64,000 bases of DNA, taken from contig DHAP01000034.1 of the NCBI GenBank assembly GCA_002397465.1, positions 1,506 through 65,505 on the forward strand, read 5' to 3'. Below are positions 1 to 64,000 of this stretch, in pieces. The first letter of the stretch is position 1, and each line of letters starts with the position of its first letter. The DNA comes from Bacillales bacterium UBA4951. GTDB lineage: Bacteria; Bacillota_I; Bacilli_A; RFN20; CAG-826. The notes under the pieces were generated by a model. That model searched no databases. It worked only from the letters and a program-made list of their open reading frames with translations, and was not told the DNA's origin. Position numbers and translations under genes: made by a program.

Positions 1-1
1 A

Positions 2-232
2 ACGGGCTTGGATGTTAACTCGCTTGAGGAAGTCGGGCATTTTGAATGGAACCTGCCGAAAGAAGGAATTCGCCACTTGGCCATTCTTTTTAGGAGCAAA
101 GACTTTTCGGGAGCCATTCACGCATCCAAAGAAGGAGAAGTGTTCTTCATCGATGAGAAGCAGGTTTCTAACTACAAACAGTCAACTGATTTTGATAGGA
201 TTCTCCGCCTTATGAGAAAAGGCCTCAACTGA
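2..232 (+). CDS. C-terminal fragment of an unidentified protein (ORF open at left window edge)
   Basis: Frame open from base 2 to TGA at 230-232. No family motif recognised. Confidence 0.35.
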   Translation, partial: TGLDVNSLEEVGHFEWNLPKEGIRHLAILFRSKDFSGAIHASKEGEVFFIDEKQVSNYKQSTDFDRILRLMRKGLN

Positions 233-241
233 AAATTCCCT

Positions 242-270
242 CTTTTAGATGCTTTCGATGAGCCTATAAT
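242..270 (+). promoter_or_regulatory. Putative sigma70 promoter of the MIP channel gene
   Basis: Perfect TATAAT at 265-270 with only a weak -35 region. It lies ~25 nt upstream of the ATG at 295, which is preceded by the RBS caGGAGGa. Confidence 0.35.
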
Positions 271-294
271 CAGTCTTCAGGAGGATAGATTCAT

Positions 295-1028
295 ATGGAA
301 CTATTCAAAAAAGCCGTCGCCGAATGCATCGGAACGATGGTTTTGGTTATCGTTGGATGCGGCGTGGCTGTCGTCACCAACGCTAACGTGGTTGCGACTG
401 CCTTGGCCTTTGGCCTTTCAATCGTGGCCATGGCTTATTCGATTGGTAACGTCAGCGGCTGCCACATTAACCCAGCCGTCTCGCTTGGCTTCGCTCTCAC
501 GAAGAAAATGTCCTGGAAGGACTTCTTCGTCTACGTTGCCGCTCAATTCGTCGGGGCTATCATCGGCGCTTTGATCCTTGAACTCGTGTTCATCAACATC
601 GACAGCGGAAACGCTCTTGGAGCCAACAGCTGCTCAACGCTTTTGCCGAATGATGGGGGAACCACGACCGTGGCAGGGCTTATGCTTGGCCTCCTGGTCG
701 AAGTCGTTCTCACCTTTATCTTCGTCTCGCCATTCTTGGCGTCTGCTCCAAAAAAGAATTCTCGAACGTCGCTGGCATCGTCATCGGACTTACCTTGACC
801 CTCGTGCACCTTTTGGGAATCCCTCTCACCGGAACTTCCGTGAACCCCGCTCGTTCATTTGGACCAGCCTTGATTGCCATGATGAATGGCGTCTATGAGC
901 CGATTAAAGAGATTTGGATCTTTATCGTCGGGCCTTTGGCCGGCGCTGCTTTGGCCGCTTTGCTTTTCAACTTCCTGTCGAGCAAAAAGGAAATCAAAGA
1001 AGAAGCCACATTGACCTCCTCGAAATAA
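295..1028 (+). pseudogene. MIP family channel (aquaporin/glycerol facilitator type), split by a 1-nt frameshift near 726
   Basis: ORF 295-798 carries the first NPA box (HINPAVS). The frame-0 ORF ending at 1028 carries the second ([12 protein letters not shown]). The frame-0 translation from 726 reads [31 protein letters not shown], continuing the family pattern after EVVLTFIFV. The frame-1 continuation ([15 protein letters not shown]...) looks like nonsense. Confidence 0.7.
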
Positions 1029-1042
1029 GCGAAGAACAAACG

Positions 1043-1072
1043 AAAACGAGAGCTTGCCGGCTCTCGTTTTTC
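1043..1072. terminator. Bidirectional rho-independent terminator between convergent genes
   Basis: Hairpin cgagagc-ttgccg-gctctcg (1047-1066), flanked by an A-run upstream and a T-run downstream. Confidence 0.6.
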
Positions 1073-2667
1073 TATTCTCCGTATTCTTTTATGATGGCGT
1101 TGGAATCGATTTTCCCGATTGGGGTGCGCGGAAGTTTGTCCGAGACGATTATCTTGTCGGGCTTGTAATTGGCTGTTAGTTTTTGTTCCAAATCAGCATA
1201 GATGTCCTTTATTACCTCATCTTTGTTGGCTGGGTGGTCGCCTCTTCTTAAGACAATGACCAAGCGGAAGACGTGGCCTTTTCTTTCGTCTTTGACGCCA
1301 TAGCAGAAGGCCTCATAAATTCTTCTATCGTCGAGAGCGACCTGTTCGACGTCGCTGGGGCATAAAGTCTCACCGTTGATTTTCTCAACGCGCTTCAGCC
1401 TTTGTTTGAAGATTAAGAAACCATCGTCATCGATGAAGCCATAGTCTTTGGTGGCCAAGTATTTGACGCCGTCGATGGTTTTGAAGGCTTCTTGTTTCTC
1501 ATCATGGAGATATCCATTCATCAAAGTGTCAGAGGAGACATAAATCTCGCCAGGGACATTGCGGGGGAGTATTTTCCCATCCTTGGGGTCAACGATCAGC
1601 TCTTTGATGCCAGGCAAAGGTTTTCCGATGGTTCCTCTTTTGTAAGAGCAATAGCAGTTGACGTTGGTGACGGTCATCGTCTCGGTAAGACCATATCCTT
1701 CAAAAAGACGGGCGGTGGAGTCGTTCTCCTCCATCGCGTTGTTCCAACGGTCCAAGAGGGACTGGGGAACGGAATCCCCGCCAATGAAAGCGGCGATTTG
1801 CTTCTGAAGCCATGGCCCATAAAACGAGTCTTTGGAAAGGAGGGCGTTATATAGCGCCGGAACCCCTAAAAGGACGGTGCAGTTGGCTTTCTTGATGTGG
1901 TCGATGGCTTCTTTGGTGTTGAATTTGAGCATGAGGACGGTAGATCCGCCGAAGCTCAAAGGTGTGTGGACGCCCATGGTCAGACCGAAGCCGTGGAACA
2001 AAGGAATGGCGGTCAGTATTTTGATGTTTTCTTTCTTCCCGCCAACTAAGGGATAGCCGCGATTGGCAAGGTTATTGATGGCATTCGAGGACAATCTGAC
2101 GATTTTCGGCTCGCCGTTGGTTCCTCCTGTATTCAAATATAGAGCGTCTTCTTTGGGGTCGACTTTAAATGCCGGGAGCTCTTTTTGCGGTCTCACATGG
2201 TAGAAGTTTTTGATTCCGTGGCAGCGTTTGCTCATCCTGGCGACGGCAAAGCCTTTCAGGGGTTTGACGCCTTGGTAGGGGTTGATTGAAAGAACGCGAA
2301 TGCTCTTGTCGAGGGCTTTTCTATCGGCCGCGGCATTTAAGGAAAGGCAAAAAAGAATGGTGGACCCGGATCTGGTCAACAACGTTTTCAGCATCTCGGG
2401 CGGAGTCAGAGGATGGATGTTATAAGAGATGGCGCCTATCCTGGAAATGGCATAAAAAAGATAAAGGGCTTCCGGACAGTTCGGAAGGGAGACGGAAACG
2501 ACTTCTTTTTCTTTAATGCCGAGCGTTAAAAGTTTGGCTGCGGTCTTCTCGATGCTTTTGTCGACCGAAGCGTATGACCAAGTCTTGTCCTCAAAACGCA
2601 TGCAAAGGTTATGAGGAAACTCGTCAGCGGTCGCCTTGAATTGTTCGTAAATGCTTTTTTCTTCCAT
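1072..2667 (-). CDS. AMP-dependent synthetase/ligase (acyl-CoA synthetase family)
   Basis: Adenylate-forming motifs are present: TGGTNGEPK, GYGLTET, TKDYGFIDDDGFLIFKQRLKRVEKINGE and a C-terminal PIGKID. The start is set at MEEKSIY (ATG at 2667), which overlaps the upstream stop as TAATG. The longer ORF extension is rejected. Confidence 0.8.
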   Translation of the reverse strand: MEEKSIYEQFKATADEFPHNLCMRFEDKTWSYASVDKSIEKTAAKLLTLGIKEKEVVSVSLPNCPEALYLFYAISRIGAISYNIHPLTPPEMLKTLLTRSGSTILFCLSLNAAADRKALDKSIRVLSINPYQGVKPLKGFAVARMSKRCHGIKNFYHVRPQKELPAFKVDPKEDALYLNTGGTNGEPKIVRLSSNAINNLANRGYPLVGGKKENIKILTAIPLFHGFGLTMGVHTPLSFGGSTVLMLKFNTKEAIDHIKKANCTVLLGVPALYNALLSKDSFYGPWLQKQIAAFIGGDSVPQSLLDRWNNAMEENDSTARLFEGYGLTETMTVTNVNCYCSYKRGTIGKPLPGIKELIVDPKDGKILPRNVPGEIYVSSDTLMNGYLHDEKQEAFKTIDGVKYLATKDYGFIDDDGFLIFKQRLKRVEKINGETLCPSDVEQVALDDRRIYEAFCYGVKDERKGHVFRLVIVLRRGDHPANKDEVIKDIYADLEQKLTANYKPDKIIVSDKLPRTPIGKIDSNAIIKEYGE

Positions 2668-3602
2668 TATCTTATCCCCGATAAAGTGTATCCAGATGGC
2701 ATGAGCATAAGTAATATCGCCAAATACAAAGCCGGCTGATGGAGGATGTAGATCTCCAAGGAGTGGCGTCCCATCCAGATGATTGGGGTGGCCCATTTCT
2801 TCGGCATCTTATCCGATATCAATGACTTACGATCTTTGTAGAGGGTTTTTCCGACCGTGGCTCCGAGGAACATCAAGGCAAGGGTCATGAAAGGCGAGAA
2901 ATAGTCGTCGCCGGCCCTCGCCAAACCGAAGAAGATTTTGAAGATGCATAAAAACCATTCGGAGTATTTGTTGCAAGAGCCGTTGGTGCACAGAGTGTCC
3001 ATGTTCCAAATTGAGTTGGTGAGATCTTTCCAATGGACTGGGCCGTTGGAGACGTAAAGCGTGATTCCTAAGATGATGGTAAAGAAGATGCCCAAGGCGT
3101 AATCGACCCAAAACGAAGGAAAGAAATGATCGACGAGGCTGTAGACGATCATCGAGATGCTGAGGGATTGGAGAATGCCAATCCAGATGTGAATCGTGAA
3201 GGCGCCATTCGAAAGAATGGTGACTCCATCGAGCATGACGCTCATCAAAGCGGCGACAAAAGCCAGCTTGATCGAACGTTTGGGGTTGGACTTAGAAAAT
3301 GAGCAGGAGACACCGCTCAAGAACATGAACATCCCTGAGAAGAAAAACTCCAATGAATAAAGATCGCCGGAGACGATGGTCGGGAAGATCTTGTTGCCAA
3401 AACTAACGACGGCCCTGACCCATCCTGGCTCACCGGAAGCGGGGGCCGTGAACATGCTTGGGATGGTCATGAAGTCGTAGCACAAATGGCAAAGGATCAT
3501 CAAAAGGATGGCGAATCCCCTTAAGAAATCTATCTCGAACACACGCGGTTTGCTCTTCAACTGCCCTCTTTTTGGCAATGATGCTGTGACCGCGATATCC
3601 AT
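2667..3602 (-). CDS. Polytopic membrane protein, DUF1624 / HGSNAT-like acyltransferase family
   Basis: N-terminal signature FEIDFLRGFAILLMILCHL and about 9 hydrophobic segments. Translationally coupled to the downstream ligase. Confidence 0.55.
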   Translation of the reverse strand: MDIAVTASLPKRGQLKSKPRVFEIDFLRGFAILLMILCHLCYDFMTIPSMFTAPASGEPGWVRAVVSFGNKIFPTIVSGDLYSLEFFFSGMFMFLSGVSCSFSKSNPKRSIKLAFVAALMSVMLDGVTILSNGAFTIHIWIGILQSLSISMIVYSLVDHFFPSFWVDYALGIFFTIILGITLYVSNGPVHWKDLTNSIWNMDTLCTNGSCNKYSEWFLCIFKIFFGLARAGDDYFSPFMTLALMFLGATVGKTLYKDRKSLISDKMPKKWATPIIWMGRHSLEIYILHQPALYLAILLMLMPSGYTLSGIR

Positions 3603-3704
3603 ACTGGCTATTTTAGACTTTCTTCCTTAGTAAAGGAAGAGAGTTAGGGTGCAATTCGTTAACTTTTTCTTAACAAATAAAAAGCGGTATCAGAAAGCGG
3701 ATTT

Positions 3705-4730
3705 TTATAGAGATTTTTTCCGTTTATGCGGCTTTTTGTTAATGTTGCTTTGAGCCTTTTTCTTCTGGATGTCTTTTTGTCTTGGACTGTTCATCGTTCC
3801 CTTGCACAAAGAGTAATTTCCAATCAGAGTCGTGTACTCATCATCTTCCTTTTCGCTTTCGGTTGGCTTAGGGAGGAATACCAGATAAATCACCAAGAAC
3901 GCGAAGAGATAAGAGAAGAAGGCCCCAAAAGCCACATCGCTCACGAAGTGGTGCCCGTCAAGAACGCGTCCAAAGGAAACGAGAAAAGTGAAAGCCAAAG
4001 AGACATAGAAGTAGATGTTCTCCTTGCCTTTCATCTTTTCGTTGAGTTTGCAGTAGAGGATGCCGACGATAGAAAAAGCCGCTAGGCCGGCGTGACCGCT
4101 GGGCCAACTTTCGAACATGGTGCTGGCAGTATCTGGGAAAGCTGCTTGGACGGTTGAATCAAAATCCCACCAGTTGCGGTAGTAGCTGAAGTCGTTGATC
4201 TCATTGAGAAAGATGTAACGTGGCCTAAGCCCGGCTTTCTTCAACAAATACAAAAGGGCGAAAACCGTCACGAAGGAAAACAAAAAAGTGATGGCGATGG
4301 TATAGCAGTCGTTTTTGTTTCCTTTTCGGCAAAGGAAATAGACGCCGACTTCACAAAATGAAACTATCAAAATGCCGACGAAGGCTTGTAAAACGCTGCT
4401 GGAGAATGTCTCATCGAAAACCTGAATGCCATACAAAGCGCCTGATAATAGAGGGAAGATGACCAAACAAGCGGCCGAAAGATAGAACGTGCTCTTGCCT
4501 TCACCGTCTTCGTTGCTGAGGAAAAAGAGAATTCCGACCGAGCCGAAGATGACATATCCAGGAAGCGGTCCGAGGTAGGCGCAGATTTGACCGAATACGT
4601 TTCCAAACGAAACGATGCTCTGCGATATCTGAAGATCGAAAAACGATCCGACTATTATAAATAGAAACGCCAGTCCCAAAGCGACGGCCGCTTGGTAATA
4701 CTTAATGTTCGCAAACTCTTTTTTTAACAT
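3705..4730 (-). CDS. PAP2 family membrane phosphatase
   Basis: PAP2 motifs KKAGLRPRY, SWPSGHA and GRVLDGHHFVSDV, with multiple TM helices. ATG at 4730 is preferred over TTG at 4736. Confidence 0.75.
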   Translation of the reverse strand: MLKKEFANIKYYQAAVALGLAFLFIIVGSFFDLQISQSIVSFGNVFGQICAYLGPLPGYVIFGSVGILFFLSNEDGEGKSTFYLSAACLVIFPLLSGALYGIQVFDETFSSSVLQAFVGILIVSFCEVGVYFLCRKGNKNDCYTIAITFLFSFVTVFALLYLLKKAGLRPRYIFLNEINDFSYYRNWWDFDSTVQAAFPDTASTMFESWPSGHAGLAAFSIVGILYCKLNEKMKGKENIYFYVSLAFTFLVSFGRVLDGHHFVSDVAFGAFFSYLFAFLVIYLVFLPKPTESEKEDDEYTTLIGNYSLCKGTMNSPRQKDIQKKKAQSNINKKPHKRKKSL

Positions 4731-4823
4731 TGACAATTAGTATAAATTATTTTCACGTAACTTCCATAGCCACAAGTTGGGACAGAGCGTACTTGTTCTC
4801 CGCGCGCACGCGACTTTTATGGT

Positions 4824-6224
4824 ATGATATCGCCGATGAAAAAAGACACGAATGAATTAGACATCAAACATCACACGAGCAATAATGAGATAGAGATCAT
4901 CAAAAGCGACAAATGCAGTTGTCTCTTCTGCCGCCAGACTTATAGTGCCCGCAAGGTCAATGATTGGGTCAACGGTCCCAAAGGCATGAGCGCGCTCTGC
5001 CCTGAATGCGGCATGGCCGCGGTGGTAGGGGACGCCTCTGGCTACAAACTTGGGAAAGCGGAACTGAAGAAGATAAACCTCGACCTTTTCGGCGATGATT
5101 ACATGGAGAAGCACCCAAAAGCCGCGAAGACCTACGTCGAAAGATACGAGGAGAGCAAAATAACCCATAAGGCGGCCAATGAGTCCTTGTATATTCGTTA
5201 TCTTTCGCTTTTGGCCTCCAAAGGCGACACCGATTCGGCTTATACGCTCGGGATGCTTTATGAGTTTGGAACCGAATTCACGAAGCCGGATCCAAGAATG
5301 GCTTTTTCCTTCTATGGCGCGAAGTGCATGAAACACGACCCATCCGCATTGACCAGATTAGGAATTCTCTGCGAAAAAGGCGCCTTAGGCAAAGTCGATT
5401 TCAAAGGCGCTTATGAATGTTATTCGAAAGCCATGGCGTTGGGCTCGATGGAAGGGCTGATCCACTTTGCTGATTGTTATCGCAAAGGTCTGTTTGTCGA
5501 AAAGAACGAGGAATACGCCTTGGCGGTTTTCGAAGGCGTTTGGGACGAAGCCTATATTCGTTTCACGAGATCAAACGGCAAGGAAATCAATATTTTCCCT
5601 GATGTCTCCTATCGAATTGGCATCATGAATGAAGAAGGAAAAGGCGGCGTTAAGGACAGCGTTTTGGCCTTAAAGATGTTCCTTTACGCCGAAGTTGGCT
5701 ATAACGCCCTCCGTGAAGCCGGCGATCTTAATGCCGAACTTGCCCAGGAGTTTGAAGATAACGAAAAACGTATTGAGACCATCTCCAAACGTTTTGGCCT
5801 CACAAGGCAAGACCCCGTCTTCGACAACGACACCTTTGCTGATTCAATGGAAGACGACAACGGCATCAGCAACTTTATTTTTGAGCAATACGAGTTCGTG
5901 CCGAAACATTTTGATTCGGAGCTCAACAGCTTTGAATTTGACGTGACATATGATCTTCCTCCCCTCATCGTTGACGTCGGAAGCCTTTTCTGTGGGTTTG
6001 TGCCTGAGACGATCCATTGGGCTTTCTCCGGTGTTTCTTCTGTGGATGCCCCGAAAGGAGGGCCTTTCAGAAAGGTCCAGGGCAACCCCGATGAAGGATG
6101 GGATTTCGTCAACATATCGCCGATCCATAACGAAAAAACCGTCTTGGCCTCCATTCGTTTCTACCGAGTCGAGAACAAAAAAAGCGAAAGGAAGCTGGAC
6201 AAAGCCAAAGGCAAAGTCTCCTGA
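4824..6224 (+). CDS. Sel1/TPR-like repeat protein with N-terminal CxxC...CxxC zinc ribbon and an unknown C-terminal domain
   Basis: Zinc ribbon CSCLFC...CPEC. Sel1-like repeats are visible (DSAYTLGMLYEFG, ALTRLGILCEKG, GLIHFADCYRKG). The C-terminal ~150 aa are unassigned. Confidence 0.6.
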   Translation: MISPMKKDTNELDIKHHTSNNEIEIIKSDKCSCLFCRQTYSARKVNDWVNGPKGMSALCPECGMAAVVGDASGYKLGKAELKKINLDLFGDDYMEKHPKAAKTYVERYEESKITHKAANESLYIRYLSLLASKGDTDSAYTLGMLYEFGTEFTKPDPRMAFSFYGAKCMKHDPSALTRLGILCEKGALGKVDFKGAYECYSKAMALGSMEGLIHFADCYRKGLFVEKNEEYALAVFEGVWDEAYIRFTRSNGKEINIFPDVSYRIGIMNEEGKGGVKDSVLALKMFLYAEVGYNALREAGDLNAELAQEFEDNEKRIETISKRFGLTRQDPVFDNDTFADSMEDDNGISNFIFEQYEFVPKHFDSELNSFEFDVTYDLPPLIVDVGSLFCGFVPETIHWAFSGVSSVDAPKGGPFRKVQGNPDEGWDFVNISPIHNEKTVLASIRFYRVENKKSERKLDKAKGKVS

Positions 6225-6229
6225 CATCT

Positions 6230-7954
6230 ATGCCCGAAAACACACTTACCCCACTGAAGAAATACTCTTTTAAAGTCTTTTTGGCGCCTGTGATGAAACT
6301 ATTCGAGGTCGCCACCGAACTAGCGATGCCTTTCCTGACTAAATACATCGTTGATGTTGGCATCGCCAACAAAGACATGCCCTATACCTTAAAACTAGGC
6401 GGGATCATGCTAATTTTGGCAGTGGTGGGTTTTTTGTGCACGATGGTGGCTCAATATCTTTCTGCTTCAGTTTCCTCCAATTATGGATATGACCTCCGGA
6501 AAGATGTCTATTCTCATATGAACAAACTGAGCGAAAAGCAGCTCAGTGACTATGGCAAGCAAAAGACTTTGACGCTCCTCAGCAATGACTCTTTCTCCAT
6601 GCAAAGCGGGGTCAACATGTTCATGAGGCTCATATTGCGTCCGCCGTTTTTGCTTGTTGGCTCAACTATCATCTCATTTGTCATAAGCTATCAGGCTGGC
6701 TTTATTTTCTTAGGGGCCATCTTACTTTCCTCTCTTGTCGTTGGGCTCGTCATGCTTGTATCGCCGAAGAAATATGCGGCCATTCAGTCCAACCTTGACC
6801 AGATTTCGGTTCTCTCCAATGATTCATTGAAAGGCGCGAGGCCGATCAAGGCCTTCAACAAACAAGAATACGAAGAGAAAAAGTTCTCATCGTCAGTTTC
6901 TTCGTATGAAAAGAAGAATATGTCGATGGCCAAGTTCAACGCCCTTCTCAATCCTTTGACTTTCTTCTTTATCAACGCCGCCATTGCCTTAGTCGTCTAT
7001 GTCGGTAACATCAGCATCTCGGCCGGGACCTTAAAAAGCGGCGACATCATCGCCCTTATCCAATATCTTTCCATGTCGTTAGCGGCCCTCATCATGTTCA
7101 GCCGTCTCATCATTTCGGTCAATAAAGCCATGGCGAGCAAGAAGAGAATCGATTCGTTTTTCGCCTTGGTTCCGTCCATTCAAAACGGAAGCGAAAAGCA
7201 AACGCCTCTGGACGATGATAAGACCCTCTACAAAGTTGATAACGTTTCCCTAACGTATGGCAAAGCCACGGACAAGCCGGCGATCGAAGGGATTTCCTTC
7301 AGCATTGAAAAAGGCTCTTTCGTGGGGATGATAGGAGGGACCGGATCAGGAAAGTCCAGCGTTCTTTCCCTTCTTGAGCGACTTTATGACCCAAGCTCTG
7401 GAACGATTTATTTCGAAGGCAATGACCTTCGAAACGTCGATGTCACAGCGTTGAGAGAGCGTATTTCTTCAGTCTCTCAAAAGCCTTCCTTGTTCAAAGG
7501 AACCATCAGGAGCAACCTCCTTTTGGCCAAAAATGACGCCACTGAAGAGATGATGGTTCAGGCCTTGAAAGACTCTTTGGCCTATGAGTACGTCGAAAAA
7601 TTCCCCGAGGGTCTTGAACACCCTGTCGAAGAGGCAGGCGCCAATCTATCGGGCGGCCAAAAACAAAGGCTTTTGATCGCAAGGGCTTTGCTTAAAGGCG
7701 GAGACATCCTGATTCTTGACGATTCAACGTCGGCTCTCGATTACTTAAGCGAAAGCCAAGTCCGTCACAATATCCTAAAGAAGAAGGATTTGACGAAGAT
7801 AATCGTTTCGCAAAGGGCCTCGTCTTTGGCGGAATGCGACTTGATATTGGTCTTCGATGGTGGGCACGTGATTGCCATGGGCAAGCATGATGACCTCTTT
7901 AAAACATGTCCTTTATATCATGATATTTGCGTTATGCAGAGGTCACAAGCATGA
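6230..7954 (+). CDS. ABC exporter permease/ATPase, subunit with degenerate catalytic residues
   Basis: Six-TM domain plus NBD. Walker A is GGTGSGKSS and the signature is LSGGQKQR. Walker B reads ILILDD (Asp where the catalytic Glu is expected) and the H-loop reads SQR. Confidence 0.85.
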   Translation: MPENTLTPLKKYSFKVFLAPVMKLFEVATELAMPFLTKYIVDVGIANKDMPYTLKLGGIMLILAVVGFLCTMVAQYLSASVSSNYGYDLRKDVYSHMNKLSEKQLSDYGKQKTLTLLSNDSFSMQSGVNMFMRLILRPPFLLVGSTIISFVISYQAGFIFLGAILLSSLVVGLVMLVSPKKYAAIQSNLDQISVLSNDSLKGARPIKAFNKQEYEEKKFSSSVSSYEKKNMSMAKFNALLNPLTFFFINAAIALVVYVGNISISAGTLKSGDIIALIQYLSMSLAALIMFSRLIISVNKAMASKKRIDSFFALVPSIQNGSEKQTPLDDDKTLYKVDNVSLTYGKATDKPAIEGISFSIEKGSFVGMIGGTGSGKSSVLSLLERLYDPSSGTIYFEGNDLRNVDVTALRERISSVSQKPSLFKGTIRSNLLLAKNDATEEMMVQALKDSLAYEYVEKFPEGLEHPVEEAGANLSGGQKQRLLIARALLKGGDILILDDSTSALDYLSESQVRHNILKKKDLTKIIVSQRASSLAECDLILVFDGGHVIAMGKHDDLFKTCPLYHDICVMQRSQA

Positions 7955-9681
7955 AAAGAATCAAAGGAATTCTTCCATTTTTGAAAGGCTCAAGGCTTTT
8001 ATCATTCCTTTCTTTGCTATGCGCCTTGGTAGCGACCGGCTCGAAACTTTGCATCCCCTTATTGGCTGGCGAGGCCATCAACGCAATGATAGACCCATCC
8101 TCATACTTCCCGGTTTATTATTATCTTTCGCTAATCATCGTCTTCTTGTTATTGGGCACTTTGTTCCGCTATGCCTTCGACTATTTGACCGCCTTAGTCG
8201 GGCAAAGGGTCATCAAGAACATGCGCTCCCAGATCTTCCATTCCTACATCTCCTCACCGATATCCTTTGTCGATTCATCCAGGCAAGGAAACCTTCTTCT
8301 TGTTTTGATCAACGATGTTGAGAACGTTCAAACGGGTTTGGTCAGCGGATTCGCCGCTTTCTATGACGGTATCATCGCCATTCTTTTTACGGTCATCTTC
8401 ATGTTCGTCCTCAACTGGGCCCTCGCTTTGATCGTCATCTGCCTGACTCCGATTTCGATGCTTGTCAGTTCCAAAGTCAGCAAGTTCAACTCCAAACATT
8501 TCAAAGCTCAGGCCACAGCCTCCGGCGAGATGAATGCCTATAGCCTTGAAAGCCTCAACAATAGCGAATGCGTCAAAACCCTTGGCATTGAGGAGAAGCG
8601 AGAAGAGGAATTCGATGCCTTAAATGACTCATACCGCAAGAACACCTTCAAGGCCTTGCTTGGGGCAGCCACCATCAATCCTTCAACCCGACTCGTCAAT
8701 TCTTTTATCAACGCCATCATCATCGCTTCAGGCGCCTTGTTCGTCATTTATGGCGATAGCATCACCGTTTTCGCCCCTCTCACGGTGGGGGCTCTTTCGA
8801 GTTTCCTCTCCTATGCCTCGAATTACATGCAGCCTTTCAACGAGATCAGCGACGTTGTTTCAGAAATCGATTATGCCTTGGCTTCGCTTGAGAGAATCGA
8901 GAAAGCCATCGCCACGCCAACCGACCCCAACGAAGGAAGGAATATTCTCAAAGATCCTATCAGTTCATTAAAAGCCGACCATCTCCATTTTTCATACGAT
9001 GGCAAGCGCGAGATAATCAAGGACTTCGATTTGGCGATCCGCTCCGGGCACAAGATTGCCTTGGTGGGTCCGACCGGATGCGGGAAAACGACGTTGATCA
9101 ATCTTTTGCTCCGTTTCTACGATCCTCAAAAAGGATGTTTTTACGCCAATGATGTCTCGACCGAGCTTTTGGATAAGCCGTCGTTCCGCTCTCATCTGGG
9201 GATGGTCCTTCAGGATACCTGGATTTTCGAGGGGACGGTTTATGAGAACATCGCCTATGCCAAAGAAGGCGCGAGCCTTGAAGAAGTAAAAGAAGCTGCC
9301 AAAAAAGCCCAAGCCGACTCGTTCATCGAGAGGCTTCCTAATGGATATGACACCAAAATCAATGATTCATCGGGGCTTTCCTTAGGCGAAAAACAGCTTC
9401 TTTGCGTAGCTAGGGTGATGCTTCTTTCCCCAGAGGTTGTCATCCTCGATGAGGCGACCAGCAACATCGACATCAGAACCGAATCGCTTCTTAATGAGAG
9501 CTTCCAGCGGTTGCTCGATGGCAAGACATCGTTAGTGGTGGCCCATAGGCTTTCCACCATCGTTTCGAGCGATTACATCGTGGTTATGAAAGACGGTGCC
9601 ATCATTGAAGGCGGCAACCATCGGGAGCTGATGGAAAAGAAAGGCTTCTACTATTCTCTTTATAATGCGCAATTCAATTGA
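7951..9681 (+). CDS. ABC exporter permease/ATPase, canonical-ATPase subunit
   Basis: Walker A GPTGCGKTT, Walker B VVILDEAT and H-loop VAHRLST. The signature is degenerate (LSLGEKQ). ATG at 7951 overlaps the upstream stop (ATGA). Confidence 0.85.
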   Translation: MKRIKGILPFLKGSRLLSFLSLLCALVATGSKLCIPLLAGEAINAMIDPSSYFPVYYYLSLIIVFLLLGTLFRYAFDYLTALVGQRVIKNMRSQIFHSYISSPISFVDSSRQGNLLLVLINDVENVQTGLVSGFAAFYDGIIAILFTVIFMFVLNWALALIVICLTPISMLVSSKVSKFNSKHFKAQATASGEMNAYSLESLNNSECVKTLGIEEKREEEFDALNDSYRKNTFKALLGAATINPSTRLVNSFINAIIIASGALFVIYGDSITVFAPLTVGALSSFLSYASNYMQPFNEISDVVSEIDYALASLERIEKAIATPTDPNEGRNILKDPISSLKADHLHFSYDGKREIIKDFDLAIRSGHKIALVGPTGCGKTTLINLLLRFYDPQKGCFYANDVSTELLDKPSFRSHLGMVLQDTWIFEGTVYENIAYAKEGASLEEVKEAAKKAQADSFIERLPNGYDTKINDSSGLSLGEKQLLCVARVMLLSPEVVILDEATSNIDIRTESLLNESFQRLLDGKTSLVVAHRLSTIVSSDYIVVMKDGAIIEGGNHRELMEKKGFYYSLYNAQFN

Positions 9682-9715
9682 TGATTCGACTCCGACTTGT
9701 TTTATAATCCCTTGT

Positions 9716-10444
9716 ATGAAAAAGAAAACCGCCCTTTTGTCTCTACTGGCACTCCAGCTTTTGTTTTCATGCTCCCCAAGGTCCAGCTTGGTGGAGATTT
9801 CCAACGGAATCTCGACGCTTTCTCAGCTATCTTCCTTCCCTAACGAGAACCCCCTTTCCAGCGGTTCATATTCAATGTCCCTTTATTCCTATATATATAG
9901 CGATGAGGAAATGGAGAAAGAAGTCTCTAGGAAGAGCGGCGTTTTCACTTTCTCGGACACGAGCGCCTATTCTCTTTCATACGCATACGATGATGATGGA
10001 ACCAAGAGCGTGAGCGATCTTTTCTATTCGGGGGATACGCTCCGCATCAAAGATGCCTCGGGAGAGCGCGATTTCAGTTCCACGGCCGATTCGTTTTTCT
10101 CCACTTTCATCTCCTTCAAGGAGCGCCTATCATCCATCAGCGTCTCATTCGCCTCCATCAGCCACGATTATCTTTATAACGTCTACAACAAAATATCCAA
10201 CCCTCTTGCCTCTTATAACCTTCTTTCTTATGGCTCAGGTTCACTCGAAGTCCATTTAAAGGGATCGCATTTGGGCTATGACGAGTTCTTTTATGTCGAC
10301 TCATCCAAAATCAATGGCCTCATCGATGAGATCAAGATCACGTTTTCCGAAAATAGAATCTCAAACGTTGTGGCCAATTACCAATACGAAGTCGACAGCC
10401 TGACACGTTATGGGACGATGAATCTCTCCATCAACTATCGATGA
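9716..10444 (+). CDS. Putative lipoprotein, function unknown
   Basis: Signal peptide MKKKTALLSLLALQLLFSC with a lipobox-like LFSC. The rest is Ser/Tyr-rich with no known motif. Confidence 0.55.
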   Translation: MKKKTALLSLLALQLLFSCSPRSSLVEISNGISTLSQLSSFPNENPLSSGSYSMSLYSYIYSDEEMEKEVSRKSGVFTFSDTSAYSLSYAYDDDGTKSVSDLFYSGDTLRIKDASGERDFSSTADSFFSTFISFKERLSSISVSFASISHDYLYNVYNKISNPLASYNLLSYGSGSLEVHLKGSHLGYDEFFYVDSSKINGLIDEIKITFSENRISNVVANYQYEVDSLTRYGTMNLSINYR

Positions 10445-10881
10445 AAGCAAGAAGCAAGGAGACCATCTCCTACACGATGTCGCGCATCAAAGGCAAAAAC
10501 ACCGGCATTGAGTTGGCATTAAGAAAAGAGTTGACCGAGATGGGCCTTCGTTATCGCTGCAACAGCAAATACATCTTCGGCCATCCCGATATCTCATTCA
10601 AAGGATACAAAGTAGCCGTTTTCTGCGATTCGGAGTTTTGGCATGGCTACCAATTCGAGGAAAACAAAGAGAAGCTCCACTCAAACGTGTCGTATTGGGT
10701 GAACAAGATCGAAAGAAACATCAAAAGGGACAAACTGGTCAATGAAACATTGAAGAAAGAAGGGTACACAGTCATCCGTTTTTGGGGGACGGAGATCAAT
10801 GAAGACCCTTATCGATGCGCTGAAAAAATCAAAGAGTGTCTATTGGAAAAAGGCTATCCGGAAGCCAAACTCAAGAAATGA
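10441..10881 (+). CDS. vsr: Vsr-like (very short patch repair) endonuclease family protein
   Basis: N-terminal SRIKGKNTGIELALRKELTEMGLRYR, then HPDISF...VFCDSEFWHG and IRFWG, which match the Vsr family layout. The start overlaps the upstream stop (ATGA). Confidence 0.7.
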   Translation: MKARSKETISYTMSRIKGKNTGIELALRKELTEMGLRYRCNSKYIFGHPDISFKGYKVAVFCDSEFWHGYQFEENKEKLHSNVSYWVNKIERNIKRDKLVNETLKKEGYTVIRFWGTEINEDPYRCAEKIKECLLEKGYPEAKLKK

Positions 10882-11218
10882 ATGGCGAAAAATAATTAGT
10901 AGACCATTCGAAAAAGAAAACGAGCCAAACGATCAAGAAGGCCGCGATAGCCAAACTTAGGATCCCGCCGACGATGGTTGAGGCGAGGCATAAAGAATGG
11001 CCTGATTTGTTTTTATTGGAGAGGCCGATGGCCCCGATGAGACAGCCAAGCGGTGGCACCAAGAAAGAAAAGACGATGGCCAGTATGGAGACGACATCAA
11101 CGTCATTCGAAGACGATGAAGATGGCTTTTGAGTGGCCTCTGGATTTACCGGAGAACCGCAAAAAGTACAATACTTGGACTCATCCGGGATTTCTTTTCC
11201 GCAATTTTTGCAAAACAT
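10871..11218 (-). CDS. Zinc-ribbon membrane protein (DUF4190-like)
   Basis: N-terminal CKNCG...CTFCG ribbon, a Ser-rich linker and two TM helices. Confidence 0.5.
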   Translation of the reverse strand: MFCKNCGKEIPDESKYCTFCGSPVNPEATQKPSSSSSNDVDVVSILAIVFSFLVPPLGCLIGAIGLSNKNKSGHSLCLASTIVGGILSLAIAAFLIVWLVFFFEWSTNYFSPFIS

Positions 11219-11220
11219 GA

Positions 11221-11250
11221 TATAAAAGAAAACCCTCGCATGGAGGGTTT
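11221..11250 (-). terminator. Rho-independent terminator of the 11257-11727 gene
   Basis: Read on the minus strand: aaaccctc-catgc-gagggttt followed by tcttttat. Confidence 0.55.
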
Positions 11251-11256
11251 ATGTGA

Positions 11257-11727
11257 CTAGGCTTCTTTTTTGTTGGCTAGCAAGCCACCGGCTGAGATGG
11301 CCGCGCTGATGAATGAGAAGACAACGACGCAGATCGTGCCAGCTCCAAGGCCGTCTTCCGAAAGGGAAGCGAGGGTTTCTGGGGCGTGGGCGGCATCATA
11401 GAATTTGACGCTGAAGAGGAAGATGACTCCGGCACCGATTAGAAGTACCAGTTCGATGAGATAGAGAAGTTTGACTCTTTTGCCATCCAAGGCCAAGGCG
11501 CCAAAGCTGATGATGAAGGCCAAGCAGAGGGCAACGAAGCCAAGGACAAGCGGCCAAACGACTGGATAGGTGTCATACATCATTCCAAACATTGCCTGGA
11601 AGACATTGCCGGTGACAGAGCTATAACTCGAAGAGTCAAATGCAGGGGCAAACATCACGAATATGGCGATCATCGTGAATAGGGCGATGAATAATCCGAT
11701 CGTTTTGTTGATAGTGTTCTTTTTCAT
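11257..11727 (-). CDS. Small polytopic membrane protein, unknown function
   Basis: About four hydrophobic helices and a clean ATG. No motif recognised. Confidence 0.5.
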   Translation of the reverse strand: MKKNTINKTIGLFIALFTMIAIFVMFAPAFDSSSYSSVTGNVFQAMFGMMYDTYPVVWPLVLGFVALCLAFIISFGALALDGKRVKLLYLIELVLLIGAGVIFLFSVKFYDAAHAPETLASLSEDGLGAGTICVVVFSFISAAISAGGLLANKKEA

Positions 11728-11849
11728 GTTATTTTTCTTCCGTTTTTCTTACGCCTTCTAACTATACCCTCGCGCGCCCACGAGGGCAACTAGGCTTTTT
11801 TCAAAAAGTTTTTGTACCTTCTTTCAAGTATTTCTAACATAATTAATCC

Positions 11850-12998
11850 ATGCAAGGAAACAAGAAGAAAATAGTCAAGGCCACTTTCATCCCTCTTGCA
11901 GCCATTATTTTGAGTGGATGCGGTGCTTCTACTTCCAGTGAATCCACCAGCGTGAACGGCATTTATACCGTCACCTATTACGATGACAACGTCACGGATG
12001 AAGGAACTTCGAGCCCCAACAGGGTCGGTTATAGTTATGTCGCGACCGGCCATGGAGCCCTTTATCCGACTCATCTTGATGAGGGGGCCACATACAAAAC
12101 GAGCAAAAGCGGGAGAGATCCTTCTGGCTTAGGAAAGTATTGGTCTTTCTCTTCTTTCGCCGGAACGTATGAAGACGGAACCGCCGTCGATTTGAAAAAC
12201 ATCACCGGAGATTGCTCCGTTTACGCTCAATTTACCGAAAAATCCTATAGTTGGACTTTTAACTATTACAATTCAGGACGATTGATAAAAGACGCATCTG
12301 GCGATTCCATTTCCCAAACCTTGGTTTTCGATGGAACGACGCTTCCAGATTTCCCACCCAACAGCAAAGTCTCATCTTTGACGAGTTCGACCACACAATG
12401 GTTCGAGACGTCTTCTTTCACCGGATTCTCATTCGCCTTGGACACGGCTCACACTTCGCTTGATGGCATCACCATCCAAAGCGGGGATGCCGCTCCTAGC
12501 GGAGACGCCACAAAGGGAGTCGTTTATGTCTCCAAAGAGAAGACGGACAAAAACAGAACCTATCCTTTATATTTGGGCAACGGCAGCGATTGGGTGTCTT
12601 TGGGCAATCTCAAAGATGGCGTTTCGCTTCGCCTCAACGCCGAATATGATACCGAAGCGCGTCCGTTCACAATGACTTTATATCCGACAAAAGCAGACTT
12701 TACCGCCAAAACGAATGCATATACGACGACTTACCATCCTGTTTATGGCGACAGCTTGGAAGTGAACGTCGGGACGAATTCCATCACGATCAAAGATCTT
12801 AAGCCAGATACCTCAATCAGGTGGCAGGCCACCATCAACCAAGCCGATTTCACTGGGAGCCCGACCACATTCGGAGACTGGGCGATGGTCTACACCGGGA
12901 CCGATGGTCTTCTCGATGCGGATGTTGACCCTTATATAGGCACCGACGTTGATTTATCCAAGCCTATTTTTGAGAATTGCGCCTTCTATTTGAAATAA
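11850..12998 (+). CDS. Putative lipoprotein, unknown function
   Basis: Signal peptide with lipobox ILSGC. The mature part is Thr/Ser/Tyr-rich and looks beta-rich. Confidence 0.6.
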   Translation: MQGNKKKIVKATFIPLAAIILSGCGASTSSESTSVNGIYTVTYYDDNVTDEGTSSPNRVGYSYVATGHGALYPTHLDEGATYKTSKSGRDPSGLGKYWSFSSFAGTYEDGTAVDLKNITGDCSVYAQFTEKSYSWTFNYYNSGRLIKDASGDSISQTLVFDGTTLPDFPPNSKVSSLTSSTTQWFETSSFTGFSFALDTAHTSLDGITIQSGDAAPSGDATKGVVYVSKEKTDKNRTYPLYLGNGSDWVSLGNLKDGVSLRLNAEYDTEARPFTMTLYPTKADFTAKTNAYTTTYHPVYGDSLEVNVGTNSITIKDLKPDTSIRWQATINQADFTGSPTTFGDWAMVYTGTDGLLDADVDPYIGTDVDLSKPIFENCAFYLK

Positions 12999-13059
12999 GA
13001 CAAATAGGTCTCGCTTGTCTATATCTATGGACGGCTCTTTTTGTTAGAATAGTCTCACC

Positions 13060-13878
13060 ATGGAACGATTTCTCATCTATTGCAGCCTCTTCTTCATCGG
13101 CGGTGTTTGCGGATGGGTTCTTGAATTGTTTTTCAGAAGATTCGTCTCACAGAAAAAATGGGTCAACCCAGGATTCTTGACTGGGCCTTTGCTTCCTTTA
13201 TACGGATTTGGTCTCACTGGGCTATATATCTTTGCCAATGAGATACCATGGAGCCTCATCTCTTCGAATGTCGCGCTCGATTACTTCCTTGAGATCCTTT
13301 CGATAGGAGTCATGATGACCCTGATCGAATACATAGCTGGTTTGATTTTCATCAAAGGCATGCACATCAAACTTTGGGATTATTCAAAAAGACCTGGCAA
13401 CATTCAGGGTATCATCTGCCCTTTGTTTTCCCTGATTTGGACCGCGGCCGGGGCGGCTTATATCTTTTGGATTGACCCGATGTTTGACGCGGTGGCCCTC
13501 TTTGTGGCGGATCATATGCTCCCAATCGCTTTGGTTGTGGGCATTGGAATCGGCTTGGTGTCGGTGGACTTCGGCTGGAGCATTGGCTTGGCCAGCAAGA
13601 TCAGAAAAGCCGTATCCGATGCCAAACTGGTCGTCGACTGGGACAAAATCAAAGGATCCTTCCAAGACCATCATAAAAAGGCCAAGGAACACGTGGCTTG
13701 GATTTTCCCTTTCAAAGCCAAGGGAGAGGACTTCTCCTTGCTCATGAACGAATATGTCAATAATCTCCGCCTCGACATCGCCGAGGCTCAGGCCACCTAT
13801 AACGCCAAAATCGAGGCGAGAAGGCTCAAGAGATTAGAAAAGAAAAAGGAGAAAGAGGACAAGAATGAAGGTAAATGA
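13060..13878 (+). CDS. Membrane protein of the 'putative ABC-transporter type IV' (PF06541-like) family with a Lys/Glu-rich C-terminal tail
   Basis: N-terminal pattern FFIGGVCGWVLELFFRRF...VNPGFLTGPLLPLYGFG, recalled from that family. Confidence 0.5.
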   Translation: MERFLIYCSLFFIGGVCGWVLELFFRRFVSQKKWVNPGFLTGPLLPLYGFGLTGLYIFANEIPWSLISSNVALDYFLEILSIGVMMTLIEYIAGLIFIKGMHIKLWDYSKRPGNIQGIICPLFSLIWTAAGAAYIFWIDPMFDAVALFVADHMLPIALVVGIGIGLVSVDFGWSIGLASKIRKAVSDAKLVVDWDKIKGSFQDHHKKAKEHVAWIFPFKAKGEDFSLLMNEYVNNLRLDIAEAQATYNAKIEARRLKRLEKKKEKEDKNEGK

Positions 13879-14554
13879 GATAGTCGGCCTTTGCTTCTTT
13901 GCTTTGTTCATCGTCGTCTCGATACTGCAATTATCTTTTTCCTTTATGGAAAATGACAAGATGCGCCGCATCACCAAGCCAGGATGCCTTTTCTTCCTCT
14001 TTTTGTCCGTGGTGGTGGCCTTCCCGTCGTATCCTCTTATCTATGTTGGCTTATTGTTCGGCCTGTTCGGAGACACTTTCCTTTTAAGCAAGAACAACAA
14101 AACTTTCCTCTCTCTTGGGATTGTTTCTTTCTTCATAAACCACGTTTTGTTTATCGCCCAAGCCCTGACCCTTATCTATTCCTCGGGAGCCTTGGATGCC
14201 TATCCGATGGCCTGGCTATATTTTTTGATCTATTCCTTGGCTCTTCCACTCATCCTGATTTACCCGATATACATGTTCACCAGAAAGTCGAAGTTCTTCA
14301 CCGCTTTCGGAATATTCTATGCCGCCGTCTTATTCACTGAGTTGACTGTCTCGATACTAGGAACGTGCTTAGGATTATCACACTGGCTTTCCTTAGGAAT
14401 CATCGGTGGATCATTATTCATTGCCAGCGATGCCATCCTCACGAGGACGATTTTCATCAAGGACATCAAAAGAAGAGACTTTTACATCATGCTCACTTAT
14501 CTGGCGGCCCAGGCTTTGATCGTCTCGGGCTTCGTGTTCACTATCGTTGGATAG
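13865..14554 (+). CDS. YhhN family (lysoplasmalogenase-like) membrane protein
   Basis: Eight hydrophobic segments with LFGLFGDTFLL and GSLFIASDAILT motifs. Overlaps the upstream gene by 14 nt. Confidence 0.6.
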   Translation: MKVNEIVGLCFFALFIVVSILQLSFSFMENDKMRRITKPGCLFFLFLSVVVAFPSYPLIYVGLLFGLFGDTFLLSKNNKTFLSLGIVSFFINHVLFIAQALTLIYSSGALDAYPMAWLYFLIYSLALPLILIYPIYMFTRKSKFFTAFGIFYAAVLFTELTVSILGTCLGLSHWLSLGIIGGSLFIASDAILTRTIFIKDIKRRDFYIMLTYLAAQALIVSGFVFTIVG

Positions 14555-15149
14555 AGAGATAGACCAAGAGTTTTCTAAAGGCGATGGCGCGGTGGCTCAC
14601 CGCGTTCTTTTCCTCTTCTGAGCAAACTCCGAAATCAAGGTTGCCTTCATCATAATGGAATATCGGGTCATACCCGAATCCGTTGTGTCCTTTTTTCTCT
14701 TCGAGGATATGACCTTTGCAGACGCCATTGAAGAAAAGAGGCTTGGCTCCTTCTTTTTCAATCAGGCAGATGCAGCAGTGGTATTCAGCCGAACGGTCCT
14801 TGGCGTCTTTCATCAGATCCAAGACCTTTTGGTCGACGATTCCATAATCGGACGAGATTGAGGCGGCATAACGGGCGCTGTGGACGCCAGGGAAATGCTC
14901 GCCCAAGGCTTTGATTTCAATCCCTGAATCGTCAGAGATAACGGGGCGATGAACGATTGAAAAAAGAAACTTGGCTTTGATCAAGGCATTTTCTTCGTAG
15001 GTTAAGCCATTTTCGACGGGCTCTTCGGTGATATTGAGGTCGCTTTGGCCCATCACGATGTAGCCGAGCGGCGAAAGAAGCTCACGAAATTCCCGGAGTT
15101 TGTTCTTGTTATGGGTGGCTAGGACGATTTCTTGATTTAGGCGCTCCAT
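14541..15149 (-). CDS. rdgB: dITP/XTP pyrophosphatase (RdgB/HAM1 family)
   Basis: Motifs IVLATHNKNKLREF, ISDDSGIE, PGVHSARY and GFGYDPIF. Confidence 0.85.
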   Translation of the reverse strand: MERLNQEIVLATHNKNKLREFRELLSPLGYIVMGQSDLNITEEPVENGLTYEENALIKAKFLFSIVHRPVISDDSGIEIKALGEHFPGVHSARYAASISSDYGIVDQKVLDLMKDAKDRSAEYHCCICLIEKEGAKPLFFNGVCKGHILEEKKGHNGFGYDPIFHYDEGNLDFGVCSEEEKNAVSHRAIAFRKLLVYLSIQR

Positions 15150-16054
15150 ATTTTGCTTGCGAGACTAGGATAGTCTATAAATGGGTTTCTGACATTATAT
15201 TGTTTATAAAGAAATTCGTTTCTGTAGGTTTCGGTTGGATCTACGGGGTAGGTGGCATTCCATTCCAAAAGGCGGGAAAGTTTGCCCATCGTCTTCTTTG
15301 AGGCGCTGTCGCTCGGGTTGTCGCTGAGCTCAAGCCCGTTTAGTTTCCAATAGCGGGTGGCGGTGTAGAAGATTATTCTGGCAGCCATTCCACGATATTC
15401 CGGATAGCCTTCGCTCCCCGGATCGTAGGTATTGGCACCATCTTTGCTGGGAATTCCATAAAAGTTGTTGCCACGTCCGCTGTTGACCTTGACGGATGTC
15501 GGTCTCAGCATATGCGGGTCGGCGCCCGGGCCGCTTTTGCCGACTCCTCTCGAATTCGGCCAAACATGTTCTTTGTTCCATGTAGCTCCGCTGTCCCACA
15601 CGGGGTTTAGAGGGGCTCTATCATAAAAGCCAACCAAGTGTTTTGGGTCTTTTGGATTAAGGTCCGATTTGAGCAAAGTCGTATTCAGTTTGCTGTAGTT
15701 AGGCACGCTGTTGGCGGCATTGTTCAAAAGCGTAGCTAAATTTCCACGTAAGGTATTTCCGGTTTGGCTGAAATCGACTTTTGAATAATAGGCGCTTGGG
15801 ACAATCGGGGTATCATCTGATGAATCGCTAGATGCCGGCTCACTTGTGGAAGGTTCGCTTGTGGAAGGTTCGCTGGTAGATGGGCTGCTGGTCGATGGCT
15901 CACTAGTCGTGGGGTCACTCGTCGTCGGAGCGGGTGCGCTGGTCGTGGTGTCGGTAGAAGAGTCGGTGTTTGAAATGCTCGAAGTATCAACGTCACAAGA
16001 GGCTAGGAAGAGGGCTGCGAGGAAGCAAATGAGTGGTGCAAGTCTTTTTTTCAT
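15137..16054 (-). CDS. Endonuclease I family extracellular nuclease, lipoprotein
   Basis: Lipobox LFLASC, a PSTSE-repeat linker, and the catalytic-region motif NKEHVWPNSRG typical of Endonuclease_1/Bsn-like nucleases. Confidence 0.7.
   Translation of the reverse strand: MKKRLAPLICFLAALFLASCDVDTSSISNTDSSTDTTTSAPAPTTSDPTTSEPSTSSPSTSEPSTSEPSTSEPASSDSSDDTPIVPSAYYSKVDFSQTGNTLRGNLATLLNNAANSVPNYSKLNTTLLKSDLNPKDPKHLVGFYDRAPLNPVWDSGATWNKEHVWPNSRGVGKSGPGADPHMLRPTSVKVNSGRGNNFYGIPSKDGANTYDPGSEGYPEYRGMAARIIFYTATRYWKLNGLELSDNPSDSASKKTMGKLSRLLEWNATYPVDPTETYRNEFLYKQYNVRNPFIDYPSLASKIWSA
15843..15932. repeat. 15-bp in-frame tandem repeat (~6 units) encoding the (P/T)STSE linker of the nuclease
   Basis: cttgtggaaggttcg occurs twice, followed by four diverged 15-mers. 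The minus-strand translation is TSEPSTSSPSTSEPSTSEPSTSEP. Confidence 0.8.
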
Positions 16055-16254
16055 AACGAGTTACTCTATCCCATTATCTAAGGCTTTGGAAGGCTAAAAA
16101 ATTTCATGCTGACACTACCGACATCGTAAAAAACGTATATAAAAGTCAAAATAACCACTCGATGAGTAGCGAATTTCAACAATGTAACTGTATACAAAAG
16201 GCACTATTTCGAAGCTAAGAATTACCGATAAAAGAGATGTTTTTTCAAGCGGCA

Positions 16255-16279
16255 TAAAAAAATCCCGATTGCTCGGGAT
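16255..16279 (-). terminator. Rho-independent terminator downstream of the tRNA pair
   Basis: Read on the minus strand: atcccga-gcaa-tcgggat followed by TTTTTTT. Confidence 0.75.
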
Positions 16280-16289
16280 GTCTTTTCGC

Positions 16290-16363
16290 TGGAGCAGGTG
16301 ACGGGAATCGGACCCGCATAATCAGCTTGGAAGGCTGATGTTCTACCACTGAACTACACCTGC
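16290..16363 (-). tRNA. tRNA-Gly (anticodon UCC)
   Basis: Folded by hand into a 74-nt cloverleaf. Acceptor stem GCAGGTG/CACCTGC, anticodon loop CT-TCC-AA, U73 discriminator and encoded CCA. Confidence 0.9.
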
Positions 16364-16367
16364 GAAT

Positions 16368-16444
16368 TGGCGGACCATACGAGATTCGAACTCGTGATCT
16401 TCTCCGTGACAGGGAGACATGTTAGACCGCTACACCAATGGTCC
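16368..16444 (-). tRNA. tRNA-Asp (anticodon GUC)
   Basis: 77-nt cloverleaf. Acceptor stem GGACCAT/ATGGTCC, anticodon loop CT-GTC-AC, T-loop TTCGAAT, G73 and encoded CCA. Confidence 0.9.
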
Positions 16445-16462
16445 ATCTTTGGCGCGGGAAAC

Positions 16463-16491
16463 AATATAGCACATAGAGCGGTGGAGGGCAA
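16463..16491 (-). promoter_or_regulatory. Putative promoter of the tRNA-Asp/tRNA-Gly unit
   Basis: Read on the minus strand: TTGCCC, a 17-nt spacer, then the extended -10 TGcTATATT. It ends ~19 nt upstream of the mature tRNA-Asp 5' end. Confidence 0.5.
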
Positions 16492-16492
16492 A

Positions 16493-16521
16493 GAAAAACG
16501 ATAGGTCCTTAAACCTATCGT
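16493..16521 (-). terminator. Rho-independent terminator of trxA
   Basis: 9-bp stem acgataggt/acctatcgt with a 6-nt loop, followed on the minus strand by TTTTTCTTT. Confidence 0.7.
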
Positions 16522-16532
16522 CATTTCCTCAC

Positions 16533-16841
16533 TTATTGAACGCCGACGAACTTCTTGAGCGATGGCTCTGGGACATAGCCGACGCTTTGACGAACGGCCT
16601 TGCCGTCTTCGAAGTAGACGAGAGTCGGAATCGAGTAGACGTTGAACATCGCCGCGATTTCCTCGGCTTTGTCGACGTCGACCTTGATGACTTTGATTTC
16701 CGGATGGTCTTTTGAGAGCTTCTCAACGAGCGGTGAGAGCATGCTGCAGGGGCCGCACCAGGTGGCGAAGAAGTCCACGAGGACCTTTCCTTCCTTCGTT
16801 TCCTTCTCGAACTCGTCTTTCTTTTCTATGTGCAATAACAT
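16533..16841 (-). CDS. trxA: Thioredoxin
   Basis: Active site FFATWCGPC in a 102-aa protein with a strong RBS (AAGGAGA). Confidence 0.9.
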   Translation of the reverse strand: MLLHIEKKDEFEKETKEGKVLVDFFATWCGPCSMLSPLVEKLSKDHPEIKVIKVDVDKAEEIAAMFNVYSIPTLVYFEDGKAVRQSVGYVPEPSLKKFVGVQ

Positions 16842-16855
16842 AATCGTTTCTCCTT

Positions 16856-17758
16856 TTAAGCAAATATTATGCTAAAGATCAGCCCAATCAAAGCAAGATG
16901 CACTGGGTAGTAGAGATACTCGGAATAACGGAACCATTTTTTGTCATATCCTCGCTTGCCGTTATAGAGGAACAAGAGGATGGCGTCGACTAAGCAATAG
17001 GTTTGCTGGGACATGTAATATGGATCGATCGGCCCCATGTAGGAAAGGGCCCAGAAGAAGACGGTGACGATGACCAGAACCGAGATGTAAATGGTGTTGG
17101 TCATCCCCTGATAGCCTTTGCTCTTCAAGAAGCCTTGATAAGCCTCATCGTCGTTTCCGAAGCTTTTCTTGGCATAAGAGGCGACGATTTTCGGGGCGTA
17201 GTAAAAGCCTAAGAACATCAAGAAACCATAGAGGTTATAGCCACCTCTGAAGAGTTCGGGGAAGTACTGGCTCCAGACGCTGGTCAAGGAAGAGCTGGCA
17301 GCATAAGTCTCACTCACGTAGGCCGAGTAACACAAAACGATATAGGCAAGAGGCAAAATGGCCAATCCCTTTTTCCAGCCTTTTTGCTCGAGAAGGTAGA
17401 TGAACAGGGAATAAAGCAGCAAATCCGTGAAAGCTTGGGCGGTGGCGTATCCTGATCCAAGGTTGCCATAATAGAGCACTAATTCCACGACAAACACCAG
17501 AGCCCAGATGAGGGCCAACCTAAGAATATAGTTAGCCCGGTCTTTGGTGTGGCGGAGCCCTTCGGCGAGCATAAGAACGAAAAGAGGAAAAGCCAGCCTT
17601 CCGATGATGCGGAAAGCGTATCCGCAGATATAGGCTCCGCTGCCCTCGGCGAAATAACCGGAATTCATCAAAATGACCCCGATATGGTCGAGAGTCATTG
17701 TCACGATGCCAATGATTTTCAGAACGAATTCGTCGAGTACCTGTGCTTTTTCTTTCAT
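16856..17758 (-). CDS. TraX family membrane protein
   Basis: N-terminal LKIIGIVTMTLDHIG signature in a polytopic protein. Confidence 0.55.
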   Translation of the reverse strand: MKEKAQVLDEFVLKIIGIVTMTLDHIGVILMNSGYFAEGSGAYICGYAFRIIGRLAFPLFVLMLAEGLRHTKDRANYILRLALIWALVFVVELVLYYGNLGSGYATAQAFTDLLLYSLFIYLLEQKGWKKGLAILPLAYIVLCYSAYVSETYAASSSLTSVWSQYFPELFRGGYNLYGFLMFLGFYYAPKIVASYAKKSFGNDDEAYQGFLKSKGYQGMTNTIYISVLVIVTVFFWALSYMGPIDPYYMSQQTYCLVDAILLFLYNGKRGYDKKWFRYSEYLYYPVHLALIGLIFSIIFA

Positions 17759-17765
17759 ATGTTCC

Positions 17766-18665
17766 TTATGCGGCGAAAGCGACGATTATGATTTCTATCA
17801 CTCCGACGAGGTTATTGGTGATGTGGGCTAGGAAGGAAGCGCCGAAACCAAATTTATCATAGAGCCAGGCAAAGACAAAGCCGGAAATAAGATAATCGGG
17901 GAAGGAGAGCCATTCATTGATGTCGTTGACCCAGACTAGGGCCCCCGAGGAATTGTATTTGAGAAAGTTCATGTGGATGAAGGCGAAGAAGACCGATGCC
18001 ATGATGTAGGCGAAATAGGTGTTGGCCCTTTTGCTTAGCCCGAACAAGCCGACCCGATATGTGAGCTCCTCGCAGAAAGGGCCAAGTATTCCGATGCAAA
18101 GGACCGCCAAGACCGGCGACTCTTTGACGATGAGAATGATGTTCTTCTGGTTTTCGTTGTCGCTCGTGGCTCCCAAAGCGGTGGAGATTTGGCTCCAAAG
18201 AGAACTGATAAGAATCAACACGATGCCACCTAAGATTCCATAGAGGCATTTCTTGTTTTTGAAGTTTGAGAAAAGACGTGGGATGTTTCTGCCGACGATG
18301 GCCATCATCACGATGAAAAGGAGGATGTAGGAACCATAATTGACGATGGATAGATACTGAGACGAGGACTGGAATGTCTTGAGGGCCGAGACCAAATCGT
18401 CGCCCGAAAGGCCATTTGAGGCATAAGAAGAACTGACGATTGAGACGGTGATCAAAGCCAAGATGGTGGCCAAAATCTGAAATCCGCCCCAGCCCATCAA
18501 AAATAGTCCGCCCTCTCTCCAAGGACCCATCGGGGTCATGTTGGCGAAACGGCGAGTGGTTTCGCTATCCATCGACGGAGTGTCACAGCTTGGGCATTTC
18601 CCCAGCGCTGGGTCATAGGCTTTGCCACATTTTGAGCAATATTCTTTATGAAAGGCTGTTTTCAT
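17766..18665 (-). CDS. CPBP (CAAX/Abi) family intramembrane metalloprotease with N-terminal zinc ribbon
   Basis: Zinc ribbon CSKCG...CPSC. CPBP motifs FCEELTYR, FAFIHM and HITNN are present. Confidence 0.75.
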   Translation of the reverse strand: MKTAFHKEYCSKCGKAYDPALGKCPSCDTPSMDSETTRRFANMTPMGPWREGGLFLMGWGGFQILATILALITVSIVSSSYASNGLSGDDLVSALKTFQSSSQYLSIVNYGSYILLFIVMMAIVGRNIPRLFSNFKNKKCLYGILGGIVLILISSLWSQISTALGATSDNENQKNIILIVKESPVLAVLCIGILGPFCEELTYRVGLFGLSKRANTYFAYIMASVFFAFIHMNFLKYNSSGALVWVNDINEWLSFPDYLISGFVFAWLYDKFGFGASFLAHITNNLVGVIEIIIVAFAA

Positions 18666-18706
18666 GAGTTGCTGGGTTCTTTCTTTGAAAGACTTAACTA
18701 TTCTAA

Positions 18707-18736
18707 TTGATATTTGAACCTATTCCACCCCATAAT
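18707..18736 (+). promoter_or_regulatory. Putative promoter of the giant gene
   Basis: TTGATA (18707-18712), an 18-nt spacer, then CATAAT (18731-18736). It lies 18 nt upstream of the ATG. Confidence 0.4.
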
Positions 18737-18753
18737 TTAACAAAGGCAAAACA

Positions 18754-21700
18754 ATGGATGAGATACTCAATTACATGAACATCGCGCTGATAGTGCTTTT
18801 CGTGGCCGTTTGGGTCATCCTTCTTTTATGTTTTTTGCGCGGGCTCGCGCGAGGATGGCGTTATGGCCTCTATCGTTTCGTCTCTTTCGCCGTCATCTTC
18901 ACGGTGGCTTTGACGACTTTGAAGCCTTTGAGCAATGCCTTGGGCAATTGGGACCTTACCTCATTTGGGATCCCAGAGATCAACATCGCCATTCAAAATG
19001 GTGATTCAAGCGTTAACCTCACCGCCAGTTTCGGAACGCCTTATAGCGTTTTGTCGTCCCTTATTGATCAGTTCTTAAGAGCCATGAACGTCAGCATGTC
19101 CCCTGAAGGCATCGCCAATTATGCCGGGGCTTTGGCTCAGTCGATCGTCTTGCTGCTATTGATTCTCATCGAAGGAATCCTCATCGCCACGATCGTCAAT
19201 CTCCTCGTGATGCTCTTCTGGCATCTTATCTGGAAGCACTTGATTCCGAAGAAGACCAGAAAGGCCACTTATAAAAAAGGAAAGATTTGGAGCGCTTTGT
19301 CAGACACCCTCGTAGGGCTCTTGTGCATGGCGATGATAATCTTCCCGCTCACGAGCGTTGTGAACAGTCTCAGCGATTCCTGGAAGAGCGTAAAGGATAG
19401 CGTTGATGGCACATCGATAAAAGCCGATAAGACGACAGCCGACACGATTGATGCGGTGGTCGATACATATGATTCGTCATTGTTCTCCCAGATTTTCTTC
19501 AGTTGGACCAAGAACGATTCGACTGGTGGAAAGACATTCGATTCCTATCTCATCGACTATCTGACCAAGAGCGATTATAACGACACGACGGTAAGTTTCG
19601 TCCAAGAGGTTTCCTCTTTTGCGAAAATAGGAAGCGCCCTCGTCCAAGGCGGCGTCCTCTCCGAAAACGGCATCAATCAGTCATCGATCGCCTATTTCGC
19701 TTGCACATCATATGCCCCTTATATCCTAAAGGCCCTATCCCAAAGCAGCCTTGTGACGGGAATACTTCCATATGCCCTTTCCATCTTGACGAACATGGAT
19801 CAGGTCTCTTCCTACGTGAAGACAAATGCCGGATTTGACTTCACAACCTATAACTATTCAGACTTCATTTCCAAATTCGCTGATTTATATCAAGGTTTGA
19901 TCGATAGCGGAATAACCGGTTCCTTGTTTGACGATGACGGGAACCTCACTTCGACTGAAGGGCTGCTTGAAACCGCCTTTAGCGGCGACACCGTCACTCC
20001 GATGGAAGACTTGCTCAACGCCCTCGACAGCGATGAGCTCAAGCTATTCGACGATCTTGTCTCGACCGCTTTGTACGTTCAGGCGTGCAAAGACACCACT
20101 GACGGGACATCCGCAGACCCGACAAAGTTTGGCATTTCTGATTTCCTCCCGTCGGTCGGCACTGATTATGACGAAGACGGGGATGGGACGCCTGATTCGG
20201 TTCCGACTTCCTTTTCCGACATCGACTGGGGCACCCAAATAGCCACTTTATATGATACGGTCGTTCAATTGTTCTCGATAGACAGCCGTTTCTTCACAGT
20301 TTTGGCTGGCGGCATCGATAGTGGTACCTTCAGCATGGACATCAACGACCTCATCACCATCATCGTCGATAACATCGACAAAGTTGGCGAGATATTCTAT
20401 GGCAAAGATGAAACCTCAAGCGAGACCACGAGCGGATTGAAAAAAGAAGCCTCAACCTCTACCAGCAAATGCCTTTTGGATTCGATGTTCGTCGAGAATG
20501 CCTTGCCAAAAGCTTTGGACTATCTCGCTTCCTCGCTCAACACCTCCTTCTCGCTGAGCGATGAGAACGCGATTGATTTCGCTGACGTCAAGAGCACCTT
20601 GTTCAACGATGACATGGACACGCAAATCTCTTCGGTCAAAACGGAATTCAAATCCCTTTTCACCGTGGTATCGACAATCTGCAAGAGCGATGACGGAAAG
20701 GCCTTCCTCACAAACCTTGAGGAGAAACCTGGCCTATATATGAAGGACAATGTCTTTTATGGGGCCAGCGATGGCTTATTGGACGCATTGGCTGATAGCT
20801 TGGAAAAGCTTGATGATTCTTCCATCGCATCTGCGATCATGCCTAAAGTCTTTAACTCATTCTTGTCAGGCAGCGACTCGATATTCGCCTCAATGAACAT
20901 CAATCTGACCCTTAACTTCGACAACATTAAAGTCGGCGAGGAGCTTTCAAAGATCGTGAAGGCCTTCAAAGGATGCCAAAACATCATCACTTACGTGCAA
21001 ACGCTCGGCGATACGGCATCTTTGACGGGTTCAGCCCTTTCAGACGTCCTCAACACTTTCGCCGCTTATAGCGATGAACTATCGACTTTGCTCAACCTCT
21101 TCGTCACCTCAAAAATCTTCAATCCGACGGCCAGCTCGACCTATTCCACCAACCAGAACCTTTACGAGGTCATCAATTCTTTGCTTGGTTCGTTCATGAG
21201 CGGCGATTATTCGAGCACCCTGCAATCCGTCATTGAGAACACCAACTTCAAAGCTTCCGACGAGATGGACTCTTTGGTCACGATCATCCAAGATCTAGCC
21301 TCGAATTCCATTCTCTCCAAAATCGATGAGTTCAAGAACACCAGCTCGCTTTCGGTCCTTAGCGACATCGACTTTACGACCTTGTTCGCGGACATCAACG
21401 ATTCATCGATCATCAGTTCTGTTTTAGGAAAGGTCCTTGACTCCTTGCTTGAAAACTCCGGGATCTTTGCCGCCGGGGAACTCGGCTCAGAAGGGAATCC
21501 TTCATTTACCAATGTCACAAACTGGGAGGATGAAGGCGCTGGCATTTCAGCCCTTATCAAAGCGGCCGCCACCATCGGCGATTTCAGCAACATCGACTTC
21601 CTGAACAGCGACCCTGATGTCATTACGGACATCATCTCTTCATTGTCGCAGTCCCAGATCTTCACCTCCAAGGATACCGAAGGGAATGAGACTTATGTCT

Positions 21701-24700
21701 TCTCTACTTATATAGGCAATAAGCTCATCTCCTATTTTTCGGGCGATACCATGAGCGACACCGTCAAAGAGTTCTTCTCCGACAAAGGAACCGACTCAAC
21801 CAATTACACCTATGAGACATTAAAAACCGCTTTTGCAAGCGTCAGCAAAGCCGAATGGAAGAACACCGAAGCCGCCAATTTGGGCGACATGATCTATTAC
21901 ATCCAACAGATGGGCGGATTGGATTCCTTCTCCGGCGACCTCAGAAAGCTTTCGGCTGACTCGATTTCCTCTTTATTGGACACCATTTCCTCTTCCAAGC
22001 CTTTCGGTCAGGTCGTCACCTATCATTTCTATTCCACTTTGGTCAACGTCCTCCAGTCTTCTTTGACCGCTTTCTCCTATTCGAACCTTGATTACGTCTA
22101 TAGCGCAACCGCGGCTCAAAGAAGAAGCGAGAACACACAGCTCTCCAAACTGCTTCACGTGGTCCTTGACCCGAACGGGGTCGATAGCAGTGGCGCTTAC
22201 ACCTACGCCTTGCTCGATTCGAATGGCAATGTCTCCTCGTCCATTTCCATCGACAACGCCGATCCGGACTATGTCGTGACCCCGTTACTGGAGTCCTTGG
22301 CCGACTCTTGCGTCTTCAACACCCTTAAAGTCAAGACCACGACTCCGACCGTCACTTATGAGAGCCAGACGGCTTTTGAGGCCGAGGTCAGCGATCTTTT
22401 GATTTCCTCAGGTTTATATGGCGATTCGGCCGATGAAAGCGTCAAATCAAACGTCCGTTCGATCGTCAGCGCCGTCGCTCCTGACGATACGAGCACCAAT
22501 GATGACGAGAATTCGAGCGATACAGGCCGCTTTGGGAAGTGGAATTCTGAAATCTCCAACTTGGCCACGGTTTTGGGCGACGTTCAAAACATGGGGTTGG
22601 ATTTCTCCTCCTTCTCCCTCACCAGCCTCTTCAGCGTCGGAAGCGCCAACAACGAGGCCAACCGTCAGAACATCGAAGGACTTTTGATCGACATCAATGC
22701 TTCCAAGTTACTCTACAAAGCCGTTCCGCTACAGATCAAGAACTCCATCAGTTCCGTCAGCGGATCCGGCAGCGGGCTCAACCTCACCGGCGTCAATTAC
22801 GATTATTTGAATGGGCAGCCTTATGGCGATGACGAATGCAAGACCCTCTCCTACGTAATAATGGATGGCACCTTGCTTCAAGGCGTCGACATGTCGAGCG
22901 TCGCAAGCCTCACTGATTCCGAGATTGACATCTTCTCGCAGCTGCTTACCAAAATGTCCTCGAGCCGCGTCTTCAACACCCTGGCCCTCAAGGATGACGG
23001 AATAACCTATTATTCCGAGACCGCCTTCGAAAGCCAAATCAGCGAATTCCTTATCTCGTCGGAATTATATGGCGACAAGACCAGCGAAACGGTCAAGAGC
23101 AAAGTCCGTTCGATCGTCGATGCGGTGGCGCCTGATGATGGCACTATCACCACGGACGATGCCGCGAGATTCAAGATCTGGGCCGGCGGAGACGGAGCGA
23201 CCGGAGAGGTCGACAATATCGTGAATGTTTTAAGAGATATCAAGAGCCTTAATCTTGATATGTCTTCCTTCTCATTTACCTCGATGTTCAGTGGGGTCGA
23301 TGATGCTACCGCCAACACGAACCGCGAGAACGTCGCCAGTTTGTTGAAAGACATCAATGCCTCCAAAGTCCTTTATAAAGCCGTTCCTGTCCAAATCAAG
23401 AACTCCCTTGACTCAGTAACGGGTTCTGGCAGCGGACTTAATCTCACTGGCATCAACTATGACTACCGTAATGGACTACCATACGAGGACAGCGAATGCG
23501 ACACCCTTTCCTATGTCATCATGGATGGCTGCCGACTCCAGAACGTCAACACGTCAAGCGTTTCGAGCCTCACCGATTCGGAAATTGATATTTTCTCCGA
23601 GATGCTTACGAAGATGTCTTCTAGCCGTATTTTCAACACTCTGGCTCTCAAAGACGACGGAATAACATATTATTCCGAGACCGCCTTCGAAAGTCAGATC
23701 AGCGAGTTCTTGATCTATTCTGAGCTCTACGGCAGCAAACTTGACACATCTGTCACTTCAAACGTCCGCTCGATAGTCGATGCGGTGGCACCGGATGATT
23801 CAAGCGTAACCACGGACGATGCCGCTAGATTCAAGATCTGGGCCGGAGGCGATGGCACCACGGGCGAAGTCGAGAACATCGTCAACGTCCTGCGTGACAT
23901 CAAGAGCATGAATCTGGACATCTCCTCATTCTCCTTCACTTCGATGTTTGCCGGCGTCGATGCGGCAACCGCCAACACGAACCGCGAGAACGTCGAGAAC
24001 CTTCTCGTGCACATCAATACCTCAAAAGTTCTTTATAAAGCCATACCGGTTCAAATGAAGGGCGCGGTCGAAGCGACCAACGTCGGAACCTCGGGCTTCA
24101 CTCTCAGCGGAGCCAATTACGATTACAAGAACGGCCAACCTTATGGCGACGACGAATGCAATACGCTTTCTTACATCCTCATGGATTCGGCTTCGATAAG
24201 CTCAATCAACGCCAGCGACATCGCGAGCTTGAGCGACTCATCGATCTCCACCTTGACGGATCTACTCTCCTACATGGCCAAGAGCCATATCTTCAACTCG
24301 ACCTCTTCTGGCAGCGGATCGACTGTCTTCCAAAGCAATTTGGCCACAATCTTGACCACTGACACCTTAGGCGATATCTATTATTCGTCGATCAGCCCTA
24401 AGGATACCTATTTCACGAACCTTAATTCCGCGAGTGGGACCTCTGGCCTCTATTATTCCGACAAGAGCTCCAAATCGGCTTACTATTCTTCTTATTACTT
24501 CCCATCGATCGGAGTCAATTCCAGCGCTTCGAGCTATGACGTCTCACTCATCAATGGCGACAACGGCTCAATCAAGAGCGTCCTCACTTTGCTTCGCGAT
24601 AATTCAACCGCTCTTTCTTCTTTCAGCAGCGGTGGAACCTCCTCGATCAATGAGACGACTCTCGTCAGCGTCCTTGAAGGTCTCAACGATTGCGAGCTCT

Positions 24701-27084
24701 TCACCGACTGCGTCCCGAACCTGATCGGCAAATTCACCTCTTCTTCGGACATTAGCTTCGGCAGCGTCAACTTCTCGAGATCCAACGCCTTCTATTGCTA
24801 CTGGTTCAAAGGCGGCAGCATGCTTCTCCCAGCCTCACAGACCGACGCCAACGCGACCTACAACATCTCTTACACCGGAAATGATGGCAAGTACAGCAAC
24901 GATGAAATCGAGCTCCTTTCCTCAATCATCAAATCCCTCAACAGCAACCAGACGCTTCTTGGCTCGCTCTCTTCAAGCGGCATCGCCAATACCACCGAAG
25001 GGGCGACACAGCTGACGTCATTAAGGTCTCTCTTCACCTCGTTATCGGAATCTTACGTCTTCAATTTGGCCGGAGCCTACCAAGGCAATTCGTCCACGAA
25101 TTCCGCGCTTGGCGTTCCTGACGATCTCACTTTGTTCGAACAGACGATGTTCACCACCTATCATGATTCCGAGCTTTCTTCGAGAGCCTACAATTCCAAT
25201 TACGATTCGCAGTCGTCCAGCGATGCAAAGCTTTACTATTACATCAAAGGATTCAGCGATTCATCGATAGTTTTGTCCACCTCCCATGAAGGCGACTGGC
25301 TCACTGAAATCAACAATTTGGTCTGTGATGAGACCTGTTCAAGCAACAAAGGGCTCCTCAACATCCTCCGTGAGAATGACTTGCTCTCCGGTGGCTTGAA
25401 CCTTTCTTCCAGCAGCATGAACGTCTCGACTTTTGGGACCTCCTTGCTTAACAGCTTCATGAGCTCACTCAACTCGATCGACGTCGTCAATGACGCCGTC
25501 CCGTACACGATGTCGAGCTTCATCGAGGAGACCTTAGGTTTCCGTACCTACAGCGAATATACCTCATCGGTCACCGCGATAGGCGCCACGAGTTTTGATT
25601 CCTCATCAATCGGAACCGGCGGCGGAAGATACGACAAACTTGTCGTCACGTTGGCAAGAGCCTTGAATAGCGGTGAGAGCCTCACTCTAAATTACTCGCT
25701 CAATGGCACCGGTCACACCGAATTTGCCTACACTGGCTCAAGCGGAGAGAACTATACCTTTGATTTCGTGGGCTCCTCGTTGGCCCCGGTCTCCTTCACT
25801 CTCACTTCGAGCGTCAGCATCTCAAGCCTCAAATATTCGATAGACACCGCCGACTATTATGATCTGAGCCAAGCGCAGTTAGCCGATACGACGGATGCCC
25901 TCGGCAATGTCACGAATAGCGGATTCATCACCAAGATGACCGAGCTGGCCGCCTGCCTTACCAAAGACAGCGTCTATGGCAGTGGCGACAGCGGCTATAT
26001 CGACTTCACGAGCCCGACCGACGTCGGCGCTTTCATGACGGGCAGCAACTCCTTGGCTCCGCTTCTCAACTTCCTCAATTTCAGCGATGGCGCCTATCTC
26101 GTCAACACCTACACCTTGAATGGTGAAGAGCTTAATGCGGGGACGGCCTCGAGCAATGACTTTACTTCGAGGGACGTCGCCTTCACCAACCTCTTGACCT
26201 TCGACTACACGGCCGCCGGTTCGACTACCACGGTGTCTTTGTCCAAATATCTTGCCAAGGCCACGATCGCCGCTGATTATGAACTTAGCTATTCCTCTGC
26301 CGCCGAGTATAAAGGATCGAAGGCCATCTTTGATGACGCCAGTTATTCAAGCGACTCCGAAGCCACCTGGATCACGAGCGGCATCACGAAAGTCGCGGCC
26401 GTCGAAGCCGGATATCTCAGCAGCGCCAACAGCACCAATTTCCAGTACACCTACAGCGGGACGACTGTCTCCTTGAAGAAGATCCATTGCGAGCTCTCGG
26501 TCTTCTCTTCTTCGACTGACACGATCAACACCTTCGCCTCGCTTGGAAGCAACTTGACGACTCATCCGTCTCTCCTCGGTAACCGTTTGGTCGCCGGCGT
26601 CTATGACCGTCTCATCTACAGCATGATGAACTACATCCAGAGCGGGTCTTATCAGAACGAACTGGTGGCCGTCGCCACGTCTTCAGCCTCAACCAACCGT
26701 TCTAGCTACAGCGCCTACTCGACTTACCTCTCGACTTATAAGTCCTTCTACGACGAATCGAGCAACATCGTGAGCTTTGCAAGCGAGATTCCGTCCTTGC
26801 TCAACGTCGTGAACAAGATGGGATTCGTGGCCAAGTTCGGCGGCAGCTATGACGCCTCCGCGGCCAAGACCGCTTTCCAGGGCTTATCGAATGATTCTTC
26901 ATATGCGAGGCTCTTCTATCTCGGTGCCTACTATGATTACTTCATCAACTACAGCTACTACCATGGCGACGTCGTCAGCTATGGAATCGTGGTGTCGCCA
27001 GAGGTCGATTATCCGAACTCATTCAATCTCACGAGCTTCCCAGCCACCAATACATTTGCCAACGCTTATGCCACGATCGCTTGA
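18754..27084 (+). CDS. Giant (2,776 aa) N-terminally membrane-anchored, Ser/Thr/Asn/Asp-rich modular repeat protein, function unknown
   Basis: Uninterrupted 8,331-nt ORF. There are four to five N-terminal TM helices followed by ~2,550 aa of degenerate modules. No enzyme, LPXTG or lipobox motif was found. Confidence 0.85.
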   Translation: MDEILNYMNIALIVLFVAVWVILLLCFLRGLARGWRYGLYRFVSFAVIFTVALTTLKPLSNALGNWDLTSFGIPEINIAIQNGDSSVNLTASFGTPYSVLSSLIDQFLRAMNVSMSPEGIANYAGALAQSIVLLLLILIEGILIATIVNLLVMLFWHLIWKHLIPKKTRKATYKKGKIWSALSDTLVGLLCMAMIIFPLTSVVNSLSDSWKSVKDSVDGTSIKADKTTADTIDAVVDTYDSSLFSQIFFSWTKNDSTGGKTFDSYLIDYLTKSDYNDTTVSFVQEVSSFAKIGSALVQGGVLSENGINQSSIAYFACTSYAPYILKALSQSSLVTGILPYALSILTNMDQVSSYVKTNAGFDFTTYNYSDFISKFADLYQGLIDSGITGSLFDDDGNLTSTEGLLETAFSGDTVTPMEDLLNALDSDELKLFDDLVSTALYVQACKDTTDGTSADPTKFGISDFLPSVGTDYDEDGDGTPDSVPTSFSDIDWGTQIATLYDTVVQLFSIDSRFFTVLAGGIDSGTFSMDINDLITIIVDNIDKVGEIFYGKDETSSETTSGLKKEASTSTSKCLLDSMFVENALPKALDYLASSLNTSFSLSDENAIDFADVKSTLFNDDMDTQISSVKTEFKSLFTVVSTICKSDDGKAFLTNLEEKPGLYMKDNVFYGASDGLLDALADSLEKLDDSSIASAIMPKVFNSFLSGSDSIFASMNINLTLNFDNIKVGEELSKIVKAFKGCQNIITYVQTLGDTASLTGSALSDVLNTFAAYSDELSTLLNLFVTSKIFNPTASSTYSTNQNLYEVINSLLGSFMSGDYSSTLQSVIENTNFKASDEMDSLVTIIQDLASNSILSKIDEFKNTSSLSVLSDIDFTTLFADINDSSIISSVLGKVLDSLLENSGIFAAGELGSEGNPSFTNVTNWEDEGAGISALIKAAATIGDFSNIDFLNSDPDVITDIISSLSQSQIFTSKDTEGNETYVFSTYIGNKLISYFSGDTMSDTVKEFFSDKGTDSTNYTYETLKTAFASVSKAEWKNTEAANLGDMIYYIQQMGGLDSFSGDLRKLSADSISSLLDTISSSKPFGQVVTYHFYSTLVNVLQSSLTAFSYSNLDYVYSATAAQRRSENTQLSKLLHVVLDPNGVDSSGAYTYALLDSNGNVSSSISIDNADPDYVVTPLLESLADSCVFNTLKVKTTTPTVTYESQTAFEAEVSDLLISSGLYGDSADESVKSNVRSIVSAVAPDDTSTNDDENSSDTGRFGKWNSEISNLATVLGDVQNMGLDFSSFSLTSLFSVGSANNEANRQNIEGLLIDINASKLLYKAVPLQIKNSISSVSGSGSGLNLTGVNYDYLNGQPYGDDECKTLSYVIMDGTLLQGVDMSSVASLTDSEIDIFSQLLTKMSSSRVFNTLALKDDGITYYSETAFESQISEFLISSELYGDKTSETVKSKVRSIVDAVAPDDGTITTDDAARFKIWAGGDGATGEVDNIVNVLRDIKSLNLDMSSFSFTSMFSGVDDATANTNRENVASLLKDINASKVLYKAVPVQIKNSLDSVTGSGSGLNLTGINYDYRNGLPYEDSECDTLSYVIMDGCRLQNVNTSSVSSLTDSEIDIFSEMLTKMSSSRIFNTLALKDDGITYYSETAFESQISEFLIYSELYGSKLDTSVTSNVRSIVDAVAPDDSSVTTDDAARFKIWAGGDGTTGEVENIVNVLRDIKSMNLDISSFSFTSMFAGVDAATANTNRENVENLLVHINTSKVLYKAIPVQMKGAVEATNVGTSGFTLSGANYDYKNGQPYGDDECNTLSYILMDSASISSINASDIASLSDSSISTLTDLLSYMAKSHIFNSTSSGSGSTVFQSNLATILTTDTLGDIYYSSISPKDTYFTNLNSASGTSGLYYSDKSSKSAYYSSYYFPSIGVNSSASSYDVSLINGDNGSIKSVLTLLRDNSTALSSFSSGGTSSINETTLVSVLEGLNDCELFTDCVPNLIGKFTSSSDISFGSVNFSRSNAFYCYWFKGGSMLLPASQTDANATYNISYTGNDGKYSNDEIELLSSIIKSLNSNQTLLGSLSSSGIANTTEGATQLTSLRSLFTSLSESYVFNLAGAYQGNSSTNSALGVPDDLTLFEQTMFTTYHDSELSSRAYNSNYDSQSSSDAKLYYYIKGFSDSSIVLSTSHEGDWLTEINNLVCDETCSSNKGLLNILRENDLLSGGLNLSSSSMNVSTFGTSLLNSFMSSLNSIDVVNDAVPYTMSSFIEETLGFRTYSEYTSSVTAIGATSFDSSSIGTGGGRYDKLVVTLARALNSGESLTLNYSLNGTGHTEFAYTGSSGENYTFDFVGSSLAPVSFTLTSSVSISSLKYSIDTADYYDLSQAQLADTTDALGNVTNSGFITKMTELAACLTKDSVYGSGDSGYIDFTSPTDVGAFMTGSNSLAPLLNFLNFSDGAYLVNTYTLNGEELNAGTASSNDFTSRDVAFTNLLTFDYTAAGSTTTVSLSKYLAKATIAADYELSYSSAAEYKGSKAIFDDASYSSDSEATWITSGITKVAAVEAGYLSSANSTNFQYTYSGTTVSLKKIHCELSVFSSSTDTINTFASLGSNLTTHPSLLGNRLVAGVYDRLIYSMMNYIQSGSYQNELVAVATSSASTNRSSYSAYSTYLSTYKSFYDESSNIVSFASEIPSLLNVVNKMGFVAKFGGSYDASAAKTAFQGLSNDSSYARLFYLGAYYDYFINYSYYHGDVVSYGIVVSPEVDYPNSFNLTSFPATNTFANAYATIA
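22312..24290 (+). repeat. Three in-frame tandem repeats of ~660 bp (~220 aa) inside the giant gene
   Basis: The unit-start motif (V/I)FN(T/S) occurs at 22312, 22969, 23629 and 24289, giving periods of 657, 660 and 660 nt. Units 2 and 3 share long near-identical nucleotide runs. Unit 1 is more diverged. Confidence 0.9.
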
Positions 27085-27706
27085 CGGGACAAAGTTTTGT
27101 CCCTTGGGCAAAAGCGTTCTTAACTATGAGATTCTCGGATCGCGTTTCATCGCCATTTTAGGTTTCTTCGATGATGAGTCGTCTTTTTCTAGCATCCTTT
27201 CTTCAATAAAAGAGGAATACCCCAAGGCCACTCATTATTGCTATGCCTGCAAAGTGGGGGTCAACGAGAGGATGAGCGATGATGGCGAACCCTCTAGAAG
27301 CGTGGGCCTTCCTTTGCTTAATCTCCTTCATAACGAGAACCTCGATGATGCCTATTTGGTGGTCGTGAGGTATTTCGGCGGGACCAAACTTGGACTTCCA
27401 CGTCTAAAAAGAACCTATGCGAATCTTGCCAAAGACGCCATCTTCAAAGCGGAGTTGGCCGAGATGGAAGAAGGGGAGGAACTTCTTCTTTCTCTTTCGT
27501 ATCATGATTTTGAAGCCTACAAAAAAGGCTGGGACAAAGATGGAACCGAGTACGAAATCAAAGAATTTGGGGAAAAGGTAAGCCTCCTTTACCGCGGAGA
27601 TGCTAAGATAGCAGATGAGTTCAAAAAGCACCTCTTAGAAGGGGCTGTGCTTGATGAAAAGAAAGTCATTATCAAAAGGAGAATAAACAATGATTCCTGC
27701 AAATGA
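27068..27706 (+). CDS. yigZ: IMPACT / YigZ (UPF0029) family protein
   Basis: Motifs GSRFIAIL, MSDDGEPSRSVGLPLL and LVVVRYFGGTKLGLPRLKRTY. ATG at 27068 overlaps the giant ORF by 17 nt and gives a family-typical N-terminus. The ORF-track start at 26849 is rejected. Confidence 0.7.
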   Translation: MPRSLDGTKFCPLGKSVLNYEILGSRFIAILGFFDDESSFSSILSSIKEEYPKATHYCYACKVGVNERMSDDGEPSRSVGLPLLNLLHNENLDDAYLVVVRYFGGTKLGLPRLKRTYANLAKDAIFKAELAEMEEGEELLLSLSYHDFEAYKKGWDKDGTEYEIKEFGEKVSLLYRGDAKIADEFKKHLLEGAVLDEKKVIIKRRINNDSCK

Positions 27707-28979
27707 ATTCGCGTCGAGGAGACAACGCCTCGTCAACATGATGGACAACAATTCGGCCCTGGTGGTTTTTTCGGGGGTTGGTAAAGTCTCATCGGCTGAT
27801 GAGACATATCCATTTGAGGTCAATCGCAATTTTTATTATCTCACTGGCATCGAGCAAGAGGACAGCGCCCTCATGCTCGTCAATAGCGACGGCGAAATGA
27901 AAGAATTCCTCTTCATCTCCCCTTATGATGAAAGAAAAGAGAAGTGGTATGGGAAAAGGCTGACCACCCAAGAGGCCAATTTCATCAGCGGATGCAACAA
28001 CATCCTTTTGAACAACGCCCTCCCAGGCAAAGTCGATGGGGCTTTGAATCCCAACTACTATCAGTTCGGGGAGGTCAAAAAGATTTATCTCGATTTAGAT
28101 AGGGAAATCAAAATAGCCGATTCGACCTCCACCCACGAATACAAAGAGACCATCGAAGCGGCCTACAAAGGCGTTTTGGTCATGGATGCCTATCCTTTGA
28201 TCACCACTTTGAGGCTTAGGAAATCGGTCCGTGAGGTGGCTGAGCTCAGGAGCGCCATCCGCTCGACGCAGTTCGGCATCTCGGCCGTTTGGGCCGCCAT
28301 GCGCGAAGGCTGCAAAGAGTATGAGATGGCCGACTTGTTCCTTAAGACGATCAACGATGACTCCGGCTATCAGGGCCTTTCGTTCCCAACCATCATGGCC
28401 AGCGGAATCCATGGGGCCTGCCTCCATTACCCAACCCCGTTAGACACCATAAAGCCTGGGAGCCTTTTGCTTATGGACTTAGGGGCCAGATGCTCCTATT
28501 ACTGCGCGGACGTGACAAGAACCGTCCCAGTCAATGGCAAGTTCTCCTCATTTCAGAGAAACGTCTATGACATCGTCCTAGGATGCAACAAGATGGTGGC
28601 TGCCATGGCGAGGCCAGGCATCAGCATCAACGACCTCCAAAAAGCCACGGTCGAATATCTTTCGAGCGAATGCCTCGGCAAAGGACTCATCTCCAAAAAG
28701 GATGACATCATCAACTATTATTTCCATGGCGTCTCGCATTTCATCGGCTTGGACACCCACGACCCATATCTCAACCCTCTCAGCAAGGAATACAAAGACG
28801 TCCCTCTTGAGCCAGGCATGATAATCTCCGACGAACCTGGGCTTTATATGGCCGACAAAGGGATCGGAATCCGCATCGAGGACGATTTGCTCATCACTGA
28901 AAACGGATGTGAGGTTTTGACCAAAGACATCGTCAAAGACCCTGACGAGATTGAGAGAATCCTAGCTTCCAAACGTTAA
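27690..28979 (+). CDS. pepP: Xaa-Pro aminopeptidase (M24B)
   Basis: AMP_N-like N-terminal domain (NRNFYYLTGIEQE). Metal-ligand motifs are present: LMDLGA..YCADVTRT, HGVSHFIGLDTHD, EPGLY and GIRIEDD. Strong RBS (AAAGGAG). Confidence 0.85.
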   Translation: MIPANEFASRRQRLVNMMDNNSALVVFSGVGKVSSADETYPFEVNRNFYYLTGIEQEDSALMLVNSDGEMKEFLFISPYDERKEKWYGKRLTTQEANFISGCNNILLNNALPGKVDGALNPNYYQFGEVKKIYLDLDREIKIADSTSTHEYKETIEAAYKGVLVMDAYPLITTLRLRKSVREVAELRSAIRSTQFGISAVWAAMREGCKEYEMADLFLKTINDDSGYQGLSFPTIMASGIHGACLHYPTPLDTIKPGSLLLMDLGARCSYYCADVTRTVPVNGKFSSFQRNVYDIVLGCNKMVAAMARPGISINDLQKATVEYLSSECLGKGLISKKDDIINYYFHGVSHFIGLDTHDPYLNPLSKEYKDVPLEPGMIISDEPGLYMADKGIGIRIEDDLLITENGCEVLTKDIVKDPDEIERILASKR

Positions 28980-29144
28980 TTCAAACAGCAGATTTGCCTT
29001 AATATGTGAATATCTAAGAAAACGTTCTGGTTTTTTGTTGTTTTTTAAGGTGCAGACTATGTGGCCATGGTCTTCGGACTGAATTGCTTTACCATTGCCA
29101 ATTCCTTCTTTATTTAAAGGAGGAAAAACCTATAATCAAGAGGT

Positions 29145-30629
29145 ATGAAAAAGTATATCTTGGCCATCGACCAAGGCACGACTTCGACCCGTGCCATTTT
29201 GATTTCTCAGAAAGGCGAGGAGCTTTATAAGGCCCAGCGCCCAGTTGAATGCCTATTCCCCAAACCAGGTTGGGTTGAACAAGACCCCGACAAAATTTGG
29301 ATTTCAGTGGTGGACGTCGTTAACGAACTTCTGATCGTGAGCGGGGCCAGCATGGATGAGGTGGCCGGAATCGGCATCACCAATCAGCGTGAAACCACCG
29401 TCGTTTGGGACAAAAAGAGCGGCAAGGCAATCTATAACGCTATCGTCTGGCAAAGCAAAGAGACCCAAAAGGTCTGCGAACGTTATGAGAAAAAGATTCC
29501 GATGATCGCCAAAAAGACCGGCCTTCGCCTCAACCCTTATTTCTCGGCCTCCAAGATTCGTTTCATCTTGGAAAAAGTCAGGGGAGCCGAGAAAAAAGCC
29601 AAAGACGGAGAACTTAGCTTCGGGACCATCGACAGCTGGCTTATCTATAAGATGACAGGCGGCAAGAACCATTTCACCGACGTCAGCAACGCCTCAAGGA
29701 CCATGCTCTATAACATCTTCGAGATGAAGTGGGACAAAGAACTGTGCGATATGTGGAATATCGACATGAGCATGCTTCCGGAAGTCAAAGACAACGCCGC
29801 CGACTATGGCGAGGCCTCTTTCTTCAGCGGGCACGTCCATATATATGGCGTCGCCGGCGATCAGCAGGCCGCCCTCTTCGGACAGTGCTGCTACCATGAA
29901 GGCGACAGCAAGAACACCTACGGAACCGGATGCTTCATGCTCATGAACACCGGGAATAAGCCGATTATCTCCAAAAACGGCTTATTGACCACGGTCGGCT
30001 GGAGGCTCGACGGCGAGACCACTTACGCCCTAGAAGGGTCTGTCTTCATCGGCGGGGCCATCGTCCAATGGCTCAGAGACGAGATGGATTGGATCAAAAA
30101 CAGCGCCGATTCATCCATATACGCCGAAAGAAAGCCTGACACAGCCGGCGTTTATGTCGTTCCGGCCTTCGTGGGCTTAGGAACCCCATACTGGGATGAT
30201 GACGCGAGAGGCGCCATCTTCGGCCTAACAAGAGGCGCTGACCGTCACAACATCACGAGGGCGGCCCTTTATTCAATCGCCTATCAATCGAAGGACGTCA
30301 TCGACACGATGAAAAAAGACGCCAAGATGGAACTGCCGGTTTTGCGTGTCGATGGCGGGGCTTCCGCCAACGATTTGCTGATGCAATTCCAGAGCGACAT
30401 CCTCCAGACGGAAGTCCGTCTTCCTAAATGCATCGAGACCACGGCCCTAGGCGCCGGATACTTTGCCGGACTTGGCTGCGGATTCTGGAAAAACAAGCAC
30501 GAAATCGAACTAAATCACGCTTTCGCCAAGCGTTTTTATCCGAATATGAGCCCGCAGGAAGCCAAAAAACTATATAAGGGCTGGAAGGTCGCAGTCGCGG
30601 CTACGAGAGTTTTTAAAATCCCATCCTAA
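29145..30629 (+). CDS. glpK: Glycerol kinase
   Basis: N-terminal YILAIDQGTTSTRAIL, plus GITNQRETTVVWD and FGLTRG motifs. The length is family-typical (494 aa). Confidence 0.95.
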   Translation: MKKYILAIDQGTTSTRAILISQKGEELYKAQRPVECLFPKPGWVEQDPDKIWISVVDVVNELLIVSGASMDEVAGIGITNQRETTVVWDKKSGKAIYNAIVWQSKETQKVCERYEKKIPMIAKKTGLRLNPYFSASKIRFILEKVRGAEKKAKDGELSFGTIDSWLIYKMTGGKNHFTDVSNASRTMLYNIFEMKWDKELCDMWNIDMSMLPEVKDNAADYGEASFFSGHVHIYGVAGDQQAALFGQCCYHEGDSKNTYGTGCFMLMNTGNKPIISKNGLLTTVGWRLDGETTYALEGSVFIGGAIVQWLRDEMDWIKNSADSSIYAERKPDTAGVYVVPAFVGLGTPYWDDDARGAIFGLTRGADRHNITRAALYSIAYQSKDVIDTMKKDAKMELPVLRVDGGASANDLLMQFQSDILQTEVRLPKCIETTALGAGYFAGLGCGFWKNKHEIELNHAFAKRFYPNMSPQEAKKLYKGWKVAVAATRVFKIPS

Positions 30630-30673
30630 AAAGCAATGACGGGGCTTTCTTTTCCGACTAAGATAGTAGTGGC

Positions 30674-33076
30674 ATGAACGAGAAATACCGCATCTATTCC
30701 AATAGCGTCGTGATCGCCCCAAAAATCCTTCATGATCATTATCTTTCCATAAAACGGGAAGAGCCTCTTTTAAGGATGCGTTTATTCTCGCTTGAAGAAG
30801 TTGAGTCTCTTTTCAACTATTCATACGACGATAGGGCCAAGATATTCCTTCTTAAAAAAGGATACGGATACGAGGAAAGCCTCGATATTCTTTCTTGTGC
30901 TTCTTATATGAGAGAAGATAGGGAATATGTTCTTCCACGCCTAAAAAAACTCGTCCCTTTATTCAAGGAATTGAGGCAGGAGAACCTTCTTTACCGTTTC
31001 GAAGGATCCGAAAGGCTTTTCGCCAACCAAAGCATCCTTATCGACTCATACCATGATGGGGCAAGGATCTCGAGGGCCTTTGAGGGCCTTTCCAATCTTG
31101 CGATGGGCTACATCGTCCATTATGACGACAAACCCTTTCCTGACGTCTGCGTCTTCAAAGACACCTATGAGGAACTTCACTATGTTTATAACCGCATCGC
31201 CGATGATTTGGCGAGCGGAACTTCTATCGATGATATCTATGTTTTGGGCCTAAACGGCGATTACGACGCCTTGATTCATGAGTTCAACAAACACTTCGGT
31301 TTCTCCATCGAAGAATCATTCGATTTGCGGCTTTTTGATAGGCCGATTTATCATCTGTTCCAGAAGAGTTACCTCGAAGGAAAAGAGGACGAGTTTTTTC
31401 TAGACGAAGCTAATGCCAAAGACCCTGATTACGCCTCATTAAGAAAGATGTTCCTCCGTTATGGGACGCTTTTTGATGAGCGAAAGAAAAACATCTCGCT
31501 TCTCGACGATATCTCAAAAACCATAAGAGCGGCTTCTCCGCGACGCTCAAACATCGCAAGAAGGCTGAATTCGGCGGTGGCGCCTAGCGGTTCACATGTC
31601 TATATCCTCAATTTCTCAATGGGAGTTTTCCCATCTCTTGCTGCCGAGGACCCTTATATCCACGAAGATGGGTGTCATGAATTAGGCAAACCTGCCAAGA
31701 GCGAAATCGATGAAGAGAGGAAGGCAGAGATCAACCATTTGCTTTCCAGCGGTCTCGTCAAATCCGTGAGCTTCAAGAGCAAAGGAAACGGCAATATCTA
31801 TTTCCCTTCCGGCCTCGTCAACGTTTTGAAGATGAATACCGTGGAGAACCCGTCTCTTCCCTACGAATACTCCGATGGCGAAGGAAAGTTCCTGGAGGCC
31901 GATCTCTTAGATTGGAAGACGAATTTCCTCTATGTCGACCCACGGCTTCCCTCTTTGGAGAAGAGCAGGCCTGTCGAAGGGTATCGCTCATTCGACTATC
32001 GTTACAAACAGTTTGCTTCCTTTGAGAAAAAGAGCAAATTCTCCTTCTCGTTCACAGGCCTCGACCAATATTATTCATGCCCATTCTCCTATTACGTCCA
32101 AAGGGTGGCCGGCATCAAAGATTTTGAGACCACTTTCAACCTTCGCATCGGAAACATCTTCCATAAGGTGATGGAACTTCATTATGAGAGCAATGGTTCT
32201 GATTTTCTTTCTTCGTGGGAAGAGGCTCTGAAAGAGGAAAATGAAAACGGCGAGTTCACGAACGAAGAGAAACTCCTGCTTGAGTCCTTGAAATGTGAAT
32301 GTTCACGGGTCGTTTCCTTCTATGATGAGCGCGATTCGATGATCGTTAACCCTTCCGTCAGCGTCGAAAAAACCTTTTCCCTTCCAATCGAAGGGGTCGA
32401 TAACCTCACCATCGATGGCAAATACGACAAGATAGTGAGCTTTGGCCCGCGCCAAGAGAACTTCATAATCCTCGACTACAAGACCGGCGCGGCCCGCTTC
32501 AGTGAGTCCTTAGTCCAATATGGCCTCTCGCTTCAGCTTCCGATCTATGCACTTTATGCCAAAAAAGACCAAGAACTCAGCGACAAGACCATGGTTGGGA
32601 TGTTCATCGCCCCGATTCTTGACGGGAGCCTTTACCAGAGCAAGCAGGACGCCAACAAGAATTTTGATGATATGAAGAAAGCCTCATATAAACTTGATGG
32701 GCTTTTCTTAAACGACGTCGATAAACTCCGTCAATTAGACCCATATTGCGACAAATCATCATTAATCGTGAGCCTGTCAATCAACAAAGACGGTTTTTTC
32801 AAAGCGAACTGCGCGAAAGTCAAAACAAGCGAGGATTTCGCATCTTTGTCTGCCGCCGCCGAAACAAAAGTGGTGGAGGCCGCAAAAAAGATCTTGAATG
32901 GCGATTTCCCAATCGAGCCTTTAAAGACCGATAAGAAAGGACTTCCGTGCGATCATTGCGCTTACCGCGATATTTGTTACCGTGATGATGAGGCAATCAA
33001 ATACATAAGCAAGAAGAAAGATGACGACGAGGAAGATGATGACGACGACAGCGAGGAGGCCGATGATGGGAGATAG
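30674..33076 (+). CDS. addB: AddB/RexB-type helicase-nuclease subunit B (reduced, 800 aa)
   Basis: C-terminal PD-(D/E)XK nuclease (IDGKYDKIV...ILDYKTG). Iron-sulfur cysteines are present (YYSCPFSYY ... CDHCAYRDIC). It lies immediately upstream of and overlaps addA. No N-terminal Walker A was seen. Confidence 0.75.
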   Translation: MNEKYRIYSNSVVIAPKILHDHYLSIKREEPLLRMRLFSLEEVESLFNYSYDDRAKIFLLKKGYGYEESLDILSCASYMREDREYVLPRLKKLVPLFKELRQENLLYRFEGSERLFANQSILIDSYHDGARISRAFEGLSNLAMGYIVHYDDKPFPDVCVFKDTYEELHYVYNRIADDLASGTSIDDIYVLGLNGDYDALIHEFNKHFGFSIEESFDLRLFDRPIYHLFQKSYLEGKEDEFFLDEANAKDPDYASLRKMFLRYGTLFDERKKNISLLDDISKTIRAASPRRSNIARRLNSAVAPSGSHVYILNFSMGVFPSLAAEDPYIHEDGCHELGKPAKSEIDEERKAEINHLLSSGLVKSVSFKSKGNGNIYFPSGLVNVLKMNTVENPSLPYEYSDGEGKFLEADLLDWKTNFLYVDPRLPSLEKSRPVEGYRSFDYRYKQFASFEKKSKFSFSFTGLDQYYSCPFSYYVQRVAGIKDFETTFNLRIGNIFHKVMELHYESNGSDFLSSWEEALKEENENGEFTNEEKLLLESLKCECSRVVSFYDERDSMIVNPSVSVEKTFSLPIEGVDNLTIDGKYDKIVSFGPRQENFIILDYKTGAARFSESLVQYGLSLQLPIYALYAKKDQELSDKTMVGMFIAPILDGSLYQSKQDANKNFDDMKKASYKLDGLFLNDVDKLRQLDPYCDKSSLIVSLSINKDGFFKANCAKVKTSEDFASLSAAAETKVVEAAKKILNGDFPIEPLKTDKKGLPCDHCAYRDICYRDDEAIKYISKKKDDDEEDDDDDSEEADDGR

Positions 33077-36000
33077 AGAATGGACGAAAGCCCAATTAGA
33101 GGCTATCAACGCGAATGAAGGGGAATACCTCGTCTCAGCTGGCGCCGGCAGCGGCAAGACCGCCGTTTTGACTGAACGAATCAAACGTCTTGTCGTCGAG
33201 AAAAACGTCCCTGTCTCCTCTTTGCTAGTCCTCACTTTCACAAACAAAGCCGCCCGTGAGATGAAACAAAGGGTCCAAAAGGCCTTCATAAAAGAAGGAA
33301 GGTTCAGCCTCTCGGACGAATGCGAAAGCGCCGACATCACAACCTTTGACTCCTTCAACCTTAAACTCGTCAAAAAATACCATTACGAGCTTGGGATATC
33401 AGGTGATATAGGCATCATCGACGAATCGGAATGCACTCTTCTCAAGAATCGCCTTTTCGATGAAATAATCGACGAAAAAGCCAAAGCTGGCGACGTTTCT
33501 CTGATTAATTTGTTTAAGCATTACGCCCTTAAGGACGATGGCGCCATCCGTTCCATGGTCATGGACATATTGGACAAAGCCGACTTGGTCGATGATAGAA
33601 AAGCCTTCCTATCATCCGATGAGCGGTATTTTTCCAAAGCCTTCATCGATGAGAGGTTTGACAAACTTTATCAGCACGCCCACGAAAGGCTCATCTTTCT
33701 TAGCTCAATCGCCTCGTCTTATGAGAATCCGGATTTGGCCGACATCGATAACATGTTCATCGAGCCACTGGTGAACGCGAAAGACTACGACTCATTGAGC
33801 GCTTTGCTAGCTAGTTCATCTTATCCAACGCTAAAACGAGGGACGAAAGATAATCCCAACAGCAACCATGACAAAGCCTTTCACAAAGCCTTGGCGGGTT
33901 ATTTCAAAGGCATAAAATCACTGGTCAGTGAATCTCGTTCTGACGGAGAGAAGAAAATCACGGACACGAAACCCTATGCCGATGAGTTTCTCTCTTTGGC
34001 GAGAGAACTAGACTCCAGGCTTGCGGAATTCGAAAGGAAATACGGGGTCTATGCATTCGGAGACATCGCCGCCTTCGCGAGGAAATGCACTGAGAACCCC
34101 GATATCCAAAAAGAACTTAAAAAGCAATATTCATATGTGATGGTCGATGAATTCCAGGACACCAGCGATTTGCAGATCGCTCTATTAAGCAATATCTCCA
34201 ATGGCAATTTCTTTGCAGTCGGGGATATAAAGCAGTGCATTTACGCTTTCCGAAACGCCAATCCGGCCCTTTTCCTTTCCTTCCTTGAGAGATATCGGAA
34301 AGGGGAGGGGCACCTCATCATTCTCAAAGACAATTTCCGCTCCACGGAAGAGGTGATCGGGGACATCAACTCTCTTTTCAAAAGCATCATGAGTAAAGAG
34401 CTTGGAGGGGTAACTTACGATGAGAGCCAAGAGTTGGCCTATGGCAACGCAAAACTCTATTCCAGCGTCCAACTCGATGCCGGGCACCTCGAGACCCTTT
34501 CCTATGTCAAAGACGAGGACATGAATCAAGCCGAATGCGAAGCCAAAATCATCGCCGCCGACATCTCAAAAAAACTCTCTGACCATTTTCAGGTCGTCGC
34601 TTCAGAAGGCGTCTTAAGAGATGCCAAACCATCCGACTTTGCCATCCTTATCTCCAGAAAATCGAATTTCAACGTCTTCCAAAAGGAACTCGGGGCTGCC
34701 AAGATCCCGGTTTCGGCCACTGAGACGAAGGATCTTTCAAGCGAGGATATCAGCCGTCTCCTCTTGTCGTTTTTGAGATTGTCAAAAGCCATCGACGTCG
34801 ACGAAGTCGGCATGAAACACTGCTACATGTCGATAATGAGAAGCTACCTCTACGAGAAAGACGACGAGACGATCTACAAAGACATAGTCTCCGGAGCCTA
34901 TAAGGACTCTGAGTTATTTAGGAAAATCAGGGATGACAAAGCCAAGCTTTTCCATGGCTCCTGCTATGAAGGGGTCTCATATTTTCTGGATAACTTCCCA
35001 TTCGTCGAGAGACTCTACGCCCTTGGGAACCTCAAAGACAATTTCGAGAAAATATCATCATTCCTTTCGGAAGGCAAAAAAGAAGACAAACTCGGCAAAA
35101 GCTACGAAGAGTTCATCGAGCATTTCTCTTTGTTGAAGCATTACGACGAGAGTCTGAAGATCCCATCTCCCAGCGATGATGGGAACTCCGTCCACCTCAT
35201 GAGCATCCATGCCTCCAAGGGCCTTCAGTTTGGAATCGTATATTGCCCAGACCTTGACCAAAAACCCAAAAAAGGGAAAGAAGCCGCTTTGTCGTTGGAC
35301 CTCAAAAACGGTTTTCTCATTCCGAGGACTTACGGGGATGGCAACCCATATTCGGCCCTTCATGTTTTGTCTTCTTTGGAAAACGATGAGAAAACCATCT
35401 CAGAAAAAGCCCGTCTTTACTACGTATGCCTAACCAGGGCCGAAGAAAAACTCATCCTCGTAAAAAGAGAAAAGCCAGGAGTGAATTATTCAAATCTCCC
35501 GGGAAGCAAGGTTTTGTCGAGCAAAGAAACAATCGATAAGGATGGCAAGGAGGGCCTGACGATGTCGATCCATTCGCCTAGCTCCTTCTTTGAGTTCAAC
35601 CTTTTGGCCAGTGGCTTCGACTTCGAGGAAAAAGGAACCCAAGTGGTCGACCCGCCAGTCTATGTGGCCGGGACGGAGAGCAAAAAACTCATCGAGGCCC
35701 CCGAACTTAAAAAGATTTCCATTCTTCCAAAGGACAATCCTTTTGAAAGAGCCTCCAAACTCGATGTCGGGTTGGCGGATGAGGGGGCCTTATATCGAGG
35801 CAATCTTCTTCACCATTATCTCGAAGTGACTGATTTAAAAAGCAAGGACGTCAGCTTTATCAGCTCGGAAAAAGACAGGGAAATCATCGCAAAAGTCCTT
35901 TCTTTGCCAATATTCCAGAATCTTGGGAACGCTTCGACGTTCAAGGAAGAGGCCTTCTATGATGAGGATAAATCCATCCATGGAGTCATCGACCTTTTGA

Positions 36001-36173
36001 TCGTGAGGGACGATTCTTGCGAAGTCATCGACTACAAGAGCAAGGACATCGATGACCCGTCTTATAAGAAACAGCTTGGCATTTATAAGTCATATGTCGA
36101 AAAAGTTTATAAGCGAAACTGTCGAACTTATCTACTTTCTATCCTCGACGCGACAATAAAAGAGGTAGAATGA
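33063..36173 (+). CDS. addA: AddA/RexA-type ATP-dependent helicase-nuclease subunit A
   Basis: UvrD-type motifs AGAGSGKTAVL and VMVDEFQDTS. The C-terminal RecB-family nuclease reads GVIDLLIV...EVIDYKSK. The start is set at MMGDREW (ATG at 33063). Confidence 0.9.
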   Translation: MMGDREWTKAQLEAINANEGEYLVSAGAGSGKTAVLTERIKRLVVEKNVPVSSLLVLTFTNKAAREMKQRVQKAFIKEGRFSLSDECESADITTFDSFNLKLVKKYHYELGISGDIGIIDESECTLLKNRLFDEIIDEKAKAGDVSLINLFKHYALKDDGAIRSMVMDILDKADLVDDRKAFLSSDERYFSKAFIDERFDKLYQHAHERLIFLSSIASSYENPDLADIDNMFIEPLVNAKDYDSLSALLASSSYPTLKRGTKDNPNSNHDKAFHKALAGYFKGIKSLVSESRSDGEKKITDTKPYADEFLSLARELDSRLAEFERKYGVYAFGDIAAFARKCTENPDIQKELKKQYSYVMVDEFQDTSDLQIALLSNISNGNFFAVGDIKQCIYAFRNANPALFLSFLERYRKGEGHLIILKDNFRSTEEVIGDINSLFKSIMSKELGGVTYDESQELAYGNAKLYSSVQLDAGHLETLSYVKDEDMNQAECEAKIIAADISKKLSDHFQVVASEGVLRDAKPSDFAILISRKSNFNVFQKELGAAKIPVSATETKDLSSEDISRLLLSFLRLSKAIDVDEVGMKHCYMSIMRSYLYEKDDETIYKDIVSGAYKDSELFRKIRDDKAKLFHGSCYEGVSYFLDNFPFVERLYALGNLKDNFEKISSFLSEGKKEDKLGKSYEEFIEHFSLLKHYDESLKIPSPSDDGNSVHLMSIHASKGLQFGIVYCPDLDQKPKKGKEAALSLDLKNGFLIPRTYGDGNPYSALHVLSSLENDEKTISEKARLYYVCLTRAEEKLILVKREKPGVNYSNLPGSKVLSSKETIDKDGKEGLTMSIHSPSSFFEFNLLASGFDFEEKGTQVVDPPVYVAGTESKKLIEAPELKKISILPKDNPFERASKLDVGLADEGALYRGNLLHHYLEVTDLKSKDVSFISSEKDREIIAKVLSLPIFQNLGNASTFKEEAFYDEDKSIHGVIDLLIVRDDSCEVIDYKSKDIDDPSYKKQLGIYKSYVEKVYKRNCRTYLLSILDATIKEVE

Positions 36174-36176
36174 GTC

Positions 36177-37343
36177 ATGGCAAACGCACCATTGCCCCGT
36201 GAGCAGTTTGAGGCTCTCTTAAACGAGTTGAGCATCAGCAAGAGCATCAACCGTGATTTCATATACCAATGTTACGTGGACGCGAATGAGGGAAGCGACA
36301 GCCTCAAAGAGAACTCGCCAGTCATCGCAAGGATGGGCCTTAACCCAATTCAGCTGATCCTCTATATCATAAACGAAGAGCAGTTTTATCTTTTTACCCA
36401 CCCGAATGTCAAAGAAGACGACCTTCCAAAAAACGAGAACTATGAGAGGCTTCTAGTCTCCATCGCCTTGGACAAGTATTACACCAATGAGCATTTGGCC
36501 TATAACTCCGGGTCTTTCGCTTCGCGCTTCATCCCAGAAATATCGACTTTGAGCCTTTATCTAAATTTCATCCTGGGGATGCTCAACCGTTATAAGCGGG
36601 GGGACCCCAAAGAAACCCTTTTGGTGGATGTCATGCAAAAAGGATTCTCGATGGCCAAATGCATCATCGACCTTTTGACGAACGGCTTTGAAACCGAGGC
36701 TTTCTCGACTTGGAGGACCCTCCATGAGAACGAATGCATCCTTCAGGTCCTCGTGAAATATGGTCAGCCCGTCATCGATTCCTATCTGAAACACCTTCGT
36801 TATGCCTTGGCCTTCAGAGGGGCTTTGGGTAGCAAAGAAGAGACCGACAAATGCTTTGAGGAGATCAAGTCAGGCATGAGGTCCATCGACCTCAAGAGCA
36901 AAGACATGAAACGCTACATCGAGTATGGCTGGCTTCTAGGCATCAAAGATGTCATGTCGATGGAAGGCTTCAAATTCAATTTCCGCGATGGCGTCGAAAG
37001 ATGCGCCGGACTTCGCGATTATTCAAAGGTCTACGAGATGAGCTCGGAAATAGCCCACTCTTCGCCCTTGCTCATCTATTCAAGAAAGAACTATTTCTAT
37101 CTTGTCACCTTGCTCAATCTTTATGAATCGTTCTTCCGACTCGAGAAGATATTCTCATCTTTGTATCTTTCGACGGCCAATGAGAACGACCGCAACCAAT
37201 ACCTTGCCATGCGAAAGCTTTATTTCGGGGAACTTCTAGCTTGCTATGACCTTCTGAAGAAACGCTTCGTGGAACTGACTCATTCTGGAAAAGCCGAGGA
37301 TCTTCCGCCCAAAGAAACCATCGCTGAAGATAGCGAAGACTAA
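36177..37343 (+). CDS. Hypothetical all-alpha protein tightly coupled to addAB
   Basis: 388-aa ORF starting 4 nt after the addA stop. No confident family. The central GFETEAFSTWRTLHENECILQ weakly recalls DUF5677/HEPN-like helical domains. Confidence 0.6.
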   Translation: MANAPLPREQFEALLNELSISKSINRDFIYQCYVDANEGSDSLKENSPVIARMGLNPIQLILYIINEEQFYLFTHPNVKEDDLPKNENYERLLVSIALDKYYTNEHLAYNSGSFASRFIPEISTLSLYLNFILGMLNRYKRGDPKETLLVDVMQKGFSMAKCIIDLLTNGFETEAFSTWRTLHENECILQVLVKYGQPVIDSYLKHLRYALAFRGALGSKEETDKCFEEIKSGMRSIDLKSKDMKRYIEYGWLLGIKDVMSMEGFKFNFRDGVERCAGLRDYSKVYEMSSEIAHSSPLLIYSRKNYFYLVTLLNLYESFFRLEKIFSSLYLSTANENDRNQYLAMRKLYFGELLACYDLLKKRFVELTHSGKAEDLPPKETIAEDSED

Positions 37344-37350
37344 AAAGACA

Positions 37351-37401
37351 AAAAGAAAAACCAGGTCTCGGACAAAGGTTCCGTAACACCTGGTCTTTCT
37401 T
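37351..37401. terminator. Putative bidirectional terminator between convergent genes
   Basis: accaggt...acctggt stem (37360-37394) with an inner cgga/tccg stem. An A-rich run precedes it and tctttctt follows. Confidence 0.4.
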
Positions 37402-37411
37402 ACGGTAGAGT

Positions 37412-39064
37412 TTATACGTCCGCGTAGCAGGAACCGCCAATGAACTCCCTCATCAGGGAATTCGACGGCACCCACACGTCGGGCATATCAGTGAAGAACT
37501 TCAACATCCTGAGCAATCTTTCGGCATCAGGATAATAAGGAGATTCAACGCCGATGGCGCTAAGAAGCGGCATGGCGTATTTTTTCATGACTGGCAACTC
37601 GTAAGGCAAGAAGGAATTGAAGACATAATCGCAGCCTTCCTGAGTCGAATAGATCCATTTGAACTCACCGGCTCTGACCTTCGGCCACATCTCAAGCGTC
37701 TCTTCGGCAGGGGAGGAACGGAATTTGCTGTCCCTGACCAGCCTTCTTAAAAGCCTAAGGTCGGTCAACGAAAGCGGATTGTGGTCATCAAGGTTGATCT
37801 GGGCTTGCGGGGAGATGAAGATCTTGAACTTTTGGTTCTTTGGGATCGAGGTGGTCAATTTGTCGTTGAGGGCATGGATGCCTTCGATGATGATTGGCTC
37901 TTCAGGCCCGAGCTTCAACTTTCTTCCGGGGACGCGATGTCCGACGGTGAAATCGAATTTCGGAAGCTCTGTCTCCTCACCGTTGATGAGGTCGAGCATG
38001 TTTTGGTTGAAGTATTCGATGTCGAGGGCATCGATGGTCTCGTAGTCTTGCTTCCCATCTTCGCCAAGAGGAATCTCTTCTTTGGTTTTGTAATAGTCAT
38101 CGATGGAAATACGGATCGGGCGGATTCCTCTTGAGAGGAGCTCGATCCTAAGACGGTTGGCGAATGTTGTTTTGCCAGAGCTCGATGGCCCGGCGACGCA
38201 GATGAGTTTGACGTTGGAGATGTCATCCTCGATCAACTGGCCAAGCTCGGCGAGCATACGGTTGTGGCGGTCTTCGCAAACGTTGATGAATTCGACCGGT
38301 CCGGCCGTTTTGATTTCCTCGTTGATGCGGGCGACGGTGTCGACTCCGACGACTTTGGCCCAGTCATGGCTCTCTTTGAGGGTCCTTCCGAAAGTCGGGG
38401 CATCCTCAAATTCCGGTATCTTGCCTCCGCATTCGCTTCTTGGGTACTGGATAAGGAATCCAGGGGTATAAAGCCTGAGCTTGTATTGCTTGACGTAGCC
38501 AGTCGAAGGAACGAGGTGGCTGTACATATAATCGAGGAATCCGTTGCATTCATAAAGGTGGACGGTTTTCTCAGGACGGTAAGAAAGAATGTCGAGTTTG
38601 TCCTGATAGCCTTTCTTTTTGTAGATGTCGGCCGCTTCCTCATTGGAGACGACCATGCGTTTGAGTTTGTAATCCGCTTTGACGATTTTCTCAATCTCGT
38701 GGTTGATTTTGATGAGCATGGCGGTGGTTGAGACCGTGTGGGGATCAAGAAGGTGGATCGAGACGCAGCGGCTGACGTTGTAGGCGAAACGGATTTTCAG
38801 GGTTGGATAGCACTCATGAAAAGCCATGGCCACGACATAACGAAGGGAGGCTTCGTATATCTTCATTCCCTCATGGTCGGCGACCGTGAGGAACTCGACG
38901 TCGCAATCATAATAGATTTCGTATGTCAGTTCCCTGAGACGATGGTTGACTTTGGCGCAGATGTATTCTTTTTTATTAGGATCGTTTTCTGGGATGAGGT
39001 CTTCGAGTGAGACCTTCTTCTCGAAAGTGGCAGATTTGCCTAAATAATTGACTGTGAATTTCAT
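37412..39064 (-). CDS. Uridine/nucleoside kinase family protein with long N-terminal TGS/ThrRS-like extension
   Basis: P-loop GPSSSGKTTFANRL in a PRK/uridine-kinase-like C-terminal half. The ~280-aa N-terminal domain is typical of the ~550-aa 'uridine kinase' proteins of Clostridia and Mollicutes. Confidence 0.65.
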   Translation of the reverse strand: MKFTVNYLGKSATFEKKVSLEDLIPENDPNKKEYICAKVNHRLRELTYEIYYDCDVEFLTVADHEGMKIYEASLRYVVAMAFHECYPTLKIRFAYNVSRCVSIHLLDPHTVSTTAMLIKINHEIEKIVKADYKLKRMVVSNEEAADIYKKKGYQDKLDILSYRPEKTVHLYECNGFLDYMYSHLVPSTGYVKQYKLRLYTPGFLIQYPRSECGGKIPEFEDAPTFGRTLKESHDWAKVVGVDTVARINEEIKTAGPVEFINVCEDRHNRMLAELGQLIEDDISNVKLICVAGPSSSGKTTFANRLRIELLSRGIRPIRISIDDYYKTKEEIPLGEDGKQDYETIDALDIEYFNQNMLDLINGEETELPKFDFTVGHRVPGRKLKLGPEEPIIIEGIHALNDKLTTSIPKNQKFKIFISPQAQINLDDHNPLSLTDLRLLRRLVRDSKFRSSPAEETLEMWPKVRAGEFKWIYSTQEGCDYVFNSFLPYELPVMKKYAMPLLSAIGVESPYYPDAERLLRMLKFFTDMPDVWVPSNSLMREFIGGSCYADV

Positions 39065-39251
39065 ATTGGTTTCTTCTATTGCCCAAATGTGGGCGGTGCA
39101 CCATTCTAGAGGATATTGTTAAGCGTTGCAAGCGCTTTCATTAATTTTCTTTCTCATGGTTCCTTTCGTTGACAATGATTGTAATATTACTAGGCGCATG
39201 CGCGCTAAAAAAGTGGTTTCACAATCTTGAAATTCATGTAAAATTGAATTT

Positions 39252-39800
39252 ATGAAAAGACTCTTGGTCATCGTCGACTACCAAAACGACTTCATCACCG
39301 GGCCCCTCGGTTTCCCTAAGGCTAAAAAATATTACGAACGCATCAAGTCTCTGATAAACGAATTTTCCTCAAATGGGGATGAGATTGTTTTCACACGCGA
39401 CGTCCACGATGAAGATTATCTCCACACCGAAGAAGGAAGAAACCTTCCGATCATCCATTGTCAGAGGGGGAGCGAGGGAACCAAATTCTATGGCGATCTC
39501 GAAAAAATTAGTGAGAACTATCCGGTCTATGAAAAAGATACCTTTGGCTCTCCCGAATTAGCAAAGGACCTATTGGGCAAAGACTATTCGGAAATCGTTT
39601 TTTGCGGGGTTGATCTTTCGATATGCGTTCTCTCCAACGCCATCCTCGCTAAAAGCGTTTCGCCAAATTCTCATGTGGTGGTCGATCTCTCAGCCAGCGG
39701 CAGCGGGGATAAAAAAGACGAGGAGGTCGCCATCAACACCATGGAACACCTCCAAATCGAAGTCTGTGACCTCTCAAAGCCGCAGAAAAACTATTTGTGA
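39252..39800 (+). CDS. Isochorismatase-family cysteine hydrolase (nicotinamidase-like)
   Basis: LLVIVDYQNDF (catalytic Asp region) and VFCGVDLSICV (nucleophile Cys). Confidence 0.7.
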   Translation: MKRLLVIVDYQNDFITGPLGFPKAKKYYERIKSLINEFSSNGDEIVFTRDVHDEDYLHTEEGRNLPIIHCQRGSEGTKFYGDLEKISENYPVYEKDTFGSPELAKDLLGKDYSEIVFCGVDLSICVLSNAILAKSVSPNSHVVVDLSASGSGDKKDEEVAINTMEHLQIEVCDLSKPQKNYL

Positions 39801-39825
39801 AGAAAAGCGAGACCGATTAATGAGC

Positions 39826-39850
39826 ATTCCCCTTAGGGGAATTTTATTTC
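39826..39850 (+). terminator. Rho-independent terminator after the hydrolase gene
   Basis: attcccc-tta-ggggaat followed by tttatttc. Confidence 0.65.
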
Positions 39851-39858
39851 TAGGTTCG

Positions 39859-39890
39859 TTGACATTCACTCTTAAAAAACCTACGATAAT
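39859..39890 (+). promoter_or_regulatory. Putative atp operon promoter
   Basis: Perfect -35 TTGACA (39859-39864). The -10 candidates are TACGAT (17-nt spacer) or GATAAT (20-nt spacer). Confidence 0.4.
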
Positions 39891-39926
39891 CCTACGGATG
39901 TTCCGAAAGGAACTCTAGAAAAATCT

Positions 39927-40406
39927 ATGGCTCAATGGTACATGAAACTCAACGTTCAGAAAAAAGCTCTTTTTCTCATGGCCATGGTGGCTTTGGGCGG
40001 CTTCTTGATCATGATACCCCTTTTCTTTTTGACCACCGACAGCGGGTATCCTTTGGGATCCTTGCCATTAGGGTGGCTTCTTGGGAGCGTCATCGAGCTA
40101 TTGGCCTATTCGACGATCATCATGATGAGCAACGCCATCACGGCGAGTCAGAACAAAACGACTGGGATGGCCGCAGGCCTTGCCCTAGGCTCTCATTTCG
40201 TTAGATTCATTTTGTATTTGGCCGGCTTATTGATCAGTGCCATCTGCACCTTCAAAAGCGAATGGTTCGGAGGCTTCAACGCCTTCTCGTTCTATACCTG
40301 CGCCGCCGCCTACCTTCCGATGCTGTTCATCGTCCTTTTCACGCAATTCCGCGAGACGAGGCAGCTTCCTATAGAAACCATCAAGAACGAGGATGAAACT
40401 AAATGA
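39927..40406 (+). CDS. atpI: ATP synthase protein I-like small membrane protein
   Basis: Four hydrophobic helices. Sits directly upstream of atpB and overlaps it (ATGA). Confidence 0.5.
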   Translation: MAQWYMKLNVQKKALFLMAMVALGGFLIMIPLFFLTTDSGYPLGSLPLGWLLGSVIELLAYSTIIMMSNAITASQNKTTGMAAGLALGSHFVRFILYLAGLLISAICTFKSEWFGGFNAFSFYTCAAAYLPMLFIVLFTQFRETRQLPIETIKNEDETK

Positions 40407-41260
40407 TCACCATCCTTGCTGATACCGAAATGACCTATATGGACCGTATCTCCCAGATGTTTGATTGGGAGATGGATGGCCCGCTTTATTCCTCGTTAAT
40501 CGTCATGCTCATCGTTCTCATCTTTGCCATCATCATCGGCATCAGAGCCCGCATTGGCCTAAAAAGAAAAGAATATCTTGATAGGCCCCATGGCATTTTA
40601 ATGGTTGGCGAATGGTACGCCGAATTCTGCCAAAACTTCGCCACGAAGAACATGGGCGCCTCCTTTGTCGACATGGGCGGGTATTTCATGACTTTGTTTG
40701 CCTATCTCTTCATCGCCTTCAATTGGGGCCTCACCGGCATGCCGTCCATCATCGACTGGCTGGCCGCTCCGCTCTCATTGGCCCTTATCATGTTCGTCTT
40801 GATCCAATTCAACGGCCTGAGGTTCCAACATTGGCACTATTTCCATCGTTACGTCGAGCCTATCGCCATCTTCTTACCGATCAACTTGGTGACTATGTGG
40901 ACTCCTATCATCTCCACGACGATGCGTCTATTGGGCAACTGCCTTAGCGGTACCATCATCATCGGCTTGGTGCAGTGGGCGCTCGGCGCAGCCAGCGATG
41001 CCCTCTTCGGATCGCTTTCGACCCTAGCCTATTCAAACTACATTCCATTCTGGGACGTCAGTCAGTCATACGCATGGACGAGCATTTGGCTCGCTCCGGC
41101 CGTGATGGGCGTCCTCAACATTTACTTCAGCTTATTCTCGGCGTTCGTCCAGACAACCGTCTTCTCGACGCTGACCGCCCTTTGGATCGCCCAGGAGAAG
41201 CCGGCTGAAGAACAGCCTTCGCTAACTTCTGACGCCCCAAGGCTTCAAGGCCAGGAATAA
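40403..41260 (+). CDS. atpB: F0F1 ATP synthase subunit a
   Basis: Essential Arg motif MRLLGNCLSGTII, a polytopic protein, and its operon position. Confidence 0.85.
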   Translation: MITILADTEMTYMDRISQMFDWEMDGPLYSSLIVMLIVLIFAIIIGIRARIGLKRKEYLDRPHGILMVGEWYAEFCQNFATKNMGASFVDMGGYFMTLFAYLFIAFNWGLTGMPSIIDWLAAPLSLALIMFVLIQFNGLRFQHWHYFHRYVEPIAIFLPINLVTMWTPIISTTMRLLGNCLSGTIIIGLVQWALGAASDALFGSLSTLAYSNYIPFWDVSQSYAWTSIWLAPAVMGVLNIYFSLFSAFVQTTVFSTLTALWIAQEKPAEEQPSLTSDAPRLQGQE

Positions 41261-41288
41261 GGACCAAATTTCACAAGGAGGAAAAACT

Positions 41289-41531
41289 ATGAGTTTGGGT
41301 TTAGTCGCTATCGCAGCCGCGATTTGTGTCGCCTTCGGATGCCTCTCCGCAATCGGTGAGAGTCTCATCTGCTGCCACGCCATCGATGGAATGGCGAGAA
41401 ACCCTGAGATGCAGGGCAAGCTTCAGTCAACGATGATCGTCGCCGTCGCTCTCGACGAATCGACCGCCATTTACTGCTTGATCGTCGCCATTCTTATTCT
41501 CTTCATCCTTGGCTCCAAAGCCACGGCCTAA
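41289..41531 (+). CDS. atpE: F0F1 ATP synthase subunit c
   Basis: 80-aa two-helix hairpin with loop ARNPE and carboxylate motif ALDESTAIY. Strong RBS (AAGGAGGA). Confidence 0.9.
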   Translation: MSLGLVAIAAAICVAFGCLSAIGESLICCHAIDGMARNPEMQGKLQSTMIVAVALDESTAIYCLIVAILILFILGSKATA

Positions 41532-41540
41532 GGAAAACAT

Positions 41541-42098
41541 ATGAGGAGTTTATTCACCCTCATATTGGTTGACTCGCAGCCATTCACTCCGGAGGATTTC
41601 CTCAAGAAGCTCTTTCCGAACTTTTGGAGCTTTTTGATCAACCTCATCGCCTTGATCATTCTTTTCATCTTGGTTTATTGGATCGCCTATAAGCCCCTCA
41701 AGAAATACATCCAGGCCCGCAAGGACTACGTGGAGCATAACATCAGGGACTCTGAGAGAGCCAAAGCCATCAACGAAAAGAAAGTCGCGGAAGGGGACAA
41801 AATCATCTCCGACGCCAAGGGTGAGGCCAATAACATCATCCTTAAGGCCAAATCCGACGCCACCGTTTCGGCGGAAGGCATCGTGAATTCCGCCAAGGCC
41901 GAAGCCCAAGAAAGGCAAAAGGCCGCTGACGAAGCCATCAAACAAGCCGAAGCCAAGTCCAAGAAAGCCATCCATGACGAAATCGTCAATGTGGCAATGG
42001 ACGCCAGCAAGGCTGTTTTGGGCCGCGAAGTCACTTCCAAAGACAATGCCAAATTGATCGATGATTTCACATCGGGGGTCAAGAAAGATGGCAAATAG
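41541..42098 (+). CDS. atpF: F0F1 ATP synthase subunit b
   Basis: Single N-terminal TM helix followed by a long charged Ala/Lys/Glu helix, in the expected operon position. Confidence 0.8.
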   Translation: MRSLFTLILVDSQPFTPEDFLKKLFPNFWSFLINLIALIILFILVYWIAYKPLKKYIQARKDYVEHNIRDSERAKAINEKKVAEGDKIISDAKGEANNIILKAKSDATVSAEGIVNSAKAEAQERQKAADEAIKQAEAKSKKAIHDEIVNVAMDASKAVLGREVTSKDNAKLIDDFTSGVKKDGK

Positions 42099-42642
42099 AG
42101 GGAGCTATCAGGTTTATGCCGAAGCCCTTTTTTCCTTGGCACAAGAGGAAAGGAAGGTCAAAGAATACCAGTCTGAACTCAACAAAATCCGTGATGAGTT
42201 TGAGTCTAGACCCGATCTTTTGAATGTCCTTTCCTCTTATGCCATCGACAAGAAATCGCTTTATGAGCTATCTGACAAGCTCTTCTCTTCACCGACGTGC
42301 CCATCATTATCAGGGTTCATGAAAGTGCTGATCTCCCATCATTTGATCAGCCATTTCGCGGATGTCGAGGATGCCTTCCATTCATTGAGCAACGAGAGCT
42401 TAGGAATCAAAGAAGGAATCGTTTATTCGACTGAGCCTCTTAATAAAGAGGACATCGCCAACGTAGAAAAAGCCTTGGAGAGCCGTCTTAACAGCAAAGT
42501 CTATCTTACTAACCGCGTAGACAAAGGCCTCATCGGGGGCCTTAAGGTCGCCATCGACGGCAAAGTGTTCGATGGCTCCATCGAGAACAGGGTCGAAGCC
42601 CTGCGCGAGAAGCTTCTAAAACAAGCAGGAGGAGAATTATGA
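42088..42642 (+). CDS. atpH: F0F1 ATP synthase subunit delta (OSCP)
   Basis: [13 protein letters not shown]-terminus and a [16 protein letters not shown]-terminal motif. ATG at 42088 overlaps the end of atpF. Confidence 0.8.
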
Positions 42643-44144
42643 ACATTCAGGCTGGCGAGATTAGCGCCCTTATCAAAGAAGAAATCAAATCGTTCAAGGG
42701 CCAACTTGAAAGCGACGACGTCGGAACCGTCATATCGGTCGGCGACGGGATTGCCCTCATATATGGTTTGAAGAACGCCATGCTCGGAGAGCTTCTGCTT
42801 TTCCCACATGACATCTTCGGCATGGTCATGAACCTCAACGTCGACGATGTCGGCGCGGTCTTGCTTGGCGAGGACGTCAAAATCAAAGAAGGCGACACCG
42901 TCAAGAGAACCGGCAAAGTGGTGGAAGTCCCGGTCGGCGACGGAATGCTCGGAAGAGTCGTTTCCTCCTTGGGCGCCCCGATTGACGATTTGGGTCCTAT
43001 ATCATATACAAAGACACGCCCAATCGAAAGAATCGCTCCGGGCGTCATGAAAAGAAAATCGGTCGACACCCCGCTTGAGACCGGCATAAAAGCCATCGAT
43101 TCCATGATTCCTATCGGGCGTGGTCAGCGTGAGCTTATCATCGGCGACCGTCAGACTGGCAAGACCTCCATCGCCATCGACGCCATCGTCAATCAGCGTG
43201 GCAAAAACGTCAAATGCGTCTACGTCGCCATCGGCCAGAAGAATTCTTCCGTCGCCTCTTTGGTGAACAAGCTTAAAGAAAAGCACTGCTTTGATTACGT
43301 GACCGTCGTCAACGCCTCGGCCTCAGAACCGGCTCCGCAGCAATACATCGCCCCGTTCGCCGGCATGGCCATCGCCGAGGAATGGATGGAAAGCGGCCAA
43401 GACGTTCTTATCGTCTTCGATGACCTTTCCAAACACGCCGTCGCTTATAGAACTTTGTCATTGCTCTTAAGAAGGGCTCCAGGACGTGAGGCTTACCCAG
43501 GCGACATTTTCTACCTCCATTCAAGGCTTCTTGAAAGAGCTTGCAAACTTGCCCCTGAATTCGGAGGCGGCTCCATTACCGCCCTTCCGATCATCGAGAC
43601 CCAGGCCGGAGACATCTCCGCCTATATTCCTACCAACGTCATCTCCATCACCGATGGTCAGATCTTCCTCGTGAGCGATTATTTCGCCGCCGGGCAAAGA
43701 CCAGCCGTCGATTCGGGCTTCTCCGTCAGCCGTGTCGGCTCGGCCGCGCAGGTCAAAGCCATGAAGCAAGTCGCCGGATCATTGAAGATCGAGCTTGCCA
43801 ACTACCGTGAGAATCTTTCTTTCTCCCAGTTCGGCAGCGACCTCGACCCTGAGACCAAGAAGATTCTTACCCATGGCGCCGTCGTCACCGAGGCTTTGAA
43901 ACAAGTCAACTTCGCCCCTCTTAGCATGGAGACGGAAATCATGGAGCTTTTCGCGGTCAAAAACCGTTACCTCGATGATCTCAAACTCGAGGACGTCAAC
44001 CCGTTCCTTGAAGGAATGTGCGACTACATCAAAGACAATCACAAAGAGCTCATCGACGAATTGAAGAGCAAAAAGATTTTCTCGCCAGAACTTGAGGCTT
44101 CCTTCAAGAAAGCCATTGAGGACTACAAACTCTCGAGGCAATAG
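42639..44144 (+). CDS. atpA: F0F1 ATP synthase subunit alpha
   Basis: P-loop [13 protein letters not shown], with conserved alpha-subunit sequence throughout. Confidence 0.95.
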
Positions 44145-44146
44145 GA

Positions 44147-45007
44147 ATGGGGCTCGGCTTAAGCAAAACCAAACATCGTATCCAGGCCGTCAAAGGGACT
44201 GAGAAGATCACGAAGTCGATGGAACTCATCGCCACCGTGAAACTCAAACAGTTCCGCGACGCTTACGAGAAAACAAACGCCTACACCGATGAGTATGCCA
44301 AACTCATGGCCGAGCTTTTCGCGCACGACACCGAGACAGGAAGCCATTATGGCAAGCCGAATGAAGACGTCAAAAGCTGTCTCTTCATCGTCATTTCCTC
44401 TGATTTGGGCTTATGCGGCAGCTACAACAACGAACTCTTCAAATGGGTCAATAAATGTGCGACTGAGAACGACGTGATCGCCCCGATAGGGAGCAAAGCC
44501 GTCCACCATTATTCCCACGATGAGAGATTCAAGAACATCAACCACGATTTCGAGTCGCTTTCTCTAGGAAGCCTCGATTTGTCGAAGATTCATTCCTTGT
44601 GCTCCAGGCTCAAGGATTCGTTCAACGCCAAACGCTACTCGAGGATCTACATGATCTTCACCCATTACGTCAATTCCATCACCTTTGCCCCAACGAGATT
44701 CCAGCTTCTCCCGGTGCAGGTGAAACAGAGCAAATGGGAGAACGAGACCTATTGCCCGCCTCTATTCGATGAGCCCCCGAGAACGATGATCCATCGTTTC
44801 ATGGACGATTACCTCTCAGCCGTCTTCTATGGAAGGCTGGTCGAAAGCGAACTATCGGAGCAAGCCTCAAGAAGAACCGCGATGGATAACGCCAACGACA
44901 ACGCCGATAGAATGTTGCAAGAGCTGACGATTGAATACAACAAAGCCAGGCAGAACGCCATAACCCAGGAGATTACCGAGGTTGTGAGCGGGGCCTCGGC
45001 CAACTAG
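44147..45007 (+). CDS. atpG: F0F1 ATP synthase subunit gamma
   Basis: N-terminal IQAVKGTEKITKSMELIA and C-terminal NKARQNAITQEITEVVSGA. Confidence 0.9.
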   Translation: MGLGLSKTKHRIQAVKGTEKITKSMELIATVKLKQFRDAYEKTNAYTDEYAKLMAELFAHDTETGSHYGKPNEDVKSCLFIVISSDLGLCGSYNNELFKWVNKCATENDVIAPIGSKAVHHYSHDERFKNINHDFESLSLGSLDLSKIHSLCSRLKDSFNAKRYSRIYMIFTHYVNSITFAPTRFQLLPVQVKQSKWENETYCPPLFDEPPRTMIHRFMDDYLSAVFYGRLVESELSEQASRRTAMDNANDNADRMLQELTIEYNKARQNAITQEITEVVSGASAN

Positions 45008-46812
<1,805 letters not shown>

Positions 46813-46854
46813 AAAAGACTCTATAATGTTTGGGAACAAACAAAGAGGATAATT

Positions 46855-48078
46855 ATGAACTTCATCTTCATCTCTCCTAATTTCCCACCCCGTTACTTCA
46901 AATGGGTTGAAGCCTTAAAAGACCATGGCGTCACTGTTTTAGGCATTGGCGACTCACCTGAATACGATGTCCACCCACGTTTACAAAAATCCTTGAGCGA
47001 ATATGTTTTCGTCGATGATCTCTCCTCTTTTGAGAAGATGCTTGCAGCTTGCAAGTATTATGAGAAGAAATACGGCCGCATCTCCTTCATCGAAAGCGAC
47101 AACGAGTGGTGGCTTTACATGGATTCCCGTCTCCGCGAAGCCATGAACGTCACCTCGGGGTTCTTCCCGAAAGAGATGGAACGCATCAAAGCCAAGTCCG
47201 CGATGAAGGAATGCTTCAACAAAGGCGGGGCCAAGACGATGCGTTACACGTTGCTAGACGGCCCTAAAGACCTCGAGAAAGCCAAGACATTCATCAAGGA
47301 AGTCGGCTATCCGGTCTTTGTTAAGCCAAACGTCGGCGTCGGCGCCAGCGATTCTTTTGCCATTCATAATGACGAAGAATTGGGCAAGTTCCTTTCCAAG
47401 CCCTTAAGCGAAACCTACATAATGGAGGAATTCATCAAAGGGTTCATCGTTTCCTTTGATGGGGTCTGCGATTCTAAATCAAACGTCGTTTTCTGCACGA
47501 GCGATCATTTCATGACCCCGATCGCGACGGTCGTCAATGACAACACCGACTATTATTATTACAACAACCCCTTTGCCCTTCCTTTTCATGACATCGATGG
47601 CAAGGACTTCGAAAAAGTCGGGAGAGCGGTGGTCAAAGCCTTCGGCATCAGACAACGTTTCTTCCACATCGAGTTCTTCGTCTTGACGGAAGATAAGCCA
47701 GGCTTCGCCAAGAAAGGCGAATTCGTGGCCCTTGAGTGCAACATGAGACCGGCCGGCGGCTTTACTCCTGACCTCATAGACTACGCGAACTCGGTCAGCT
47801 GTTATGAAATCTGGGCCGATATCGTCTGCTTTGACGAGAACCGCCAGAATATGTCGCTCCCGAAATACTATGCCTTCGCATCTCATAGAAAGGATATCAT
47901 CGCCTATAAAAACACCCGTGATGCCATCCTTGGCAAATATGGGACGAACCTTTGCATGAGCGGCCGCTACCCAGCCCACATGGCCCTAGCGATGGGGGAC
48001 GAGTACTATTACGCCAAATTCAGCGATTTCGAAGAAGGACTGGCTTTTGACAAGTTCGTCCGTGAGCGAAAAGACTAA
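46855..48078 (+). CDS. ATP-grasp domain protein of unknown specificity
   Basis: N-terminal MNFIFISPNFPPRY...VLGIGD pre-ATP-grasp region. The central YPVFVKPNVGVGASD and ECNMRPAGG resemble ATP-grasp ligases. It starts 42 nt after atpC with no intervening terminator. Confidence 0.65.
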   Translation: MNFIFISPNFPPRYFKWVEALKDHGVTVLGIGDSPEYDVHPRLQKSLSEYVFVDDLSSFEKMLAACKYYEKKYGRISFIESDNEWWLYMDSRLREAMNVTSGFFPKEMERIKAKSAMKECFNKGGAKTMRYTLLDGPKDLEKAKTFIKEVGYPVFVKPNVGVGASDSFAIHNDEELGKFLSKPLSETYIMEEFIKGFIVSFDGVCDSKSNVVFCTSDHFMTPIATVVNDNTDYYYYNNPFALPFHDIDGKDFEKVGRAVVKAFGIRQRFFHIEFFVLTEDKPGFAKKGEFVALECNMRPAGGFTPDLIDYANSVSCYEIWADIVCFDENRQNMSLPKYYAFASHRKDIIAYKNTRDAILGKYGTNLCMSGRYPAHMALAMGDEYYYAKFSDFEEGLAFDKFVRERKD

Positions 48079-48863
48079 CTGGCAAAATAAGAACTGAGGA
48101 GGGCGAGGCCCTCCTCTTTTTTTGCCTCGTTGTAGTTTTCTATGCCAATAGAGAGAGTGCCGGCTTCATGAGGAAGGGAAGAATCGCTTTCAAAAGAAGC
48201 TGATTCCTCCTCATCGAGGTGCTCGATGTCAAAGAGGAGAAGGCTCTTGGAACTGTTCTTCCCAAGAGAGACTATATCGGACAAATACGATAAAGAATCA
48301 TCGGAATAATCGAAGAAATATATTGGGGTGTCATCGCTTTTTTCGCCCAATAAAGTGGAGTAATGATAGACGAAAGACAAGCCACTGGAATTCTTTACTT
48401 GGCCCGAAACGAAATTGTCGAGGTACTTCCTCGAGACGTTTCCGGAGGCGACGACGGTTTTGAAAGACTCCGAAAGATAGAAAAGGGTCGGGGTCCCGAA
48501 TGATGACCAATCGTAGGAGGAATAATACTCTTTCAAAGAGTCAAAACCCGAATCGCTGGCAAAATCTGTGATAGAGACGTAATTGATGTAATTGTCCTGG
48601 GCCCAGGAAAGGAAGGTCGGCTCAAAAGAGAGACAATGAGAACAGGATGAGGAGGTGAGGCAGAAAAACACCCCGACATCGAGTTTGGCCAAGGCTATTC
48701 CTTCATCGACGCTCAGCGAAGAAGAATAGGCTTCATAGGTGGCATTAAGCTTTTTCACGCCCATCTCGGCGTTATGGATCAGATAGATGTCTTCTTTCGT
48801 AGACGAGCAAGAGGAAAGAAGAAGCGGCAAGATGGCAATGAAGGGCAGAAACGCTTTTTTCAT
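48075..48863 (-). CDS. Thioredoxin-like CxxC lipoprotein
   Basis: Lipobox LLLSSC. The CSHC motif sits in the context FFCLTSSSCSHCLSFEP. ATG at 48863 is preferred over GTG at 48866. Confidence 0.55.
   Translation of the reverse strand: MKKAFLPFIAILPLLLSSCSSTKEDIYLIHNAEMGVKKLNATYEAYSSSLSVDEGIALAKLDVGVFFCLTSSSCSHCLSFEPTFLSWAQDNYINYVSITDFASDSGFDSLKEYYSSYDWSSFGTPTLFYLSESFKTVVASGNVSRKYLDNFVSGQVKNSSGLSFVYHYSTLLGEKSDDTPIYFFDYSDDSLSYLSDIVSLGKNSSKSLLLFDIEHLDEEESASFESDSSLPHEAGTLSIGIENYNEAKKEEGLALLSSYFAS
48096..48123 (+). terminator. Strong rho-independent terminator closing the atp/ATP-grasp unit
   Basis: gaggagggc-gag-gccctcctc followed by TTTTTTT. It lies inside the 3' end of the convergent minus-strand CDS. 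Confidence 0.8.
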
Positions 48864-48949
48864 CACATTAATATAGCGGAATTTTCTTCATTATGCCGAA
48901 AAATCCATCATTAAGTGCTAAGATATCCCTATCTTGAAAGGTTTTGTCT

Positions 48950-49486
48950 ATGAATATTTGGCATGCGGTCAATAAAGACCGCGTCACTCCTGACGAATTT
49001 GTCGCCTGCATCGAAATCAGCGCTGGAAGCAAAAACAAGTACGAGCTCGATAAGCAGACCGGGGCTTTGATCCTTGATAGGATTCTTTTCACCGCCACGC
49101 ACTACCCACAGAATTATGGTTTTATCCCACATACTTTGTCCGAGGATGGCGATCCTTTGGACGTTTTGGTCATCTGCTCGGAGCCTATCGTTCCTCTGGC
49201 CCTCACGACTTGCTACCCAATCGGCGTGTTGGAGATGGAAGATACCGGAAGCAAAGACGAGAAGATAATCGCCATATGCGCGCACGACCCATTGTATAAT
49301 GGTTACCGTGATATCTGCCAATTGCCGCCTCATGTCAGCGAGGAAATCCAACATTTCTTCACCGTCTACAAGGAACTAGAACATGGTAAGCACACCGTCG
49401 TTAAGGACATTCGCGGCCGTGATGCCGCGAAGGAGATCATCTTAAGAGACATTGAAGCTTATGAGCGTGCCTTCCCTCAAAAATAG
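48950..49486 (+). CDS. ppa: Inorganic pyrophosphatase (family I)
   Basis: Motifs EISAGSKNKYELDK, DGDPLDVLV and EDTGSKDEKIIA. ATG at 48950 has the RBS GAAAGG 8 nt upstream, so the TTG at 48944 is rejected. Confidence 0.9.
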   Translation: MNIWHAVNKDRVTPDEFVACIEISAGSKNKYELDKQTGALILDRILFTATHYPQNYGFIPHTLSEDGDPLDVLVICSEPIVPLALTTCYPIGVLEMEDTGSKDEKIIAICAHDPLYNGYRDICQLPPHVSEEIQHFFTVYKELEHGKHTVVKDIRGRDAAKEIILRDIEAYERAFPQK

Positions 49487-51272
49487 AAAACCTGTCGTTT
49501 ACGTCTTCTTTTCATTGTTTGTTTTCTTCGGGGCCTTCTTCCTCGCCATGAGCTGTGTCCCTGGCAGCGCCTCTTCTAATCAAAGCAACTGGGTCGCCAA
49601 CCTTTTGGCCTCTTTCGTCAACGTCTTTGAAGACACTTCGCCAGCCACTAAAGTAGAGCCAAGTGCCTTATTGACGAAGGATGATTCCTCAACCAAAAGC
49701 TTTGACTCTTCTTTCTTGAATCTTGATAACCCCAGCCTTTCCAGCCCCAAGATGGCGGTCGGAAGCACGACGAGGCTGACTTTTTCCGTTGATAAGCCAG
49801 AACTTAATAAAGGCGAGTATGTCGACCCCTCCTTCACCGTCACAAGGGAAGATGGAAGCGATGAGTCCTTATACACCATCAACATCGATCCGACCACGTA
49901 TACGGTCAGACTGGTCTCTAGATGTGATGTCGAAGAAGACAAAGCCTGCAAAGTCTTGATCCAGGCCGGAGATGAAGCGAAGAGCGAAAACCAGTACGAA
50001 TACTCTTTCGACATCGTCAAACGCCAAACGCCATATCGTTATGAGGTTACGGCCAAAGACGACAACATCACGCTTTCGGTCAATGAGACATATACCTTGG
50101 ACACCGAGCTTTTGTCCGATGGGCATGATGAAAGCTATCTTGAGCGTTATTACGACAAGACTCTTTTGGAGCACTCTCCTATCAGCGGTGGCATCAGCGT
50201 CGACGAATATGGGGTCATTCACGCCTACCAAACCGGGACTTATGTCGCTAGTTATGGCGGAACATCCTTTAACGTCACCGTTAATGGAAGCGTGAATAAG
50301 CCAAGCGGCAGCCTTTCACTGAGCCATGACGATGGGACGCTTCACATCGAGGATTACGACCATGATGGGACCGGGGTCAACCTTCAAGCCGTTTGGAGCG
50401 ATGAGGTTCCTGATTCTTCGATTCGCTGGGAAAGCAGCAATGAGATGATAGCCAGAGTCATCGTCGACACGGATGATTCATCAAAATGCACCGTAAAGGG
50501 TTATAGAGAAGCAGGGGAAGTGACCATCAGCGCCATATCCAACGCCGACAATTCCATCAAAGCCAGCTACACATTGTCTTCCTCTGAAAGCGTGCCTGAC
50601 GAGAATAGCTTCAATCTTGTCTACTCAGGCAAAGAGTTGCCTTCTTCCATGATTTCCCATTCGGCAAAAATTGTGGTGGTTACTCTTGATATACCAGATG
50701 GCGTCTTTGTTTCCGATAAAAGACTCATCGCCACCAGCGATAACGAGAACGCGGTTGAGATCGATGGGAACGGAACCCAATACATCGCCTTGTCATTCCA
50801 CCAGGTAGGTGACGCCAACATCACGATCCAAAGCGTCGGCAATCAATCTTTGAAAAAGACCATCTCCGTCAACATCCAGGCTGAGCTCAACCAGGACCCG
50901 GACGACCCTGAATATCAAATGTCCGTCAGAAAAATCGTCGGACATCTTGGATGGTTCACCTTAGGCGGGGCTTTTGGGACGTTGTTCTTCTATTTCTTCG
51001 TCGAAGGTTTCATGAAAAAGGAGTTCTCCTTACTTTTCAGCTCCCTCAGCGGCTTGCTCGTCGCCGGACTCAGCGAGATGATTCAGATGTTCATCCCAGG
51101 ACGCGGGGCCACCTTCACGGACATCGGCATCGACTTCGGTGGATATATGATCGGTCTCATTTTGTCTTATCTTGGGATTCTCCTGGTTCTGCACATCAAA
51201 AAGAAAAAGAAGGGGAATGCCCCTTCTAGTGATCAAAAGATAGACGCTACCGAAGAAAATCAAAGCAAATAG
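49461..51272 (+). CDS. Membrane protein with extracellular Ig-like (Big_2-type) region and C-terminal VanZ-like domain
   Basis: N-terminal TM anchor. The segment SIRWESSNEMIARV...GEVTISA is Big_2-like. The C-terminal GHLGWFTLGGAF...SEMIQMFIPGRGATFTDIGIDFGGY is VanZ-like. Confidence 0.6.
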   Translation: MSVPSLKNRKPVVYVFFSLFVFFGAFFLAMSCVPGSASSNQSNWVANLLASFVNVFEDTSPATKVEPSALLTKDDSSTKSFDSSFLNLDNPSLSSPKMAVGSTTRLTFSVDKPELNKGEYVDPSFTVTREDGSDESLYTINIDPTTYTVRLVSRCDVEEDKACKVLIQAGDEAKSENQYEYSFDIVKRQTPYRYEVTAKDDNITLSVNETYTLDTELLSDGHDESYLERYYDKTLLEHSPISGGISVDEYGVIHAYQTGTYVASYGGTSFNVTVNGSVNKPSGSLSLSHDDGTLHIEDYDHDGTGVNLQAVWSDEVPDSSIRWESSNEMIARVIVDTDDSSKCTVKGYREAGEVTISAISNADNSIKASYTLSSSESVPDENSFNLVYSGKELPSSMISHSAKIVVVTLDIPDGVFVSDKRLIATSDNENAVEIDGNGTQYIALSFHQVGDANITIQSVGNQSLKKTISVNIQAELNQDPDDPEYQMSVRKIVGHLGWFTLGGAFGTLFFYFFVEGFMKKEFSLLFSSLSGLLVAGLSEMIQMFIPGRGATFTDIGIDFGGYMIGLILSYLGILLVLHIKKKKKGNAPSSDQKIDATEENQSK

Positions 51273-52123
51273 AAATCTGGATGCTCGTTTGCATACTGCT
51301 TTTGGAGTTCAATGTCCTTAAGCTTCATTTCGGCGATTTCGCTGAAAGGCCCATAGTTGGTTTCTTTGTACCGGCAGACAGCCCAGTAATACCAAAGATA
51401 ATTTGAATAGGCCACTGAGATGGCGACTCTGTTTCGTTTTTTCTTATCGAAGGCGGAGCCATAGTAGCAAGAGAGGAAATAATCAACTTTAGCTGGATCA
51501 AAAATCTCATTTTCTCCGATGACGCTTGCCAAATCGAATTCAGGGACATTGAGTCCGGCGAATTCGAAGTCTATGAGGGTTATCTTGTTTGTGACCGGTT
51601 CGATGATGACATTGTCTTTCACGAGGTCGTTATGGCAAAGCACCAAAGGGTCAGACGAATAGAAAGAGTAAAAGAGCTCGCACATCTTCTCCTCGTTCGG
51701 GTCTTTGAGATCATTTCCCGAGCGCTGCTTGTAGGAGTCAAAACGCTGCTTCGGGTAGAATTCGGAAACACAGCCTTTTATCGAGTGAAGGCGCTTGAGA
51801 ACGCTGGCGAGGCTTTTTAGTTCCTCCTCCTTCACGTCAGGGCTAAGAAAGCGGTGGTCGCCTTCGATGAATCTGTCAATCATGTTGCCGGTTGAATAAT
51901 CGAAATAAAAGAGCCTTGGCCCTATCCGGTTAGGGGCGATCAGCTTAAGGATGTTGCCTTCGTTGGCAGTGCTATAAAAAGGCGTGTCAGACATTTTCTT
52001 CAAACGAAAAACCTTGTCCCCGTTAATGAGATAAGAGGCATTGTTGAAACCTTCGGTCAGCTGTCTGACGCTCCGAGGGATCTCATTTGTTATTTTTTGA
52101 AAAAGCTGTTCGACTACTGCCAT
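51260..52123 (-). CDS. Choline/ethanolamine kinase-type phosphotransferase (APH superfamily)
   Basis: Brenner motif LCHNDLVKDNVI and Mg-binding LIDFEFAG. Confidence 0.7.
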   Translation of the reverse strand: MAVVEQLFQKITNEIPRSVRQLTEGFNNASYLINGDKVFRLKKMSDTPFYSTANEGNILKLIAPNRIGPRLFYFDYSTGNMIDRFIEGDHRFLSPDVKEEELKSLASVLKRLHSIKGCVSEFYPKQRFDSYKQRSGNDLKDPNEEKMCELFYSFYSSDPLVLCHNDLVKDNVIIEPVTNKITLIDFEFAGLNVPEFDLASVIGENEIFDPAKVDYFLSCYYGSAFDKKKRNRVAISVAYSNYLWYYWAVCRYKETNYGPFSEIAEMKLKDIELQKQYANEHPDFYLL

Positions 52124-52182
52124 CGGAAACCACCTTTGGTCTCATTGTATTGTCGATGATGGGAAAAGGCAAGAAATGAACT

Positions 52183-53604
52183 TTAAAATTCGTATTTTTT
52201 AGCGGAATTAACTAAGTTTTTGGTAGATTGTCGGATGCTGCTAATTCTGATGGTGGTGAACTTTTTGACGATTGCCTGCCCACTGACTGAGCCTTTTCTC
52301 ACATCTTTCCGCTCAGCCATCATGACTTCGCCATCGTCTTTTTTGGAGTTGATGAGAGCCACCTCGCAAGCGGCCAATATCTCATCCTTGGTCGGGGATT
52401 CTTTTTTGATCATCACGTGGGAGCCGGTGTCGCCCATCACATGGAACCAAAGATGGTCTTTGGTCGTGTCAAAAAGAAAGCTGAGGCAGTCATTTTGCTT
52501 AGATGAGGTCCCAAATAGTATTTTCGTCCCATGGTAGTCGATGAAATAGGGGATGGAATCCCTCGAGATGCCTTTCCATGTTTCTTTGCGTTTCTTCTCT
52601 TTTTCCTTTTGAGGGGCGATGCTTAGCTCTTTGGCCATGCTTTCTAGGCCTGATTCATCAGCTTCCTTTAAGGCTGAAAGGCTCAAAGCAACCTCGTCTA
52701 TTTCCTTCTTCGCCGCCAAAAGGTTCTTTTCTCCCAGACGGACGCTTTCTTTGGCTTTTTTAGAACGTTTGTAGAAAAGCTGGGCGTTGATCGAAAGGGA
52801 TTTCGATGGATCCAAAGCGATGGATTTGCCATCCATTTCAATCGACTCATAACGGTTTTTCAAAGAATCCGCCATCTCAGTGAAGATGTAATCGCCGACG
52901 AGATTGTCATTGATGTGAGAAAGCCCTTTGTCTATGTCGTCTTGGATTTTCACTATCTTCCTGTTCAAAAGTTTCTCACGGAGGCTTAACGACGAGAAAA
53001 GGAACCCAAAGCGGTCCTTTTTGCGCCTGTCGGCCAATTCTTTTTCCTTTGTCAGACATGAAAGTCGATATTCTTCGCTGTCAAAGGGCTCAGCCTTTTT
53101 GATAACGAAAGGCTTTTTCTCAGGCGTCATGTACTTAACGCCGCGGAGCAGTGGCCTTTTCTCCTCAAGGCCGCTTTGACGGTAAGACGCCAAAACCTTT
53201 CCATCCTCATCAAGCAAAATCAAATTGCAGTGGTGTGGGAGCATTTCGAAGATGAGGGTTCTTCCCTCCTCTTTATAAACCGAATTGATGATCGTGAAAG
53301 AAAAGGAGACGATGCGGTCCTCGTTCAAGAGATTGACATCGACCAAATAGGCGTTTGAGAAGTCTTTTTTGAGCTGGTCGATGAACTTGCTGTCCAAGCC
53401 AGAGACGTCAAAAGAATCCTCAGAAAGATAAAAACGGGGATCATTATCGTCTAAGACGATGGCAAAACGATGGAACGGCAAACCAGAAACGCGGAAGAAT
53501 ATCGATTTTTCTGAATATAGGAATGGATGCGAGAAGTGTTTGCCAATCAAGCGGCTCTTCTGCTCTTTGAGATAATCGTTAAGTTCTTGGCAGGAAAGTG
53601 ACAT
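52183..53604 (-). CDS. rqcH: RqcH / FbpA (NFACT) family ribosome-quality-control protein, short form
   Basis: NFACT-N-like N-terminus, a central coiled coil, and the NFACT-R motif DHLWFHVMGDTGSHVMIK. Confidence 0.7.
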   Translation of the reverse strand: MSLSCQELNDYLKEQKSRLIGKHFSHPFLYSEKSIFFRVSGLPFHRFAIVLDDNDPRFYLSEDSFDVSGLDSKFIDQLKKDFSNAYLVDVNLLNEDRIVSFSFTIINSVYKEEGRTLIFEMLPHHCNLILLDEDGKVLASYRQSGLEEKRPLLRGVKYMTPEKKPFVIKKAEPFDSEEYRLSCLTKEKELADRRKKDRFGFLFSSLSLREKLLNRKIVKIQDDIDKGLSHINDNLVGDYIFTEMADSLKNRYESIEMDGKSIALDPSKSLSINAQLFYKRSKKAKESVRLGEKNLLAAKKEIDEVALSLSALKEADESGLESMAKELSIAPQKEKEKKRKETWKGISRDSIPYFIDYHGTKILFGTSSKQNDCLSFLFDTTKDHLWFHVMGDTGSHVMIKKESPTKDEILAACEVALINSKKDDGEVMMAERKDVRKGSVSGQAIVKKFTTIRISSIRQSTKNLVNSAKKYEF

Positions 53605-53635
53605 GCTAGAATTATAGCATCTAGTTGCGTAAATA

Positions 53636-53664
53636 TTGACCTAGTAGCAATAACTAGGTAGTAT
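53636..53664 (+). promoter_or_regulatory. Putative degV promoter
   Basis: TTGACC, a 17-nt spacer containing the inverted repeat cctagt/actagg, then TAGTAT. It lies 30 nt upstream of the ATG, which has the RBS AGAGGA. Confidence 0.5.
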
Positions 53665-53694
53665 ATTTTTGTTAACTAGAAGAGGAACTTCTAA

Positions 53695-54564
53695 ATGAAA
53701 ATTGCCATCAGCGCCGAAAGCACCATCGACCTCGACTCCGCCCACCTTGAGAAATACGACATCCACACGTTGCCGTTCCATGTCCAAAAAGGTGACGAAG
53801 AAGGCTTTGATTTTAACTTTAAAAACGAAGATCTTTTCGCCTATACCCTGAAAACAGGCGTTCTCTGTCATACATCTGCCTGCAATATCGGAGAGTTGGA
53901 GGAACATTTCGCCAAACTCTTCAAAATGGGATACGACAGAATCATCCATTTCACCATTTCCTCTGGCTTATCTAGCGGCTACAACAACGCGATGGCGGTC
54001 AAAGGCGACAATCCGGCGATTGAGGTCATCGACAGCCATGGAACCTCGGGCGGCATTGCCCTTCAGGCCATCTATGCCTCAGAACTCCGCGACGCCGGCT
54101 ATGATTTCGATGAGATCATCAAAAAAGTCTATGAGAGACGCCCATATGTCCAATGCTCATTCCAGTTAGACCGTCTCGACTTCCTCTATAAGGGCGGACG
54201 TTGCAGCAAGCTCGCCATGATCGGAGCGAACATATTGCACTTGAAACCCGAGATCGTCTGCGACAAAGAAGGCAAGTTCAGCGTCGGAAAGAAATTCCGC
54301 GGAAGCACCGAAAAATGCATGTTGGACTATGTCAATGACATGGTCACCATTTACCCTAACTTGGACAAGAAATTGGTCTTCTTCGATTATTCGACCATGG
54401 ACCCCTCAATCGTGAAGAAGTGTGAGGAGAGGGCCAAGGAGGCTGGTTTCCGCGAAATCCAAACCTATCAAGCCTGCCCAACCAACTCTTATCATGCCGG
54501 TCCAAACGTCATCGGAATCCATTTCTATTTCGATGGTGAACACCCTGTCAACAAAAAAGACTGA
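53695..54564 (+). CDS. DegV family fatty-acid-binding protein
   Basis: Family-typical N-terminus MKIAISAESTIDL, with SSGLSSGYNNA and DRLDFLYKGGR motifs. Confidence 0.85.
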   Translation: MKIAISAESTIDLDSAHLEKYDIHTLPFHVQKGDEEGFDFNFKNEDLFAYTLKTGVLCHTSACNIGELEEHFAKLFKMGYDRIIHFTISSGLSSGYNNAMAVKGDNPAIEVIDSHGTSGGIALQAIYASELRDAGYDFDEIIKKVYERRPYVQCSFQLDRLDFLYKGGRCSKLAMIGANILHLKPEIVCDKEGKFSVGKKFRGSTEKCMLDYVNDMVTIYPNLDKKLVFFDYSTMDPSIVKKCEERAKEAGFREIQTYQACPTNSYHAGPNVIGIHFYFDGEHPVNKKD

Positions 54565-54672
54565 TTCATTTTGTCAGTTTTCAGATATCGAAACCCTAAT
54601 AATTGATTAGGATACTAAATTTTGAGTTGGTATCTAAAAAATATTTTTTGGCATCTTTAAAAAGCAAACACT

Positions 54673-54700
54673 TTGATATTCAGAAAAAAAGAAGTATCAT
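54673..54700 (+). promoter_or_regulatory. Putative promoter of the ROK-like gene
   Basis: TTGATA, a 16-nt spacer, then TATCAT. It lies 21 nt upstream of the ATG. Confidence 0.4.
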
Positions 54701-54721
54701 CATGATTGGGGACAGGATTAT

Positions 54722-55723
54722 ATGAATACATCACCTAGCGAAAAAAGAATAATGCAAGCCTTGTTGATCGACGGGGCGCTCTCAAGAAAAAAACTTGCCG
54801 AAAAACTTGATCTTACAGGAGCCGCCTTGACGTTCGGTTCCCAAAATTTGCTGAAGTATGGATATATAAAAGAAAACGGTTCTCTTGTCAGGAAAAAAGC
54901 CGGGAGACGCGAAACCGACATAGCCATCAATGGCGATGGTGCTTCACTATTAGGAATCTCCTGTTTAGATAGCGGTTTCCATTTATCTTTCACCGATTTG
55001 AGGGGCGATTGCTTCATTAGCAAAACGTTCGCTTCTATCTCTGAGGCGGCCACCTATGCGAAAAACGCCGTCAAAGGAGTTCCGACCCCGTTAGGCCTTT
55101 GCGTTTGCCTACCAAGCTATGACGGTTATGAATCATTAAAGAAAAAAGACCCGGAATTCGTCAAAGAAATCGAATCTTTGGAACTAAAAACATATTACGT
55201 CGATGACGTAGAGGCACTTGCCTACGTAAACGAGCTATACCATCCGGAAGAAAAGAACTTCCTTCTCATCAACTCATCTAAACAGATTTCTTCCAGCGCC
55301 TTCGTGGCCTCTCATATCGTCAAAGGACATGATGGCGAGAAAAGCGACATCGGAAACTGGCTCGTGAGACATGGGACCATGCTCCGTGACGAACTGTCTT
55401 TTGAGAATCTATTAGGACGTGATTATGATGACGTGAATGAAGGATTCGAGGCCTTGGCCAAAGACGAAAAGGCCCTCTCTCGCTACCTTATCGCCATTGC
55501 GATGTGCATCGTCAACGCGAATTATCTATTGAGCCTCGACACGGTTGTCTTAAGCGGATATTTGTATGTGTCACATGCCGAGGTCGTCGATTCTCTAAGA
55601 AACATCGTCAAGACCATAGACCCATCTTTTAAAACTGAGCGAATCGTTCCATTTGATGATTTCGCGGAAGTCGATGACAAGAAGGCCAGCCTTCAGGTCT
55701 TTGCCTACGAGTTTTTAGGATAA
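54722..55723 (+). CDS. ROK-family-like regulator (N-terminal winged HTH, degenerate sugar-kinase fold)
   Basis: wHTH segment RIMQALLIDGALSRKKLAEKLDLTGAALTFGSQNLLKYGYI. The ROK-like core is recognisable (LLGISCLDSGFHLSF, DDVEALAY). The Cys-rich zinc motif is absent. Confidence 0.55.
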   Translation: MNTSPSEKRIMQALLIDGALSRKKLAEKLDLTGAALTFGSQNLLKYGYIKENGSLVRKKAGRRETDIAINGDGASLLGISCLDSGFHLSFTDLRGDCFISKTFASISEAATYAKNAVKGVPTPLGLCVCLPSYDGYESLKKKDPEFVKEIESLELKTYYVDDVEALAYVNELYHPEEKNFLLINSSKQISSSAFVASHIVKGHDGEKSDIGNWLVRHGTMLRDELSFENLLGRDYDDVNEGFEALAKDEKALSRYLIAIAMCIVNANYLLSLDTVVLSGYLYVSHAEVVDSLRNIVKTIDPSFKTERIVPFDDFAEVDDKKASLQVFAYEFLG

Positions 55724-56081
55724 ATTTAGCTTTTGTGGAAAATAAATAGGCGGAGTGAATCGTTTTCCGCTGCCGCCTAATGACCGCCGTACATTGTTTT
55801 CGTTTATTAAAAGAACGAAATCGGAATCTTGACCGATCCGCTCAAAAACGCCGTTTCTCCCGGTTAGTCCGCCTTGAACCAGGGCACAGGCTTTCTCTGT
55901 TTCTTCTTTTCGCCTATAAAGAGGATATGGGACGAGACGTAGTCATATAGAGACAAGTGACAAAAATATCATTGCCATGAATGGGCTCAGCGCATAAGGC
56001 GTCAAAACTGCCGATAGTGTAAGATAGTGTAATAATAAAGCGCTTTCTTAACCTTTTTGACGGTTTTAGGCTGGGCGCGCA

Positions 56082-56109
56082 TGGACAGCCAATAAGAAAC
56101 GGGTATACT
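56082..56109 (+). promoter_or_regulatory. Putative gmk promoter
   Basis: TGGACA, a 16-nt spacer, then TATACT. It implies a very short, SD-less leader before the ATG at 56127. Confidence 0.4.
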
Positions 56110-56126
56110 TAAAAATACAAATTTTT

Positions 56127-56711
56127 ATGAAAAAAGGTCTCCTCATTATTCTTAGTGGCCCTTCCGGAGTCGGAAAAGGAACCGTCAGGATGAAAGTCAT
56201 GGACGACCCGAGTCTCAATCTTTGGTACTCGGTGTCTTTGACGACGAGAGAGAAGCGCCCTGGCGAGGTCAACGGCCGCGAATATCATTTCGTGAGCGAT
56301 GAGGAATTCAACCGCCAACTCAAGGAGGGGAACCTTCTCGAACATGCTGGATTCGTTGGCCATCAATATGGGACTCCGAAAGACAAAGAAGAAGAAAAGA
56401 GAGCCTCCGGCGTCAACGTGTTTTTGGAGATCGACGTTCAAGGCGCCACCCAGATATTGTCCAAATGCCCCGATGCCATATCGATTTTCTTGCTCCCTCC
56501 ATCTTTTCCGGAACTTGAAAAACGCATCAGAGGCCGCTGCACCGAGGAAGAGAGCGTGATTGAGGCCAGACTCAAAAGAGCCGCCGAGGAAATCAAGCTT
56601 TCCACCCATTACAAATATATCGTCATCAACGATTCTGTCGAAAAGGCCGCCGCCCAGATTAAGTCGATCGTGAGAAAAGAGAGCGCCGAATTGGCCGAAG
56701 AGGCTTTATAA
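56127..56711 (+). CDS. gmk: Guanylate kinase
   Basis: P-loop LSGPSGVGKGTV, plus TTREKRPGEVNGREYHFV. Confidence 0.95.
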   Translation: MKKGLLIILSGPSGVGKGTVRMKVMDDPSLNLWYSVSLTTREKRPGEVNGREYHFVSDEEFNRQLKEGNLLEHAGFVGHQYGTPKDKEEEKRASGVNVFLEIDVQGATQILSKCPDAISIFLLPPSFPELEKRIRGRCTEEESVIEARLKRAAEEIKLSTHYKYIVINDSVEKAAAQIKSIVRKESAELAEEAL

Positions 56712-56718
56712 TAAATTC

Positions 56719-58920
56719 GTGAAGATACTTGATGTGCTGGTCCAATATTCAGCCCGAGCCTTGGATCGGACTTTTTCTTATATCTATAGGGGTAATAAAC
56801 GCGTAGAGCCGCGTTTTAGGGTCCGCATCGATTTCAATGGCCACCCAGTCATGGGTTTCATCCTCAAGATATACGAGAGCGAAAAAACTCCGGCCGAGCT
56901 TGAAAAAGAGAACGGCTACGCCTTCAAGGAGATACTTGAGGGCGACATTATCGACGAAGAGCCTCTTCTCACCGATTCTTTGATGGAATTGGCTGAGAAA
57001 GTTTCCTCTTACTATTACTCGCCCCTCATCGGCGTCCTTCAGACGATGCTTCCGCCTTCTTTGTCGCCTCGTTTATCCTCTCTTCATGGCGTTAAGATCG
57101 CCTATGAGAACTGGGTTGAGATCCTTGACCCCTCGGAAGATGGTTTGACGGATAAGCAAATCGAGATATTGCGCCTGGTATCCAAGAATTCGCCAATCCT
57201 CAAGAAAGAGGCCGGATCTCCTTCGATCATCGACAAACTTGTTGAAAAAAACAAAGTCAAGATCGTCAAAAAAGAGAAACAGCGGTATCACATTCCGGAA
57301 TCAGAAAAAGAAATACCCCATGAGATGAGCCTTGAGCAAAGGAAAGCCTACGAGAAGATCCTCGAAGAAAAGCGGGGGGTCGTTCTTCTTCAAGGCGTGA
57401 CCGGAAGCGGCAAGACCGAGGTCTACCTCCGCCTTAGCGAGAAGGTCCTTTCGGAAGGAAAGAACGTTTTGATGCTGGTTCCCGAAATCAACCTGACCCC
57501 AGCCATGGTCGAATATTTCTCCAGAAGATTCGGCAAGAGCGTCGCCATCCTCCATAGCCAATTGACCCCCGGGGAGAGATATGACGAATATCGTCGGATC
57601 GCCCGTGGGGAGGCCAGAATCGTAGTGGGGGCCCGCAGCGCGGTTTTCGCCCCGTTATCAGAGATCGGCCTCATCGTCCTTGACGAAGAGCATGTCGATT
57701 CATACAAACAGGATAACGCCCCGTTCTATCACGCAAGGGAAGTTGCCATCATGAGAGGCGAGATGGAACACGCCAAAGTGGTCCTCGGCTCAGCGACCCC
57801 TTCCTTAGAAAGCAAGGCCCGGGCCATGCGCGGGGTTTATGGCTATGCCGAACTCCCTCATAGAATCAATGAAAAAGCCCTCCCAAAAACCACGATAGTC
57901 GACCTTACCGACAGGAACAATTTCTCCAAGAAGAGCCAAAAGCTCTCCAAACCTTTATTGGAGAAAATCGAAGAAAAACTCGAGGTCAAAGAACAGACCA
58001 TTCTTCTAATTAATAGACGCGGATATTGGACGAACGTCATGTGCCCCAACTGCGGGCACATCTTCACGTGCCCTTCTTGCGGTGGGAACCTCACGTATCA
58101 CTTTGATGACGAAATGCTCAAATGCCATCATTGCGGCTACGTCGAGACATTCCCGAAAAGCTGCCCGGAATGCGGATCGACACGCCTTATGAGGACCGGA
58201 TATGGGACCGAACGGGTCGTGAAAGAACTGAATGACTTATTTCCATCAGCCAGGGTCGCGAGGCTCGACAGCGACGTCTCCAAAATCTCCAAGAACCTTG
58301 AGACGACCCTTCACGACTTCCACGAGGGCAAATATGACATCCTCGTCGGGACCCAGATGATCGCCAAGGGACACGACTTCCCGCTGGTCACTCTTTCCGG
58401 GGTCGTCTTGGCTGATATCGGGTTGGCCTTGCCGACCTATCGGGCCGCTGAGCGGACATTCGAATTAATCGCCCAAGCCGTCGGGAGAAGCGGCCGTTCC
58501 ACCAAGACGGGGGAAGCCATCATCCAGACATATAATCCCACCCATTACGCGATCGTCTACGGGGCGAGGCAGGACTATGAGAGCTTCTTCAAAAAAGAGA
58601 TGCAGGAGCGGAAGATATCCCAATATCCGCCTTACGTCTATCTCATCCTCTTGGAATTTTCATCAGCGAATGAGGAAAAATGCCTTAGCGCGGCCTATTC
58701 TTTCAAAAAAGACTTGGAGTCCCAGGGCTTCGAAGGCGTAGACTTAGTAGGTCCGTTGTTGCCGTATTATTCGATGGTGGGTGGCAAATACAAGAGAATC
58801 ATTCTTATCAAGCACAAGAACAAAGAACTGATTTCCGGGTATTTGAAAAACCTTCTGAGGGACTATTCGAAAACGGGTTCCGTCGACATTTCCATCAACG
58901 TTGACCCTTTGGACTATTGA
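56719..58920 (+). CDS. priA: Primosomal protein N' (replication restart helicase)
   Basis: GVTGSGKTEVY, LDEEH, and the Cys-rich zinc insertion CPNCG..CPSCG..CHHCG..CPECG. GTG start. Confidence 0.9.
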   Translation: MKILDVLVQYSARALDRTFSYIYRGNKRVEPRFRVRIDFNGHPVMGFILKIYESEKTPAELEKENGYAFKEILEGDIIDEEPLLTDSLMELAEKVSSYYYSPLIGVLQTMLPPSLSPRLSSLHGVKIAYENWVEILDPSEDGLTDKQIEILRLVSKNSPILKKEAGSPSIIDKLVEKNKVKIVKKEKQRYHIPESEKEIPHEMSLEQRKAYEKILEEKRGVVLLQGVTGSGKTEVYLRLSEKVLSEGKNVLMLVPEINLTPAMVEYFSRRFGKSVAILHSQLTPGERYDEYRRIARGEARIVVGARSAVFAPLSEIGLIVLDEEHVDSYKQDNAPFYHAREVAIMRGEMEHAKVVLGSATPSLESKARAMRGVYGYAELPHRINEKALPKTTIVDLTDRNNFSKKSQKLSKPLLEKIEEKLEVKEQTILLINRRGYWTNVMCPNCGHIFTCPSCGGNLTYHFDDEMLKCHHCGYVETFPKSCPECGSTRLMRTGYGTERVVKELNDLFPSARVARLDSDVSKISKNLETTLHDFHEGKYDILVGTQMIAKGHDFPLVTLSGVVLADIGLALPTYRAAERTFELIAQAVGRSGRSTKTGEAIIQTYNPTHYAIVYGARQDYESFFKKEMQERKISQYPPYVYLILLEFSSANEEKCLSAAYSFKKDLESQGFEGVDLVGPLLPYYSMVGGKYKRIILIKHKNKELISGYLKNLLRDYSKTGSVDISINVDPLDY

Positions 58921-58954
58921 GGATTATGTTATAATCCTGTATCGTGAGGTATCT

Positions 58955-59503
58955 ATGATAACAATTTCCGTTTTGGGCCTCGACCAATATGTGGTCGGGC
59001 ATTATAGCAAAGAGCATACGGCCAATTTGGCCAATCTATACGAAACCGACGAGGAGGCCGTCAATTTTTACGCCCCCAACAGCATGGTCTTCCATAACGG
59101 TGTCGAGCAGACTTCCTGGAACACCATCGTGATCGTGAAAGCCCCGCATCGCTGCGAGGCCGTCGAAAGCAAGGTCGCCGATTACATCATCAAGACTTTG
59201 AGCGAGTTCACGATCAATCTCGAAGTCGAGTTTGAATATTTCGAGGAAGGACATCACTACGAGCATGTGAATTCCTCATATCCTCGCTTCATCTTGGAAA
59301 GCAACCTCGTTGACGTGGAAGCCGATTCCGGCGATGACAGCGACGAAGATGACGAAGAACCCGATCCACGCGACAGAGCGGATCTCGATATTGACGACCC
59401 CAATCAGATTTTCTTAGGCGATGCCTTTGCCGGCCGTGAACATGAGCTCGATGAAAAAGACGCCCATGACAAAGCCAGCGGTGAAACCAAGAAAAAGTCC
59501 TGA
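58955..59503 (+). CDS. DUF1904-like (tautomerase-fold) protein with ~70-aa poly-acidic tail
   Basis: The N-terminal ~110 aa follow the DUF1904 pattern as I recall it (MITISVLGLD...VNFYAPNSMVFHNG...IVIVKA). The tail is DSGDDSDEDDEEPDPRDRADLDIDD. ATG at 58955 has the RBS GTGAGG. Confidence 0.45.
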   Translation: MITISVLGLDQYVVGHYSKEHTANLANLYETDEEAVNFYAPNSMVFHNGVEQTSWNTIVIVKAPHRCEAVESKVADYIIKTLSEFTINLEVEFEYFEEGHHYEHVNSSYPRFILESNLVDVEADSGDDSDEDDEEPDPRDRADLDIDDPNQIFLGDAFAGREHELDEKDAHDKASGETKKKS

Positions 59504-59526
59504 TCAAACGGGCAATGGAGGATGTT

Positions 59527-60858
59527 ATGCAGGAATTGGATCTAAGCGAGAAAATCTTAAAGGACATCATCGGCGGCGACACGCCTTTTGCCGAAGCCCT
59601 CAGAAAAGTCTTCCAAAACGACGTTTCGGTCAGGCCGATGCGTTCCACGGTTGCGGGTCTAGTTGGCTGCGAACTCCGCCACCATTTGCTTTTCGTCTAT
59701 CTGACATCCCCATTAGAAGGCTACAGCGATGACGAGAAATCATTCCTTTCCCTCTGCCTTGCGGATGCCTATTTCTTCAAGCGCATACCTTCGGACGCCC
59801 TCCTTGGAGCGATGAAGGAAAGGCTTGGCGACGCCAAGTTGGCTTTGGCTGACCCTTTGATCAAAAAAGCCGGAAAACCAGAAGAATATATCCCAGAAGA
59901 GCTTGTAAAATCGAGCAACAAATACCTTTCTTTAAGATATAACACCCCTGAGTGGGTCTTGAAGATTTGGGAGCATTTCGGATACGGGACCACCTATAAG
60001 ATCCTAAAAAAGAACAATCACCAAAATACTTCCAGCGTCAGAGTCAGAACCTCTCTCATCAACCCAGAAAGCCTTTTGAACAACAACCCCGATTATGCCA
60101 AAACCCCAGTCGATGGGATTTTGAGCTATAGCGGAAAGCTTCCCTTAAGGAAACTTGAGGAGTTCCGCGAAGACAAGGTCTTTGCCGAAAGACCGGCCAC
60201 CAAAGCCATTTTGGACAAGTTCAAGATCTCCGAGCCGAGCGAAGCTTTGCTTTTCTCCGGCAACGACGACAGTTCTATCCTCAAAGAGATGATTGAGACC
60301 TACAACTCGAGCGTCGGGCTCAACCTTGGCGTCTATGAAGTCGAAAAGTACCCAGACGTCATCAAGATGATCAGGGCCGCCGGCCTCAAGAACGTCAACT
60401 TCTTCGGCGCCGATCCGACTTCGATGGATGCCTCTATCTCCAAACCTCAGGATTTGGTGATCGCCGCTCCGAATTCCTCGAATTTCGATCTCATCAGGGA
60501 ATATCCTGACTATCTCCTCCATTTCAAGAAAGACGGGATGGACGAGCTTTTCAAGAAAGAGAAAGAAATGCTCGAGGGAGTCAGCAAATTCGTGGCCGAG
60601 GGCGGAACCCTCATCTACATGATCTACACGATCAGCAAGAAAGAAGGCCACCAGACCGTCATCGACTTCTCGACTCTTCACACGGAATTCAAGCTGGTCC
60701 GCGAAGCCCAGCTCTTCCCATACGAAGATCTCGACACCGCCCTTTACTACGCCGTTATGAAAAAAGAAACGCCTTTGTTAAAAGTCGGCGCCCCGCTTAG
60801 CGAAGTCGCCAACGTCTTGACCAACGCCAGCGTCAGCATGTCCGCCAAAACAATATAA
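59527..60858 (+). CDS. rsmB: RsmB/Sun-like protein (NusB-like N-domain plus MTase fold) with degenerate catalytic motifs
   Basis: It sits at the syntenic position before rlmN. The MTase-fold alignment is visible (DLVIAAPNSSNFDLIREYPD ; GGTLIYMIYTISKKEGHQTV). ATG at 59527 is preceded by GGAGGA, with an alternative ATG at 59515. Confidence 0.65.
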   Translation: MQELDLSEKILKDIIGGDTPFAEALRKVFQNDVSVRPMRSTVAGLVGCELRHHLLFVYLTSPLEGYSDDEKSFLSLCLADAYFFKRIPSDALLGAMKERLGDAKLALADPLIKKAGKPEEYIPEELVKSSNKYLSLRYNTPEWVLKIWEHFGYGTTYKILKKNNHQNTSSVRVRTSLINPESLLNNNPDYAKTPVDGILSYSGKLPLRKLEEFREDKVFAERPATKAILDKFKISEPSEALLFSGNDDSSILKEMIETYNSSVGLNLGVYEVEKYPDVIKMIRAAGLKNVNFFGADPTSMDASISKPQDLVIAAPNSSNFDLIREYPDYLLHFKKDGMDELFKKEKEMLEGVSKFVAEGGTLIYMIYTISKKEGHQTVIDFSTLHTEFKLVREAQLFPYEDLDTALYYAVMKKETPLLKVGAPLSEVANVLTNASVSMSAKTI

Positions 60859-60862
60859 AACC

Positions 60863-61903
60863 ATGGAAAAAAAGAATCTCTTCGGATACAGCCTACCGCA
60901 GTTAGAAGAAGAGATGATCGCTTTGAAGCAAACCCCATATCGGGCCCGTCAGCTCTATTCTTGGATCTACGTCAAGAAAGTCTATGACTTCTCATGCTAC
61001 AGCGACATCTCGAAGCCTTTTCGCGAGCAGTTAGAGAAAGAATATTGCCTTGACCTTCCTTCCATTTTCAAGGAAGAGGATTCCCAAGACGGAACCGTCA
61101 AACTCCTTTTGGAGATGAAAGACGGGGCCAAAGTCGAGACCGTTTTGATGCGTTACGACTATGGAAACGTCATCTGCGTCTCGAGCGAGGTCGGATGCAA
61201 CATGGGATGTGCTTTCTGCGCTTCCGGCATCTTGAAGAAAGAGCGTAACCTCACCTCAGCTGAAATGGTAGGCGAGGTCATTTTGATGAACCAGTTGTTA
61301 GAAAAAGAAGGCGAGAACGTCTCCCACGTCGTCGTGATGGGGACTGGCGAGCCTTTTGACAACTACGATAACGTCATGTCTTTCGTCCGTATCATGAACG
61401 AGCAAAAAGGCTTGGCCATCGGAGCCAGGCACATCACGGTCAGCACGTGCGGGCTGGTCGATGGCATCCGTAGATACGCCGAAGAGGGCATTCAGATCAA
61501 CCTTGCCATTTCCTTGCATGCCCCGAATGACAAAATCAGACAGGAGATCATGCCGATAGCCAAAGCCTATCCTCTCGACAAGCTTCTTGAGGCCGTCCGT
61601 TACTACCTAGACAAGTCCGGCCGCAGGGTCACTTTTGAGTACATCATGATAAAAGGCGTCAACGATTCGCTGGAATGCGCCGATGAATTGGCCGATTTGC
61701 TGAAAGGCATTTTCTGCTACGTCAACCTCATTCCTTTGAACCCCGTGAAAGAAAAGCCTTTTGAGCGTTGCTCCAACAACCAGACCCATTTGTTCAGCGA
61801 ACGCTTGAACTCCAGGGGCATCAATTGCACCATAAGAAAAGAATTCGGGACTGACATCGACGCCGCCTGTGGGCAGCTTCGCGTCAAATATGTAAAAAAA
61901 TGA
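60863..61903 (+). CDS. rlmN: 23S rRNA/tRNA adenine-C2 methyltransferase, radical SAM
   Basis: Radical SAM cluster motif CNMGCAFCASG, plus MGTGEPFDN and the C-terminal GTDIDAACGQL. Confidence 0.95.
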   Translation: MEKKNLFGYSLPQLEEEMIALKQTPYRARQLYSWIYVKKVYDFSCYSDISKPFREQLEKEYCLDLPSIFKEEDSQDGTVKLLLEMKDGAKVETVLMRYDYGNVICVSSEVGCNMGCAFCASGILKKERNLTSAEMVGEVILMNQLLEKEGENVSHVVVMGTGEPFDNYDNVMSFVRIMNEQKGLAIGARHITVSTCGLVDGIRRYAEEGIQINLAISLHAPNDKIRQEIMPIAKAYPLDKLLEAVRYYLDKSGRRVTFEYIMIKGVNDSLECADELADLLKGIFCYVNLIPLNPVKEKPFERCSNNQTHLFSERLNSRGINCTIRKEFGTDIDAACGQLRVKYVKK

Positions 61904-62655
61904 GCAACAATTTCCGCGGTACATACGCCTATAAGACGGATATCGGAAGGGTCAGAAGCCACAACGAGGACCAGGCCATGGTCGTCGTAAACGCCTCGGG
62001 CGAGGTTTTCATGATCGTCTGCGACGGGATGGGTGGGGCCAACAAGGGGGATGTCGCCTCCAAGATGGCCATCGACTCCTTATGCGAATCATTCCGAAAC
62101 AAGAAAAGAATGCCATTCGCATACCTTGATAAACTATGGCTCACGAGAGCCTGCAAGGCCGCCAATAAATCAATCTATGACTTAGCCGATAAGAAACCTG
62201 CCTACAAAGGCATGGGCACCACCTTGGTGGCCGCCCTCATCAGCGGGAATCGTCTTTTGATCGGCAACATCGGTGATTCCAGGGCTTACATGATCGTCAA
62301 AAACGAAATCAAACAGCTGACCGTTGACCAGACATACGTTCATTTCCTAGTCGAGACCGGCAAGATCAGCAAGGAACAGGCCCTGACCCATCCAGAAAGG
62401 CATGTCTTGATGAACGCCTTAGGAATCTATCCTTCGCTTTCATTGACCATCAGCCAATATCCATATCATGGCGAAAGCATGCTTCTTTGCAGCGATGGCT
62501 TATACAATCAGCTCAGCGAAAAAGAGATCCTTTCCATCACTTCGACCGATGAAAGAGTCGATCAGAAAGTCACTTCTTTGATAGTTCAGGCCAATTCCAA
62601 CGGCGGGAGCGACAACGAAGGCGTCAGCTATTGGGAGAGTATGGGACATGATTGA
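61900..62655 (+). CDS. prpC: PP2C-family Ser/Thr phosphatase
   Basis: Motifs RSHNEDQ, VCDGMGG, GDSRAY, LCSDGL and GGSDN. Confidence 0.9.
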   Translation: MSNNFRGTYAYKTDIGRVRSHNEDQAMVVVNASGEVFMIVCDGMGGANKGDVASKMAIDSLCESFRNKKRMPFAYLDKLWLTRACKAANKSIYDLADKKPAYKGMGTTLVAALISGNRLLIGNIGDSRAYMIVKNEIKQLTVDQTYVHFLVETGKISKEQALTHPERHVLMNALGIYPSLSLTISQYPYHGESMLLCSDGLYNQLSEKEILSITSTDERVDQKVTSLIVQANSNGGSDNEGVSYWESMGHD

Positions 62656-63526
62656 GATCGGAAATAAAATAGATGAGCGCTATCGCATAACCTCAAGGAT
62701 CGCCCATGGTGGCATGGCCGACGTCTATGAGGCCTATGACATCGTGAACCGTGAGACGGTCGCCATCAAAATAATGCGCACCGACATGATGGACAATCCG
62801 CAGAACATCGTCCGTTTCAAAAGAGAGTGCATGGCGGCCGCTTCTTTGAACAACCCCAATATCGTCAAGGTATATGGGAATGGCATCGTCGATGGACGCC
62901 CTTACATGGTCAACGAGTATGTGGAAGGCAGGACCCTCCGTGACAAGCTCAATGTCGTCGCGGGGCATAACCTCGCCCCCTTTGAGGCTTGCGAGGTCAT
63001 GCTTCAACTTACCTCCGGCGTCCAATACATCCACGAGCACGGTCTCATTCACCGTGACATCAAACCAGACAATCTTTTCTATCTTTCCGATGGATCGGTC
63101 AAAATAGCCGACTTTGGTATCTCCACGCCGCTTGGCGAGAAAAGCAAAGGCGACGCGGTGACGGGAACCGTCTACTACACGGCCCCGGAGATTTTGATGG
63201 GCGGAGAAGCGGGGGTTGCCAGCGATATCTATTCGATGGGCATTGTCTTCTATGAGATGCTCACCGGTTCCATTCCTTTCGATGGGGCCACGCCAGAAGA
63301 AGTCGCCATCGCCCATATCAAGAAACATTTCCCTGAGCCGAGCAAAGTACTTTCTTCGATACCGAAGGAAATCGACAAAATCGTCGTGAAGGCCTGCCGC
63401 AAACGTCCGGAAGAGCGTTATCTTTCGGCCATGCAGATGCACGATTCCATCCAAGAGGCCATGAAAGACGAAAACGCCTTCCAGGAAAGAAAAGGCTTCT
63501 GGAGCCGTCTTTTCGGATTCAAGTGA
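62648..63526 (+). CDS. prkC: Hanks-type Ser/Thr protein kinase, catalytic domain only
   Basis: Motifs VAIK, HRDIKPDN, DFG and APE. The protein ends at 292 aa with no TM helix or PASTA repeats. Confidence 0.85.
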   Translation: MIEIGNKIDERYRITSRIAHGGMADVYEAYDIVNRETVAIKIMRTDMMDNPQNIVRFKRECMAAASLNNPNIVKVYGNGIVDGRPYMVNEYVEGRTLRDKLNVVAGHNLAPFEACEVMLQLTSGVQYIHEHGLIHRDIKPDNLFYLSDGSVKIADFGISTPLGEKSKGDAVTGTVYYTAPEILMGGEAGVASDIYSMGIVFYEMLTGSIPFDGATPEEVAIAHIKKHFPEPSKVLSSIPKEIDKIVVKACRKRPEERYLSAMQMHDSIQEAMKDENAFQERKGFWSRLFGFK

Positions 63527-64000
63527 TGAAAGACTTATCCAAATACAATTATCCAGCCGTTTCGCCCTCAATCCTTTCGGCCCCGAAAGACGACCTTTTG
63601 AACAAAGGCGTCATTTTCGCCGAGAAGAACGGGGCTCATTTCATCCATCTTGACGTCATGGATGGGCATTTCGTCCCAGCCGTCACTTTCGACGATTCCT
63701 TCATCGCCTCAATAAGCCATAAACATCATATGGTCAACGACGTTCACATCATGGTCGAGGATCCTCTGACGAAAGCCGCCTCATATTGCAAGGCCGGGGC
63801 CGACGTCCTCACCTTCCATTTCGAGGCCTGCAAAGACGATGACGAGGTCATCAAAACCATCTCCCTCATCAAATCGTTCGGCGTCAACGCCGGATTGTCC
63901 ATCAAACCGGACACCAAAGTCGAAAGAGTGGAGCGTTTTCTCCCTCTTTTGGACTTGTTTCTCGTGATGTCGGTGGAGCCGGGGGCTGGCGGACAGCCTT
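63526..64000 (+). CDS. rpe: Ribulose-phosphate 3-epimerase (5' part, runs off the window)
   Basis: Motifs PSILSA, HLDVMDGHFVP and VMSVEPGAGGQ. The ATG overlaps the kinase stop (TGATG). Confidence 0.9.
   Translation, partial: MKDLSKYNYPAVSPSILSAPKDDLLNKGVIFAEKNGAHFIHLDVMDGHFVPAVTFDDSFIASISHKHHMVNDVHIMVEDPLTKAASYCKAGADVLTFHFEACKDDDEVIKTISLIKSFGVNAGLSIKPDTKVERVERFLPLLDLFLVMSVEPGAGGQP

Follow-up and report, generated by a model that had tools for sequence, protein, structure and literature searches.

A giant protein with a CvpA-like membrane domain and a predicted helical-repeat ectodomain in the RFN20 lineage

The window analyzed here, a 64,000-nt stretch of DNA from an RFN20 bacterium, encodes a 2,776-residue protein that may well be a constitutive surface component, an extracellular stalk or coat tethered to the membrane of a peptidoglycan-deficient cell. 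We give this reading, which is drawn from the architecture of the protein, about an even chance. RFN20 and related orders are uncultured, abundant Bacilli, wall-less or wall-reduced, found in the rumen, the gut and fermenters. The giant protein is a candidate for the main surface structure of such cells. The host family, CAG-826, is predicted to lack peptidoglycan (PMC9302107, PMC10868615), in agreement with an initial annotation of the same DNA that had supposed a probably wall-less cell, and sortases are reported to be absent from RFN20 (PMC10868615).

Membrane domain and orientation

The gene and the parts of it that encode the membrane domain are:

18754 to 27084, forward strand: giant ORF (2,776 aa, 299 kDa, pI 4.2, no internal stop)
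18754 to 19398, forward strand: CvpA-like membrane domain, aa 1–215 (hydropathy, loop charges, Pfam and hhalign)
19306 to 19362, forward strand: fourth transmembrane helix (TM4), aa 185–203, with a basic stretch before it and the conserved FPLTSxVNS at its end

Hydropathy and loop charges reveal four TM helices (aa 10–28, 38–60, 130–160 and 185–203), of which TM1 and TM3 each lead into a basic cytoplasmic loop. The initial annotation had placed four to five helices in the first ~210 residues; helices are indeed present there, but they number four. The basic loops RGLARGWRYGLYR and KHLIPKKTRKATYKKGK mark the cytoplasmic side of the domain, and the outer loop, 69 aa in length, carries a β-hairpin. 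Lys and Arg account for 12 of 37 inside-loop residues versus a single residue in the outer loop, and an acidic stretch lies directly after TM4. Based on the sequence, we infer that TM4 serves as the export signal-anchor for the ectodomain. Hydropathy detects no hydrophobic segment beyond the first 210 residues, which leaves the N-terminal helices as the sole membrane anchor, as initially proposed. Three further absences noted at the outset also hold, as the protein contains no LPxT[GASN] motif, no C-terminal hydrophobic segment and, within its first 260 residues, no lipobox.

A resemblance to CvpA had been suggested with low confidence, and profile comparisons now strengthen it. The Pfam model Colicin_V (PF02674) scores only 11.3 bits against the N-terminus encoded in the window (E 0.34), below its gathering score of 29.3 bits, and gives sub-threshold matches to 7 of 17 family N-termini, the best with E 9e-4. 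When the family N-terminal profile is aligned by hhalign with a 283-aa protein that is a bona fide Colicin_V member (L022:9977-10828; Pfam, 35.2 bits), the probability is 97.5% over 134 columns (E 5.5e-12). By these comparisons, the N-terminus of the giant protein is recognizably CvpA-like. Shared features are the four-helix domain and a short basic loop after TM1 with G-x-x-x-G/RG. In mycobacterial MarP (Rv3671c), a CvpA domain likewise bears a large extracytoplasmic C-terminal extension. The giant protein differs from CvpA and MarP in its 69-residue, hairpin-bearing outer loop and in having a helical-repeat extension of 2,570 aa, where they have nothing or a protease. Across the family, G30, G34, P198 and N204 are invariant. 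A 1,080-aa protein of Acholeplasmataceae resembles the family in its first ~280 residues only (hhalign 97.4%).

The conserved FPLTSxVNS that follows TM4 is a potential site of cleavage; if it were cut, the giant protein would be set free and would not stay tethered.

The description of the protein as S/T/N/D-rich and K/R-poor fits its overall composition (S 15.6%, T 8.9%, K 4.0%, R 1.4%). In the ectodomain, K+R amounts to 5.3% and S+T+N to 31.8%, compared to 10–17% and 10–21%, respectively, in 20 proteins of the window that lack a lipobox, a set made up of 18 proteins with cytoplasmic or F1-sector annotations and 2 without a Pfam match. Among the proteins of the window, only those bearing a lipobox resemble the ectodomain in composition. 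Together with the positive-inside rule, these data suggest that the ~2,570 residues following TM4 are probably extracellular, and the loop charges are consistent with the surface placement proposed at the start.

Repeat modules and predicted fold

The ectodomain divides into the following regions:

19399 to 20913, forward strand: membrane-proximal non-repeat helical region, aa 216–720 (DxYDNSLFSxxFFxWT motif; conservation profile)
20914 to 21465, forward strand: module 1, aa 721–904 (iterated family HMM, iE 1e-20)
21511 to 22092, forward strand: module 2, aa 920–1113 (iE 5e-6 with the first HMM, 4e-30 after iteration)
22099 to 22803, forward strand: module 3, aa 1116–1350 (direct similarity and family HMM)
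22804 to 23463, forward strand: module 4, aa 1351–1570 (direct similarity and family HMM)
23464 to 24123, forward strand: module 5, aa 1571–1790 (74–81% identity to module 4)
24124 to 24786, forward strand: module 6, aa 1791–2011 (divergent copy; helical in the AF2 model)
24889 to 25536, forward strand: module 7, aa 2046–2261 (divergent copy; iE 4e-25 after iteration; helical in the AF2 model)
25555 to 25845, forward strand: predicted jelly-roll β-sandwich, aa 2268–2364 (AF2 strands, model residues 478–574)
25846 to 27081, forward strand: C-terminal α/β and helical region, aa 2365–2776 (conserved YLGxxYDxxxNRxYYH motif)

About ten degenerate modules of ~200 aa had been anticipated, a number that proved too high. 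Four modules are clear by direct similarity (aa 1135–2011), and an iterated family profile adds three more, for seven modules of ~185–235 aa spanning aa 721–2261; the same profile gave 0 matches in 186 shuffled sequences. Residues 1–720 and the last 515 residues of the protein are not built from the module. The recurring motifs from which modularity had been deduced are far more frequent than chance predicts, with S-x-[VI]-F-N seen 6 times versus 0.15 expected and [AC]-[VI]-P-x-x-[IM] 5 times versus 0.03, at a spacing of ~220 aa. At the DNA level, a repeat search finds a period of 660 nt and copies that are 60–79% identical. BLAST of the whole protein against itself gave no off-diagonal matches, the modules emerging with tiled comparison, and Tandem Repeats Finder reported no repeat, the 660-nt period being above its 500-nt limit.

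Two AF2 models were obtained, with pLDDT values of 76.7 and 76.5 and pTM values of 0.55 and 0.72; their input alignments were shallow (11–12 sequences), and the membrane domain is modeled with low confidence. Taken at face value, the models predict an ectodomain that is almost entirely an α-solenoid, with one jelly-roll. The membrane-proximal region (aa 216–720), the best-conserved part of the ectodomain, is all-α in the model (pLDDT about 77). Typical bacterial fibers are β-rich, unlike the α-solenoid with a single jelly-roll predicted here.

In Foldseek searches, the top matches were exclusively α-solenoids (CRM1, importin-β, FANCI and BIRC6), at E values of 4e-4 or higher and TM scores of 0.1–0.15, indicating a resemblance of fold class that falls short of homology. 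Like these HEAT/ARM proteins, the giant protein is modeled as a long array of helical hairpins, and with BIRC6 it would share the combination of a helical arch with a β-sandwich insert. However, its unit of ~220 aa comprises roughly ten helices, compared to the 40-aa hairpin of HEAT/ARM repeats, and the protein is bacterial and predicted to be extracellular. For the jelly-roll, Foldseek returned lectin, CBM, C1q-like and Ena folds with probabilities of 0.9–1.0, but with E values of 0.01–0.2. In both PDB and BFVD, Foldseek yielded resemblance at the level of fold class and nothing closer. The modeled β-sandwich of ~100 aa thus recalls the lectin/CBM/C1q-TNF group, which includes the BC2L-C N-terminal lectin, CBM6, Ena subunits and phage fiber tips, although TMt values are 0.3–0.5, with the same weak E values, and sequence similarity is absent.

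Sequence searches place the protein outside known families. No match reaching family thresholds was found in Pfam (for the whole protein or its C-terminal parts), NCBIfam or PHROGs, and the family profile has no significant match among PDB sequences; the known adhesin or enzyme profile that could have contradicted the initial annotation did not appear. The statement that the protein has no recognizable domain is accurate at Pfam thresholds but overlooks the CvpA-like N-terminus detected by hhalign and the predicted jelly-roll (aa 2268–2364). HEAT/Arm-type Pfam models do not match, the nearest hit being a sub-threshold PPR_2 (E 0.003), and Pfam finds neither FIVAR or GA modules nor S-layer wall-binding domains (SLH, CWB2 or other). 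Across the 2,570 ectodomain residues, Pfam and NCBIfam reveal no enzyme or transporter motif. With regard to phage structural proteins, there is no PHROG match, and BFVD matches are confined to the 100-aa jelly-roll. An origin from a prophage or mobile element was considered and rejected, as chromosomal housekeeping genes lie all round.

Conservation of the locus and possible roles

Clustering at 50% identity divides the family into 576 clusters, almost all of 1,500–3,000 aa and every one named 'hypothetical', as expected for the uncharacterized family that had been postulated. Literature searches covering CvpA-linked giant proteins, RFN20 surface proteins and extracellular solenoids of Mollicutes turned up no account of the family. 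Across the clade, each genome has one giant-gene locus, situated in a conserved block with the order Trx-TraX-CPBP <> giant-YigZ-PepP. An apparent second locus in MAG RGIG6804 was rejected as a paralog, since the two loci are 96% identical and hence reflect a mixture of strains. The elements flanking the giant gene are:

16856 to 17758, reverse strand: TraX-family membrane protein, a member of the conserved gene block
17766 to 18665, reverse strand: CPBP/Rce1-like intramembrane protease, divergent neighbor of the giant gene
18707 to 18736, forward strand: promoter-like candidate site from a consensus scan (TTGATA, 18-nt spacer, CATAAT), 18 nt 5′ of the ATG
27068 to 27706, forward strand: YigZ/IMPACT-family gene, whose start overlaps the giant-gene stop by 17 nt
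27690 to 28979, forward strand: Xaa-Pro aminopeptidase (M24; PepP), overlapping the YigZ end, third gene of the apparent operon

The operon partners YigZ and PepP are housekeeping genes with cytoplasmic products and are uninformative on a surface role. Functional coupling deduced from synteny alone was rejected, since collinearity in the clade extends over the entire region. Relatives share 22–53% identity in the giant protein, compared to 57–80% in PepP and 70–80% in GlpK, a rate of divergence that looks typical of exposed proteins. Conservation is highest in aa 1–300 and falls from the membrane-proximal base toward the distal end.

A role as fiber, coat or adhesin is what we infer for the giant protein, and its single-copy conservation at a fixed locus favors a constitutive envelope component over an accessory adhesin. 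In the stalk or coat reading, TM4, which follows a strongly basic loop, would act as an uncleaved signal-anchor and export ~2,570 residues (276 kDa, pI 4.1). The solenoid would then stand on the naked membrane as an elongated rod or arch, acidic and hydrophilic, with a length set by the number of modules, and the jelly-roll might provide a site for ligand binding (probably of glycans) or oligomerization near the distal end. Given the lack of a wall and of sortases, the giant protein could supply the coat, spacer and attachment functions of wall-anchored surface proteins. α-Solenoids are classically intracellular scaffolds, and few extracellular ones are known from bacteria.

Other giant surface proteins offer partial precedents. 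Ebh/Embp of Staphylococcus (FIVAR-GA) are very large, acidic, repeat-built and mostly α-helical surface proteins, held by a transmembrane segment rather than LPXTG and variable among strains in repeat number. The giant protein resembles them in size, acidity, predicted helical repeats, TM anchoring and strain-variable repeat number; it differs in module length, in its wall-less host, and in its anchor, which is N-terminal, polytopic and CvpA-like, whereas theirs is a single C-terminal helix. Certain adhesins of Mollicutes (Gli349/Gli521 of Mycoplasma mobile and P1-type proteins) belong to the 300-kDa class and are tethered by TM segments to a naked membrane, where they function in attachment. 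The giant protein shares this size class, the TM tether and the naked membrane of wall-less relatives of the Bacilli. No sequence or profile similarity to these adhesins was detected, and the giant protein differs from them in its predicted solenoid and in its location at a single-copy, conserved housekeeping locus, outside any adhesion or motility gene cluster.

A broader version of the proposal is speculative, and we consider it improbable. The family would be a lineage-defining innovation of the envelope in peptidoglycan-deficient Bacilli, an extracellular α-solenoid exoskeleton rooted in the membrane by the CvpA-type domain. It would replace the lost wall both mechanically and functionally, giving the cells shape, supporting them osmotically and forming a barrier at the surface, with TraX and CPBP taking part in modification or processing. 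Its range would cover CAG-826 and CAG-288 of RFN20, with distant relatives in Acholeplasmataceae.

Export might instead be followed by release. TM4 would be cut between VNS and L, by signal peptidase I or by the neighboring CPBP protease, and a 276-kDa helical protein would be shed as a matrix or coat component, either secreted or loosely attached, leaving the CvpA-like domain behind. The stretch before TM4 does resemble a basic n-region, the family-invariant P198...N204 segment (FPLTSxVNS) has small residues at positions compatible with –3/–1, and the CPBP/Rce1-like protease is a conserved divergent neighbor, adjacency persisting even in relatives with a giant-protein identity of 24%. However, this adjacency is weak evidence, because the whole block is conserved, housekeeping genes included. 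Moreover, conservation within the protein peaks in the membrane domain, and this domain is homologous to a family of stand-alone membrane proteins, neither of which is expected of a disposable leader. We regard release as unlikely.

The same conservation can be read in another way. The CvpA-like domain would be the functional core, with a role in transport, export or envelope stress, and the ectodomain would be an accessory to it, a platform on which substrates are captured or regulated. Peak conservation at aa 1–300, the invariant G30, G34, P198 and N204 within the membrane domain, and the 1,080-aa Acholeplasmataceae protein, which suggests that the N-terminal unit is an ancient conserved element, would all fit, as would a parallel with proteins in which a CvpA domain is fused to another part, the MarP protease among them. 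On the other hand, the mechanism of CvpA is not established, an enzyme or transporter motif is missing from the ectodomain, and a structural role better suits both the expense of making 299 kDa of protein and the strain-level variation in its length, making this alternative quite unlikely.

Should the topology be reversed, the protein would be a cytoplasmic, membrane-attached HEAT-like scaffold, such as a cytoskeletal or shape element of the wall-less cell. Its predicted fold class is almost always intracellular, and its operon is shared with cytoplasmic genes. Nevertheless, the loop charges strongly favor an external C-terminus, as does an even number of TM helices combined with the N-out orientation of CvpA-type proteins. 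The composition is like that of the lipoproteins in the window and unlike that of its cytoplasmic proteins, and divergence is very fast relative to neighboring genes. These observations make an internal scaffold very unlikely.

At ~300 kDa, the protein is probably one of the costliest that a 1.6-Mb genome encodes, kept at one locus throughout the clade yet 'hypothetical' and outside any Pfam or NCBIfam family. Should it prove to be the main structure of the cell surface, it would define contact with fiber, mucus, phages and host immunity; a CvpA-anchored extracellular α-solenoid would be added to the known bacterial surface architectures, and the role of CvpA-type domains would gain a concrete handle. 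It would also serve as a marker and antigen for enriching or imaging this uncultured group.

Integrity of the gene and module number

The single uninterrupted 8.3-kb ORF first described is confirmed (18754 to 27084, forward strand, 2,776 aa), and it is genuine rather than an artefact. An identical protein is encoded by 5 contigs, which come from at least 3 different samples. An intact allele of the same species (RFN20; CAG-826; UBA4951), 2,995 aa long and 99.5% identical, occurs on a single 1.63-Mb contig (1,627,576 bp) that agrees in size and GC with the PacBio genome UW_MP_BACIL1_1. Long-read data might have exposed an interrupted or chimeric ORF, but on this contig, which matches a long-read genome, the ORF is intact. 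Between the window and a sister strain, dN/dS for the giant gene is 0.115. One might suspect an artefact of assembly, a chimeric ORF or a pseudogene in decay from the short-read metagenomic origin of the contig, the 660-nt repeats inside the ORF and the few relatives that are split or cut short in draft MAGs (e.g. L016), but this is effectively refuted by the intact allele on the PacBio-matching contig, the hundreds of full-length homologs of 1,500–3,000 aa, the dN/dS value and a repeat identity of just 60–79% at the DNA level.

The number of modules varies, with eight in the sister strain and three to nine in relatives. The sister strain has one extra module of 219 aa, directly before module 4. 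Assembly collapse was considered as the source of the seven-versus-eight difference and rejected; because only 12 nt at the junction are identical in both registers, the difference probably represents a real indel.

Integrity and setting of the giant gene

The giant ORF (18754-27084, + strand) is uninterrupted and encodes a protein of 2,776 aa (299 kDa, pI 4.2; S 15.6%, T 8.9%, D 7.8%, K 4.0%, R 1.4%). Gene calls give this exact protein on five contigs, which come from three or more samples. Its closest relative, P0001 (2,995 aa, a sister-strain allele with eight modules rather than seven), sits intact on a single contig of 1,627,576 bp, which argues against an interrupted or chimeric ORF in the window. 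From its size and GC, we infer that this contig is UW_MP_BACIL1_1, a PacBio Sequel II single-contig genome (1.6276 Mb, 48.4% GC) classified as Bacilli; RFN20; CAG-826; UBA4951 sp002397465 (PMC9302107). Apart from one 657-nt indel, the two alleles show 99.5% protein identity, with dN/dS of 0.115. These values place them in the same species, and the dN/dS indicates purifying selection on the gene. Exactly one module makes up the indel, and just 12 nt at its junction are identical in both registers, which favors a true difference in copy number over k-mer collapse. We regard it as scarcely credible that the ORF is an artefact.

Comparison of the two strains gives a dS of 0.06-0.09 at aa 721-1350 (window 20914-22803) and 0.004-0.007 in the rest of the gene; it is ∼0.08 in TraX and YigZ and 0 in PepP and CPBP. 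This mosaic, read from sequence comparison, suggests recombination tracts.

The window is ordinary chromosome, with an ATP synthase operon, AddAB, GlpK, ABC exporters and tRNAs. The giant gene's stop and the YigZ start overlap by 17 nt, YigZ in turn overlaps PepP, and CPBP, TraX and thioredoxin are divergently transcribed on the other side. This block (Trx-TraX-CPBP <> giant-YigZ-PepP) is present at all eight genome-scan loci examined with enough flanking sequence. It is also kept in relatives with 24-29% giant-protein identity, where the outer flanks differ; in the distant P0025 lineage (locus L026), a ParA-like gene replaces YigZ. In a mechanical ORF list, YigZ appears as 285 aa (26849-27706) and overlaps the giant gene by 236 nt; we rejected this form because gene calls and homologues favor the 212-aa version starting at 27068 (27068-27706). 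At L026 (6664-12567), PRK-family, pyrophosphatase and choline-kinase genes directly follow PepP; in the window these lie 10-25 kb downstream (37412-39064, 48944-49486 and 51260-52123).

Membrane anchor and topology

Hydrophobic helices occur only at the N-terminus (aa 10-28, 38-60, 130-160 and 185-203, Kyte-Doolittle), and a search of the protein for LPXTG, a lipobox or a C-terminal hydrophobic segment found none. The initial annotation, with low confidence, likened the N-terminus to the CvpA type, which holds as transitive homology but not as strict Pfam membership. The window N-terminus matches Pfam Colicin_V (CvpA) below threshold (E 0.34), as do others among the family (7 of 17 N-termini, best E 9e-4). 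A 283-aa protein from the genome scan (L022:9977-10828) passes Colicin_V at 35.2 bits (threshold 29.3), and the family N-terminal profile aligns to it by hhalign with 97.5% probability (E 5.5e-12); on this basis we call the anchor CvpA-like. The L022 protein stands alone, comes from a different uncultured Bacilli MAG, shares the motif LLWHxxFKHxxxKKxRK with the giant family and, judging from sequence, may be what the anchor looked like ancestrally.

In the two short loops, 12 of 37 residues are K/R, the 69-aa TM2-TM3 loop has one, and an acidic stretch follows TM4. By the positive-inside rule, this distribution places the large domain outside the cell. Composition provides an independent check. 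K+R and S+T+N make up 5.3% and 31.8% of the ectodomain, compared to 10-17% and 10-21% in 20 window proteins lacking a lipobox (two unannotated, the other 18 annotated as cytoplasmic or F1-sector). The sole window proteins resembling the giant protein in composition are three with a lipobox, namely the first three below.

Putative lipoproteins and other genes of the window
9665-10444, +, putative lipoprotein with lipobox; no Pfam match, S/T/N-rich; true start likely the second Met (MKKKTALL...)
11850-12998, +, putative lipoprotein with lipobox; no Pfam match, S/T/N-rich
15137-16054, -, putative lipoprotein with lipobox and Endonuclease_1; long S/T/P-rich linker, S/T/N-rich
48075-48866, -, putative lipoprotein with lipobox; no Pfam match
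4824-6224, +, Sel1-repeat protein of 466 aa, upstream of two ABC exporter genes
36177-37343, +, DUF5677 protein, immediately after AddA

Modules and predicted fold

The recurring motifs noted in the initial annotation are real, S-x-[VI]-F-N occurring 6 times versus 0.15 expected and [AC]-[VI]-P-x-x-[IM] 5 times versus 0.03, both with a spacing of ∼220 aa. Tiled BLAST shows a tandem 220-aa period from aa 1135 to ∼1850, with the central two copies 74-81% identical; in the DNA, the period is 660 nt and identity 60-79%. We derived a first HMM from four segments of 220 aa each (aa 1131-2010; register decided the choice of the fourth); it scored highly on its own source stretches and found one further copy (aa 945-1082, iE 5e-6). 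Iterating the profile to convergence across 186 family proteins yielded seven modules, with no matches in 186 shuffled sequences.

Modules of the giant protein (+ strand, iterated profile)
aa 721-904, module
aa 920-1113, module
aa 1116-1350, module
aa 1351-1570, module
aa 1571-1790, module
aa 1791-2011, module
aa 2046-2261, module

The modular idea thus stands, but the proposed count of about ten does not. Neither the first 720 residues nor the last 515 are built from the module. Full-length relatives contain three to nine modules, most commonly six.

AF2 models of aa 1-1130 (12-sequence alignment; pLDDT 76.7, pTM 0.55) and aa 1791-2776 (11 sequences; pLDDT 76.5, pTM 0.72) predict, respectively, ∼60 helices with a few hairpins, and helical modules followed by a β-sandwich (aa 2268-2364) and an α/β plus helical C-terminal region. 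Against the PDB, Foldseek matched the helical parts to α-solenoids only (CRM1, importin-β, FANCI, BIRC6), with a best E of 4e-4 and TM of just 0.1-0.15. The β-sandwich matched jelly-rolls (BC2L-C lectin N-domain, YPM, CBM6, Ena subunits, C1q-like phage proteins) with probability 0.9-1.0, yet E of 0.01-0.2. For these models, the matches fix the fold class rather than homology.

Family, host lineage and candidate function

A first search returned 26 homologues, which span 1,573-2,995 aa and lack Pfam domains throughout. When 1.84 billion cluster representatives were searched with a profile of aa 1-1130, 576 clusters matched at E ≤ 1e-3, of which 221 reach E ≤ 1e-30; among the 150 matches listed, the majority are 1,500-3,000 aa and align along nearly the full profile, and shorter ones are mostly partial. 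The names attached to family proteins all read "hypothetical protein", and their source organisms go under Bacilli bacterium, Mollicutes bacterium or Candidatus Enteromonas. Scanning species-representative genomes gave 22 loci, every one of them in a MAG of uncultured Bacilli (rumen, gut, reactors). An Acholeplasmataceae protein of 1,080 aa has only its first ∼280 aa in common with the family (hhalign 97.4%). In MAG RGIG6804, two contigs (L010, L011) carry family N-termini; we rejected paralogy because their 96% identity points to strain variants mixed in the bin.

Across the block loci, identity is 57-80% for PepP and 70-80% for GlpK, compared to 22-53% for the giant protein, an informative contrast in rate. 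Within the giant protein, mean identity declines from 37-41% in the membrane domain and base to ∼20% in the distal parts. At this locus, two other UBA4951 species (UW_MP_BACIL4_1 and UW_MP_BACIL6_1; L004 and L005, 9995-14881) encode a version of 1,628 aa, with YigZ directly after and about 22% overall identity to the window protein.

A peptidoglycan-deficient state is predicted for families CAG-826 and CAG-288 of RFN20, and the order is reported to be without sortases (PMC10868615). The prediction for CAG-826 supports the earlier guess of a probably wall-less host.

The best-supported mechanism, to which we give about an even chance, is that of a membrane-tethered stalk or coat as a constitutive part of the cell surface. 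In its favor, the gene is intact, under selection and present at one locus; the protein has a CvpA-like anchor, and its charge and composition are of the export type; the predicted helical ectodomain is built from repeats, varies in length and includes one jelly-roll; its base is conserved while the distal parts evolve fast; and the host is reported to lack sortases and predicted to be wall-less. Module number would set the length, and the predicted jelly-roll would offer a binding or oligomerisation site. It is unlikely that the ectodomain is instead released, whether the conserved FPLTSxVNS region is cleaved or the CPBP neighbor makes the cut; because the whole region is collinear, we do not read function from adjacency. 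Somewhat less probable again is a transport or stress function centered on the CvpA-like domain, with the ectodomain as accessory. Reversed topology, making the large domain a cytoplasmic scaffold, is improbable given the loop charges.

Giant repeat-built surface proteins are already known. This one is covered by no family in Pfam, NCBIfam, PHROG or PDB, and a literature search found no description of it; with no profile match to a known adhesin or enzyme, the initial view of an uncharacterised family stands. What is new is a CvpA-anchored, predicted extracellular α-solenoid with a jelly-roll, encoded by a core gene of peptidoglycan-deficient Bacilli. That the stalk or coat serves these lineages as a wall substitute is doubtful. 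At L027, the locus of a distant relative, the giant-gene block precedes a pair of very large proteins (14169-18285; 1,077 aa and at least 831 aa) combining Endonuclease_1, Big_2/Big_3 and LTD domains.
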